DNA from: Ancylonema sp.
Taxonomy: Eukaryota
Length of the DNA stretch: 64,000 nt
Assembly: GCA_050230475.1 (NCBI GenBank)
Contig: JBFLGF010000173.1
Coordinates: 1-64,000, forward strand
Direction: 5' to 3'
Positions within the stretch are counted from its first letter, which is position 1, and each line of letters opens with the position of its first letter. Made by a program: the position numbers and the translations under genes. Positions 1 through 64,000 of the stretch are shown in pieces. A model generated the notes under the pieces. It saw nothing but the letters and a program-made list of their open reading frames with translations. It made no database searches and was not told where the DNA came from.

Positions 1-337
1 TGTGGTTTTGCCTTTCGATATGATTGTGATGTTAGTTTTGGCCATGTGGCAATGTGTCGATAAGAGTAGGCAACGTGTCGATAAGAATAGTTGACTTGGC
101 ACAATACGTGAATACGATTGGTGTTGACTTGATAGTTAACTAGTAGAGATCTTTGACTAGGAGCGGGCATGGATCACACTCGATTGTACTGAGTGTGAGC
201 CTACATGCACAATTTTGCAATCAATCAATCTATCTCAAACTTGCACTTTTGTTGTGTGTTTGTAAAGCTGTGAATGTGTGCTTCAAGTGTGTGAAGTTTG
301 TTACTTCTTGCATCGATGGTAGAAGATAGCAACAACA
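1..337 (+). mobile_element. Copia family-1 LTR (5' part cut off by window edge)
   Basis: Homologous to the LTR at 12488-12898 and ends in ...GATAGCAACAACA. Confidence 0.8.
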
Positions 338-407
338 AGTGTGTTTGGATATTTCAAGTACGTGAAGCCACTGGGTTTTTGCTAATTTCTTCACATTCTC
401 CGTGTAC

Positions 408-700
408 CATAGTTGGTCCCGATGCATCCCAATTCCCGATCTAGATTACCGCTGGATCACAACCGATCCGGATTGGCGCGTGAACGGATATTCTGATCGG
501 ATCGGGCCCAACAAGGAAAAAATAAAAGAAATAAAAATATGTTTTTGGGTTTTACGCCTTAATGGGTGCTTATGAACATTCTTATCACCCATCGATTTTC
601 ACCAAGTGTTCGACGCCTCCAATCTGGATCGGCGCTGGATTGGGTCCGATCGGGATTGGCGCGGGATCGGAACTTCCCGATCGGATTGGAACCAACTACG
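408..700. mobile_element. hAT-type MITE (CATAGTTGG termini, CCGATC/GATCGG subterminal motifs); duplicated at 12969-13261
   Basis: TIR CATAGTTGGTCC / GGAACCAACTACG. Flanks CCGTGTAC / CCATGTAC match 7 of 8, consistent with an 8-bp TSD. Confidence 0.7.
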
Positions 701-1406
701 CCATGTACTGACATTCGGGTCGAAGGTTGCCCTTGGTCCTCTCGCGAGTTATTTAACTCGAGTAACCGAGCTCCCTTTGTAGATGGCATCAGCAAAGGAA
801 AGAAATAGCTTGTATTAAACATACGCTTCTTATGATCATCGTCTCCTACCAAAAAAAAAAAAACGCAACATTGTCTGAAGTGATAAAATGTAAAGTCTAT
901 AATTGGGTCCCGGACGCGTCGATCCCGGACGCGTCCGGACTTTGTCCGGCCCCGGACGCGGCCATGACGCGTCCAAAGATCCGTGGACCGTATGGGACCT
1001 AACAAAATAATAATAATAATAATAATTGAACTCATACAACTATCGAGGTTCCCTGGATATGGTTTTAAGGAATCAACGGTGTTTCAACATGAGGAATGGA
1101 ATGTTGTGACGCTTTCTACTCGCCCACGCCACTTTCGTACTTGGAGCTCTGTTTTTGGTTGGGGCGTTTGGATCCGGGACGTGTCCCGGACGCGTCCGGA
1201 AATCCGGACCGTCCCGGATCTTAGTACGGTGTCGTGAGCCTCGGAGAATTAGCATGGTTTGTGTTGCCACCCAACAGTCCAAACTTTCACGCCACAAGGG
1301 AGTCAGTATGGCAAAGTTCGGAATATGTTACTTGTTGCATCCACTTCACGTACATAGAAAAGGGAGAGCGGAAAGGAGCAAAAGGAGTACCATTCCCTAG
1401 TTCTCT

Positions 1407-4400
1407 CTATCTATCTATCAATGCCTCTAGGTAGTCATCGATGTGTGCGAGACACGGCCAGTGATCGGTCCTCATCCGCACTAAAGTGGACCATTCTTCC
1501 ACCTCCAATCGAAGAAGAAGATGGTAGCGTGGAGGAAGCACAATCATCAACTCCAACCTCCCCAACCACCCTACTACACCCCCACCGCTCGTTGCCAGGT
1601 CCCCCACTTCTGCCCCCAACCCCCTTGCCTCATCCACCTCCCCCTCCCGCGCCTCCCACCCGTCGCCGTGGCCTCCACACCATTCTAACGAAGGCAACCT
1701 CTCACTCCCTCTTCCTCCTCCCTTTCCCCACACACAGTGCCATTGACGCCCCCCCTCCCGCACCATGTCCACTAAACCAGCTCCCTCGCACAAAGTCACA
1801 AACTCACTCACCTGTTCCTCCACGGCCGCCACCACCTCCTCCGCCCCGACTTCAAGCACCTTCACAGACTCCGCGCCTGGGACCCAACGGATCTCTTCAC
1901 CCACCTCCCCCCCCCCATCCTCCCCCAACAACGTCCACAGTGCCGAGAACAACGAATGGCGCAACGATGTCTCCCTGCCGTCCCCCAACCCGAGTAAGGA
2001 AGGTTTGAGGAAAAGGTCCTCCACCCCCACGGCCACACTCTCTAGAGGGCCCTCCAACGCCCCTTCCCCCCCCCCCCCAGTGAACTCGGTTGTGATCATA
2101 ATGAGCGCAGGAATGGGGTGATGGGGGGACAACTCCATGACCACAACCACTCCCTCCGCCTCCTTCCGCAAATAGGGCACGTGGATGGAGGGGATGGGTC
2201 CATACAGTCCACTCCCCGTGGCAGTGAGGTGGAGCACCATTCCGTACAGTGCATCCTGGTGAGCCCACCTTCCCGACCCTCCCTCACAGAAGTGCAGGGT
2301 GCAGGGGAGGTGGATCTTGGCGCCCACCCCCTCCCCCTCCTCCTTCCCCACCCTCCCTAGGTATGCCTTGAGCAGCGCTACGTCCTCATGCCACCTGTCT
2401 CCTCCTCCTCCTCCCCCATTGGTAGGGGGGATAGGGGTAGGGGTGGGTGTGCCCACCTGGTTTGGCACGAGAATGAGCTCCCACTGATGGTCAAGGAGGA
2501 GGGGGTGGAGACGGCGAACTAAAAGGAAGTCTTTGGGTTCAGACAACCCCACACCATCATCATCATAACCATCATCATCGGTATCTCCATTCTTTTCCTC
2601 CTGCCCGGATCCTGGGGGCAGGTCCGACAAGATTTCTTTCCTTCGTCTTCCTGGGACGCGTGTGAGTAGATGCAGGTAGTGACTGCACCAGAAACACCCC
2701 CCCCCCATCCCCCATCCCTCAGCAGTCAGAGCAGGCAGACCAACGTAGTGCTTTGCCACCCTCCTACCTGGCTGTGTCGCGTATATCGAGGTCAGGATAG
2801 GAAGCAGCGATAGAGTGCAGGAGAGAAGTCAAGGGGCCCACCAGGCGCGAACTTGGGTGGGTGACCATGGCAGTTCGGCAAATGGAGAGGAGGTGCGTGC
2901 CGCGCCACCAAACCCCCCCCCCCCCCCCCCCCATTCGCACAAACTCGGCGATGAGTTCCAGAGTCGTTTGTGGCGCCATGTCCCCCCCCCCCACCAACTT
3001 CTCAAGGAGGAAGAGGTAGGGAGGGAGGTGGGGGGGTAGGGGGAGGGCATTCTGCATGGCAGCCATGAGTCGGAACCCCATCCGTGTGTGGGAGTGGGAG
3101 CAGCAGGTGTGGAGACGAGAAAGGAGGAAGAGGAGGGAGGGAAGAAGAAGAGGCCACGGGGGAGACGGAGTTCAGAAATAATCTCCACCTCCACTAACGA
3201 GTAGAGGGAGTGGCTGCCAGCTGTCAAGAATCTGTGCATGGTCTGGAAGTAGAGTGCCTCTTCGAGGCTCCCCCCTGTTTGGTGTCTGAACCCCATCAGG
3301 CATTCACGGGTGCACTCTACTGCCATGGAGCCCCACCCAGCCTCCCCCCCCCGTGATGAGGCCAGCGCCAGCGCTTGAAGCTTGGCGGCCTTGAGAGAAA
3401 GAGGGTCGAAAAGATGGGGAAGGACGGGAGGCACGCTCGCCTCCCCACCCATTTGCCAATGGACGGACAGGTGGCGGAACAGGAGAGGCTGGGAGGGGTC
3501 TTCTGATAGGGGAAGAGAGTTGGAAGGGGGAGGCCCCAGCTGTGCATGCATGTGGGCAAGAGCGGCTCGTATCATCGGGCTGCCACACTCACTCAACCCC
3601 TCCAGGTAGAAATTGTGGCGGAGGTCCGCCCCCCCCAGCCCCAGGCGGAGGGTGAGGGAGGTGAGACCAACCAGGAGATCCACCATGGCGGCTTCAGTGG
3701 ACACGTGGCAAAGATCAAGAAGAACACCGCGAGCTCGACGAAAGTCCTTGACAGCTGGCAGTCGACACATGACAAGAAACAAGAAGGGAGGAACGTAAGA
3801 TGGCGTTCTTGTGCCCTCCCCCCCCTCCCCCCCCCCACCCTCTCCCTACCTGATGCTGTGAGCTCTTGCTGTGGAAACACTCCCACCTCGCCAGCTGGCT
3901 TGGCGCCCCTACTGGCAGACCAGTAGGGGGGGAAGGTGAAGGGCAGCAGGGGCTGTTGTGTGGACAGAAGGTTATGGACACCTCCGCCGGATGCGCGACG
4001 AGGAACCGTAACAGACACCTCGTTGGGGGGCAGAAATAGATAGTTGCCAGCATGCTGCAGACAGGCCAGCAGCAGCAGCAAGTAGGACTGACCAGGGGAC
4101 CCCCTCTCGGCCCCCGCCAGATTGAGCAGGTGTCCGATCGTGTGTGTGAGCATGCACGCCCAGGTGGTTTCGATCATCCTCAGGGCGTCACAACAGGCGG
4201 AGCGCACCACGCGGTCGGCTGCCTGGTTACAACGGCTCACTGCCGCCAACAGCAACTCAATCAAGGCTTGCAGTCCGTACGGATCGGTGACTACGGAGGA
4301 AGACTCGATGAAGAGGACGGTGGTGAGGGAGAGGAGGGGGAGGCGGAGGGCGGGGGGGAAGAGGGAGGAGTCGGGGGGCGCCGATAGGGCCGCCTTGAGG

Positions 4401-4647
4401 GTCTCCAAGGCAAGGGCGAGATGCGTGTGAGGTTCGGGGAGCAGGTGCGCCAAGCAGTGCTCCTCCACAAACTGACAGAGCTGGGCTTTGTGGGACGTGT
4501 CCTTGTCACGCGCAAGATTCTGAAGGGCGTACGTGAGCAGGGCGGGTCCTGGGTACCCTCTGGCCTCCCCTTCGGAAGAGGCACTAAAATCCCGGAAAAC
4601 TTTATCCAATTTGTGGCACCCCCCTTGGCGAGAAAAGAAATGTCCAT
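1407..4647 (-). pseudogene. AP5B1: AP-5 complex subunit beta-1, copy 1, with two 1-bp deletions (frameshifts at ~4606 and ~3152); may be sequencing errors
   Basis: Same sequence as copy 2 but CC vs CCC at 4606 and GG vs GGG at 3152, which break the NWDKVFRDF and LPRGPLLLP frames. Confidence 0.7.
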
Positions 4648-5511
4648 TCCCGATGAAAGGGCGATGGTGCAGATGGACGGACAGGATTGATCTCAGAGTT
4701 GGTCTCACATGCAACGTCCAAGCTGGAGCTGCTCAAAAAAAGACGAAATGCGATCCAGTTGCGTCGGCCCAGCGGGATCCATGCGACGGACCATATGGAA
4801 GGGTAAGAGGATGAATATGTTTAGAAGAAGCGACCATAGCGAAGTCCCAGGGACTAAAGGGGGGATTGAGATGGAGAATTGGCTGACGAACTGACCACGT
4901 GGCGACCAAAGAAGTGACTGCAACTGTACAGATGTCCTCATAACCTGCGGGCTGTCTGCATCGAAGGGTTTTTCTTCATTTCGTTGGTGAATTGAAATGG
5001 CATCGTGGCCATGTCGAGCCCGTGTTCAATGCGTGTGCAGGTTTACTACATGCGTGTGGAGTCAAAAAAAATTAAAAAATCTTAGTTAAAAGCCATCATA
5101 GCTGCCCAGTTTTGTGCGGGATCAGTTATAACGTCGGCCGTTGTCAACACGTGGCAAGTTTGCAGGAGGAAGCCAGCACTTTCGTTCCGAAGATGCGCCG
5201 GACTACGCGCGACAATATCCCTCACGTGTGAAAGACTCGGTCAACATTTTGAGCCGCGACAGAACGGCACTTACGTATGGGCTCACATGGGGCTCAAATG
5301 TTTCCAAGCCGAGACTAGGGTGTCCGGAAAGACATCCGTAGTTGCCGCAAATGCTTCTCGAGTACACCCAACACCAATTATGTAAAATTCGGGTCCCTGC
5401 TCTTTGCGTACTCGGAATGTTAGAACAGAAGGCCACGGCTACTTTTTAACGGAAGAGTGGCACATTTTGAAGAAGTGAAGTGGTGGTGGGGCCCTGATGT
5501 GATTTGATGGA

Positions 5512-7254
5512 ATGGTCAGTTTTCAGTGGAGACTGAATCAAATGGCTGCCACGTTGAACGTCTATCGAATTGGCGTGAGCCACAGCGATGTTCACAACAG
5601 CTATCGCAAGCGTATCTCAGCTCCATCATCCACTGATGTCTATCGTCAGTTCTGCCCTATTTCTACGCCCGTAAATAAATTCCACCGGCTCTCTTCATCC
5701 GCACAGTCCCGGATTTCAAGACCTTGCTTTACAACCGTGACTCCACATTCGGACCTCAGTAGATTCAAGCCGGTTCCACGACCCTGTCCACTCCTCATTT
5801 GTGTCAGGCGTTCAAGCAGATCAAATGAGGTGGCGACAGATGGCAATGTCCAGCAAGGTCCAACTCTGCCCTGTGGTTCGTTTGTTGTGCCGTTTCCCTG
5901 CTCCGTCCAGCCACCGATATGTAGTGCAGACACAACCTTTGGATGCCGTTTGCATAGCACCTACCTTTCAACTCCACGCCCCGAATGCATTGTATCAAAT
6001 ATTTCCTCTGCTCTGAATTCCTGCCGTCTTTCTTGGATTGGCTCCAGAGATCTACGAGATCCGACGGAGTGTCGAATCTCTGGCCGCCCGGATCGATCTC
6101 ATTGATTCCACAGCCGATCTTCCCAAGCAGCAGGCTGTGGTGGCTGACTTGGAGCGCCAGGTGGCAGCCTCTGATTTCTGGGACGATCCGAGCCGTGCGC
6201 AGTCTCAGATGTCCCACCTGACCTCCGCCAAGCAGGTGACGGACGACGCGCGCACCTTCCTGTACAAGGTGGAGGACGTGCGCACTATTTTGGACCTCAC
6301 CTCGTCCGAGGCCACCCCGGACACCTCCCTTTTGGCAGAAGCTATCTCCGTGTTGGCGCAACTGGGGGCGGCGGTGAGGGGATATGAGGTGGCGCAGCTT
6401 CTGGGGGGGGAGTACGACGACAAGGGGGCTACGGTTACGGTTACGGCCGGGGCAGGGGGTGTGGATGCTCAGGACTGGGCCGAAATGCTGGTCCGCATGT
6501 ACACCCGCTGGGGTGCCAAAAAGGGATTCAACGTGGAGGAAGTGGAGAGGACAGACGGAGAGGAGGCGGGCATCAAATCCGCCACGCTGCAGATAGCAGG
6601 GGGGCGGTTCGCTTACGGTTACCTGAAGGGGGAGAAGGGGACCCACCGCCTGGTCCGCCACTCTCCCTTCAACGCCAAGGGTCTGCGTCAGACGTCGTTT
6701 GGCGGTGTGGACGTGATGCCTATCCTGGAGGACGAGGTGGGGGCGGAGGTGGAGGTACCGGAGGAGGATCTGGAGTGGAGTACCATGCGGGCGGGCGGCA
6801 AGGGAGGGCAGAATGTGAATAAAGTGGAGACGGCGGTTCGTGTCACGCACGTCCCAACGGGGATTGCCATCCGCGTGCAGAGTAAGTGGGGCAGAGGTTG
6901 GGGGGATGGGGGGGGCGGTATGGATGTGGGTCTTCAGGGGGGTTGGTGGTGGGGGTGGGTGGACCAGTTTCCCGTTCTCAGTTGCAGACCAAGAAGACTG
7001 CCTTGGACATGCTGAAAGCGAAGCTGTACCTCATTGCCCGAGATCAGCAGGCAGCAAGTGTGAAGGAGATTCGGGGGGATGTGGTAAAGGCGGAGTGGGG
7101 GCAGCAAATACGGAATTACGTTTTCCATCCCTACAAACTCGTTAAAGATGTGCGGACAGGAGTGGAGACTTCAGACAGTGGGGGGGTGATGGATGGGGAC
7201 TTGGACCCATTCATTGAGGCGCATCTGAGGCACCAACAGAATTCACAGAGCTGA
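5512..7254 (+). CDS. prfB: Peptide chain release factor 2, plastid-type, with N-terminal transit-peptide-like extension; intron 6882-6967, probable first intron ~5858-6047
   Basis: [23 protein letters not shown] (SPF tripeptide), [16 protein letters not shown] (GGQ motif) and [22 protein letters not shown]. The GTAAGT...CAG intron restores RSQLQ. The first-intron donor is weak and the start may be 5542. Confidence 0.9.
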
Positions 7255-7909
7255 TGGAAAAGTGTGATTGTGTCTAGTACATAAAGTTGTGGGATTCGAG
7301 GGTCGACTTTTTCGTTTTGCCGCAAATTTCATACTTCAAAGAGTGTTACAACCATCATTCTGCTGTTTTTTGATCGATGAAATCGGACACACATTACCCC
7401 AGCTGGCACATAGTGAGAGGGAGTTGTCAAGGCACCTACACAGTGGTGCAAGTCAACGCGTATCTCCAACTATGTACACTCCACGCGACGAACCTGTAGC
7501 TCCCGCCTACTCCATCTCAAGCATCCAAGTTTGACTTTTGTAACAATAGCGAATATAATTTGTGGTGTTATCGCGTCATAAAATAATGCTCGCTGCTCAC
7601 CACTCGGTACATTCATGCCCACCAGTTTTCGCACAATGAGGCGCTGCTTTATTTTTCCCATCTTCTTAGATGATGTCGACTAATGTCCAAAAATGGTTCA
7701 CACAATCTATGATTCCTTCTCTTTTGTCACACCACACACACAAGCTGTTAAAAGCATGTGCACACAATTGTGTGTACTTGTTTGCACAGTCTCCCTCAAG
7801 TATCTAAGTCGATACAAGTATGTACAAATGTAACCTCCTTGTACAAAACTATGGGCAGATTTCCAACCAAACAAATATGGTTGGGGCCAGGCCACGTGCC
7901 CTCACTGAC

Positions 7910-9528
7910 TCATGCAATTCGAGTTGAAGTGAGAGACCGCCTAACTTTCATGTACGGTTGTGGAAGGGTGCCTCCGCGTGCGGTGAGGAAAGTGTACAAG
8001 TAGGCCGCTGCCGAGGCACACGTGGTTCCCGCACTCCCGAATCTGAACCAGGGGGGACGAGCAAGGTAAGCAACGCGGTATTGCTTATGGTCCCTCAGCT
8101 TTTCACCCACTCTCTGAGGGTTGGGAAGAAGTTGGGAGGGGTAGTATGCGACTGACATGAGAAGTGGCATGATGTGCATCGAGTCCTCGCATCCGCATGC
8201 TGGCAGTCCCAACGCGGCCCCCAGTAGCGCCAGCTGCATGCCCGTGTTCACCTTGCTGATCCACAGAGGCTGCATGAGAGCAGCGCCACCAATCCCAGTC
8301 GCAAAAAACTCTGCCCCGCTCTTCCACTGTCCAGACCCACAGGGAGATAAGACAGGTGTGGTTCCTGGGCAGGTGTGGGAAGTGTAGGCTGCGTCCGTAC
8401 CTTCCATTGGAGTGCCCTGGCTCTGTGCATCACTGCCCCCAGGAGCAGCCCCGAGTCACGCCCCAACATGAGCGCCACCAACCACCCTGAGACGAAGAGG
8501 AGACGAGGAGAAAGGGAGGGAGTGAGTAGGGGGGGAAGGTGGGTGAGAGGGTGGGGAGGGGCGGGTGCTTACAGGGCAACAGAGCGGCGTGTAGCATCGC
8601 CATGACCACGCAGCCAATGAGCACCTGGTCGGCTAGAGGGTCGAGATACGATCCCAAAACGGAATTGGTGCCACGCCGTCGTGCAAGGTACCCGGCGAAC
8701 TGACCATGCCCCCCCCCCGCCACACCGCACCTTCGGAGCAATACCGTCAAACAACACTCCCCCTGTAGCCTGCCTAGTAGAGTACCCAAACAGACGCCCC
8801 CGCGGCCGATATGGCGATGAAGGCAGTGCTGAAATGCCCCTGGACCACCAGACTGCCCCACCCCACCCCGCACCCCACATCGCCCCCCCGTCAGACCTCG
8901 AAATTGCGTTCAAGGGTGGAGAATCTCACAGTGCGATTGGAGGGCCGGATAAAAGTCGAGCCATAGAAACCGCATTCGGCCAATTGAAGACCTCATTACG
9001 AGTCCAATCGCTGACTGGCCTTGCCTGGAGACTTGGACCAGCCGCAGAGAGGGATTCGGGAACGCGTGTGTCGTATGGAGGGCTGATGATCTTCAGACGA
9101 TTGGGATGGGTTGCAACCGCCGGGACAGCGTGGAGGTAAGGCAGGTGCTGCCAGGGAGCTGATTGAATCAAAGAAAGCCTCGGGAGTTTTTGTCTTGAAA
9201 ATTGTGATAGACAACTAGGGGCTAACTCGGAATGTGTGCTAATTGGTTGAACATGCACGAGAACAGGAAACAGAGAAGAAGCCCGGCCATAAGTTTCCGA
9301 AATTTGGCCGAAATTGGGACCACCATTTGGCCATGTAGCGAGAAAGTTGATTTCTGCAGACCACCTAGCAGACTGATCAACTGCAGGCCCAGGAAACAGG
9401 ATAGGTGAAAACTTGTCATTTTTCACTTCTACAATCCCAGCGGATTGGCGGATCCTCGTCAGGGTGTGAATATGGGGAATCCGTGTCACACGAAAGACCA
9501 CGGAAGACAGGCGACGAGCGCAGCGCAT
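7910..9528 (-). CDS. CLS: Cardiolipin synthase (CDP-alcohol phosphatidyltransferase), multi-exon; introns 8853-8929, 8700-8785 and further ones downstream
   Basis: [45 protein letters not shown] and [14 protein letters not shown] match plant CLS. The N-terminus is Arg/Ser-rich and presequence-like. Catalytic Asp residues appear altered (see findings). Confidence 0.8.
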
Positions 9529-10270
9529 GTTGTTGCGACAGGTACACGGCGTCGGATATCAGAAGTGGCAGCGCCGCGTGACATTAACGTATCCTGCCTA
9601 TTGGAGGGCCCATTAGGAGTTGGAGGATCAATGGTGGTCGTGGATGGCCAGCGGTCACAATTTGTGAGCTATGGCTCGCGTCGCAGACACCCGGAAACTG
9701 AAGGCGTCGGTATCCGGGATCGGCGAGCGCAGATCCTGGCGAGTGCACGTGTCGTATCAAATAGGATCGTTATAGTGAAACCTGTCTTAACAAGATCCGG
9801 CTGCACCGTACTACTTAGTTCTTTCGGTTTTGAGTTTTATTTTTGATATTAAGGCTTATTTTCTTTTTTCTTTTTTCCTTTTTTTTTAAGTGTTTTTTTT
9901 TTTTTTTTTTTTTAAGTTCTTAGTTCTTAGTTCTTTCGGGTTTTAGTTTTATTGTCCATATTAAGGCTTAAATTCACGCGTTCGTTACACGTGCGGATTC
10001 CAGCTGCCGATAGCTGTGGAGACGATCCACCTGGATTTTTTTCGGGGTTGTGAACCATGGACCATTGGCCGGGGCCTGATTCGCGCGAACTTTTCGGCAT
10101 CCTAATACCGTACTGGGCACCGTAAATGATTTTTAATTAATTATTGAAACCCGAAAGTAATTATTTATATTAATACTTATAAGAAAGACGCATTTTATTC
10201 AAGCACGATGGGAACCCCATCTGAGTACAACACCAACGTTATCGTACCAACCTAAAGGAACAGAATTCTA

Positions 10271-10998
10271 CCATCCCAGCAAATAATGTCATCACCTGGT
10301 CTCCCTCACTCACTTTATACTTCTGATGAGTGCATTCTCGGAGGATCGTCAGGAACTCCTTTTTGATATCACGAACTAGCAGCTTCCCGTCCACTTTGAA
10401 GGAGTTCACCGTCTCCTTGGCAAGTTGCCGAAGTTCACGAGATACTTTGTCAAACTCCTCTCTCAGGTAATCCCACATTTGGCTTTTGGATTTCTCTCAT
10501 ACTACTCAAGCACTGTCGCAATGTCCTCGCTAAAAAGCGACACAAGTAGCATCACGGCCTTTTTGGTCCTCTTTCGAGAACTTGTGATGTCTTCTGTGTA
10601 TTGATCCAACTCATCCTGATTTGTGATCCAGTGTTCATCATCATAGGCTGGATAGACTTCATGTAGTTCTCTTTATGTTCCCTTGCAAAAATCCATACAA
10701 TCAGCATCAACATAGGCTGGATAGACTTCATCTAGTTCTGTTTATGTTCCCTTGCATAAATCCATACAATCAGCATCATCAAGATTGCTCATGCTTTAGA
10801 TCGCCAAGCTTGGAAAGGGTCTTTGTCTCCCTCTAAAATGCAGTACCGTGCTCTAATACCATTGTTGCTGCTATCTTTTGCCATCGATGCAAGAAGTAAC
10901 AGACTTCACTCTCTTGAGACAAACATTCACGACATTACAAACATACACAACAAATGTGCAAGCTTGAGATAGATTGATTGATTACAAAATTTTGCATG
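10271..10998 (-). mobile_element. Copia family-1 5' fragment: partial LTR (10863-10998), PBS (10850-10861), gag N-terminus ending at TLFAGM
   Basis: LTR end GATAGCAGCAACA followed by PBS TGGTATTAGAGC (tRNAiMet type). Gag peptide MWDYLREEF...VMTLFAGM. Internal 69-bp tandem duplication at ~10640-10780. Confidence 0.8.
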
Positions 10999-11523
10999 GG
11001 ACACCTGAAAAGTTGCAGATCTGCTTGCATCTAAAGTTGTCAGTTGTTCATGAATTCTGGCATAGGTGTTGCCATTCATATTAAAAATGTGGTGCCAGAA
11101 TATCGTGTGATTTGGTGAAGTATTGAGAAAGTGATGAAGTTTTAAGAAAATGGTGAAGTTCTGAGAAAGTTGTGAAGTTTTGCATATTTTCAAGTTATTC
11201 GGAAAAACTACAGAAGATTGACTTGTTGTCATTTTTGTATTGCCCTAACTTGTGGTATTTGTTTGTATGTTCAGGCTCAAGGGCTCCGGCCCGAAAAAGA
11301 CTAAGGATATGGAGCGATCGTCTTCTGGAGTAGTTCCGATCGGCTTCCGATCGTCTTCCGATCGGCTGTGTTTTTTTGATAAAGGCCTCTAGCACATTGA
11401 TATGCTAGAGAAGACCCTACTACTCCATGGGCTATGCAATGGTCTTGCCATGACTTAGCTGTTGAGAGGGTGGTCCTTTGGTGCTGACTTAATGCCAAAC
11501 TTGGCATGGCATCCGAGAGGGTG

Positions 11524-12066
11524 TGTAGGAATTATATCGGATAGCCATGTTTGCTAGCGTGCTAGTCCGGACTGCCGGTTAGTGTAACCGGTAGGGTTCC
11601 TAGGGTGTGCTTATGTCGAGGGGCCGGACTTATGTCCGGGCACCCGAATATGACGTTTCGATTGTGCCGTTTGTAGCACGTGCGGTCTAGATGGTTCCGA
11701 ATCTAGACGATATGTTTTGTCAGACTGTCCGGCGTGTGCCGTTGACAGGATCTGACTGTTGTTGAGTTATGATAGGCCGACGGTTCGCTGATACGACCGT
11801 CGGCACGCTTTGTAGATTCATGTTGTGGACGAGGCATCGTGGTATACCTACACGATGCCGACCATTCATTCAAGATTGATTATTCTTCCTTCCAACACAA
11901 TACTTGTCATTGATCATTCTTGTTTGAGAGACGTAAGTTCCTTGTACGGAAAGAATCACACTGCCTTGCACACCGATCACGTAACATCCCTAAAAGGTTA
12001 TGGGCCCACTACGGGGAAAATTTTGACCACGCCGGGAATCGAACCCGGGACCTGTCCTCCAACACC
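11524..12066 (+). mobile_element. LTR family 2 (TGTAGGAATT...) with half-tRNAiMet PBS at 11996-12013 and a truncated antisense tRNA-like sequence
   Basis: Reverse-complement homologue of 28850-29383. Purine tract GAGAGGGTG upstream and GGTTATGGGCCCACTACG downstream. Antisense T-arm CCGGG-TTCGATT-CCCGG at 12032-12048. Confidence 0.7.
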
Positions 12067-12210
12067 CTCAATAGCAGCACCCTCAGCAACTTCCCCCGGA
12101 TGCTCTTAAAACTTTACCCCAATCTCCAGAGGTGTCGATACTGAATTACACTCTTTCATTCCAAACTTGTTCAATAGTTCTTTGCCATACTTCTCCTAAC
12201 ACAAAAAGAT
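12058..12210 (-). mobile_element. Copia family-1 RT fragment, inverted relative to the adjacent RNase H
   Basis: IFLC*EKYGKELLNKFGMKECNSVSTPLEIGVKF...AAIEGVG, matching the RT at 32700-32870. Confidence 0.7.
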
Positions 12211-12213
12211 GCT

Positions 12214-12898
12214 ATGAAGCCGGCAAAAAACCCTGTGTTCCACAAAAGATCAAAGCACATTGAAATCGAATATCACTCCATCACGGAGAGGGTTGCCAAT
12301 AAGAAAATTGAGTTGAAGTTTGTGAAAAGTGAGGAGCAGGCAACTCACATGCTCACCAAGCTTGTTTCTGTTAAAGTATTGAAAGCAAATTGTACCTTGG
12401 TTGTTTTGGTGTATGAGTAGGGAAGTGGATAATTTCGATATGAGAACTTATCATTTTTGGAGGGGGGGGAAGTTTTCAGAGAGGGGGTGTTAGTTTTTAA
12501 GGGTCTGTGAACTTTAGTCTTTAATATCGATTTTAGGGGCTAAGTTTAGTTTTTTCGAGTTTGTCGTTTTGCCTCTCGATATGATTATGATGTTACATTG
12601 AGCCACCTGGGAGCGTGTCGATAAGAGTAGGAAAGGTATCGATAAGAGTAGGTGACTTGGCACAATACTTGACTACGATAGGTGTTGACTTGTTAGTAAA
12701 CTAGTAGAGATCTTTGACTAGGAGCGGGCATGGATCACACTCGATTGTACTGAGTGTGAGCCTACATGCACAATTTTGCAATCAATCAATCTATCTCAAA
12801 CTTGCACTTTTGTTGTGTGTTTGTAAAGCTGTGAATGTGTGCTTCAAGTGTGTGAAGTTTGTTACTTCTTGCATCGATGGTAGAAGATAGCAACAACA
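12214..12898 (+). mobile_element. Copia family-1 3' end: RNase H C-terminus, PPT and 3' LTR (12488-12898)
   Basis: NPVFHKRSKHIEIEYH...MLTK, PPT AGAGAGGGGG, and a TG...CA LTR. Confidence 0.85.
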
Positions 12899-13967
12899 AG
12901 TGTGTTTGGATATTTCAAGTACGTGAAGCCACTGGGTTTTTGCTAATTTCTTCACATTCTCCGTGTACCATAGTTGGTCCCGATGCATCCCAATTCCCGA
13001 TCTAGATTACCGCTGGATCACAACCGATCCGGATTGGCGCGTGAACGGATATTCTGATCGGATCGGGCCCAACAAGGAAAAAATAAAAGAAATAAAAATA
13101 TGTTTTTGGGTTTTACGCCTTAATGGGTGCTTATGAACATTCTTATCACCCATCGATTTTCACCAAGTGTTCGACGCCTCCAATCTGGATCGGCGCTGGA
13201 TTGGGTCCGATCGGGATTGGCGCGGGATCGGAACTTCCCGATCGGATTGGAACCAACTACGCCATGTACTGACATTCGGGTCGAAGGTTGCCCTTGGTCC
13301 TCTCGCGAGTTATTTAACTCGAGTAACCGAGCTCCCTTTGTAGATGGCATCAGCAAAGGAAAGAAATAGCTTGTATTAAACATACGCTTCTTATGATCAT
13401 CGTCTCCTACCAAAAAAAAAAAAACGCAACATTGTCTGAAGTGATAAAATGTAAAGTCTATAATTGGGTCCCGGACGCGTCGATCCCGGACGCGTCCGGA
13501 CTTTGTCCGGCCCCGGACGCGGCCATGACGCGTCCAAAGATCCGTGGACCGTATGGGACCTAACAAAATAATAATAATAATAATAATTGAACTCATACAA
13601 CTATCGAGGTTCCCTGGATATGGTTTTAAGGAATCAACGGTGTTTCAACATGAGGAATGGAATGTTGTGACGCTTTCTACTCGCCCACGCCACTTTCGTA
13701 CTTGGAGCTCTGTTTTTGGTTGGGGCGTTTGGATCCGGGACGTGTCCCGGACGCGTCCGGAAATCCGGACCGTCCCGGATCTTAGTACGGTGTCGTGAGC
13801 CTCGGAGAATTAGCATGGTTTGTGTTGCCACCCAACAGTCCAAACTTTCACGCCACAAGGGAGTCAGTATGGCAAAGTTCGGAATATGTTACTTGTTGCA
13901 TCCACTTCACGTACATAGAAAAGGGAGAGCGGAAAGGAGCAAAAGGAGTACCATTCCCTAGTTCTCT

Positions 13968-16900
13968 CTATCTATCTATCAATGCCTCTAGGTAGTCATC
14001 GATGTGTGCGAGACACGGCCAGTGATCGGTCCTCATCCGCACTAAAGTGGACCATTCTTCCACCTCCAATCGAAGAAGAAGATGGTAGCGTGGAGGAAGC
14101 ACAATCATCAACTCCAACCTCCCCAACCACCCTACTACACCCCCACCGCTCGTTGCCAGGTCCCCCACTTCTGCCCCCAACCCCCTTGCCTCATCCACCT
14201 CCCCCTCCCGCGCCTCCCACCCGTCGCCGTGGCCTCCACACCATTCTAACGAAGGCAACCTCTCACTCCCTCTTCCTCCTCCCTTTCCCCACACACAGTG
14301 CCATTGACGCCCCCCCTCCCGCACCATGTCCACTAAACCAGCTCCCTCGCACAAAGTCACAAACTCACTCACCTGTTCCTCCACGGCCGCCACCACCTCC
14401 TCCGCCCCGACTTCAAGCACCTTCACAGACTCCGCGCCTGGGACCCAACGGATCTCTTCACCCACCTCCCCCCCCCCATCCTCCCCCAACAACGTCCACA
14501 GTGCCGAGAACAACGAATGGCGCAACGATGTCTCCCTGCCGTCCCCCAACCCGAGTAAGGAAGGTTTGAGGAAAAGGTCCTCCACCCCCACGGCCACACT
14601 CTCTAGAGGGCCCTCCAACGCCCCTTCCCCCCCCCCCCCAGTGAACTCGGTTGTGATCATAATGAGCGCAGGAATGGGGTGATGGGGGGACAACTCCATG
14701 ACCACAACCACTCCCTCCGCCTCCTTCCGCAAATAGGGCACGTGGATGGAGGGGATGGGTCCATACAGTCCACTCCCCGTGGCAGTGAGGTGGAGCACCA
14801 TTCCGTACAGTGCATCCTGGTGAGCCCACCTTCCCGACCCTCCCTCACAGAAGTGCAGGGTGCAGGGGAGGTGGATCTTGGCGCCCACCCCCTCCCCCTC
14901 CTCCTTCCCCACCCTCCCTAGGTATGCCTTGAGCAGCGCTACGTCCTCATGCCACCTGTCTCCTCCTCCTCCTCCCCCATTGGTAGGGGGGATAGGGGTA
15001 GGGGTGGGTGTGCCCACCTGGTTTGGCACGAGAATGAGCTCCCACTGATGGTCAAGGAGGAGGGGGTGGAGACGGCGAACTAAAAGGAAGTCTTTGGGTT
15101 CAGACAACCCCACACCATCATCATCATAACCATCATCATCGGTATCTCCATTCTTTTCCTCCTGCCCGGATCCTGGGGGCAGGTCCGACAAGATTTCTTT
15201 CCTTCGTCTTCCTGGGACGCGTGTGAGTAGATGCAGGTAGTGACTGCACCAGAAACACCCCCCCCCCATCCCCCATCCCTCAGCAGTCAGAGCAGGCAGA
15301 CCAACGTAGTGCTTTGCCACCCTCCTACCTGGCTGTGTCGCGTATATCGAGGTCAGGATAGGAAGCAGCGATAGAGTGCAGGAGAGAAGTCAAGGGGCCC
15401 ACCAGGCGCGAACTTGGGTGGGTGACCATGGCAGTTCGGCAAATGGAGAGGAGGTGCGTGCCGCGCCACCAAACCCCCCCCCCCCCCCCCCCCATTCGCA
15501 CAAACTCGGCGATGAGTTCCAGAGTCGTTTGTGGCGCCATGTCCCCCCCCCCCACCAACTTCTCAAGGAGGAAGAGGTAGGGAGGGAGGTGGGGGGGTAG
15601 GGGGAGGGCATTCTGCATGGCAGCCATGAGTCGGAACCCCATCCGTGTGTGGGAGTGGGAGCAGCAGGTGTGGAGACGAGAAAGGAGGAAGAGGAGGGAG
15701 GGAAGAAGAAGAGGGCCACGGGGGAGACGGAGTTCAGAAATAATCTCCACCTCCACTAACGAGTAGAGGGAGTGGCTGCCAGCTGTCAAGAATCTGTGCA
15801 TGGTCTGGAAGTAGAGTGCCTCTTCGAGGCTCCCCCCTGTTTGGTGTCTGAACCCCATCAGGCATTCACGGGTGCACTCTACTGCCATGGAGCCCCACCC
15901 AGCCTCCCCCCCCCGTGATGAGGCCAGCGCCAGCGCTTGAAGCTTGGCGGCCTTGAGAGAAAGAGGGTCGAAAAGATGGGGAAGGACGGGAGGCACGCTC
16001 GCCTCCCCACCCATTTGCCAATGGACGGACAGGTGGCGGAACAGGAGAGGCTGGGAGGGGTCTTCTGATAGGGGAAGAGAGTTGGAAGGGGGAGGCCCCA
16101 GCTGTGCATGCATGTGGGCAAGAGCGGCTCGTATCATCGGGCTGCCACACTCACTCAACCCCTCCAGGTAGAAATTGTGGCGGAGGTCCGCCCCCCCCAG
16201 CCCCAGGCGGAGGGTGAGGGAGGTGAGACCAACCAGGAGATCCACCATGGCGGCTTCAGTGGACACGTGGCAAAGATCAAGAAGAACACCGCGAGCTCGA
16301 CGAAAGTCCTTGACAGCTGGCAGTCGACACATGACAAGAAACAAGAAGGGAGGAACGTAAGATGGCGTTCTTGTGCCCTCCCCCCCCTCCCCCCCCCCAC
16401 CCTCTCCCTACCTGATGCTGTGAGCTCTTGCTGTGGAAACACTCCCACCTCGCCAGCTGGCTTGGCGCCCCTACTGGCAGACCAGTAGGGGGGGAAGGTG
16501 AAGGGCAGCAGGGGCTGTTGTGTGGACAGAAGGTTATGGACACCTCCGCCGGATGCGCGACGAGGAACCGTAACAGACACCTCGTTGGGGGGCAGAAATA
16601 GATAGTTGCCAGCATGCTGCAGACAGGCCAGCAGCAGCAGCAAGTAGGACTGACCAGGGGACCCCCTCTCGGCCCCCGCCAGATTGAGCAGGTGTCCGAT
16701 CGTGTGTGTGAGCATGCACGCCCAGGTGGTTTCGATCATCCTCAGGGCGTCACAACAGGCGGAGCGCACCACGCGGTCGGCTGCCTGGTTACAACGGCTC
16801 ACTGCCGCCAACAGCAACTCAATCAAGGCTTGCAGTCCGTACGGATCGGTGACTACGGAGGAAGACTCGATGAAGAGGACGGTGGTGAGGGAGAGGAGGG

Positions 16901-17210
16901 GGAGGCGGAGGGCGGGGGGGAAGAGGGAGGAGTCGGGGGGCGCCGATAGGGCCGCCTTGAGGGTCTCCAAGGCAAGGGCGAGATGCGTGTGAGGTTCGGG
17001 GAGCAGGTGCGCCAAGCAGTGCTCCTCCACAAACTGACAGAGCTGGGCTTTGTGGGACGTGTCCTTGTCACGCGCAAGATTCTGAAGGGCGTACGTGAGC
17101 AGGGCGGGTCCTGGGTACCCTCTGGCCTCCCCTTCGGAAGAGGCACTAAAATCCCGGAAAACTTTATCCCAATTTGTGGCACCCCCCTTGGCGAGAAAAG
17201 AAATGTCCAT
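13968..17210 (-). CDS. AP5B1: AP-5 complex subunit beta-1, copy 2 (intact); introns 16317-16411 and 15244-15328
   Basis: N-terminal WDKVFRDF...ALQNLAR, WWRGTHLLSICR, YPDLDIRDTA and the C-terminal LPPRYHLLLRLEV...TLVRMRTDHWPCLAHIDDYLEAL typical of plant AP5B1. Confidence 0.85.
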
Positions 17211-18074
17211 TCCCGATGAAAGGGCGATGGTGCAGATGGACGGACAGGATTGATCTCAGAGTTGGTCTCACATGCAACGTCCAAGCTGGAGCTGCTCAAA
17301 AAAAGACGAAATGCGATCCAGTTGCGTCGGCCCAGCGGGATCCATGCGACGGACCATATGGAAGGGTAAGAGGATGAATATGTTTAGAAGAAGCGACCAT
17401 AGCGAAGTCCCAGGGACTAAAGGGGGGATTGAGATGGAGAATTGGCTGACGAACTGACCACGTGGCGACCAAAGAAGTGACTGCAACTGTACAGATGTCC
17501 TCATAACCTGCGGGCTGTCTGCATCGAAGGGTTTTTCTTCATTTCGTTGGTGAATTGAAATGGCATCGTGGCCATGTCGAGCCCGTGTTCAATGCGTGTG
17601 CAGGTTTACTACATGCGTGTGGAGTCAAAAAAAAATAAAAAATCTTAGTTAAAAGCCATCATAGCTGCCCAGTTTTGTGCGGGATCAGTTATAACGTCGG
17701 CCGTTGTCAACACGTGGCAAGTTTGCAGGAGGAAGCCAGCACTTTCGTTCCGAAGATGCGCCGGACTACGCGCGACAATATCCCTCACGTGTGAAAGACT
17801 CGGTCAACATTTTGAGCCGCGACAGAACGGCACTTACGTATGGGCTCACATGGGGCTCAAATGTTTCCAAGCCGAGACTAGGGTGTCCGGAAAGACATCC
17901 GTAGTTGCCGCAAATGCTTCTCGAGTACACCCAACACCAATTATGTAAAATTCGGGTCCCTGCTCTTTGCGTACTCGGAATGTTAGAACAGAAGGCCACG
18001 GCTACTTTTTAACGGAAGAGTGGCACATTTTGAAGAAGTGAAGTGGTGGTGGGGCCCTGATGTGATTTGATGGA

Positions 18075-19817
18075 ATGGTCAGTTTTCAGTGGAGACTGAA
18101 TCAAATGGCTGCCACGTTGAACGTCTATCGAATTGGCGTGAGCCACAGCGATGTTCACAACAGCTATCGCAAGCGTATCTCAGCTCCATCATCCACTGAT
18201 GTCTATCGTCAGTTCTGCCCTATTTCTACGCCCGTAAATAAATTCCACCGGCTCTCTTCATCCGCACAGTCCCGGATTTCAAGACCTTGCTTTACAACCG
18301 TGACTCCACATTCGGACCTCAGTAGATTCAAGCCGGTTCCACGACCCTGTCCACTCCTCATTTGTGTCAGGCGTTCAAGCAGATCAAATGAGGTGGCGAC
18401 AGATGGCAATGTCCAGCAAGGTCCAACTCTGCCCTGTGGTTCGTTTGTTGTGCCGTTTCCCTGCTCCGTCCAGCCACCGATATGTAGTGCAGACACAACC
18501 TTTGGATGCCGTTTGCATAGCACCTACCTTTCAACTCCACGCCCCGAATGCATTGTATCAAATATTTCCTCTGCTCTGAATTCCTGCCGTCTTTCTTGGA
18601 TTGGCTCCAGAGATCTACGAGATCCGACGGAGTGTCGAATCTCTGGCCGCCCGGATCGATCTCATTGATTCCACAGCCGATCTTCCCAAGCAGCAGGCTG
18701 TGGTGGCTGACTTGGAGCGCCAGGTGGCAGCCTCTGATTTCTGGGACGATCCGAGCCGTGCGCAGTCTCAGATGTCCCACCTGACCTCCGCCAAGCAGGT
18801 GACGGACGACGCGCGCACCTTCCTGTACAAGGTGGAGGACGTGCGCACTATTTTGGACCTCACCTCGTCCGAGGCCACCCCGGACACCTCCCTTTTGGCA
18901 GAAGCTATCTCCGTGTTGGCGCAACTGGGGGCGGCGGTGAGGGGATATGAGGTGGCGCAGCTTCTGGGGGGGGAGTACGACGACAAGGGGGCTACGGTTA
19001 CGGTTACGGCCGGGGCAGGGGGTGTGGATGCTCAGGACTGGGCCGAAATGCTGGTCCGCATGTACACCCGCTGGGGTGCCAAAAAGGGATTCAACGTGGA
19101 GGAAGTGGAGAGGACAGACGGAGAGGAGGCGGGCATCAAATCCGCCACGCTGCAGATAGCAGGGGGGCGGTTCGCTTACGGTTACCTGAAGGGGGAGAAG
19201 GGGACCCACCGCCTGGTCCGCCACTCTCCCTTCAACGCCAAGGGTCTGCGTCAGACGTCGTTTGGCGGTGTGGACGTGATGCCTATCCTGGAGGACGAGG
19301 TGGGGGCGGAGGTGGAGGTACCGGAGGAGGATCTGGAGTGGAGTACCATGCGGGCGGGCGGCAAGGGAGGGCAGAATGTGAATAAAGTGGAGACGGCGGT
19401 TCGTGTCACGCACGTCCCAACGGGGATTGCCATCCGCGTGCAGAGTAAGTGGGGCAGAGGTTGGGGGGATGGGGGGGGCGGTATGGATGTGGGTCTTCAG
19501 GGGGGTTGGTGGTGGGGGTGGGTGGACCAGTTTCCCGTTCTCAGTTGCAGACCAAGAAGACTGCCTTGGACATGCTGAAAGCGAAGCTGTACCTCATTGC
19601 CCGAGATCAGCAGGCAGCAAGTGTGAAGGAGATTCGGGGGGATGTGGTAAAGGCGGAGTGGGGGCAGCAAATACGGAATTACGTTTTCCATCCCTACAAA
19701 CTCGTTAAAGATGTGCGGACAGGAGTGGAGACTTCAGACAGTGGGGGGGTGATGGATGGGGACTTGGACCCATTCATTGAGGCGCATCTGAGGCACCAAC
19801 AGAATTCACAGAGCTGA
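18075..19817 (+). CDS. prfB: Peptide chain release factor 2, copy 2 (intron 19445-19530)
   Basis: Same ORFs as copy 1 with GGQ and SPF motifs. Confidence 0.88.
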
Positions 19818-20472
19818 TGGAAAAGTGTGATTGTGTCTAGTACATAAAGTTGTGGGATTCGAGGGTCGACTTTTTCGTTTTGCCGCAAATTTCATACTTC
19901 AAAGAGTGTTACAACCATCATTCTGCTGTTTTTTGATCGATGAAATCGGACACACATTACCCCAGCTGGCACATAGTGAGAGGGAGTTGTCAAGGCACCT
20001 ACACAGTGGTGCAAGTCAACGCGTATCTCCAACTATGTACACTCCACGCGACGAACCTGTAGCTCCCGCCTACTCCATCTCAAGCATCCAAGTTTGACTT
20101 TTGTAACAATAGCGAATATAATTTGTGGTGTTATCGCGTCATAAAATAATGCTCGCTGCTCACCACTCGGTACATTCATGCCCACCAGTTTTCGCACAAT
20201 GAGGCGCTGCTTTATTTTTCCCATCTTCTTAGATGATGTCGACTAATGTCCAAAAATGGTTCACACAATCTATGATTCCTTCTCTTTTGTCACACCACAC
20301 ACACAAGCTGTTAAAAGCATGTGCACACAATTGTGTGTACTTGTTTGCACAGTCTCCCTCAAGTATCTAAGTCGATACAAGTATGTACAAATGTAACCTC
20401 CTTGTACAAAACTATGGGCAGATTTCCAACCAAACAAATATGGTTGGGGCCAGGCCACGTGCCCTCACTGAC

Positions 20473-21680
20473 TCATGCAATTCGAGTTGAAGTGAGAGAC
20501 CGCCTAACTTTCATGTACGGTTGTGGAAGGGTGCCTCCGCGTGCGGTGAGGAAAGTGTACAAGTAGGCCGCTGCCGAGGCACACGTGGTTCCCGCACTCC
20601 CGAATCTGAACCAGGGGGGACGAGCAAGGTAAGCAACGCGGTATTGCTTATGGTCCCTCAGCTTTTCACCCACTCTCTGAGGGTTGGGAAGAAGTTGGGA
20701 GGGGTAGTATGCGACTGACATGAGAAGTGGCATGATGTGCATCGAGTCCTCGCATCCGCATGCTGGCAGTCCCAACGCGGCCCCCAGTAGCGCCAGCTGC
20801 ATGCCCGTGTTCACCTTGCTGATCCACAGAGGCTGCATGAGAGCAGCGCCACCAATCCCAGTCGCAAAAAACTCTGCCCCGCTCTTCCACTGTCCAGACC
20901 CACAGGGAGATAAGACAGGTGTGGTTCCTGGGCAGGTGTGGGAAGTGTAGGCTGCGTCCGTACCTTCCATTGGAGTGCCCTGGCTCTGTGCATCACTGCC
21001 CCCAGGAGCAGCCCCGAGTCACGCCCCAACATGAGCGCCACCAACCACCCTGAGACGAAGAGGAGACGAGGAGAAAGGGAGGGAGTGAGTAGGGGGGGAA
21101 GGTGGGTGAGAGGGTGGGGAGGGGCGGGTGCTTACAGGGCAACAGAGCGGCGTGTAGCATCGCCATGACCACGCAGCCAATGAGCACCTGGTCGGCTAGA
21201 GGGTCGAGATACGATCCCAAAACGGAATTGGTGCCACGCCGTCGTGCAAGGTACCCGGCGAACTGACCATGCCCCCCCCCCGCCACACCGCACCTTCGGA
21301 GCAATACCGTCAAACAACACTCCCCCTGTAGCCTGCCTAGTAGAGTACCCAAACAGACGCCCCCGCGGCCGATATGGCGATGAAGGCAGTGCTGAAATGC
21401 CCCTGGACCACCAGACTGCCCCACCCCACCCAGCACCCCACATCGCCCCCCCGTCAGACCTCGAAATTGCGTTCAAGGGTGGAGAATCTCACAGTGCGAT
21501 TGGAGGGCCGGATAAAAGTCGAGCCATAGAAACCGCATTCGGCCAATTGAAGACCTCATTACGAGTCCAATCGCTGACTGGCCTTGCCTGGAGACTTGGA
21601 CCAGCCGCAGAGAGGGATTCGGGAACGCGTGTGTCGTATGGAGGGCTGATGATCTTCAGACGATTGGGATGGGTTGCAAC
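20473..21680 (-). pseudogene. CLS: Cardiolipin synthase copy 2, 5'-truncated (lacks promoter, start codon and the first ~411 nt of CDS)
   Basis: Matches 7910-9117 of copy 1, then switches to Copia gag at 21681. Confidence 0.8.
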
Positions 21681-24490
21681 AAAATATGGATTGCTGAAGC
21701 GGCTCTACTACGGACATAAAGAGGCACCCGGAATCAAGTGGATCTGGGCAGAGGTTGGTGTGGACGAGCTCGACGACAAGAAAGAGAAAGGAGTGAAGGA
21801 TGCAAAATCGCTAGTGACCAAGGCAAACTATGTAAAGTGGTCAACTCAACAAAATTATTCAAATCGAGGCAGAGGTGGAGGCATCGACAGAGGTGATGGC
21901 AGAGGCGCTCGCAGGGGAGATTACAGTGGAAATCGAGGAGGCAGATTTTATCGTGGTGGTGGAGGAGGGAAAGGTGCAGGAGGAGGCCATTCTTGCTATA
22001 CTTGTGGTCATACTGGTCATTTCAGCAGAGACTATCCGAGAGAGGATGAGACTTGTGATTATTGCGGTGCAATCGGTCGCATTGAATTTACCTGCTTTGA
22101 CAAAAAGAATTAGGCTCCCCGAATGCAGCGCAAGAATCAACAGATAGGTCGAAAATCCGCACATGTGAGCGAGATCGATGAGGGAGGTGATTGTGGACAT
22201 GGTGAAATGGTGGTCGGAGAAATCTGCGAAGGTCGTGTGGGCGAAGGGGATGAGGAGAGGGATTTTTTGTGGGATGATGGATCCAGTCATCATTCAACTG
22301 GACAAGAAGCACATTTCAAAACTCTCGTCGATATTCCTCAAGAGATCGTAATGCATCATCTTGTTGGCAGCGTGCGCATCAAATAGTGGGGGAGAGTTGA
22401 GCTTGAAAGTGAGGGTGAATGCGGTGGCATTACGCTGAGAAATTGTCTATACATTCTAGGCTCAACCTCTTTTGTGGCCAGAAAGCGAGAGAGCAAGGGT
22501 GGGAGTACGATTTCCAAGCTCTAGCAGGTGGCATAATTTCAGTTTACGAAAAAAAACGGCAAGCAAATTTGCACAATTCGAGAGTCAACGACTGGTCGCC
22601 ATACCTTGATATGCACACCAGTTCGTCATGATTGACAAATTGAAGAGGAAGTAGTCGTTGCGGCTGTCGATGTCAAGATTATGCATTCACGTATTGGTCA
22701 CGCAAATGAGCGAGTTCTCATAAATTTTGCAAAAACAGATCTGGTACGTGGCTTGGAAGGAGGAATTTGTGGTGTGCTGCAAAACTGTGAGGGTTGCAAG
22801 CTAGGACAGCGCATGATCGACCTCATCCAAGCACGGAGTTTGGAGTAGGGGAAAAAGTTTGCCTGGGTCGAATTTCGGTGGATTTGGCGGGATCCTTCTA
22901 GCCGGCGTTGCTTGGTGGCGGGATTTGGAACATGGTGATTGTCGATGAGTACAGCCGAAAATCTTGGGTGTAAATTTTGCGATTGAAAAGTGACGCTACT
23001 TCTCGACGAAAGAATGGATCGCAATATGGCAGCGACATAGAGGAAAGGAGGTCAAAAGTCTAAGGTCTGACAGAGGTGGGGAGTTTATCGATGGTGGTTT
23101 TCGATTGTGGATGAGAGGGAAGGGGATAAATCATGAGCCGACACCTTCGTTTACTCCTCACGGCAACGCTATTACTGAGAGAATGAACATAACCTTGCAA
23201 GACAGAGCTCGTTCGATGTTGAATCACATGAAACTTCCTCCATGTTTTTTGGGTTGAAGTCATCTCTCATGCCTCTTATCTTTGAAATCGCTGCCAAGTG
23301 ACAAATCTGCCAAAGACGCGAGAGGAAATGTGTACTCGTAGCACTCTTGGTGTCGGTCCTCTTTGCTCTTATGGTTGCAAAGTTTATGTGCGACTAGAAA
23401 AACGAGACCGACAGGGTAAAATGGCACCTCTGGCATGGATTGGGGTTCTCGTTGGCTAGAATTTTGAGGGTCCCTGTCAAAGGGTATAGGATCTGAAGAC
23501 GAACAAGGTACACAATGTCGGCCATGCTCATGCAGACTTCGACGAATCTGTCGTTGCTGGCTGGTGCGAGGTTAGAATATCGGAAAGAAATGATAAAATT
23601 GTGAAATCGACACTGCAAATGACATGGCATGGCTAGATATGGTGCCAGAAATACTGGCTATCAAATGAACTTGGCTTTCTGTCGATGAAGCGGTTCCCGA
23701 CGCTGTGGGAAATCCTTTGCCACAACTTTAGGCATCCCCTCTTCCTTAGACTGACAAAATTCCACAGCTGGTGAGTAATTCTAGTGGGGGTAAAAGTGAT
23801 CAAGATCTTTTGGAGGTCGGGCCAGAGTGGTACCATGATGAGGCGACATCAGAAAATCCAATGCTGCACTTTGCAGAGGATTAAAAAAAAAAGGCTATTA
23901 ATGTTGCACAAGATGCTGCTCGGAGGTCAGCACGTAAAAACAAAGGTGTTGCAGCAAACATATTTGTTGCAGGTCTTGAGGTTGACTCAAAAAATCGAGA
24001 GAGTGTTCAAGAAGCTCTGAGTAGTCCAGATAAAGAAAAATAGAAAGCAACAATGAATGCAGAGATGGGCAATTTTGAGGAAAATGAGGTCTTTCGTCTC
24101 GTCGATAGGCCAAAAGGCAAAAAAGTGGCCAAGTCCAAATGGGTGTTTCGAGTCAAGAAAAATGCTGATGGGTCTGTTGAAAATGACAAAGCAAAAGTGG
24201 TCGCTAAGGAATTCAGTCAGGTCGAGGGTGTTGATTACGATCATACATTTTCTCCAACAATCAGGTTTGAAAGCATACGTCAGTTGATCGCATTAGGTGC
24301 CTCCAAGGGTCTGCAAATGCATCAAATGGATGTAATGACAACATTTTTGTATGCCCCGCTAGTAGAAAAAGTGTATATGGAGCAGCCAGAGGGCACCTGC
24401 AAACGGTGAGGAAGGAAAAGTGATGCTGCTACTACGTTGTCTGTATGGCCTGAAATAGGCACCTCGTGGCTGGAACCAACATATTGATGA
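21681..24490 (+). mobile_element. Degenerate Copia family-1 internal region (gag C-terminus, protease, integrase, RT N-terminus)
   Basis: Zinc knuckle CYTCGHTGH, protease FLWDDGSSHH, integrase SDRGGEF, and RT KWVFRVKK...QVEGVDYDHTFSP...HQMDVMTTFLYA. Many stops and frameshifts. Confidence 0.9.
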
Positions 24491-27400
24491 TGTGCGAAAA
24501 TCGTGTAAATTTCTGCTATAGTCAGAATTACCGTTACCCTTGCAAAATCGTGACCCTTGCAAGTCGTTGATTGCCAGCCGTTTTGCTGACGTAAAAAATC
24601 GTTACAATACGTTGCACCGTTTCGTGCGAGCTCGGCCATACAATTCACCCTTTGAATTGCCTGCACCCGTTCGAGATTCAGTGAATCGTTTCATTCACGA
24701 AAAGGCTTGATTATCGTAACCAATAGTGAGTGCGCACCCCGCCGCAACCAACTATCCATCATTCTGCACCCCTTGTAGAAATTATATAGCCATTTGCCTT
24801 GCGTTTTTTTTACCAGTAGCTGTCACCTGCTGTGAAGTGTTGTAATCTGCAACGCCTGATTAACCTAAGTGTTATTTCTAGACCTCCCACCACTAAGCGT
24901 TGAGTGCATCTCAGCTTTCGGATTTCGGCGAGTAGTAGCTACGGCAAGCTTCGTTGATAAGTCACATACCGTGCTTGAATCACATTCTTGTGTGGTTAGT
25001 AGGGACTCAACCTACACCAATCTACTCTAAACTGACCAGCGGACGAGCTTCTTTACATCGATTTCTGCAACCTTCGACAAATACGAAACCAGGTTGTTTT
25101 TTTTCCGACCCCGTGACCTGTCACCCTTGACCCTTCGTATATGCATCGTCCGATCACCTCATCCCTGACCTATCTCGAGAACCAAGCAAAGTAAAGCACC
25201 AATCTCACCCTTAGTGAGACACACAAGGTACTTTACCCTGATCTCCTTTCACATTATATGATGGCACCACGTCGATCACCCAGAGTCACAGCCATTGTAG
25301 ACAAGGAAGGACAAAGAAAGGAACGAAATAAAAAGAGTGCGCGAGTCGTTGTCAATGTTAGCACCTCCATGCGTTCGGCAAACCAGAGCTCACCTAGTGA
25401 CAGTGAAGAACAGCAAACCAAGGAACGGTCTCCTTCACCCACTAGAGATCCAGATACTCCGATTTACCAAGATGCTCAGGCAGAACCTGAGGAGTACCCC
25501 ACTCCACACCCTGAAACATTGTTGGAAACCGTTGCTCGAGAAGGAGAAGATTATGGTAGACGACAAGGCTATAGTACCAAAATGCCTGACTCTTTCGTAC
25601 CACATTTTCCTTTGCAACTTGAACCCGTTACTACCAGTTTGGAGCACATGAATGATTCAGATGTGCCACCACCCTTACCCTTGGCTAAAGCTCAGATTCA
25701 ACATGATCGTCTTCATGAAATTTTGATGCAGCAACGAGCCATGGTTCAAGGGACGGAATCAGCACTTCAGGAGGCAGCCGATCTGGTGAACTTCATGCAA
25801 GACCCTGCGAACGCCCGTACCATCAGCCTAGCCTTCCTCAAGGACCCAGCCCGTTTACCCGCTCACCACAACCGGCTAGCGAAGCATTACGGCATCACCA
25901 TGTTGCCTAACCGACGAGGTGTACTTCTCGTAGGCGACGTGAAACCAGTGGAGAATGTGATGGACACTGGTGCCAAAGAAACTATGATTGGTGCCAACCT
26001 CACCAAACTCCTCCGGCTCTCACCAGCTGACCTGCACCCCGGAGCACCATACATCACAGCGTCAAGAAAGAGAGAGCTGAGTTTGGAGAGCACCAAGGAA
26101 AAGATTCCCATCACCATCGGCGAAGGCACCGCTCACCCTTGCACAGTGCATCTTCACCTACATCTCTCACCATCGATGGAGTTCAACATCATCCTCGACA
26201 ACTCTTTTATTTGTCCGATGGGAGGATTCCCTGATTCATGGACCAAGACACACATGTATCGACCAAACTTCCGGACGGGAGGGCATTGTTGGCAGGCATC
26301 CTTATTGCCATCCATGAGACCCACGACACCCCGGCGATTTATATGGCGCGCAAGAAGCAGTTTGTGCATCCTCTTGGCTCCAACCGTCGAGGTCTTCGCA
26401 GCCGGAATCCAACGTCGACAAAATCAGAAGACGAGTGCGTTTTCGACGACGACGATGTCACGGTGGTCCCCACCATCTACCCGACACCCAGTCCTCCGGT
26501 GGATACTCCACCAACTGAGCCCATGGAGTTGACCATCCGTGCACCTTTGGTCACCACCGTCACCATTACTCCCATGTCACCACCTCCTGGCGTGGGAATT
26601 GACTTCATCACCCCGGTGTCATCCTCAACACCTCGTTTCTCGACTCTGACTTCACCTATCTCGGAGTACAATGGACTACCTCGCTTTACCCTTAGTCGAG
26701 AGTTTGATTCGTATTTTCGGGACACACCACAGAAACCACGCTCATCGACAAGTACACATTGCACGAAAAATTGTACCACCTTAGTTAAACACGGTCATTC
26801 ACTAAGGAATTTGAGTGCACGTCGTTCCCTTCGCTCACCCGTGTTCCCAACATCACCATTACATGCGGCGGTAGCACCCTCACAATCAAAGGGTAAGTTG
26901 TCACCCGAATGCATATTCTCGGAAGAAAACATCGATAACACGGTAATGGCACCACTTGCAAAAATTGCTGCATCACCCACTGCATCAATGCCACCGTCTT
27001 CCACACCCGTTACCACCACACCATTGAAAGTCGGAGGTACACTTTTACCACCCGTCGATGCATCGCAACCTAGGCCAGCACCAATGTACATGTACTTATC
27101 TGCTAACGTCGATGTAGGTTCGGTACCTCGAGACACGGTGTGACCTCGCTCTGAGGAGGGTCCATTGCAAGCACCCTTGTCATCCAAGAACCCTAGCAAA
27201 GGAAAATAGCAAAACCATCGACAGGAGCAACTTCAACTTGACCTGCTGACCCTCATGGATTTGGCTGACCACCCCAACATAGATCGATACGTCGACACCA
27301 TGCTACAGTGGTTCAACCCCGACACTCAACTCACCCCGATAGAGCAACTCTACATTATCGTGACCAGTATATTTCATGAACCTCACTACATGACCCTGCC

Positions 27401-28372
27401 CTCGATCGAAGCCATCCGCACCCAGGCTAACGCGGATCGAGTAAAGCGGGAGAAGGCGGATAAAGACAAAGTCACCGCTAAACTCCGTGCATTACTCAAG
27501 GAGGAGTGGGAAGCAGAGTGTGAAGACGACCGCATCCAACCTACCGAGGCGCCTGCATCCATGGACGAGGCAACGGTGGATGACGGTGATGCAAAGTTGC
27601 GAGCAGGCCGTCAACGAGAAATCGACAACCTGGCCGAAGATCTGCAACACGCCAACACCACCATCTTCAACCAAGCTGCAGCATTGCGGGCGAAGGCGGA
27701 TGCCATCGCCGTCTACAAGGCGGAGAAGAAGAAGGGCAAGGAGAAGGCTGACCCCATCGTGAAGCTGGAACTTTCGGACTCCGAATCCGACAAGAACATG
27801 GAGAATATTCCACCTGCGGGATATCACCATCGAACCACGGTCACCATCGGCGATTGGAAACTAGTCCGGAGTCCACGCGCGGAGTTGTAGCGTCCTGTAC
27901 ATCGACAGAGGACCACTCCCCCAGCCCACACTCCGCCGACACCTCAGCCTATCCCGGTGTACCACACCGTTCCCTTGTGTCCCCCATCATCGACACTCCC
28001 CAAGGCCCAACCTTCAGTGCCCCCTCTTATCCCCATCCCTTCCGCACAGCACAATGCAGCCCAATTTGCTCAAGACCTGATAGCAGTCAACGCTATGGCG
28101 ACGGCTGCACAACGCCATTTGGCACTCCGTGACTACGACAACTTGCGTGATCCCCGTGATGGCGACGACATCGATAGGCATCGGGCACGCTATCGTCAAA
28201 AGGTCCCGTTTTGGAACCCCAGGGATCAACATCTCACCATTCCTGGTTACCCTTACCTCATCACCCACAGGGTATTGCCTGCCACATTTTCACTCCAGTG
28301 GTTAGCCAAGAAAACTTGGAGAATCTACACACCCCGTAGCGTGAATTCTGTCGCCACCATCCGCGAGGAGCA
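24491..28372 (+). mobile_element. Gypsy-like element: probable LTR (~24491-25057) plus gag/protease ORF 25258-26532 and further degenerate ORFs
   Basis: 24520-25057 is homologous to 51800-52332. Aspartic protease VMDTGAKETMIG...CPMGGFPDSW is homologous to 53145-53700. The element ends at an N gap. Confidence 0.7.
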
Positions 28373-28373
28373 N
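28373..28373. other. Assembly gap / ambiguous base
   Basis: Single N with unrelated element types on each side. Confidence 0.9.
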
Positions 28374-28375
28374 AT

Positions 28376-28530
28376 GTCCCCCCAACAGTAGTGACCCACC
28401 CTGTGACCGACTTCTCAATCATACTACAGCTCTTCCAACTACCATCACAATACCCCCTGATCTCTAGCCGCTTCTGCCTCACGTAGCACAGTCCGTGATC
28501 CACCATCCCTTTAGATATCTGAACAGTTGG
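28376..28530 (-). mobile_element. Copia RT/RNase H junction fragment
   Basis: RYLKGMVDHGLCY...EIRGYCDGSW...KSVTGWVTTVGG. Confidence 0.75.
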
Positions 28531-28809
28531 TGTAAGGCTGTTATGTGAGCAGTCCCAGCAACGCACCGGCTTCACTGGCTCCCCCCTGGCTCTGATACCA
28601 GTTTTATGGGCCCACTACGGGGAAAATGTTGACCGGGTGCGGTGAAGCCGGTGCGTTGACTATGGCCTGAAGGGGTGTGTCAGATGTCAGCCTCGCTGGT
28701 AAACGCAAGTCAAACGTGGTTCTAGTACGGGGGCATTTGAACACGTGCACAGTGGGTAATAAAACCCCAAGAGTCTAGATATACAGATCCTAGTTCTACA
28801 CACACATCG

Positions 28810-28882
28810 GACTAGGTGGCTCAGTGGTAAGAGTAGTCCGGCGTCGAAGGACACGTCCCGGGTTCGTTCCCCGGCCTAGTCA
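28810..28882 (+). tRNA. tRNA-like cloverleaf (non-canonical, nominal anticodon GTC) carried inside an LTR element
   Basis: GACTAGG/CCTAGTC acceptor stem, GCTC/GAGT D-stem with A-box TGGCTCAGTGG, GTCC/GGAC anticodon stem, CCGGG-TTCGTTC-CCCGG T-arm. 73 nt long, with TTTT 4 nt downstream. Confidence 0.65.
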
Positions 28883-28892
28883 ACATTTTCCC

Positions 28893-29383
28893 CGTAGTGG
28901 GCCCATAACCTTTTAGGATTGTCACGTGATTGGTGTGCGAGATTGTGTGATGAAATTTCCGTACAAACGTCTCGGGACTACGGATCTCTCGGGACTACGT
29001 CTCTCGGAGCTGATCAATAACAAATATTATGTTGGAATCATAATGTTGAATGGTCGGCATTGGTTAGGTAATACCACGATGCCTCGTACAAATCGAGAGT
29101 CACAAAGTGTGTTGACGGTCGGATCTACTGACCGTTGGCCTATCACAACTCAACAACAATCAGATTATGTCAGCGGCACATGCCGGACAGTCTGACAAGA
29201 CATAACGTCTAGATGCGGAACCATCACGTGCCCTAAACGGCACAATCGAAATGTCATGATCGAGTGTCCGGACACAAGTCCGGCCCCTCGATACAAGTAC
29301 ACCCTAGGAATCCTACCGGTTATTCAAACTGGTAGCCTGGACTAGCACACTAGCAAGCATGGCTATCCGATATAATTCCTACA
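28893..29383 (-). mobile_element. LTR family 2 (28912-29383) with half-tRNAiMet PBS (28893-28910), inserted in a family-1 Copia
   Basis: Starts TGTAGGAATTATATCGGATAGCC on the minus strand and is homologous to 11524-11995. It interrupts the integrase downstream region at VQLEHRDRNG. Confidence 0.75.
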
Positions 29384-31340
29384 TTCCGTTTCGATCTCTG
29401 TGTTCCAGTTGCACATAAACTTTGCAACCATTAGAACTAAGGTGGTTGACATTTGGAGTGCTACCCGTCCACATTTCTTCAGGTATCTTTGGCAGATTCG
29501 TCACATGGCTGCGATTTTGGAGGTAAGAAGCGTGAGAAATGGCTTCAACCCAAAGATCATGATGAATTTTCATGTGAGGTAGCATCGAACGAGCCTTGTC
29601 TTGCCCTGCCCTATTTTACAAAGTCTTGTTCAGTCTCTTTGTGATGGCATTTGCCTGAGGGGTAAAAGGAGGAGTAGGCTCGTGATTGATGCCTTCGCCT
29701 CGGAGCCACAATGCAAAATCACCATCGATAAATTCACCTCCCCTGTCAGACCGCATATTTTTTACCACTTTTCCACTTTGTCGCTGCCAAATCGCAATCC
29801 GTTTTTTCAGTCGAGGAGTTGCGTCACTTTTCAAGCGCAAAATTTCCACCCAAGATTTTCGACTATACTCATCGACAACCGCCATATTCCAGATCCCCCC
29901 CCCAAGCGACGCCGGTTGGAAGGGTCTCGCCAAATCCACCAACATTCTTCCGAGGCAAACTTTTTCCCCTGTTTCAAGCTCTCTACTCGGATGAGGTCGA
30001 TCATGCGCTTTCCTTAGCTTGCAACCCTCATAGTTTTGCAGTGCACCAAAAATTCCACCTTCAAGGCCACGCATTATATCTCCTTTCGCCATATTTATGA
30101 GGACCCTCTCATTTGCGTGACCGAAACGAGAATGCACGATGTTGACATCGACAGCTGCAACGATTGCTTCCCCTTCGATTTGTCGATCATGGCGGAGTGG
30201 TGTGCAGATCAAGGTATGGCAACCAGTCTTTAATTCTCGAATTGTAGAGATTTGCTTGCCATCTTTCCTGTAGACTGGAATTATGCCACCTGCTAGACCT
30301 TGATTTTTTTTCTCCCACCCTTGCTCTCTCGCCTTTTGGCCACTGACTAAACCCACTCTCATCCTTGGAATGTATATTCGATTTCTTAAAGTAATGCCTC
30401 CACATTCTCTCCAGTCTCAACTATCGCCCACTACTTGATGCGCACACTGCCAACAAGATGATGCATGAACATTTCTTAAGGAATGTCGACGAGAGTCTTG
30501 AAATCTTCTTTTTGTCCAATAGAATGGTGACTAGATCCATCGTCCCACATAAAAGCTCTCTCCTTATCGCCTTCACCATCAAGTCCCTCACAGATTTCTC
30601 CGACTACCATTTCACCATGTCCACTGTCTCCACTCTCATCGATTTTGCTCACGTGCAAATATTCATCCAGCCTGCTGGCCTTCGCGCTCCATTCGAGGAG
30701 CCAGATTCTTTTTTCCGAACAGTTAAATTGAATGTGACCGAGGGCTCCATAATACTCGCAGCTATCATCTTTTCTTGGACAGTCCCTACTGAAATGACTT
30801 GTTATACCACAAGTGTAGGTGGCATGACCGCCACTTGCTCCTCTCCCTCCACCACCACCTCAATCACTTCTGCCTCCTCGATTTTCGATGTAATCACCTC
30901 TGCCAACACCTCTGCCTCCACGACTATCACCACCACTACCTCTCCCTTCATTTGAAAATTTCTGACGTGCATCCCGCTTTGTATAATTTGCTTCAGCTAC
31001 CAACGCTTCAACATCTCTTTTGCCTTTCTCCTTGTTATCATCTAGCTCATCGAATCCCATTTGTGCCCACACCCAAGTGATTCAAGGAGCCTTTGCTTGC
31101 CCATAGTACAACTTTTTGAGCATGCCGTACTTTGTCCTTGACATTCCCGCGAACAATGTCATGACCTAATCCTCCTTACTGACATCATACTACTAATGCT
31201 TGCATGCTCTGATGATCGATATAAATTCTTCTTGATGTCTCAAACCAACATATTTTCATCGATCTTGAAAAAACTTAGTCTCTAATTTCCAAACTGCTTC
31301 AACTCAGGAGTCACTTTGTCATATTCATGACGTGCCAGAT
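29384..31340 (-). mobile_element. Degenerate Copia family-1 gag-protease-integrase
   Basis: VMTLFAGMSRTKYG, FMWDDGSSHH, HSRFGHANER, VVDEYSRKSW, MRSDRGGEF and PFTPQANA. Confidence 0.9.
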
Positions 31341-32299
31341 GGAGTCGTCAGACAGCCTGTCGACGAAATCTCACAAAAATAAAGAAATCGAAAGATTTTG
31401 GAAAAATCTCCAAAACTTGATCTTTCATATTTTTTTTTGTCGATGAAAATGACGGATGATGGTTGATGACTTGGCTGCTTGTCTAGATGAGCAGCAACAG
31501 GATTGGACCTTGGGTCATCATCTGGATCTCACTCCCCCCCCCCGAGCTACGAAAGCTCCACGTCGGAGGGTGGGACACACGGACAGATGATGTGGAGCAC
31601 GGTTAGGATGAATTGTAGAACGCCTGGTTTCTTGTGGTTCACTGTCGAAACATAGGTTTTCTCATATGCAGTGCAAACACGTCCAGATTGGTTAGGGAGA
31701 CCGAATTGCATGGGTTTCCAGTAGTAGGCATGATGAGAGTGGCCTGAGTCATATTGATGTTGAATTGCATGCAAGGGTGAAGGGAAGTGTTTTAAAAGAA
31801 AATTCGGATTGTTGGCCGGTGGTGAGACAGCAAGGACAGAAACAGGATCAGAATCTACGGTGGGTGCTCGCCAAGGTGTGCAACGTGAACTTTCTTTAGA
31901 GAGTGATGGTGAGTGGCAAATCAAATATGGAACTTCTGTCAAAAATTCAAGAATTTCCTTTTCAACTTGTAATAACTTCGTTATATTTGTAGTGAGGGAC
32001 TCAGTTTGAGTGATGACTGGCTGATAGCAAGGGTAAATAGTGGTCGAGGATGCCGAAGTTATGGGTGAACTAGAAGCGGTAGAAGATGCACTAGGGGTTT
32101 TCCAAGGTTTGTCATTAAAAGGTGGTGGAATTGCCAATGACGAAAGGAGAACTGAACGTGTTGGTGTCTTCTAACTTTGATTCTTGGGTTTCGGATTCAT
32201 GGGTTGGGTGACAGGATGCATTGGAATTTTGGTGGAGTTGTCCCTCTGTCTCAACAAGGATGGTGGAGAATACTTGAGAGTTGAGGTGAGGCGCTGTCC

Positions 32300-32620
32300 C
32301 TATGGCTTGTAGGTTGCCATGATGATGGATGCCAGCCAGTGGGTGACGTGACGATCTAGGGACAAACCAAGGGTGTTGTGACGTTGAGCGGCGGTTCGTA
32401 TCATTCCCACAGGTCCCGTTGTAGCTCCCGGGGTGAAGCCCATGGCACGTTCCAGATCATAGGGTGAAGGTGTAATATAGGTGCCAGATTGTTGCTCATA
32501 CACCATGCCCTCGCTTGGGTGACCGGTGGCCGGATCAATGGTGAAATCAAAGGCGTCGGGGTACGGGGTGATAGGTGGGAATGCACGTCGGGGTTGCACA
32601 TCACTGGCGACTATTTTTGG
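32300..32620 (-). pseudogene. DNMT3-like C5 cytosine methyltransferase C-terminal fragment (motifs IX-X), transposon-borne
   Basis: LERAMGFTPGAT...AAQRHNTLGLSLDRHVTHWL resembles DNMT3 ELERxFGFPxxYT...RQKLLGRSWSVPVIRHL (recalled consensus). Confidence 0.65.
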
Positions 32621-33974
32621 GGTGAAAGGAGGGCTGGGAAAGCGGTATAACATGAAAGATATGGGAGAAGCAAATTTCTTGCTGGGGCTTGAGATTCGAA
32701 GGCAGCCTAATGGCAACGTGTTTTTTGGTGCAAGAGAAATATGCCAGAGATATGCTCACCAAGTTTGGGATGCAAAATTGCAATTTTGCTGCTACTCCTC
32801 TTGAGCTGGGTGTCAAATTTTCTGCAAATAGTGAATCTACTTCTGAATCTGCTGGAATAGAGGGTGTGGGATACAAATCTGCAATGGGCAATTTGCCATA
32901 TCTGACTTCTCGCACAAGACCCGACCTGGCAACTGCTGTTTACTTCTTGTGTCGATTCAGTCAGCAGCTAGGGGACAAGCATTGGGAGGGGGTCAAGAGA
33001 GTTTTGCGCTATCTCTAGGGGACTGTTAGTGGAGGAGCTGCTGTGAGCTGGAAAAGTGGTCTCCTGGAAACAATCACACACTCAAGCTGTGAGAGTGAGT
33101 ATGTGGCATTGAGTGTTGCTCGCAATGAGGCCATTTATTTGAGCCCGATGCAAAAGGAGTCGGGTATTGGTGGGGGGACTGTGCTGTTGCTGGGGGACAA
33201 TGAGAGTTCCTTGAAACTTGTTGAGAATCCTGTCTTTCACAAGCGCTTTAAACACATCGAGATCAAGTATCATTCCATTCGAGAAATCGTGTCCAAGAAA
33301 AAGACTAGTCTCCAGTTTGTAAAGAGTGAAGACTAGGCTGATGATATGTTGACAAAACCAGTGTCTGTAAAGGTGTTGAAGAATAAATGTGATCTGGTGG
33401 GGTTGGTGTATGAAACATAATTGTAGCTGGTTCATTGATTGAGTTGACTTTGCTGAGTTTCGTGAGTTCTGTAAGTTTTTGATTGTAAAATCGATATCGT
33501 TTTCGTTATCGTTTTTGGAGGGGGAATACAAAAGTACCCAGGGAGGGGGTGTTAGTTTTTAGGTGCTGTGAAATTTTGTCGTTATATCGATTTTAGCAAT
33601 ACCGGGAATTTAGCTTTCGTTTTGTCGTTATTCAGCAAATGCAGGCTGCAGGCAGGCTGCAGGCCGATGTCCTTGTTTCAATGATTACTTGGCCATCTGG
33701 CACAAGTGTCGATAAGAACAAGTTGATGTGGCACAATGCTTAGATATGATTGGCAATTGACTAAGTAGTTTCGATATCAGTAGATCCTTTGACCAGGCAA
33801 CAATCGACTGTACTAGGTCTGGGTTTGCATGCTGAATTTTGTAATCAATATTTTCTACATCAAACTTGCACTTTTATTATGTCAACGTTTGTAATGACGT
33901 GATCTGTTTGATTCAAAGAGATTAAGAAGAAGTGAACTTTATTCTTGCATCGATGATAGAAGAAAGTTCTAACC
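32605..33974 (+). mobile_element. Copia family-1-related RT/RNase H, PPT and 3' LTR (33550-~33974)
   Basis: MKDMGEANFLLGLEI, TRPDLATAV, SSCESEYVAL, DNESSLKLVENPVFHKRFKHIEIKYH, PPT GGGAGGGGG and TGTTAG LTR start. Confidence 0.9.
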
Positions 33975-35180
33975 CAACTTCAATTTCAACACGAGATTTT
34001 GTCGTCGATTGGCAGCAATGACGACATAATTCAAAGTTTGAATAACAAACCAAAACGTTCGTTTTTAAATCATGGCAACCATCAAGTTGACCTTGGTTTT
34101 CTAATAACGTACAACCCCATAGTTGGTTCGGTCCATCCGTCCGCGTCCCTAGTGCGGACGCTCCATCGAAACATATACTGCCCCAAAATCGACTAAGTGT
34201 TTGTGACGTGCGTGCGTGGGTCTGCTTGCATGTAGAGATTGGGCTTGTAGATAACGGCGGCTCATGTTGATGAATTAATGGATCATTTTTCTTTATTTTT
34301 TGCACATTGCACAAGCCTTAGTCATAAACATAATAGTTGTTTACGGATTTTTCATCCGCGGTAAACCTTTCAAAATCCAGAAAGGAAAATAAAAAAATCA
34401 TACTACCGCCGTTCCGGCATTCAAGCCTAAAAAGACGAACCCCGGTCCGGAACAGGGACCTCGGAACCCCGGTCCGCTGATCCGTGCAACTTTGCCGGCC
34501 CCCCTCAAAAAAAAAAGAGGAAAGTTTGTAGTAACAACATCCAAAGCAACATCCTCGGACCCACGGAGTACCGATTGAGGAGAGCTTATGTCGGTGACTC
34601 CGTGTTTGTGTGTCTAAGCGTTTGTGCATTTTTGCGTTTGTGCGTTTGTTTTGTGCCTTTATTTGAATTGTAAGCATGATGCCAAATCGGTGGTCGAGGT
34701 CGCATTTCCGCATGGATGCAAAAATGAATGGGGGAAACTTACGCGTGACACACCTCGAGGGGGAAGAAAGTGTCAACACCGGATGAATATAACCAAGGGT
34801 GACTCCTACACTGAACGACTTTTGAAACTGAAACTTTAAAAAATCAAAGGGAAGCACAATTTCAACGCCGAAGTGGACCATGCAGAGTGCCGCAAATTGT
34901 TTTCACTGTTGATTCCGGAGGGGAATGAGCACACACATGATGGTTTCTATCCGTGCTCTATACACCATCGATTCACGCACGTGTGCACGAACACCATGGC
35001 ACCATCAAGTGGAGATAGTGTAAAGTAACCATTCTTCTTTGACTGCTTTCTGTGATGAATTCTTTGGTCTCCTTCGTCCAAGACCTGAGTTGAAGGCCAA
35101 ACGATAGCCTTCTCCACGCTGCCACCCATCCCTCTACCCTCATCCCCCATCCTTCTCCTCCTTCGATTCCTTCACTCCAC

Positions 35181-37017
35181 TTAACGCCACAGCTTTGCCA
35201 CTTCCTTCCCAACCCCTGTCCGGCCAGGTGTCCCCACGGCACGCTGCCACGTGGCCCCCATCGTGTGGAGGGCAGCATCCACAAACTCCACCAGAGAAGT
35301 GGGGGTACCGTGCTTCAGCCGCACAAAAAAAAGGCCCTCACTACCCCTCCCCCCAACCGCGCCACCCCCCCCCCCTCCCGCTGCCCCCTCTTGCCACCCG
35401 ACTTCAGGTCCCCAGGCTCCCTCCCTCCAACTCGTCTGTGTCCCCTCCTCACCATTACGATACAGAGGAAGATTCCCGAACTCACCGGACGTGACTGCCA
35501 TCATCCATTTCGTCAACAGCTCGTTGACCACTTGTGGCGTTTCGTGGTGTGGGCAGTGCCCCGACTCCAAGATTTCGTAATACACGGCTCTTGGCACGGC
35601 TCGTTTGAGTCTCTGCCCCCACAGCGGCACCACCCATGGGTCGTCTCGGCCGTAGACCAAGCAGACAGGGAGGGAAGCAGTAGAAATCCTGAAACAACTC
35701 CCCATACACATCGTCACCCACTCAAAACTGGGATTGGGGGGTTGGGGGTTGAGGGTCGGTACCTTGCCAGATTTTGGTCAAACGAGTATTCGCTTTTGGG
35801 GGCGAAAATGATGGACGCAAACGCAGCAGCAGCTGCTGGATGGTCTGTGGGCGATTTGATTTGGTGTACCAGACCATCATCCACGGCGGACTTGTGAAAG
35901 TACACCAACTGCAGCAAACGGCGGATGGTAGAAGGATGGCGGAGGGCATCCCACCTGCACCAGATAACACCTCCCCATCACAACCTGGCCGTATGTTCCC
36001 CTCACCCTGTGGTAGGTCTCCCCCTTACCACCTCCGTGCGACCCCCCTTGCAAGCCCCGGCACTGGCAGCTGCCCCCCCCATAGCCCCAACCGCGCTGCC
36101 CTCGGGCTCATCTTGGGGTTGGGGGTGAAGGCCCAGAAAGGGGTCGCATTCATAAGTACCAAACTCATTACCAGCGAAGGCTCACTGGCCGCCACGTAGG
36201 CTCCGATGTACCCCCCCAACGAGGTCCCACAGATGTGAGCGGGACGCTGGATGACGTGGCGAAGGAAGTCCACCACCTGATCCTTCCAGACGTCCACAGA
36301 ATACACCAGACCCTCCGCCCAGGGTTCGGGGGCGGGCCCAAACCCCCACTCCCACGGAGTGACGGTGTTCTGTGGGGATGGCGGGCCGTGGAGGGGGGCG
36401 GGGTCGTGCGTGGGCCACGATTCTCCTTGTCCAATCAGATCCATCGCCCACACTTGGTGCGTGGCGCTGAGGGCGGACAGCTGGCGGTGGAAGTGGAAAG
36501 AGCCAACTCCGAAGCCAGGGAGCAGGAGTATGGCAGGGAGGGAGCTGGGGCAGGGGCGGAGGGAAAGGCCGAATTCGATTCAAGGAGCGGTAGGAGTCGG
36601 TGGTAAGAGGGTGGAAGTGGTTTGGTAGTTTGGTCACCTGTTCCCCTCGCCCGCCACCTCATAGTGCACCCGCCACTTCTCTTTCCAATCCCAGAAGCCG
36701 CTTCGGATAGCCGCATCGCCCTCCGCCGCTGCTTCCGTACCACCACTTACAGCAGCACGGGTTCGTCTCCACGTGCCACCTGGAGGATCATTTTCTGTGC
36801 AAGGAAACGCACCTGCCAAGTGGTACCTAAACAGTGCGCTAGCTGGACTTTGATGGCAAGATGTGGAGATATTTGGCAGAGCTCCATGGTAGCGGGGCTG
36901 AAAAAATCTTGGAGGGTGGGATTGATAGAGGCGTGTCTGCTTCGTAGGGAGGTTGGAAGGGTGAATCTGGTGCGTGATGTATACTCGTTCACTTCCTAGG
37001 TTAACTCCGACCGTCAT
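35181..37017 (-). CDS. PPH: Pheophytinase (alpha/beta hydrolase); introns 36545-36637, 35955-36028, 35689-35762; start at 37017, or at 36887 with a short extra intron
   Basis: LLPGFGVGSFHF, WAMDLIGQG, GxSLGG nucleophile elbow, PPH-type NATPFW motif, YGRDDPWV and GHCPH. GT-AG introns restore the frame. Confidence 0.85.
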
Positions 37018-37346
37018 TCTCGGACGGTGCTTTTGGGTCGGAAGGGTTGGGGAAAAGGGCATTGAGGTTGGCAAGCGCGATTATTTCGGCGGTCGTTGGT
37101 GGAGGGATGGTGGGGAGAGGGGGGAGTTCGTCCGCCTCAGACAGAGGAATGGTCTGCAGGAAGGGCGTGGGAGAGAAGAGATGGGTTAAAAAAAGTGCTA
37201 GGTACATTGGCAAGACTAAATCCAGGTTAGTCGGGAGGCAAAAGTGAAGGTGGTTGAGTGAGTACCAGATCTGGTTTGTAGATGTTGTGCACTACGGCAG
37301 CTCCGGCAAAAAGGGAGGAAAATGCAACGGCATAGGAGCGGAGCAT
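37001..37346 (-). CDS. UQCC6: BRAWNIN/UQCC6-like (DUF4516) mitochondrial microprotein, 77 aa; exons 37266-37346 and 37001-37153
   Basis: MLRSYAVAFSSLFAGAAVVHNIYKPDL|TIP matches the recalled family motif AGAxVVHxxYxPDLTIP. A GT...CAG intron at 37154-37265 joins PDL to TIP. Confidence 0.75.
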
Positions 37347-37467
37347 TGTGTTCACCGTGAATCTCCAGTGCCATTCACGCCGGATGGTGAGAATCGATGG
37401 CTCGAGACACAAGAACGGACCGCAGTTGAACCAGTACACCCAGTAGTACCAGTACCCACAGCGCCCA

Positions 37468-37575
37468 CATAGTTGGCTTCGCCCCGGGCGGATATTTTTT
37501 CGTTCGGGAAGCCGCTCGAACGAGCCCGTCCGTTGCGAAAAGCGGGGCGAATTTTCGGGGCGGAGCCCAACTATG
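37468..37575. mobile_element. Short CATAGTTGG-type MITE (GCCCCG motif) just upstream of the BRAWNIN-like start
   Basis: TIR CATAGTTGGCTTCGCCCCG / CGGGGCGGAGCCCAACTATG. No clear TSD. Related copy at 63726-63836. Confidence 0.55.
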
Positions 37576-37738
37576 GTCACTGACCATGGTCAATCCGCAA
37601 CCCCACCCAACTCCGCTACTCCGGTCGGGCTGCGCCACTCCCGCCCCCGAGCAGGCCAAACCCAACGAACCCAACCCGCCGCACGGAGTTGCGAGCTGCG
37701 TGGAGTTGTGGAGTTGCGTCGGGGTTGCGTGTTTTACT

Positions 37739-38560
37739 AGGGAGATGTTACGCGCAGACTGGCAACGACTGCGCGCAGAACTAAATCCTGCGCGCAGAAT
37801 GCGTAATCGCGCCCAGTCGGCCATTCTCGTACCGGCTGGTGATTTGGCCGTTCGAAACTTACCGTCAAAATTAATCACATAACCCGGACTGCACACGTGT
37901 AACAATATTGCCACATCAGCGAAACGAAGCATGAGGTTCGGTAGCCTCCCTTTCTACTCAATTCGGCCTCTACTGCACCCTGATGCTACTAGCCGACCTT
38001 CCACTGCGGGCTATTGTCATCCGCAGCCCTTCAATTTAACCGACCTGAGCGAATATGCCACCAAATTGAAAGCGGAGACACGCTCTGTGATACTCACTTT
38101 CAAATTGTATTGAAAAAAAATAACGAAAAATGTTTTTGACGCCATATTGTAGCACAGTATATGAAACACTATTATGGCAAGAAAGCATGCGCGAACAGCA
38201 TAACAGGAAGGATTAAAAACGTTTTTATAATTTATTTTTTTGGAAGATAAAGAAGAATGTCAGAGAAACGTATTCATCGTGAAATTTTGAAGAAAGGTGG
38301 GGTATGCACTCGATGCGGATAAATCGTGGCTGCCAAGGAAGGTAGTAAAGAGAGCGAATCGGGAGAGGCCGTGGGTCGGATGAAGCTGGTTCACGTACAG
38401 CGGCAATTATGCCACGATAAACAACCGAGATACTACCAAAAAAGAATCACGCCAACATCGATTTTACGGGTAGTACCGGGAGAGTTCGACGGCAAGTTTT
38501 GAACGGCCAAATCACCAGCCGGTACCCTAAGTCTGCGCGTTCTGCGCGTAACATCTCCCT
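37739..38560. mobile_element. Non-autonomous TIR element
   Basis: TIR AGGGAGATGTTACGCGCAGA plus a second internal inverted block (37829-37870 / 38484-38525). TTACT on both flanks. Confidence 0.7.
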
Positions 38561-39410
38561 TTACTTAGGTCTCTTTCCAAGAGACCTAAGTTTCATCAGT
38601 TGCTTTCGGATGGTTGTAATAATCTGACATGGACCATACTTCTGTACGATTCTGTCCACGTCAGGTCACTCCGGGGTCTGTGATTGGCTGATTCTGACGG
38701 GTTTGACGATTTTGATATTTTTAAGAGTTCGGATGACATGTCACCGCTCACATGTCGTGCTGTGATTGGCTTACTTCGCGTTTTCGTAAAAAAATGCGTG
38801 AATTTTTTGCGTGAGATTCTTTCTGTATTTTGGGGGTTGCAGGTTGGTGTAAGTGGGGGGCCACCACTTGCTCCACCTGGTCAAGAAAGTTCGCGTTCGT
38901 TTCAGGTATTTCATGTGTGTTAGGCCCCCTAGTACAACCCTTCCTGTTTTCTAATATTCTAAATGTACCCTCATCCCTGTGGGATGTGCGATTATGTGCT
39001 GGAAGGAGAATGGAGGGCGATCAGAACCCCTCCCCCATTTTCTTTCCAACACATAGTACAGATTTATTATCACTTATGTGAGCCAGCGGAGCGCTTTAGA
39101 TGAAGGAAGCATTTGAAAGAAAAAATGAAATTTAAAAATGGTTTTTATTCTATTATTTACATTTTCGTTTACATTTACGTATATATTCTAAGTTCTTTTG
39201 GCTTGCTGGCTGGCTGGGTCATCTGCAAGAAAACTCCTGCTGCAGACAGTCAGTAGTTCACAATTTGACGTTAAAAATTTTTATTTTTTTATTTTCCGCA
39301 ATCTGCATAATCAGAAAGCTCAAAACAGCTAGGCATAACAGCAGTCCCAAAGAGTGCGCGCTGAACAAGAGACCGTATGAGCGTGAGAGCGCAAGGCAGA
39401 GAGCGAGAGG

Positions 39411-39505
39411 GCTGGCTGGCTGGCTGGCTGGCTGACAGGCTGGTTGGCTGGGTAGCTGGCTGGTCGATTGGCTGGCTGGCTGGCTGGCTGGCTGGCGGGC
39501 TGGTT
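39411..39505. repeat. (GCTG)n tetranucleotide microsatellite, degenerate
   Basis: GCTGGCTGGCTG... array, with shorter copies near 39205 and 39790. Confidence 0.85.
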
Positions 39506-41719
39506 GCATTCGCAAGTCGCAAACTCTTCTCCCCTCGCTCTGCAGTCAGAGAGCGAGTCATACTCAGTCAGCGAGCGAATCTACGACTCAGTCATCGATT
39601 CTAAGTGGCCTGGCATACTAGCACCGGAAATCAATTTTCGCAGAAATCCAATCACAGATGTAGGATGCAAGAATCGCAGTACAAAGCGTGATTTCTGTGA
39701 GAAATCGAGAGCGTGAGTGCGAGGCAGAGATTGGGTTGATGAAGGAGGGAGAGAGAGAGAGAGAGACAGAGAGAAGTGATGGAGTGATCGCTGGCTGGCT
39801 GGCGGAGAAGTAGGCTGGCTGGCTGATGATGGTCGGCTTCCTTTTGGCCGCAGTCGAAAATTGTAGTCGCAATTGCAGTCGCGCAGTCGCAGCTCATAAT
39901 TTGCAGTCGCAACGATTTATTTATTTTTGAATTACTGTAGAATTGCATTAAAACGTACTGCGATAATCGCTGAGAGCTCTCGGATATGGTAGCGGTGATG
40001 AGCTGCAGTCGAGACAGAATGGCGACATTGGCCGGCAGAATCGACGGCGTCTACCGCTAACGGCCGACGCCGCGCGTCCGCCGACCGGTAGTAATTTACA
40101 GCACGTTAAAGCCGGCGATAGGAGACAGGGCACAGGGCACAGGGCACCCTATCTTAAAAATCTAAATAATCAAACCTTAAGACTTTGACGGTCAAGACCG
40201 GATCTTGTTGGGGTTGCGTGGGATTGCGAAAAATAATTAAAGAGGGAATTTATCGATCCCATTATAGGATCGATATCTCGATCTTTGGTTCAGATATTTA
40301 GTCATGGATTTCTCTCATCTTAGAAGGGACGAAGCTTCTTTAAAGTTCCACATTTAGCACTCAAATGTGCTGACCATTGAACGATTTGTACAGTAAAACT
40401 TGTCTTAGTGAACGATTTGTACAGTAAAACTTGTCTTAATTAATAATGTTGGGACTGGGAAAGATGATCATTTAGTACAAGTCATTAATTAGCACGTTAG
40501 ATTCATGGTGATAACCCGAAATCGGGCTGATTTTTTCTTATTAGTTAAGACAGGTTAATAATTAGCACAATATTAATTAGGATAGGTCTCACTGTAGAGT
40601 GGGGAGGGAGCCATGGCCGACGAAAGTAGCGGAGGTAGAGCTCCAGAGAGCTCCGATTCAGGCTCTGGTAATTCACGTATATCTAGTTCCCCAACGGTAT
40701 TTCCTGTGGGAGAAAAGGTCTGCAGCGAGTTTGTACACGCTTTAGTCAAGTGGGGGGTACACTTCGTATAACGTCCTTGTGGCGGCGGCAAAAAAAACAA
40801 AAACTCAAACAAAGCGTGGGGCTTTGTACAAAGACCGGGGTTGGAGTGAAGAGTGTGATGAAGATGAGGATGGACCGACGGACTCAACGAAAGTCACTCT
40901 TGAGTCCCTCTTTGGTTACTTGAAGAAGCCGTCCATTAGCATTGCTGACCTCCTTGCCTACAATCTGGGATAGTTGTTATACATGTGCCACCAGAAGGTG
41001 GTAGAAACTTTATGATTCGAGACTAGTCATCGTTTACGCTTCGAGTTATAACTGCGGCACTTTTATTTATGACAATTTTGGTATGTATTACAATAAATTT
41101 GTTAAATGTGTCGGTTCGAATCCAATACCTGTAACGTTTATTGCTAAACATCTACGTGCAGTCTCTCAAACCCACCTAAAAACATTACTCACTCAATGGC
41201 CCCAAGTATTGATTAGTTTTTGTCGTTATACTCCACAGCGTTGCAATGGTGTGAAACTCCCATGAAATGGTGACAGTGTGAATGAGTCCGTTAACTTTTC
41301 AATACATGGTTATATGTAACGAACGACCGACTTCTATTTAATCCTTCAAAATAGTGACAAAATGGGAATTGTTGTTGCAGAGCAATACGTATACAGAGTA
41401 ACACGAGTTGACTCAAAAGGGTTGAATTAAGATAATGGAAAAATATACACATGTTCGTTGCACTATGTATGAAGACACCTAAGTAAAGAAAACCAACTAT
41501 TCGATCAAAGCCGAAAATTGACTTCAAAGGCATAAAAATCGACATGCAAAAGAAATACGAGTTATGTTTATAGTTAAATTATCGAACTACCTTCCAATGA
41601 TTGTATCTTTATCATGTGCAATGCATTACTAATAAAAACGCTCAACTCGCATAACATGTTTAATAAATTTGTTTCCAAACTCGCATTGCATCATTTGGGG
41701 GTGAAAATCCTTTTTTTTG

Positions 41720-41890
41720 TTGTTTTTTGGGGTTGCGTGTTGCATTTTGGGGTTGCGTGTTGCTTTCCGGGGTTGCGTGTTGCTTTTTGGGGTTGCGTGT
41801 TGCTACTTGGGGTTGCGTGGGGTTGGGTGGGGTTGCGTGGGGTTTCGAAAAAAACAACAACACGCAACCCAAAGGGGTTTGGGGTTGCGC
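41720..41890. repeat. 20-bp tandem repeat (GGGGTTGCGTGTTGC...), probably a transposon subterminal array
   Basis: Four to five head-to-tail units. The same GGGGTTGCG motif occurs at 37595-37730. Confidence 0.7.
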
Positions 41891-43719
41891 CCCATCCCTA
41901 GTCACTGGTCATTGACTCAATGACCATTGGTCAGTGCTCATACGCGGATGGGTGCCCTCCGGGCCGGACCTGCCGGTTTTGGGGCCGGACCTGCCGGTTC
42001 CACCCTATGGTAGGAGGGGTCCAAGGAGGAGGAAAAGGAGAAAGGCGGAAGTGGAGGGGAGGGGGCGGAGTTTAGGCAAGGAAAGTTCGTGAATATGGCA
42101 CTAATGTCATGGCACTCAAATTTAAACTTTCGGGTTCGGATCCGGACCATGTCGTCCGGGACGAGTTTTGAACTTCTTCCGGACATGTTTGCCAAATACC
42201 GGACATGCCTCTAGAATTCCGGAAATGTCGAGGGCCAATGATGTCAGGTTGCCATTTGTTCTTTAGGTTTCAAAGACATGAGTCTAGATTTTGAATGACA
42301 CACATTACCACAACGTCACATTCCCATCACATTCTCATCACATTCCCACAACGTCGGACAATGAAAAAGATGAACGTTCTTTAAGCGAAGCAACATATAT
42401 CCAAAGCATCATTGTCAATTTATTAAAAAGTCCCTCCAAACATGTACACGGGCCCCGGTCTAGCCACTCCGCTGCCCCCCGACCCCCCTTCTCCGCCCCC
42501 TTTCTTCTTTCGTTTCTTGTATGCCCTTTTCTCCTCTTGTTTAGGGTTGGCGACACCGCCCTACCGCCCTACTCCCTACCGTTTCACCGCGGTAGCTACC
42601 GATGCTCAAATATGCAGTAGGGGGTAGGGAAATTAGCCCAACCGCGGTTGGCTCGGTAGGGGGTAGGGCGATAGGAAATAACCGGTAGGGAACGGTAGGG
42701 AACGGTAGGGATCGGTAGGAAATGGTAGGGAACAGTAGAAGAATCGAATATTTCCGACAGTTTTTTTTTTGGTCGCAAATTATATCTTTGACTTTACGCT
42801 GGGAATAAAAATTCTCTACCGTTTCCTACCGCTCCCTACCGTGTCCCTACCGATTTCCATACTGCCTTTCCGCCGCCCTACCCCCGACTGATGCCCTTCC
42901 TGAGGCATCCGGTCCTAATTGTGTACAGACCCCCCACCGTAATATCGGGAGAACGGCAAAACTCATAATGTCGCTGTACATAGGGGCCATGGCCGTCCAA
43001 ACCGTGGTTTTTCGTTATGCGCGGCGTAGGGATACTGGTGGCCCCAACTGGTGCACTCCTGAAGCGCTGCTGTCCGCAGATTACTAGCGCTGCCTTCTTG
43101 CTGCTGTCGTGCAGCCCTATAGTTGTGATGATGCTTCCGAGCCTTGTACTGCAGTGTGCGGCCGGTTGTGAGCGTAGCTACGATTCCTTACTGTCTTGAC
43201 GCCCGCGTGTTGTTGCATATGTATATAGCTTTTCGAGTACTTGTGTTAAAAGATCAGGGTGTCATGTTGGTTTCTTTCGCTAACGTGTAGGTTTAGCGCG
43301 TAGGTTTCAAATCTGATTGCGTTGAAGCGATGGAATACATGTCGGTAAGCGTCTATGTCATTCCTTTTAAAGAACGTGGTGATGTAAAATATTCTACACT
43401 TGCCGTAGTCATGTGGTAGCGTGCAGCGCTCATATATACAAGATATAATTTTGTGAGGGCATATAAGGTGGAACTCAATTTATTTTGGGTCGTAAACCTC
43501 CGAATAGTAATGTCAGCTGCATAAATATTTATTTTAGTCAATTAATGCATATTTATTTGCTTTTGCCAATTTTTGTTCGTTGCTGCAGCAGTGAATGGAC
43601 ACCTTGGTGCCTCGCGGTGGATGCCAACCGGAGCCAAAACGCGTCCGCTAGCGGACGTGTTCCGGACGCGTCCGCAAAATGCCTTGACCCGTCCGGCTAC
43701 TACTATGATCTGTATGCAT

Positions 43720-44217
43720 CATAGTCGGCCCCGCCCCGCAGATCCCGCACCGCTTTCCGCCCCAGGCGGACCCGCCCCAGGCGGTGCCCCGGGCGGAAAA
43801 TTTCCCTCCCGGGGCGGGGCTATGTAGGTTTTGTAGGTGTTTCGTAAAAGGACCGCAAGACCACGTAGATCATGTACATCTTTTAAAAAGTCAAATCCGA
43901 CAAGTATTCAAGATTTTATAACACTAAGTACGCTTGCCATCTGTACCCGTGTAATATTCTTTTGTATATCACAAGTTTATTTATTTTTATTTTTATTTGT
44001 ATCGCATTATACCACACCACGCCACGGAGTCGGACTCAGGGGTGACAATAGATGATTTTGGAGTTGTGGCGTACGGTGCACATTGTGCAACCAACCATAT
44101 CTCCGCATTGCAACATTTTTTTTTTGTGGTATTTTGGCCTATGGCCCCGCCCCGCATATCCCGCCCCGATTTTCGCCCCGGGCGAAAAATTCCTCGCCCG
44201 GGGCGGGGCCAACTATG
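43720..44217. mobile_element. hAT-type MITE (GCCCCG motif)
   Basis: TIR CATAGTCGGCCCCGCC / GGCGGGGCCAACTATG. Flanks GTATGCAT / GTATACTT match 6 of 8. Confidence 0.65.
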
Positions 44218-44231
44218 GTATACTTCATGTC

Positions 44232-44850
44232 TAGAGTGGGGGTAACCCTGAAATTATTTTCAGGGTTAAGTCGTAACCCTGAAATAACCCCTTTTAGCCC
44301 TGATTAACCCTAATTAACCCTAATTAACCCTAAATATCCTTAATAATCCCGATAACCCTGCTTAACCCTGATTAACCCTAGGGTTATTAACCCTGAAATA
44401 CCTGTCAAAATTAATATGACGGAACTGAAAACAGGTTATGAATTGAAACAGGTTATTTATTTGAACAGGTTATTAATTCACCCGAAATCGGGCGCAAGAT
44501 CGGATGGAAGATTTTTTATAAATTTAGACAGGTATTAATTGGTGCAATATAATTATATTGCGTACCCGGAAGTACCCGTCCCGCCGGCAGCGGCGGCGGC
44601 AAAATTAGCCCTTCAATAACCCCGATTAACCCTTTTTTACCCCGAATAACCCCGATTAACCCCGATTAACCCCGATTAACCCTGACTAACCCTGATTAGC
44701 CCTGATTACCCCAGGGTTATCGGGTTAAATCAGGGCTAACCAGTAACCTCGAAGTCTTAACCCTGTTTTGGGGAGGAGGGTTAAATCAGGCTCTTAACCT
44801 CGAGATTAAGGGATAAGGGTTATCAGGGTCAAGGGTTAACCCCCACTCTA
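44232..44850. mobile_element. hAT-type MITE with telomere-like TAACCC subterminal arrays
   Basis: TIR TAGAGTGGGGGT(T)AACCCT. Flanks TTCATGTC / ATCATGTC match 7 of 8. Many ATTAACCC units. Confidence 0.7.
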
Positions 44851-45303
44851 ATCATGTCCCCTTCCGGACTGAATTCAAAATCGGTAGGAAGCGGTAGGGG
44901 GAGAATACCGTGGTAGAAACCCCCTACCGCGGACCGAAAATGCGGTGTCAGCCTACTCCTGATCCCTACCCTCCGCATGATTTGCGGGCAGTCGGATCTC
45001 CCGTCCGCCCGAAACTTGACCCGAACCCGGAAACTCCGGAGTGTGGGCGGTCCCCGGTTGTCCCCGGTTGAGGAGGCCGTCCGCGTAAAGGTAGAACTGA
45101 CGATCCGGCCGGTGAAAGCTCGCAATCCGACATTCCCTGCTCCAAAGACTGCTCCAAAGAAACGCTTTTCGGCGATAATGTAAGCTGAGCGGGCAGTGGT
45201 AACGAGATTCTTGCACAGCCCGATCAGTTCTCCCGCCATTGTTGGCACGTAAAGTTGGCGGACTCGACCGGACCTTGAGGTCTATGGTTTTATTCGAGAC
45301 AGA

Positions 45304-46924
45304 ATGAACAGAAAAACAAGCTCTAGTACAAAAGTATCGAAAGCGGAGTGCGGGGGATTGCATGAAAATGCCTTTCTTAACTTGCAAACCGACCACCTGG
45401 TTCGAAGTCTGCAGCTTTTGGATACCTGGTCTGTCTTCGCGTTCGCTCGAACTTGCAAGCAGAATCGTGATGTGACTTTCTCAGACGCTGTCTGGAAAGT
45501 TTTTTGTTACAGAGAATGGGGGGCTCACTGCTGTGATCAGATTCCGCCAGGTGTGAAACGAAGGGCAGGATGGTTGGGACTCTGGGGTGACATGGCAACT
45601 ATGGAACCTCATGCCGACGTGGCATGAGGTTCGACGATTGGGCCCAAGACCCAATGTGAGGGCGAGCCACGCCATGAGTTCTATGCACGGCAGTGTGTGT
45701 ATCTATGGAGGTGGCTGCGATGGAGGTATGGTGGGGGCGTGCATGTGGTCATGTGTGGGTTGCTGCCACGTGGTTCTCACTCCCGCCTCCCGTTGGCAGG
45801 GCGCCATCTGTCGGACATGTGGATCACGCATTCCAGTCCTTTACTCGTATCCGAGGGCCCTGCCTCTGGGATCCAGTGGCAGCAGGCCGCTTTGCAGCAA
45901 CCTAGTGGTCGGTTCCAGCTCAGCTGCACGCTTATGGGCGAGCGGGTCGTGGTGTTCGGCGGAATTGACGAGAATGGAAAACGTGAGTGCCCACTGCTTC
46001 CTGCTCCCTGCTCCCTGCCCCCTGCCCTCACCCCATCTCCTCTTTGTGGCCCCAGGATCCGACGAGACTTGGGGGCTCAATTGTGCTCATCTGGGTGAAG
46101 GTGGTGAGGGCAGTTGGCAGCGAATTGATGCGGGGAACGCACCGTCCGCAAGGGGGGCACACGCAGCCGCATGGGGGGGGGGTTCCAAAATGATCGTCTT
46201 TGGGGGCATCAATCAAGAAGCAGAGCGACAGAATGACACCTGGATGCTAGATCTAGACACGCAATCCCTGACATGGCGCCAGGTGGCAGTAGGGTCCCCC
46301 CTCCCTGAGGCACGCTGAGGCTACTCGCTGACGTGGGTGGGGGAGGGGCGAGTGGTGCTGTTTGGAGGAAGGGGGGCGAACCTGAATGTGCTTCAAGACA
46401 CTTGGATCATGGAACTGCACGACCACAAGGGGGGGGAGCCCAGTGAGCCCAGTGGGCGCTGGGTTTGTTTGGATAGCGGTACCCTCCCCTGCCCTGGTCC
46501 CCGTGCAGGCCACTCTGCCACCCCAATCCTGGGCGGGCGCGTGGTGGTGGTGGGGGGGGAGGATGAGAAACGTGTCCGCCAAGGCGACACTTGGCTGCTG
46601 GATCCACGGGGGGCGCCAAGTGGAGCAAGGAGGAAGAAGGGGCGGCGAAGGGGAGAGGGTTGTCAAGTGGTAGCGGAGGATGGAGTGGCAGTCGTACCGG
46701 GGGGGGGGGAGGGGGAGGTGCAACTGTCGTTGCCCCCCCTTTGGAGGCCGTTGGTTTGTGAGGGGGCTCTGCCACCCAGGGCGTATCATGGAGCGTGTGG
46801 GGGGGGGGGTGGATGTGCTCTGATGCTGTGGGGTGGAATGGTGGATGGGGAGAGGAAGGGGCACAGCGCAGCGGGATTAACCTTTGACGACCACTTCTAT
46901 GTGTTGCGATTGGCGAGGACGTGA
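45304..46924 (+). pseudogene. F-box/Kelch-repeat protein with a frameshift (~45607) and in-frame TGA (46316-46318); introns 45726-45799 and 45983-46055
   Basis: F-box-like VFAFARTCK...SDAVWKVFCYREWG. Kelch repeats RASHAM...YGGGCDGGRHLSDMW, RGAHA...VFGGI and RAGHSAT...VVGG. The lesions could be sequencing errors. Confidence 0.75.
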
Positions 46925-47737
46925 GGGAGGGGAAGAAGAGAGAACGGAAGACGGAAGTCAAGTAGGAAAACGGAAGACGGAAGAATTCGTTGTATTTGTG
47001 TTTTCACAACGGGGAACATTGAACAATGAACAATGGTGGAGTCGCCCCACTTTGTGTTGGAAGCCAATTGCGTTGAAGGTGCACCGAAATAATGCAAGTA
47101 CTGAAATGAGTTGACGAAGTCAATTGGGTCCAAGTCTCGGCCCGCGGGTTGTACTATGGGCATTGTGTTTTTTCTTATCAATAAAGTGACGACTTCCATA
47201 GCATGATTTTGTGCGAAAAAGTACAAAAACAATGATCATGGGCAACATAGTACCACCCCATTATGGCATTGCGGCATGTTGGTGTGTGTAATGCTTTGCA
47301 CAATTACTCTTCCGAAGAGAGAGTGCTTGTCAACAACCATTTGAATCTGCAGTACCTTAGAAAACACGTTTTTATTTCCAGATGGTAATTGGTTTGAGTA
47401 CCTCGGGGGTCATTGTTCGTTTGCACTTGGAGAGACGGTTTTGTTGCCCAACTCGTCCCTTTGCGCAAACAAAGATGTTGTTACCAATGGAACATGAACA
47501 TAAAGAAGATAGAGAAATATATAAAGTATTTCGCACCACTCTTCTTAATGTGAATCATTTATGGATGCTTGGGAGGATGTCTCACAAGACTCTTGTGACA
47601 AGTTAATCATCTTATTGTGGTTCTTGATATCATGAAAGGTCCAAAGAGTCAAAGAAAGAAACGTGTTCCTTGCTTCACACCCTGTTAAAGGAGCAATTGC
47701 AAGGGTGAGTTTGCACGCCATTGAATAATGTAACAAC

Positions 47738-48324
47738 CATAGTTGGGTCTAGACGCGTCTTGGATCCGGACACCCCCACCAATAAAAAAACGAAAACTCG
47801 AAACGTCTAACAATTCCCCCCCCCCCCCCCTCCCCTTGTTGGCCACGGCTGTTAGTTTTTAGGGGCTGTGAACTTTTGTCGTTATCGATTTTAGCAATAC
47901 CGGGAATTTAGCTTTAGTTTTGTCGTTATTCAGCAAATGCAGGCTGCAGGCAGGCTGCAGGCCGGCTGCAGGCCGATGTCTCCTTGTTTCAATGATTATT
48001 TGGCCATCTGGCACAAGTGTCGATAAGAACTAGTTGATGTGGCAGAATGCTTATATATGATTGGCAGTTGACGAAATACTTTCGATACCAGTAGATTCTT
48101 TGATCAGGCAACAATCGACTGTACTAGGTCTGAACTTGTATGCTGAATTCTGTAATCAGACTTTTCTACTTCAAACTTGCACTTTTGTTGTCAACGTTTG
48201 TAATGACGTGATTTGTCGATTCAAGAGTTGTCTGAGAGAATTGTGCTTTATTCTTGCATTGATGGCAGAAGAAAGCACTCACAACGGCCACGTCCAAGAC
48301 GGGCGCATCCGGGACGCAACTATG
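47738..48324. mobile_element. hAT-type MITE (GGACGCGTCC motif) hosting a solo LTR
   Basis: CATAGTTG...CAACTATG termini. Flanks GTAACAAC / GTAACAAA match 7 of 8. Confidence 0.7.
47850..48283 (+). mobile_element. Solo LTR (Copia family-1 related)
   Basis: TG...CA ends, perfect 5-bp TSD ACGGC (47845-47849 / 48284-48288), homologous to 33550-33974. Confidence 0.9.
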
Positions 48325-48973
48325 GTAACAAACGATTTCATGTGGGCTGAACACTTGTCGCGCCGTGCAAACACTCTAATTGTATTTAAGTTGGTGCGCT
48401 CTTGGCTAGCAAGACCCCTCAATTGGGAATAGATAGTGTATTTCAACAACTTGACACCACCGTATATTGTTGTCAAATCGAGGAAACAAATAGCGACTTG
48501 TTGGCACTGATGCACAACGCAGGCTGTGGCCTGACCAAAGTGATTGTCGCTTCCCATGTCTACGGCGTGTTCAATACAAGTCTCCCATGTGCACACCGAT
48601 ATGGGTCAACTAAAGAACGCCTTGACGGCCACCGTGCCCGCTATTAATCTAGACTCGCACGTGTCTAAACTTGTAATCAATTTCGATTCTATATGTATTC
48701 AGGTCCATAGATTCATTATGGTATACACATTCTCCTCATTTATGTGGAGCACAATACACACTTTCAAGCCATCTATTGTGGTCCCCGCAATATACACTTA
48801 TCGCTTTAACATACTTAGCCTATAGGGGTTTAGTGGACGGCGACAACGGACATGCCAAAGGTACGACAAAACGGTATCTTTGTTGGAGTAGCCAATTCAC
48901 ATCTTGAACATTAATTAACGAACGTCGTGGCTCGGCGTTTTGATGGTCATCTTGGCTCTACGGAGGTAAGTGT

Positions 48974-49725
48974 TGTCAGTTTTTAGGGTTTGTAAACTTC
49001 TGTTTTAATATCGATTTTAGGGCTTAGATTTGTCGATTTTGTAGTTTTGCATGTCGACATGATCGTGATGTTACTTTTGGCCACCTAGTAACGTGTCGAT
49101 AAGAGTAGGCAACGTGTGGATAAGAATAGCTGACTTGGCACAATACTTGAATACGATTGGTGTTGACTTGATAGTCCGATCAGTAATGATGTTTGACAAG
49201 GAGGGGGTATGGATCACACTCGATTGTACTTAGTCTGAGCCTGCATGCAAAATTTTGCAATCAATCAATCTATCTCAAACTTGCACTTTCGTTGTGTGTG
49301 TTTGTAAAGTTGTGAATGATTGCTTCAAGTGTGTGAAGTCTGTTGCTTCTTGCGTCGATTGGCAGAAGATAGGGGCAAGAGTGGTATCAGAGCACGGTTC
49401 TACATTTTAAATGAAGGACAAGTTCATTTTCAAGCATGAAGATATAAGGCGTCAGCTATTCTTGATGACTCTCACTACGTGGAGATCTGCAAAGGATTGG
49501 TGAAAAAACGAGATGAAATTTACCCTGCCTACGATGATGAGCATTGGATCACCAATCAGGTAGAAATGGGTCAGTCAGAAGCTACTGCAAGCGTACCAAA
49601 AAAGTAGTGATGTTGTTGATGGGACTTGTGAGCGAGGATATTGCAACATCCCTTGAGCAATTTGAAACGAAACTAGCAGACATGTGGAAGTACCTAAAAG
49701 AGGAATTTCATGCCGCTAGAGATCG
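48974..49725 (+). mobile_element. Copia family-1 5' LTR (48974-49380), PBS (49382-49393) and gag start
   Basis: PBS TGGTATCAGAGC. Gag YDDEHWITNQ...DMWKYLKEEF is homologous to 10440-10660. Confidence 0.85.
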
Positions 49726-51479
49726 TTAGAAAGTAAAGTTTTTTTAATTGTCGATCCACTTGAAAAATACAAATTTTGGTAATTGTCGATTTTAGTCGTT
49801 ATATCGAACACTGTCGTCATATGAGTTTCGATTTGATAATTTTGTTATACTTAGTGAATCTAGAAAAGTCGGTGTACCATTTTTTAGATTTTAATTTGGA
49901 GTATTTTGTCGTATCGACGAGTTAGTAGATTCCCAGTGCGCGCCGAGCTTTATTTCAGTCAGCCAGCCTGGCTAATGAACTGCCGCACGTGTAAAATTTA
50001 GAACTCTAGAATAGACAGTCACGATTAGCTGTCTAGTCGATATTTTTTGTCAGCCTTAGATCTAGATAAGATCTAGATCTAAATTATCTAGATTATCTAG
50101 ATAAGATCATTGTGTTGCAATCTCTCTGAATTCGTGTATTCCGAAATCGTCTACTATCGTTATCAAGTGTGCCGTTTTGCCTTTGATATTCTCTCTGAAT
50201 TTTTGCAAACTTCACGTCGCTCCATTCAACCGTAAGTTCTGCGAAATTGCTCGTTTGTTTCTGCGTGCTGTCGCATCTCAAGTAATTAAAAAGTCGTGTG
50301 CCGTTATGCAAAAGTTCTCATGATTTCTGTCACACTAGACTCGTAATAAAATTTTCGCCAGTATGGTGTGCTGCGCTCGTATCCGGAACCAGTATTTGTA
50401 TTGTAATGGCGATTGGAGCTCCAGGGTGCATGGAATCGCTTCAACATTGCTCGATTGTCGATTATCGCACAATAGCAGAGATGGTAAATCTAAAAATGCT
50501 TTCTTTCGAAAAAAAAATTCCCGCCTTACTAAATGTAACAATAGCTTACTTCTGTGATTTGAACAGCTGGAAATTATTACGATTTGCTCCTGTAATAGAT
50601 TCTTAGAAGCCAGCCTCCGAGACTGGCTTTTGCGCTGTGGTTTTTGCGCTGAAGTCAGTCGTCGTTAAGAGCTCTTATTCTATTTTTGCTGCACAAAAAA
50701 AATCATTTTTGTCATAGTAGATTCGTGATGAAATTTTCGTCAGTTTGGTATGCTGCGCTAGTATTCAAAACTAGTATTTTTTCTGTAATGGCGATGAGGG
50801 CTGTAGGGTGCATGGAAATCGCTTGGATAGCGCTCGATTTTTGTCAACCGCACAGTCTCTCAATCGGTTCTCAGTAATTTAATACTGCGATACTTAATCC
50901 TGTCTTAATTAACACTATCGGGACTGTAGAAAGATATTAAGTGCGACACGTTATTAAGTCACACGTCAGATTTTACCCGGGATCCGTAATAACCTGTAAA
51001 AACTCGAAATTGCCTACAATTTAATCGTATGTACCTAAGATGTACACGCCCGTCAAAATCTCCGCTGGGCGGCGCCCGCAGGCGGTGCCACTCGCGGGCG
51101 AAACGCGAACGGGAATGTCCACGTGGCGTGTATATATAGAGCTTTTTTAGGGTTCTGGTGTATTCAGTTTTTAAAGCTCCATATTGATCGGAATAAAAAA
51201 ATAAAGAGTGCTAATAGCAACTACATAGTTTCATCTACATGAAACATTCTTTTTTGTAAGATTATCATAAAACGTCTAGAAGCTTTGCTTTTTTAAACTT
51301 GCTTTCTTGAAATTCCGAAATTCAGCGTGCCCAGAACGGGCGGCTGGGCGGAGGCAAGCGAAAAAATCCCCGCCCGCGGGCAGGTATATCTATGGATGGA
51401 CTGGATGCGCACTAACATGTTTATGTTTTTTGGTTACAAATGGATTAAATTAGACTCAAGATAATATCTATAATACTGT

Positions 51480-54400
51480 GCGTGCGAAAAGCCGCGTCAA
51501 TTGTACTAAAGCAAAGAGTCGCATTTCTGAACTGCCAGCTTCCGCTGTCGGTTTACGCTGTCTAAATCTCAACATGCTCTTTTGCAAATCGTTATCCTGT
51601 TGCAATATCTGTGAATTCGTGTATTCTGGAATCGTTTAATCTATCGCTATCAAGTGTGTCGTTTCGCTTTTAATATTCCTTGTAATTCTCTGCAAGCTTC
51701 GCGTCGCTTCATTACTCGTTTGCTTGTACGTGTTGTCGCATCTTAAGTAACTGAAAAGCCGTGTGCCGTTTTGCATACGCATTGTGTGAAATTATGCCGT
51801 AGTCAGAATGATCGTTACCCTTGCAATATCGTGACCTTTGCAAGTTGTTGATTTCGAGCCGTTTTGCAGGCGTCAGAAATCGTTACAAGTTCGCTGCACC
51901 GTTTCGTGCAAGCTGAGCCAAATAATTCACCCTTCGAATTGTCTGCACCCGTTACTAAATTCGTGATTCGTTTATTCACCGCAACGCTTGATTTATCGTG
52001 TCCATAATCGTGTGCGTATTTTGAAGCATCTAATCATCAATCATTCTGCAATCCTTGTATAAATTCTTTAGTTATTTACCTTGAATCCCATCACCAGTAG
52101 CTGTCGCGTATTGTGAAGTGATGTGTTAAGCGATTCTCGATTAACCTCGATATTGTTTTACTAGACCTCCCATTACTTTGCGTTGGGTTTTTCTCAGCTT
52201 TCGGTGAGTAGTAGCTACGGCAAACTTCGTTGATAAGTCACATACAGCGCTTGAATTACATTATTGTAATGTCATTGGGGACTCAACCTACACCAACTAC
52301 TCTAAACTGACCAGCGGAAGAGCTTCTTTACATCGAGGTCTCCAAGGAAAATTTTACAGAACCCGATTAAATTTGTCCTGATAACCCTTCTCATTGATTG
52401 TTTATCGTATACCATTGCCTCTACAATAACCCAAGGGACACCTATTCAGAAACCCGAGATGGAAACCTACCATCATCATTTCTGGACAACCAAGGCTAGT
52501 GAATCTGAGTATGCTCTGAGTGACATACAATATGAGACAAAACTCTTAAAGCTTGCTACTAATATTTCTGACGACTACAGGATCTACAAATTCGGTCCGC
52601 TACAACTCATGCAGAAGAAAACTAAGGACGAGTTTCGACAACTCCCTCCAGACCTCAAGCGACGCCGCGACGAACATCTGGCGGTCATTCGAGTTCATCG
52701 ACAACGAGAGTGGAATATAATCCAACCATATCATTTCACCATAGACTTGGCGAAAGGTGAGGTAACCTGGAAAATCGGGTGTTTCACCAATTCTAGCGAC
52801 AACTTTTAGCACCTCCAGCAGCACAACCAATCCCGGCATACACCAATACGTCGGTTACGAGTACTACTCAGTACCTGCAAATGACAAAGGAAGAACACCA
52901 AAGGTACGTGCAAGAAGCAGCATATGCCATGGGTTTCGGTATTTTCAACTCACTAATGAGCCAAGAAAAAGTAAAACCACGAGACGAAGCATCGACAGTC
53001 CTCATTAAAAAGGCTGTCACATTCGCACATGTAGTTGCGAGCTATGCACCAAGTCCCATCATCCTCTCACCACCCAAAGGAGAGGAGAAATGTGTGGTTT
53101 AATTTCAACCAAGTCATACATGGCAAGATTGTCCACGAGATCACATGACCAAAGAAGAGTGGAAAAAACTAAAAGCTGGCATTCGAGTGGTTTTGCAGGG
53201 CAGAGTACCAGCAATTCACTCCACGGTCAAACCTGAAAATAGTAAACCAGTCGGAGAGCCAGACGCACGTATTACCACAAATTGGACGGTGCCTGTGATT
53301 GAGAAATACAAACAAATCTTCTTCTTCGAAGGAGTCGAGCCAACGGGAGATATAGTGCTCGATAGTGGGTCAGGAGATTGCATGATCAGCGTCACCATGG
53401 CAAAACAACTCGGCATCACCAAGGCAGATTTAGATATTGGCGAGGAATATCTCGCCTCTTCGGGACAAGCCAACACATCATTGGGTGTAACCAAACGATA
53501 TTATGAGATCACCATTGGACAAGGCAAGTTCAAATCCACACTTCCGGTCCGTCTCACCTTGTCACCCTCAGACAAGTACTCGATTCTTTTTGGCAATAAT
53601 TGCATTAATCCCATTGGCGGGATCGTCGATAGTTGGGGACATAGATTCCACAATCGAGTGGACTTGAAAGTCAAAGGTGACAGAATGGTGTTCGTTCCTA
53701 TCATCACTCATGGGCTCAACGCAACTAAAAAGTTCAACCTCGATACCTTTGAGGTGGCCTACATGAACCAGGGAATTTCAGCAGACACCACATACACCAC
53801 CATGGACACCTTTCTTAAGAACGAAACCATGTTCGCCACAAACGAGGATGAAGATATTCTTGCAAATTTCGAATTCATGGTGTCACAAGAGGGATATGAG
53901 AAATGTTTATCTCGGCAGGTTTATCGCAGAAAAAGGACCTATCGATTTTATTTTTGCAAGGTGGGAGTGCCAAATGGTCAGCAAAGCAGGAAACTAGCAG
54001 GGATATACGGACGAACAATTCCCGTACTTCTTCGATCTGATCCGCTTCATTAACCCACCTGATCAAAGTCCAGCCTTACCCACCCATCTTCGTATTGGAG
54101 AACTCTTACCCTTTTGACGACTTTCCGAAAGGAATCCAAGACACGACAGTCCTCGTCAAGTCATTTCTCGGATACCCAGCAGTTTTCGATGCATGTAGTG
54201 TTGGCACTAACGCTCACAGATTACGATGCCTCTCGACGAATTTCATACCACCTCATATCCTAGAATTGGAAATTCCCGCGGTTCCATTGAAATCCTTGGC
54301 CAAAATTCTGGACAAGAACCATCGACCCACAAGTGTCACCACCAATGACACACCACCCCGCGCGTCGGGGGGGGGGCACCTATCATACCCCCGAGCAGTA

Positions 54401-54830
54401 TCATACATTGCTTTATGACACCAAGGAGCACGAATTCTACGAAAACCACGAATCAGCAGTCACCGTGGATTTTGCTCAACAACAATATCTGAACGGTGCC
54501 ATTCCTTTCACCAAGGAATTGCTTGCAGCCACGGAAGGTAATTTATCGGAGATTGAGAACGACCTTGTTTATCGTCCCGAAGAATTACCACCAACCACAG
54601 CAGAGACAAAGTTTCAATGGAAGATCGGTGACCATCTCACTAGAAAAGGCAGAAGTTTTAGCATTGCTTGAATCCAATCGATATTACCTCGCATTTAGTC
54701 TTGAAGAATTGGGAACTTCTAAAAATACACCTATGGAGTTACCCCTCAACACCACTGGTTCTATTTTCTAAGGATCTCACAAGCTCAGTCAGACAGAATG
54801 GGACTTCGTGGAATCCAATTGTAAACAAAC
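51480..54830 (+). mobile_element. Gypsy-like retrotransposon: probable LTR (~51480-52332), gag, protease, DNMT3-like methyltransferase (~53910-54330), start of RT; degenerate and truncated by a MITE
   Basis: Protease VLDSGSGDCMIS. MTase EKGPIDFIFARWECQMVSKAG, IFVLENS and FDACSVGTNAHRLR. RT lead-in LAFSLEELG...HKLSQTEWDFV. Confidence 0.8.
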
Positions 54831-54831
54831 T

Positions 54832-56106
54832 TCATGGCGAGTTTCTGCAGAAAAAAATTATTTTTCCGATATTTTTCGTGCCAAATAACCCCTCAAAAAT
54901 ACGTTCAAGTGAAAAAAAACCAGAAATCCTCCGGTTCCGAACCGCGGCCACTTTTGTCGGAACCGGTTCCATCTAAGATCCGGTTCGGAAACGGTTCGGA
55001 GTTCGTGCAACTATGCTTAATACTCCCTACTCATACTCCATCACTACCTACTCTTCACCACTCCGGTATGATAGTTTGTCTACACGGCCGTCATTTGGAG
55101 CCAAAACATCCTCCGCCTCTTTCACCGGAGGGTTCCACCCATAGTTGCACGAACTCCGAACCGTTTCCGAACCAGATCTTAGATCGAACCGGTTCAGAAA
55201 AAATTGGCCGCGGTTCGGAACCGCAGGATTTAGGGAATTTTCACTTAAACGTCATTCTGAGGGGTTGTATGGCACGAAATAAATCGGGAAATAGTTTTTT
55301 TTGGTGTAACTCGTCATGCTCTTTGCAAAACAAATATTGAACAAATGATATCTATTGTAAAATATCTCAAAACGATTTACCGCATGAGTAAGTATTGTAT
55401 TGTTTGGTGCATTTGTATGTTTTGCTCGCTTCTTTGTAAACTGTGTTTCTATTTATATACAAGTAGTTACATGAAATAGTCATATCTTTTTATGATCATC
55501 CTATGCTCATCTCTGTTCCATAATTTTTTCCTTATTCCGATTTCCGTATTATACTTCCATGTGAAAAAAATTCGAGAAGATGTTTTTACTCGTAATTCAA
55601 TTGCAGTTGACATATGCTTCAACCTTCCATGTATTTCTTTTTCAAATCGTGCTCTCAAAGTTCTATCACTAGAGCAAGAAGCTCTAACACTCTCAAAGCT
55701 CTATATTGACTTCATTATTATACTCTTCTCCTATACCTTCCACATCCCTTGCTTCTTTAAAGCCGGATGTGTGTGCTAGAGTGGAAGGTCGGGTGCTGTT
55801 TTCGGCCAAGGAAATCGCACCACGTCATGGCATGACGCGAGCGAAAGCAAATCAAAAATTTCAATGGCCGCGCCATACTGTCCCGATGTAACATTTAACA
55901 ATTTTTGCGTATTTAAGTGATGTGAAGTCACCAACATGAAGATGTACAACGTTATATTTTCTCTGCGTACATTATATGGGAGGGAAAAAATGTTGCACCG
56001 CGGGAAGGAGCTAAACCCTAAAAATCACAACGTTTGTCTGGTTCGGAAACTGTTCCATCTCGGAACCGGTTCCCCAAAAAAAAATCTGCCGGTTCGTGGA
56101 ACTATG
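54832..56106. mobile_element. Two adjacent CATAGTT-type MITEs (GAACCGG motif) forming a ~180-bp inverted repeat (54832-55015 / 55140-55320)
   Basis: ...GTGCAACTATG at 55015, CATAGTTGCAC at 55140 and ...GGAACTATG at 56106. Confidence 0.65.
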
Positions 56107-56701
56107 ATAGTAAGTGAAGATATTTGCATTTTTACACGCATGTTGCGGTTATTCGGTTGTAACATACTTTTCGGGATTTTGAAAGGTGTATCGGAAATAA
56201 AAAATCTCGTAAACTCTATGTTGTTTATCATGTTTGCTTGTGCATGGTGCAAAAATGAAAGAAAATTGTACACCTTCATAATTTCCCGACATGTCGATTT
56301 CCCCCCGAAAAGCAACAAAAGACGATCGATTGGGTCGCTACCAGACCACGATTGAACTTGGTCGACCGAGATCCAGCCACATGTATTTTGAGCAAAAAAC
56401 GAATAAAATCGATTTTATGATGTTGACCCACTACGCTAAATTTTGGAATGTATGGCGTGACCCAACCCCAAAAAATAAATTATTTAATTCGACCCGATCC
56501 ACCCTTTAAATAATTGTCTGCGGATCAATATGTATGGCCAGTACGGTATTGAAAAAATCGTGAGTAGTTCCGAAACAAGCATCGGATGGTATGTCTTATC
56601 CGTGCCTTTCAACAATATCCGTTGGGTCTTAACGATATAACAACTTTGATCACTTTTTTTGCTAGCAAGCCTAACTTCAGATTGGAACCTTATATTTCAA
56701 C

Positions 56702-56936
56702 CATAGTTGGGCACATGTGCGCATCGCGCACATGTTCCCAACATGTACGCATCGCGCACCTTGTGGAAAAATCCACATTTGGAATTTTGACTAAGGTAAA
56801 AGCCGCCGCTTCTAGTAGCTCATAGTAGCCGCAATTTTTCAATGTATTCTTCCTAGTTGGGCGCACACATGTGCGCGAGATTGAGCGCACATGTTCCGAA
56901 TATGTGCGCAATTTTAGTTGTGCGTGCCCAACTATA
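56702..56936. mobile_element. hAT-type MITE (GCGCACATGT motif)
   Basis: TIR CATAGTTGGGCAC / GTGCCCAACTATA. Flanks ATTTCAAC / GTTTCAGC match 6 of 8. Confidence 0.65.
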
Positions 56937-59079
56937 GTTTCAGCCGTAGTTGGCCGCATACTGTTAGTGGCGGATGCAAAAACGTCCCTAGCAAGCAAGT
57001 TGCAAAATGCACACAAGCAACACGATGGCGAAAGGCCGGATAGGACAAGATGGCATGAGCTGGATGGAAGGGCTGTATTGGTATGATGACAACTCAAGAT
57101 GAGTGCATGTACATGAGTTGATAGGAATGCTGACGTGCTGTTTGAAGTCGGCCGCCCGGAATGATGTTCTCAATACTCTGTCACAATTGTAATCGAATGT
57201 TTCTCAGAATGATGCATGTGATAATGCTCGTGGTAGTGTAGCGATGATGTCGACTCGGTTGGTATCGATGATGTTCGTAGGTGGTAGAAGGGTCTCTGGT
57301 GGACTTAGTGATTCGGTTGCTCTCACTGAGTTGTATTGCAGATTGAGTCTGTGCTGAGATGTCAATATTATATATATCACACGTCTCAGCGGTCTGGTGA
57401 AATTCACTACTTAACACTGAGGGCAAGCTAACAAATAGTTTACAATAGAAAAGTGTGAGAAATTAATGTAAAACAAACAAGAAAGTCTGGTGGAGACTAT
57501 CAAGGTTAACAACTGTAAGAGTTACTTTCGGTGCGAAAGCAAAGTATCGACGGCGCGTCGATAAAAAATGCTGGATCAGAAAGAGCGTCAGCACACAGGT
57601 ATAAACAACAGATGCTGGCTTGGAGCGAGCGACATCAAACACACACACACACACAAATGAAATTGCCGGTTCGGAGCGAACGCAGGCAAATCGACAAATG
57701 CTTTACACACACACGCACGCTTGCTGGCTCAGAGAGAGCGTCAACGAATCGATGTAAGAAATTACAGTCGATAGCAAGGCTGGCTCAGTAAGAGCGTCAG
57801 CAACAGATTTAGATGAATCACGAATACACACACACATAGATTTCAAAGAATGAATTGCAAACTTACCGTCTGGCTGACGGATGTCAGGCTGAGACGAAAG
57901 ACGAGCACGTTGCGAAGTCGCGAAAGCAAAGGGATGCAATATTCACACGAATTGCAAGGATTCAGATAACACACAAAAAGATGGTTGAAAGAGATTTCTT
58001 AACAGCGCACTCTAATAGCGGAAGCTGGCAGATCTGAAAGTACAATTGACCTTTATCTCAAAGTTTGTTGCGCGGTGCTAACCAACATAGTTAACGAGAG
58101 TGAAGCTATCGAAGATAACGACAGGCTGGCTTCTAGAACATTACAATTAATCTCGACGCTACAATGAAACGGCGCGAGACATTACTGTATTTCTACGGCT
58201 GGATTTATTCGCCGGGATTATCGACAAGTCGAAAGTGACTTGTGATTTAACAAAAATCGACACGCAGCTATTTGTTGAAGACTGCTGGATTCTAGACTTC
58301 GGAAAATACGCCCCGCGTTCTTTTCGAGTCGTACAAATTTCGTACTTCACTATTTTTCTTGTAAAGTACTAGTTTTAAAAAGTCGTTATATCGAATACTC
58401 TCGTTATAGAGGAGTATTAATCTAGAGGGGTTTCTGATCAATCTAGAGGGGTTTTGCCTTAGCGATCTCTAGCGTCATGACAATGCTCTAGAGGCATTTC
58501 TATCGGCTAGATATGGGAAAGTCGGCCCTAGCCGACTCTAGGAACAATGTGGGATAACTAACTCAAAGTCGGCTAAGTACACAACAAAATCTCGCTAAAG
58601 GCACAACTGCCATGGCTAAGGACACAACATAATTCTCCCTAGGGGCCAGGTGGCCGCTAGGGACACAATCTCACTATAAAGGGGGGAAACTCGCGATACG
58701 GAAATATGTGCTAGTAGTGTTAGGACTGCCCCTCTATAGCCACTAGTGTGTCTCTAGAGTGTGCCTCCTACACCATGCTACTAGCCGTAGAGTGCTAGTA
58801 GCGACCTTGTTCTTATAACGAGTGATTGCCCTTAGCTTTCAAGTTTACTCTTATATCGAGTTCAGCCCCTTTATAGTGAGATATCTATCCCTAGCGACTT
58901 TGCCCTTATAACGAGTGTTTGCCCTTAGCTTTCCAATTTACTCTTATATCGAGTTCTAGTTATCCCACTTGTAGTCTTGATTTAGACTTGAACCGATTTC
59001 CTATAGATAGTCCATAAGAATGCCCTCAGAGCATTCCTATCAACTCATGTACTTGCACTTCTAGTGAGTTGCCATAACC

Positions 59080-59712
59080 AACCAAACCAACCATCCAATC
59101 CGGCGCATGCCATCATTACCTTTCCGGCCATTTCGCCATCATAGCCTTGAGTGCACTTGTAATTGATATTGCTAGAGCCGTCCTTTTGACGCCTCTCACA
59201 CTTTGATAGGAATTAAAACTTTGGAGTTCACATTAATAGACGTTCTTCATTGTGACTTCATTCTTGGAGTTTGCCTCCTTCACACCCGGTGATCGATTTT
59301 CACCATCAAAATCGGCCATTTTCGGCTTCGGCTTATGCCAGTTTCGAAAGTCACTTTAGCTTCATGGATGCTTCAAACATGCACATGTTTCCTAGCCAAG
59401 TTCTTTGTCAGAAGCTCCGGGATGTGCAAGAATGTATTGCAAAGTATGTGGACACGCGTTATGAATCGGACTCAACCAATCATTTCAATACATAGCTCCT
59501 GATGTTTGAAGCTCAATTAATGGCGGCTCTGAAGGCAAAATACAAGGGGGCGGCTGCTACTGATGCTACACCTTCTAATCCCGGTCACCTAGTGTTAGAG
59601 GCGTCAAAAGGGCGGCTCTAGCAATATCAATTGCAAGTCCACTCAAGGCTATGATGACGAAATGGCCGGAATGGTTATGATGGCATGAGCCGGATTGGTT
59701 GATTTGGTGTTA
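59080..59712. repeat. ~120-bp inverted repeat around a ~390-bp spacer
   Basis: 59094-59202 is the reverse complement of 59591-59698 with scattered mismatches. Confidence 0.85.
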
Positions 59713-61120
59713 AACGACATTCGAGTATGTTTATGTTTGTCTTGGTGGTAGCATTTAACTATGTTTGATAGTACAAACGCAAATTGTTTTGGGTTCGGGT
59801 TCGGGTTTGGATTCGGCATCTTACGCGGACGGGTTCGGACCACCCGGATGTGAGTTGGCATGCGGTTGGCCATCCAGGCGACCAAACGGTTTGGGATAGG
59901 CGCCGCGTGGATACGCGGTCGGCCACAGCGAGCTAGCGGGGAGGTAACAACCTCAAATTTCGCACCAACACATGTTTGGAACATGTTGATATTGGACAAC
60001 GATACAAGCTCAATGTTGCGGCAACGTTGTGGATATTGTTGCCGTGTAGTACCTTTCATACCGGCAATCGGCATTGGGCTTTTCACACATCGCTTTTTCA
60101 TCGGGTCTTGTAGCACAACAATGTTTTGGGCAGGAAGAGAAGAGATTGTTGAGGTGGCGCTTTGTAATGGGGTTGTACAAAAGTTCGTGGCCTCGCAGCT
60201 TATAACGGGCATATATTGGTTGGACATAGATGGTGATGTGGGTCGGGGGAATGGATGTGAAGCAACTTTACATGGCATGTCCTACGAGTGGATGTGAGTG
60301 AGGACTACTACCGGCTTCGATATTTGTAGCTCCCTCTCTCTTAAAGCGTGACAAGCGAGAAGCATCTAGACATTGCGCCATGTGAGAGGCGTCTGAGGAA
60401 GTTAGAAGGTACACGAGGTGGCGCGGGATATGTACTATCGTATGTGCTCTCTACTTAGGCCACCTCGGGGTTGGACATGCGGGGACGGATGTGGAAGGAG
60501 GAAACGGTGGGCGAATGAATGGAAAAAGCCAAGGTACAATGATTAGTGATTGTGGCTCTTCATGAATGGCGTCATTGATAACATGTGTTATCAGCCCAAA
60601 TGCCTTCAATTACATATTGGTGGTTCACAATTCAAAGAAATTCAGGCATTGTACAATACAACCATTCACCCGGATTTGACGGGTGTACATGAGCACTCTT
60701 GGTTGGTTACATAAATTTACAAAAAAAGCCGAACCGGTTCCCGTCCTCTTTCACCTACTTTCAGAACCGTTGTTGAGAGGACAACATGCCTGAGTCGGTC
60801 ATTTTGCATCTCCTTCTAATCCAGATTCTTCGGATGTTACCAATCTCGAAGACTACATAAACACACCAATGGCAATCAACATCAAGACGACGTGAAATCG
60901 CACACACAATGACCTAAATGAACAATTTCGAATGCATTTAATTAGAGAGATTACCGCCACCATTCATGAAGGTATGAGGTCAACAAGATTCACAAGAGGC
61001 AAGTCAACAAGAAGAGGCCTCAAAAAAAAAAAACATCATTGCGTCCCATCTCAAAACGTAGTTACCACACTGGCCATATGATTGCAATTTGTACCACCCT
61101 TAGTGGCACTCGTGATATAT

Positions 61121-62080
61121 TTAGGTGAGCACTTGCTCCAATTCAACAACCACGTGTCCTTCAACGGGTTCGTTCTCCCCTCTCCGCTCCGACCCCTTCC
61201 AAAACCAGATCCCCCCGGTGCCAACTCTAAACTCCATCGCAAACCTTCGGATCCCTTGAAGGACACCCCTTCCCCCCATTCCGACTTCTATGTCGTCCTC
61301 TCTCTCACCACTCCTCGAGAATATACTAGACATAGATGGGAAAGAGGGGGAGGGGGAAGCCGAGGCGGAAGGGGATGGGGTCGGAGAGAGGTTATGATTT
61401 CGACCTGGACTAGGAATTCCCCATCGCTCTGTACGCTCTCTTCTCTCGCCTACCGGGTGCTTCAAAGTTTTGGGGCTTCGTATTATTTTGGGGGTCCTCG
61501 GGGAAAGATGCGATACAGATTTCGTCTCTCTTTGGGAAGGGCCATAGTGCTGCAGATTGGAGTCGGGTGGGAAGGAAACGGAGATGTCACCCCCCCCTTC
61601 TCCCTCATCTTCACTTTGATTGCGAAAAGGAGAAGGCCGGTGACTCAGCTCCCCGCCAGATGGAGTTGTTGAGGGTGTTGGGAAAGGGTCTGTCGTGGGA
61701 GACTTGAGGAGGATCTGGTCGGAGGCATCGGAAAAGTTTACTTCGGCGTCTTTAAAAACGTCCACAGGCTGCATAACGGGACAGGAGAGCCACATAAAAA
61801 CAATCTGTTAGCGGTCCACATTCATGGCCACAACAGGTGGGACAGACCCCACTGTGCACAAATGGTAACCCCAGCACAGAGCCCCAGCGATTAGGTGTAC
61901 TTTTGCCACAGGCCACAGGTGACGGCTCCAGAGCGCAATGAATCATCCACTTACTCCGTATTGATGCCTGACACTTATCCCCCCCTCGCCGCACCACACG
62001 ACCAGCACTCCAACAATGACCGGGCACACGCAGCAACACGGTCCCGCTCCGCAGCACAAAATCGAACCGTATTCTGCCAT
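61121..62080 (-). CDS. Possible host gene of unknown function: Cys-rich hydrophobic first exon plus Ser/Pro-rich exon
   Basis: MAEYGSILCCGAGPCCCVCPVIVGVLVV from 62080 and a 224-codon open frame at 61121-61795 with genic GC and G/C-run composition. Splicing is unresolved. Confidence 0.3.
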
Positions 62081-62766
62081 GACACCTCGCTTGTCTCGAG
62101 ACTTCCACGTCTACTCTTTTCAAATCTCGCGGCAATGTCCACCTCGATGTATCAGAGCAAAAAACTGGTGCAATTGAGAACAGATCTCCGAGTTCCCAGG
62201 CTATAAATAGATATTCGAATTCCCAGGGGATAGTCGTCGAGTTCCCAGGTCACGTGCCCCACATATGACCATCAAGAAGTGACTCGTGTTTTTTACAAAG
62301 AGCTGCCACTCAACTATTGTGTACGTCTCTCATACGTGACACACTACAGCGGAGGTTGGAGTACCTGGACCCTGCCTGAACAGTTAACATCCGACTCGAG
62401 GGCCCCCGGCCTACAGATGTCTCATATCAGCAGACTGCAGATAGGGAGATACTTAAGTTTGTTGGCTCTCACTGCTGCAAGAAACACATATATCGCGCTG
62501 AAGTGTACTTTCGTCCAAACACACACTCGCTTCGCATTGGCTGGTCATAGTGCGGCTCAGAGCTGGTACAGACACCGTGCTTTCTGCCTACCATTTCCTA
62601 CATTCGGTCCTCTCCTCCTACGTGCTTTGAAAGTATCCTGGTCTTTGAAGTCCAGAAAGCCGTGCAATCATGACGATCGACATCACCGTACAGATCTACT
62701 TGCGTCGTGGCTCACGTGGCTGACACTAGATCGGTCATGTGGACCACATGATGTGGAATATTTGTG

Positions 62767-63601
62767 GGGTAGCGTTATTCGCTCTCTCACCAAAAACACT
62801 ATTCGCACTCCAGGCGCAAATTTTACAGTTTTGCCAAATTCGATTGATAAATTACCGCTGTAACGCGAACAAATACACGGAATCCCACGGCCTCTCCCGA
62901 TACTACACGACTGCCCGCTGAATATCCAATTCAACACGTTATAAATCTCGTGTGGTTCATCTCCCGCTACTGCGGGTTCACGCCCGCCATTGCCCCCTCC
63001 TTCTGCCCTCACCCGCTGAATCGCTGCCACGAATTGATCGCATCGCGTGCATGCATCTCCATTCTCAGAAAATTTACGATAGATCGGTTGCTATGACTTG
63101 AAAGTATTGGCATTTAAAACAAAAAAAAATCAACAAACAAATCTTTTACTCTTCGCGTGCATTTTTGCTTGAAATATCATTTCGTAAATATTTATTATTC
63201 TGGTATCAGAAACTTGCGCCGTAACAAAATAATTGAAGCTATTGACGCCAGAATGTCAGCGGACATCTCCGCTGTGAATTTTAATTTGAATCGGCGAAGA
63301 GCGGATAAATCGTGCATTGCGGATGACGACAGCCCGGAGTGAAAGGGAAGACGGAGACGGGGGGTGCTGTCCAGCCGAAAACGAGAGGGAGAGGAGGCTA
63401 CCAGACATTTCATGTCGTTTCGCTGATGTGGCACACGCACGTGCTAAACAGTAACAACAGAAATTGCTGCAAGGGGATGCGCGTGCGCCGGGTCAATTGT
63501 TCGCGTACAGCGAATATTTGTCGATCGGCAGTGGCGAAACCGGTAAAATTTGCGCCTAGAGTGCGAAGAGTATTTTTGGTGGAGTGCGAATAGCACTACC
63601 C
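62767..63601. mobile_element. Non-autonomous Mutator-like element (MULE)
   Basis: ~110-bp imperfect TIRs starting GGGTAG and a perfect 9-bp TSD ATATTTGTG (62758-62766 / 63602-63610). Confidence 0.85.
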
Positions 63602-64000
63602 ATATTTGTGCCCCCTGAATGAAGTGGCGCTCAATCGTGGCCGACAATCGAGGAGTCAAGGTTGCGTTTTGGGCACTGCACAAGGCCGGCGGTAATAGTT
63701 CGATCATTTCTATTCGCTAGAAAATCATCGTTGCCTCCGCCCCGCAACTTTCGCCCCACATCCTTGGCTCCGAGCGTGGATATCCCGAACGGTACTCTGG
63801 GCGACAAAAACATCGCTCGGGGCGGAGCAAACTATGCTGAGAATGCCACCAAGTGGTTTCACTGGTGTGCGCCATCTGTCCCGCAACAAACAAACATTGC
63901 AGTTTCTACTACGGAAAATGAGCATAAATGAATATTCGGTTCATGGCTCGAGAGTAAATCGCTTTTTTCTTTTTCTCTTTTTTACGGAAGTACGAAGACT

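Follow-up and report, generated by a model that had tools for sequence, protein, structure and literature searches.

A candidate bicistron of overlapping BRAWNIN and pheophytinase reading frames in a probable zygnematophyte alga

This work describes a locus at which a gene for a BRAWNIN/UQCC6-like microprotein and a gene for a pheophytinase (PPH) lie in close succession within a 64-kb window, the whole stretch of DNA that was analyzed. Both open reading frames (ORFs) are on the minus strand, and the features that bear on their arrangement are as follows, in the direction of transcription:

37372 to 37374, minus strand: out-of-frame ATG located 28 nt upstream of the BRAWNIN ATG, giving a 41-codon upstream ORF on the spliced RNA if transcribed
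37266 to 37346, minus strand: BRAWNIN/UQCC6-like exon 1, 27 codons, with ATG at 37346 (acaATGc), a hydrophobic segment and a Pfam DUF4516 match
37333, minus strand: weak out-of-frame ATG, the one further ATG between the BRAWNIN start and 37062 on the spliced RNA, opening 13 codons
37154 to 37265, minus strand: BRAWNIN intron, 112 nt, GT..AG, phase 0 after a PDL motif, placed from sequence
37001 to 37153, minus strand: BRAWNIN exon 2, 50 codons, then TAA at 37003 to 37001
37001 to 37062, minus strand: stretch that belongs both to the BRAWNIN ORF and to the open PPH frame, with a length of 62 nt if counted from 37062 or 17 nt from 37017
36638 to 37017, minus strand: PPH exon 1 (preferred model), with an acid-poor, Ser/Thr-rich N-terminal extension and the conserved W-x-W core start near 36693 (tblastn)
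36898 to 36899, minus strand: strong-looking acceptor (CAG after a pyrimidine run), 11 nt upstream of ACCATGG
36885 to 36887, minus strand: ACCATGG, the best Kozak context of the region and a rival PPH start, out of the PPH frame (46-aa ORF if unspliced)
36545 to 36637, minus strand: PPH intron 1, 93 nt, a tblastn gap bounded by GT..AG
36029 to 36544, minus strand: PPH exon 2, alpha/beta-hydrolase core with nucleophile motif GTSLGG (Pfam Abhydrolase_1, E 8e-16)
35955 to 36028, minus strand: PPH intron 2, 74 nt (tblastn)
35763 to 35954, minus strand: PPH exon 3 (tblastn), matched exactly by an RNA contig over 35762 to 35936
35689 to 35762, minus strand: PPH intron 3, 74 nt, removed in one RNA contig (depth 4, run X1)
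35181 to 35688, minus strand: PPH exon 4, carrying the motifs GRDDPW and GHCPH and ending in TAA at 35183 to 35181

The first-pass annotation had named the two genes, their strand and the BRAWNIN stop position, all of which stand. BRAWNIN exon 1 matches the DUF4516 profile (E 8.4e-11; 41.8 bits against a curated Pfam cutoff of 27), and the small ORF begins with a hydrophobic anchor (best 17-residue hydropathy, 1.58, at residues 6 to 22). In total it encodes 77 aa (234-nt ORF), compared with 81 aa for the Mesotaenium homologue. A GT donor occurs at the same position in intron-bearing algal BRAWNIN homologues, and the spliced Mesotaenium sequence P0106 reads PDL-TIP. Upstream of BRAWNIN, the ORFs at 37932, 37587, 37470 and 37374 gave no credible family match, and neither a SMIM4-like ORF nor a TATA box was found. 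The same region holds one TGGGCY word at 37569 and three GCGCGC-type repeats at 37776 to 37812 on the minus strand. Inner-membrane location and a role in complex III assembly have been shown for BRAWNIN in animals (PMC7066179, PMC9681215). At this locus, BRAWNIN would presumably be imported into mitochondria and PPH into plastids.

The core exons of PPH were fixed by tblastn with six homologues. Read from the ATG at 37017, the gene has four exons and encodes 531 aa free of internal stops, including GTSLGG, GRDDPW and GHCPH, which we take to be the Ser, Asp and His motifs of the PPH catalytic triad. Exon 2 is 55% identical to its top homologues, and of 44 homologues the best 14 all come from streptophytes, with Mesotaenium, mosses, gymnosperms and Closterium at the head. 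A quick tree of 45 rows, built with no intentional outgroup such as CLD1 or another paralogue, places the window PPH inside a streptophyte clade of 15 rows (SH-aLRT 99) that comprises Mesotaenium, Closterium, mosses, seed plants and a named Andrographis pheophytinase-like protein. Within that clade it lies outside the land plants (support 96), nearest to Mesotaenium, and a C-terminal motif in its exon 4 is common to Mesotaenium and Closterium. Because of the tree position, the streptophyte homologues and this motif, we conclude from sequence that the window hydrolase is a PPH orthologue and that the host is most likely a zygnematophyte, i.e., a streptophyte alga of the Mesotaenium/Closterium group. 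The host thus falls outside the chlorophytes that the first-pass annotation had cited for comparison. Removal of phytol from pheophytin is a putative activity, assigned from orthology. Relative to land-plant pheophytinase, which belongs to the same clade, the window protein differs beside the nucleophile by an Asn-to-Thr change, reading GTSLGG for the GNSLGG found in 14 of 14 homologues.

How closely the two ORFs abut depends on where PPH begins. The ATG at 37017 (agaATGa) had been described as the only in-frame start of the first PPH exon; it does lie in the PPH frame and within the last 17 nt of BRAWNIN, but a second in-frame ATG (tcaATGc) is present at 37062. The PPH frame is open from 37080 through the BRAWNIN stop to the first PPH intron, so that the ORF spacer is −62 nt (37062), −17 nt (37017) or +113 nt (36887). 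Of 5,000 first-order Markov resamples, 5 to 8% would keep the PPH frame open between these ATGs and 36781, which gives modest support. GC3 by frame showed no preference for the PPH frame in the N-terminal part, and comparison of the candidate N-termini with eight homologues revealed no usable homology (best p, 0.013 to 0.023 over 40 pairwise comparisons). Under the overlap models, 108 (37017) or 123 (37062) residues precede the core motif, and the first 60 include 1 acidic and 10 to 12 Ser/Thr residues. In this they resemble 11 of 14 PPH homologues, with 116 to 186 residues before the core and 0 to 3 acidic ones. The three Closterium models, with 67 to 85 residues before the core, have acidic N-termini. 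For both overlap starts, length and composition would fit a plastid transit peptide.

The alternative start at ACCATGG (36887) does lie 113 nt past the BRAWNIN stop, and the 47-nt GT-AG intron proposed for it (36826 to 36780) restores the frame, but this is one of 17 GT-AG introns that do so. Six of these (32 to 59 nt) leave 45 to 54 residues before the core, nine (77 to 112 nt) leave 30 to 42, and two longer ones leave 19 to 22. All 11 introns placed in the window measure 73 to 114 nt (1 supported by RNA, 3 by homology at the locus and 7 by eye in other genes; two further likely introns that lacked a placement were left out of the set). The overlap model is therefore preferred, though not firmly: it yields an N-terminus of homologue-like length, and 36887 needs either an unusual intron or a short N-terminus. 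On this model the probable overlap of the ORFs is 17 or 62 nt, and start context slightly favors 37017 over 37062. The context of 37017 is similar to that of the BRAWNIN start (acaATGc), that of 37062 is weaker and that of 36887 (accATGg) is stronger, judged with few genes available for a species consensus.

RNA data cover part of the locus. A search with run X1 (5% of words) against 34500 to 38500 returned one exact contig of 207 nt from the 3' part of PPH, where expression and splicing are thus seen; 175 nt of it are identical to the assembly. Within this run, cover was confined to the 3' part of PPH, with none over 36242 to 38500, including the junction between the two genes, a gap that is not counted as evidence here. 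Against positions 1 to 12000, the run gave low-complexity matches only.

The remainder of the window is sparse, the identifiable genes in its 64 kb being a duplicated three-gene block, the BRAWNIN-PPH pair and, some 8 kb from the pair, a Kelch gene. The block, of 9.1 kb, is present in tandem at 1 to 9117 and 12562 to 21680 with 99.7% identity and carries genes for AP5B1, release factor 2 and a CDP-alcohol phosphatidyltransferase. Of the 26 differences between the copies, 22 fall in the first 137 nt. The AP5B1 frames are shifted by two single-base indels, and the 5' end of the transferase gene is missing from the second copy. Either a recent duplication or the serial assembly of two haplotypes would account for the block. 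AP5B1 (minus strand) and release factor 2 (plus strand) are divergent at about 5400 to 5543, with starts that seem to lie no more than a few hundred bases apart. The transferase gene, cardiolipin-synthase-like, spans about 7950 to 9530 (minus strand; Pfam CDP-OH_P_transf), and its motif region, alike in both copies, looks degenerate by eye against what we take to be the consensus. Retroelement remains occur at 24044 to 24409 (RVT_2), 29616 to 30859 (rve, gag_pre-integrase and a zinc knuckle) and 53103 to 54053 (aspartyl protease). The Kelch-repeat gene (45304 to 46924, plus strand) has an apparent frameshift near 45590 to 45610 and a TGA at 46316 to 46318 between two Pfam-matching stretches, and it is either a pseudogene or an assembly error. 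Because of this frameshift and in-frame stop, local assembly errors are possible at the neighboring BRAWNIN-PPH locus as well. With few identifiable genes in 64 kb and retroelement remains between them, the tight spacing of the pair does not stem from a compact genome.

In our judgment, expression of both ORFs from a shared mRNA of some form is likely, and with moderate confidence we favor the specific version in which overlapping BRAWNIN and PPH ORFs share a leaky-scanned transcript. BRAWNIN and PPH would lie on one spliced mRNA; some ribosomes would miss the BRAWNIN start codon and scan on for about 170 to 220 nt (172 nt to 37062 and 217 nt to 37017 on spliced RNA, from the BRAWNIN ATG), and PPH translation would begin at an ATG within the final part of the BRAWNIN frame. 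Since the PPH frame begins 17 to 62 nt before the BRAWNIN stop, there is no room between the genes for a 3' end and a promoter. The first-pass annotation had offered leaky scanning or reinitiation. If PPH starts inside BRAWNIN, leaky scanning is the better fit, and forward reinitiation drops out because both ATGs precede the BRAWNIN stop; short backward scanning is mentioned in PMC11892635. In vivo tests of leaky scanning exist both for algal bicistrons (PMC11892635) and for the BRAWNIN bicistron of Drosophila (PMC9681215). The present locus is not a textbook case: the context of 37017 is no stronger than that of the BRAWNIN start, which has A at −3, as do four other likely starts checked in the window, and which is thus not weak by local standards. 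The 169-nt leader before the second ORF, a short stretch, contains 1 ATG against 1.24 expected.

Comparative support was sought in other green algae. A degenerate pattern for BRAWNIN exon 1 retrieved 59 metagenomic loci, which fall into 23 clusters at 90% identity over 69 nt; loci within one cluster are not independent of each other. A same-strand partner follows BRAWNIN at 45 of 59 loci (14 of 23 clusters). PPH was found at 0 of the 59, among which no locus looked zygnematophyte-like. In 24 loci from 7 clusters (L005, L007, L022, L023, L036, L040 and L059), the partner is an MFS_1/OATP-type transporter, with homology-anchored stop-to-ATG gaps of 14, 43, 101, 118, 138, 140, 145, 179 and 283 nt (L059 being ambiguous). 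BRAWNIN is intron-less ahead of the transporter, and we regard these loci as prasinophyte-like. Most of them combine a weak BRAWNIN context (cgcATGc) with a strong partner context (a/g-c-c/g-ATG-g), a pattern that Duenas et al. 2025 (PMC11892635) tied to leaky scanning and that suits this mechanism better than the contexts at the window locus do. In a further 21 loci from 7 clusters (L010, L011, L012, L020, L029, L035 and L052), and likewise for protein P0153, the partner is NFXL1, with anchored gaps of 12, 29, 30 and 48 nt and gaps of 22, 27 and 91 nt placed by eye in three clusters. The cluster with the 48-nt gap matches the named Trebouxia protein P0074, and the Auxenochlorella gene model RMZ55053.1 joins BRAWNIN exon 1 to an NF-X1 protein. 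BRAWNIN-NFXL1 is a candidate trebouxiophyte bicistron.

The remaining 14 loci (9 clusters plus two truncated members) yielded no same-strand partner with the queries used, five of them having <1 kb of downstream sequence; opposite-strand ORFs at these loci gave Pfam matches in L017 and L037 only. In L011, L054 and L055, the last seven codons of BRAWNIN exon 1 are repeated as a 21-nt tandem duplication. The spliced-type BRAWNIN ORFs P0142 and P0170 lie on Logan contigs of 1,728 and 1,816 nt, which are long for a 150- to 200-nt ORF, and these contigs are possible bicistronic transcripts. Two candidates were rejected: P0212, from a BRAWNIN cluster, is an unrelated beta-barrel protein, and the polycistronic Chromochloris locus Cz01g26120 and Cz01g26110 (669 and 2,370 nt), considered as BRAWNIN-NFXL1, has the NFXL1-annotated ORF first and so is not a BRAWNIN locus. 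Scans of viral contigs with both genes gave no match.

Conservation of the pair in related algae, which the first-pass annotation had named as a check, has a possible counterpart in one of two relatives. In Mesotaenium, according to the source names, PPH (Mesen1/4418, ME000225S03401) and BRAWNIN (Mesen1/4420, ME000225S03412) are on one scaffold, a link that rests on identifiers, which differ by 2 in one numbering scheme and by 11 in the other. In Closterium NIES-68, by contrast, the annotated copies (CLOM_g10800 and CLOM_g13629) are unlinked, their contigs being of different length. With a Mesotaenium gene total that we take to be roughly eleven thousand, placement on one scaffold is unlikely to be due to chance; ordinary microsynteny is an alternative reading. 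To calibrate the gene numbering, the Mesotaenium orthologue of the neighboring Kelch gene was also sought, but the search returned an unrelated protein only. In all, the bicistron idea of the first-pass annotation holds up and is partly supported, having gained comparative evidence from the Mesotaenium scaffold and from the 45 of 59 algal loci.

Several other explanations were weighed. The pair might consist of separate, overlapping transcription units, with a PPH promoter inside BRAWNIN (in its intron or exon 2) and a BRAWNIN mRNA that either ends inside PPH or runs through without making PPH. We consider this unlikely. It would force the BRAWNIN 3' untranslated region into PPH coding sequence, and gaps of 12 to 48 nt recur where BRAWNIN has other partners; on the other hand, the A at −3 of the BRAWNIN start means that leak-through may be low, and in Chlamydomonas partly polycistronic loci are as numerous as exclusive ones (87 and 87; Gallaher Dataset S1, PMC7896298). 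The interval from 37000 to 36640 is free of AATAAA-like motifs, and its one TGTAA is a chlorophyte-type signal. This lack is uninformative, however, because poly(A) signals of streptophyte algae are variable and mostly U-rich (PMC1868727).

It is quite doubtful that PPH is translated from a shared mRNA beginning at ACCATGG (36887), reached through a short intron or through one base missing from the assembly between 36887 and about 36712, with the ORFs abutting rather than overlapping. Besides its Kozak context, this start can call on the strong acceptor at 36898, with possible donors 87 to 114 nt upstream, so that the spacer itself could be an intron; on a 113-nt spacer typical of algal bicistrons (medians of 183 and 40 nt; PMC11892635); and on frameshift-like defects elsewhere in the window. 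Yet it requires an intron shorter than all 11 placed here or else accepts 19 to 42 residues before the core. Restoring one missing base would yield about 60 residues, again fewer than 116 to 186, and the only RNA contig is identical to the assembly over 175 nt.

The functional idea of the first-pass annotation, in which the two genes stay adjacent so that complex III assembly is coupled to chlorophyll breakdown, is very improbable. The shared Mesotaenium scaffold would be in keeping with such coupling, but the annotated Closterium copies are unlinked, the tight partner of BRAWNIN in other lineages is NFXL1 or an MFS transporter, and published algal bicistrons often join small mitochondrial assembly factors to unrelated proteins (Duenas Dataset S5, PMC11892635). 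Least credible of all is a chimera made by alternative splicing of BRAWNIN exon 1 onto the 36898 acceptor, since this in-frame, stop-free join (518 aa, a BRAWNIN membrane anchor before PPH) at a strong-looking acceptor is set against a one-in-three chance of any acceptor being in frame, a 368-nt intron far above 73 to 114 nt, the exchange of a plastid-type N-terminus for a mitochondrial anchor and the absence of a fused BRAWNIN-hydrolase among the 31 longest of 150 BRAWNIN matches.

Returning to the shared, leaky-scanned mRNA, BRAWNIN seems habitually to occupy the first position, ahead of a partner that depends on lineage: PPH here, and NFXL1 or an MFS transporter elsewhere. Because the partner differs by lineage, we think it more likely that a short first ORF with few AUGs shares its housekeeping promoter with the second ORF than that complex III and chlorophyll breakdown are functionally linked. 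Tentatively, we go a step further and propose that BRAWNIN is a recurrent lead ORF that independently took at least three unrelated partners (an MFS transporter, NFXL1 and pheophytinase), and that this locus may be a nuclear bicistron with overlapping ORFs in the algae that are sister to land plants, in which PPH output would be set by leak-through past the mitochondrial microprotein.

Partner switching of this kind is apparently unreported. Neither BRAWNIN as a first ORF nor a BRAWNIN-PPH pair was found in the full texts searched, and a term search of the readable supplements of PMC7896298 and PMC11892635 returned neither the BRAWNIN-PPH nor a BRAWNIN-NFXL1 pair; these supplements hold many unannotated ORFs, so that a listing by bare identifier is possible. 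A bicistron in the Zygnematophyceae would bridge the chlorophyte surveys (PMC7896298, PMC11892635) to land plants. Partner switching also makes it testable whether bicistrons are kept for functional coupling or a short housekeeping ORF simply tolerates a passenger, and BRAWNIN-NFXL1 can be tested at once in long-read data from Auxenochlorella or Trebouxia. In addition, gene callers merge or drop such ORFs, as in the fused Auxenochlorella model, and knockouts or annotation of NFXL1, the transporter or PPH could therefore disturb BRAWNIN unnoticed.

Nuclear bicistrons with a short first ORF, often encoding a small mitochondrial assembly factor, are established in chlorophytes (PMC7896298, PMC11892635). 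The locus described here shares with these green-algal examples, such as TOM22-SDHAF3 (Gallaher 2021, PMC7896298; Duenas 2025, PMC11892635), a short first and a long second ORF, little or no spacer and the involvement of a small mitochondrial assembly factor; its first ORF of 234 nt compares with published medians of 291 to 357 nt. An overlap also has a precedent in Chlamydomonas Cre16.g658250/658245, where the spacer is −103 nt (PMC7896298). The published cases are chlorophyte, whereas this locus is streptophyte, its transcript is predicted and its first-ORF context is not clearly weak. CDC26-TTM3, found in land plants and Chlamydomonas, likewise places a small conserved first ORF before a metabolic enzyme and shows that such loci exist in streptophytes (PMC11892635), but that pair is deeply conserved, while the partner of BRAWNIN changes between lineages. 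Finally, in Drosophila sloth1-sloth2 the BRAWNIN orthologue (sloth2) is carried on a leaky-scanned bicistronic mRNA (PMC9681215). That study describes BRAWNIN as the second bicistron ORF in Drosophila, lamprey, a sea squirt and a choanoflagellate. In Drosophila it stands behind its paralogue SMIM4 and the two products act together; here it would come first, ahead of an unrelated plastid enzyme.

Follow-up and report, generated by a model that had tools for sequence, protein, structure and literature searches.

Within the 64,000-nucleotide stretch of DNA analysed here (the window) we identified what is likely a dead, internally deleted and 3'-truncated member of a multi-copy Ty3/Gypsy-type retrotransposon family, whose polyprotein carries a DNMT3-like C5 cytosine methyltransferase between the protease and the lead-in to the reverse transcriptase (RT), and whose intact members would methylate their own cDNA. 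Confidence is very high for the domain order, the homology of the pieces, the DNMT3-like fold of a relative, the conservation of catalytic residues among relatives and the lesions of the window copy.

Anatomy of the window copy

The features of the element are collected in Table 1. Its leader is found repeated within the window: 51598-51775 is 73% identical to 50113-50310, and 51781-52345 shares 78% identity with 24500-25070, which forms the leader of a related element at 24500-28391 (+) with a homologous protease (30%, E 3e-17). The frames behind the protease of this second element showed no methyltransferase or RT match, and it is perhaps non-autonomous. For the gag region of the window copy no match was obtained in Pfam, in the ESM Atlas or by tblastn using the proteins collected as relatives as queries. 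The protease was recognised by Pfam Asp_protease_2 (E 4.7e-4) and matched in tblastn by P0049 (E 5e-10) and P0031 (E 3e-7), both of which are protease-DNMT polyproteins. A weak match of 53796-53918 to the protease of relatives (E 5e-4) was treated as chance.

An earlier note on this DNA had described methyltransferase motifs downstream of a D-S-G protease and ahead of an RT lead-in. The protease is confirmed by Pfam and tblastn, and all motif strings quoted in that note are present, between 53929 and 54226 and in two frames. EKGPIDF (53929), ECQ (53965-53973) and a stop codon (53995) share one frame; beyond a frameshift near 54054, the ENS of motif VI (54098-54106) and the RLR of motif VIII (54218-54226) lie in the next. 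The copy itself therefore retains the C5 methyltransferase motifs IV (Cys), VI (Glu-Asn) and VIII (Arg-x-Arg). The RT lead-in at 54618-54828 spans two further frames, with a frameshift near 54640 and a stop at 54769, and its segment 54643-54828 resembles the stretch directly ahead of RVT_1 in P0044, P0045, P0047 and P0057 (35-40% identity, E 1e-7 to 1e-9). Judged by the protease match and this lead-in, an aspartic protease precedes RT in the window copy, as in Ty3/Gypsy elements. The RT catalytic core, RNase H, integrase and 3' repeat of the element are absent from the window; because there is no RT core, the placement before RT holds for the lead-in and otherwise rests on the relatives. The RT-RNaseH-integrase order with a DDE integrase, not part of the window copy, which ends at 54832, is present in P0045, a relative 37-42% identical over the common parts. 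The truncated end adjoins a MITE-like element whose arms are 85% complementary and which many contigs carry with unlike interiors.

Table 1. Features of the retrotransposon copy and of the adjoining element (positions in the window)
Feature	Position	Strand	Basis or remark
5' leader / probable terminal repeat	51598..52345	+	Repeat identities; exact left end undefined
Probable gag region, split over several frames	52306..53350	+	Position only
Retroviral-type aspartic protease, D-S-G at 53361-53369	53217..53714	+	Pfam Asp_protease_2 and tblastn
Junction, motifs I-III removed	53895..53905	+	Spacing compared with relatives; ends of contig alignments
DNMT3-like methyltransferase, motif IV piece	53908..54054	+	PF00145; profile of relatives
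DNMT3-like methyltransferase, motifs VI and VIII, start of target-recognition region	54053..54364	+	Profile of relatives; identity to P0004
Junction, motifs IX-X removed	54360..54368	+	Spacing compared with relatives; starts of contig alignments
Linker and RT lead-in, element end	54368..54832	+	Match to stretch ahead of RVT_1 in relatives
MITE-like inverted-repeat element, not part of the retrotransposon	54833..55318	.	Arms 54833-55015 and 55140-55318

Identity of the methyltransferase domain

The PF00145 search that had been proposed as a check gave a mixed outcome. The motif IV piece matched at E 0.014 with 15.3 bits, below the cut-off of 22, the motif VI-VIII piece had no Pfam match, and part of the relatives do match. 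When the VI-VIII piece was used as query in a full HMMER search, 37 proteins were returned at E up to 0.001; PF00145 was found in 12 of the 37 at E up to 0.01 and above the cut-off in 7. Two of the 37, P0018 and P0036, are long and repetitive and lack the domain, and they were excluded from all counts of relatives. With a profile as query, 21 more relatives were found among longer proteins, 15 of them with PF00145. Word-seeded searches among longer proteins using the protease and the VI-VIII piece had returned nothing, which is weak evidence and was overturned by the full HMMER and profile searches. In the ESM Atlas all 30 matches of the VI-VIII piece were DNA_methylase clusters, the best (0.92, 128 shared features) being a distant match, and a PDB search with this piece alone gave no real match.

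A profile of 21 relatives, built without the closest relative, scored 41.9 bits on the motif IV piece at 53908-54054 (profile positions 92-138 of 382) and 86.2 bits on 54053-54364 (positions 138-244), the latter value being partly circular as the relatives were collected with the VI-VIII piece. The reversed window gave at most 0.9 bits. The motif IV piece, protease and RT lead-in never served as queries for collecting these relatives. The best relative, P0004, is a 153-aa fragment 74-78% identical to the VI-VIII piece and reads through motifs IV, VI and VIII without interruption; the two frames of the window copy are therefore one domain. Collinear matches to single relatives were obtained for P0047 (motif IV, VI-VIII, RT lead-in) and for P0049 and P0031 (each to protease, motif IV and VI-VIII).

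Phylogenies of the methyltransferase and RT had also been called for. In a FastTree domain tree of relatives only, computed from 42 of 57 sequences over 249 columns (short sequences omitted, spans including some flank), the protease-DNMT-RT proteins form a group that includes the VI-VIII piece and P0004 (support 0.999). The RT tree (30 sequences, one outgroup) clusters the RNaseH-DNMT-integrase proteins (0.85) and does not unite the protease-DNMT-RT proteins in one clade, but is too thin to order events.

The class of the enzyme was assigned on the relatives. When the PDB was searched with a profile of 22 relatives, DNMT3A/B/C ranked first (8e-21 to 4e-15; DNMT3A 8e-21, DNMT3B 8e-19), followed by DRM2 (1e-12), M.HhaI (2e-11) and DNMT2 (5e-8). 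In an AlphaFold model of P0042 the methyltransferase part mostly reached pLDDT values of 80-95, and all 33 Foldseek matches listed for this model were DNMT3A/B/C. By profile and fold the domain is thus closest to DNMT3A/B, with its motifs unpermuted. Collinear relatives, PDB profile search and fold search are in good agreement with the original proposal of a Gypsy-like element in which a DNMT3-type domain separates protease and RT.

Catalytic residues were counted by alignment column in 56 relatives, which are 26-77% identical to each other. The motif IV Cys is kept in all 29 relatives covering the site, the Glu and Asn of motif VI in 52 of 52, the first and second Arg of motif VIII in 52 of 56 and 55 of 55, respectively, and the Gly of motif X in 28 of 30. 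The residue ahead of the catalytic Cys is variable (P 13, E 10, Q 4, S 1; n=28), Pro being replaced in 15 of the 28. ECQ in place of PCQ was correctly read in the earlier note; since Glu occupies this site in 10 of 28 relatives, it is a natural variant and not decay.

Lesions, decay and family

The copy had been called degenerate, and the two stops, the two frameshifts and two missing stretches bear this out. Only profile positions 92-244 of 382 are spanned; motifs I (position 20), IX (296) and X (320) are missing. Motif I, which had not been seen before, is indeed absent, and that observation has to be extended to motifs IX-X. From the protease Asp to motif IV the window copy measures 202 aa compared with 314-360 aa in five relatives, so that about 110-155 aa are missing, and from motif VIII to the RT lead-in 160 aa compared with 269-294 aa in five relatives, a loss of about 110-135 aa. 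The window copy cannot work because both SAM-binding motifs (I and X) are absent; these motifs are present in the long relatives, and judged on sequence the family, unlike this copy, likely is a functional C5 methyltransferase.

Contigs from two runs (X1 and X2) of one sample, which may be the window's own source and are thus not independent of it, were aligned to the region. Across 53780-54860, 392 (X1) and 219 (X2) contigs align, and only 45 and 12 of them are at least 99% alike, which points to a multi-copy family whose members have diverged. At both stops the majority of contigs depart from the window sequence, as do several at the two frameshifts; 8 (X1) and 7 (X2) continue past 54825. 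At the first junction contig alignments break off at 53900-53902, and the contigs carry on with letters that do not align; at the second, at least 5 contigs align only from 54366-54368 onwards and have unaligned letters ahead of this point, and in one contig 633 letters correspond to 255 of the window (378 more). From these lengths and the relatives we infer that the extra letters encode motifs I-III and IX-X. The lesions look private to the window copy, since other contigs of the same sample differ there.

Among the 40 best-supported of 228 rows, private changes show no preference for a codon position (7/6/8 within the methyltransferase) and are biased towards C>T/G>A (17 vs 5, p 0.008). This is best read as neutral decay after insertion, the pattern that a silenced copy would be expected to show. 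No significant preference for CG/CHG context was seen among these C>T/G>A changes (9 of 17 vs 34% expected, p 0.09). CpG observed/expected ratios are 0.83-0.97 in the element and 0.51-0.77 in four host genes; the element shows no CpG depletion and therefore no footprint of CG self-methylation.

Relatives and domain layouts

In five of the 21 long relatives (P0044, P0045, P0047, P0048 and P0057) the domain lies ahead of RT in the same frame, in five others it follows the protease region with no RT in frame, and in 11 it stands after RNase H and/or directly ahead of integrase. P0045 (1946 aa) has the Gypsy order protease-DNA_methylase-RVT_1-RNaseH-integrase-PHD, and a C-terminal PHD finger on Pol was found in eight of the 21. 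The full-length relatives nearest to the window copy share only 35-42% identity with it, and none of those retrieved is from its own family; full-length relatives read protease-DNMT-RT-RNaseH-integrase-PHD.

By group, in the Gypsy polyproteins P0026, P0050-P0056 and P0058-P0061 the DNMT3-like domain stands behind RNase H and/or immediately ahead of integrase, and most of them have a PHD finger at the C terminus. P0041-P0043, P0046, P0064, P0066, P0069, P0073 and P0076 are (Gag-)protease-DNMT frames that end right behind motif X, with RT in another frame or absent. Nearly all relatives are metagenome proteins; P0033 comes from the prasinophyte Cymbomonas tetramitiformis, and the domain family therefore extends outside streptophytes. 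Viral contigs searched with P0004 contained no relative, and metagenome contigs searched with P0045 gave two loci with ordinary Gypsy RT pieces, in which no methyltransferase was seen. In the literature covered, which excluded subscription journals and bioRxiv supplements, no paper was found on the family of the window copy or on the RNaseH-DNMT3-integrase layout.

Host and other features of the window

An AP5B1 gene and a gene for an organellar-type RF2, both in the window, mark the host as eukaryotic. Judging by the relatives and the gene content, the host probably belongs to the green lineage; a scan of prokaryote genomes with RF2 gave 14 loci at 38-45% and was uninformative for host placement. 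Both genes, together with a CDP-alcohol phosphatidyltransferase, lie in a near-identical tandem duplication (1-9000 and 12562-21500, spacing 12.56 kb), which is either a recent duplication or an uncollapsed haplotype. Further host genes are intron-poor and GC-rich: an alpha/beta hydrolase at 35181-36579 (-), putatively pheophytinase-like, and a Kelch-repeat protein at 45557-46924 (+). Arrays of a 10-base, TAACCC-containing, telomere-like repeat occupy 44275-44736. Two inverted, decayed Copia-like copies (gag_pre-integrase, rve) were located at 21679-23416 and 29386-31135. A second methyltransferase fragment of the same kind lies at 32749-32300 (-); it comprises motif IX (32452), motif X (32371) and the target-recognition region, aligns to profile positions 251-348 (44.5 bits; hhalign probability 97.7), and has no recognised protease or RT around it.

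Proposed role and alternatives

In intact members the domain lies within Pol between linkers, so that the protease would cut it free and it would enter the particle together with RT; joint packaging is suggested because domain and RT belong to one polyprotein. Protease release and packaging of Pol parts with RT are established Gypsy biology. The cDNA would be the first double-stranded substrate of the packaged methyltransferase, and the new copy would arrive already marked like host DNA. We lean towards catalytic activity in intact members despite the Glu in place of Pro ahead of the Cys. That cDNA is the target, with new copies pre-marked like host DNA, we take as the likeliest role, albeit tentatively and with slightly less than even confidence. 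Self-methylation of cDNA is also a published hypothesis (PMC5890265).

The same anatomy would serve a domain retained for binding to DNA, RNA or chromatin, jointly with the PHD finger on the integrase, which steers integration, or one that acts once integration has occurred by methylating host genes or the target site. Such a role would fit the PC motif, which in 15 of 28 relatives has another residue in place of Pro, the element's lack of CpG depletion, the PHD finger at the Pol end in eight of 21 long relatives and the ORF of some relatives ending directly behind the domain. It would also fit the Klebsormidium nitens domain, which according to the accessible text gave no methylation in yeast, a result called inconclusive by its authors; DNMT3B also failed there (PMC5890265). 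Pure binding, however, would not need the catalytic Cys, Glu-Asn and Arg, which are near invariant at 26-77% identity, and the SymbioDIRS-Dnmt3 domains are described in the same text as methylating CG de novo (PMC5890265); overall we consider a binding or targeting role the main rival, if less likely than self-methylation.

Both gaps could also be family traits if a non-autonomous or degenerate lineage had multiplied with a domain reduced to motifs IV-VIII as a passenger. No full-length family member was seen among the retrieved sequences, the closest relative, P0004, being itself a fragment, and the related element at 24500-28391 has leader and protease in common with the window copy and no methyltransferase or RT match. 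The same-sample contigs that stop aligning at both junctions, one with 378 extra letters at the second, speak against this, as does P0004, which continues past the second junction with a conserved P-T-I-V-S-Y stretch, and we regard such a lineage as quite improbable. Hardly any weight is given to a chance juxtaposition, be it a host DNMT3 pseudogene or bacterial methyltransferase fragment inside a decayed Gypsy element or a chimeric assembly. Pieces in different frames and a Pfam match below cut-off would fit this, but in ten of the 21 long relatives a single open frame joins the domain to a protease ahead of it or to RT behind it, contigs cover it as densely as the protease, and its best structural relatives are DNMT3 and not bacterial enzymes; P0044, P0045 and P0047 in the main refute it.

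A transposon with the very enzyme that hosts use for transposon silencing raises the question of whether it serves cDNA camouflage, integration steering or self-limitation. In the available part of the 2018 paper no activity was shown for the Gypsy case (PMC5890265). The many intact relatives, which vary naturally in where the domain sits and in the residue beside the catalytic Cys, represent test material. The window copy, being dead, adds a further host and family and not a new mechanism. The more interesting part is the wider picture gained from the relatives, namely three layouts, a PHD finger, a variable catalytic loop and a reach beyond streptophytes, which was not found in the literature searched. 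With about even confidence, we propose that DNMT3-carrying, PHD-finger Gypsy elements would form an old, green-lineage-wide group and would not be a peculiarity of Klebsormidium. In this group a single active methyltransferase, whose catalytic loop is the non-canonical E/Q-C-Q, would occupy one of three sites: the protease-RT interval, the RNase H-integrase interval or the end of a Gag-protease frame. If true, transposons carried and exchanged plant de novo methylation machinery over very long time.

Comparison with known systems

The catalytic domain of mammalian DNMT3A/3B (PDB 6w89, 6u8p) is the best profile and fold match and has the motif order I-IV-VI-VIII-IX-X in common with the domain described here. 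It differs in that identity is only 17-20%, the relatives are without PWWP or ADD, and motif IV often reads E-C-Q or Q-C-Q compared with P-C-N. EpiLTRs of Cymbomonas and Euglena (10.64898/2026.05.21.726589) are likewise Ty3/Gypsy elements that carry a chromatin-reader domain alongside a cytosine methyltransferase. In the accessible part of that preprint, however, their DNMT is sister to DNMT4 and accompanied by DAM and a chromodomain, and its authors separate EpiLTRs from streptophyte Gypsy-DNMT3 elements. The relatives found here are DNMT3-like with PHD and showed no DAM or chromodomain match.

SymbioDIRS-Dnmt3 of Symbiodinium, as far as described in the available text (PMC5890265), resembles our elements in carrying a DNMT3 domain in Pol, in occurring with alternative domain orders (two) and in lacking CpG depletion, and its de novo CG methylation was shown in yeast. 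It belongs to the DIRS class with a tyrosine recombinase, in contrast to the aspartic protease and DDE integrase of the relatives here.

The nearest precedent is KnitGypsy-Dnmt3. De Mendoza et al. 2018 (PMC5890265) report, in the text accessible to us, that Gypsy elements of K. nitens carry in Pol a DNMT3 that evolves under purifying selection, and propose cDNA methylation; Sarre et al. 2025 (PMC12344493) and the preprint 10.64898/2026.05.21.726589, each available in part, cite such elements for streptophytes. The likeness to KnitGypsy-Dnmt3 is one of description, as no K. nitens protein was among the matches and its domain order appears only in Fig. 4c of the paper (PMC5890265). The available text gives it DIRS-like split repeats (A-coding-B-A-B), for which the corresponding 3' end of the window element is missing, and has no mention of the PHD finger present in the relatives found here (PMC5890265). 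Common to both are an intronless, non-rearranged DNMT3-related domain in a Gypsy Pol frame and a (probably) green-lineage host. Judged by its sequence, and within what that text describes, the window copy is a new family of the kind already published as KnitGypsy-Dnmt3 (PMC5890265).
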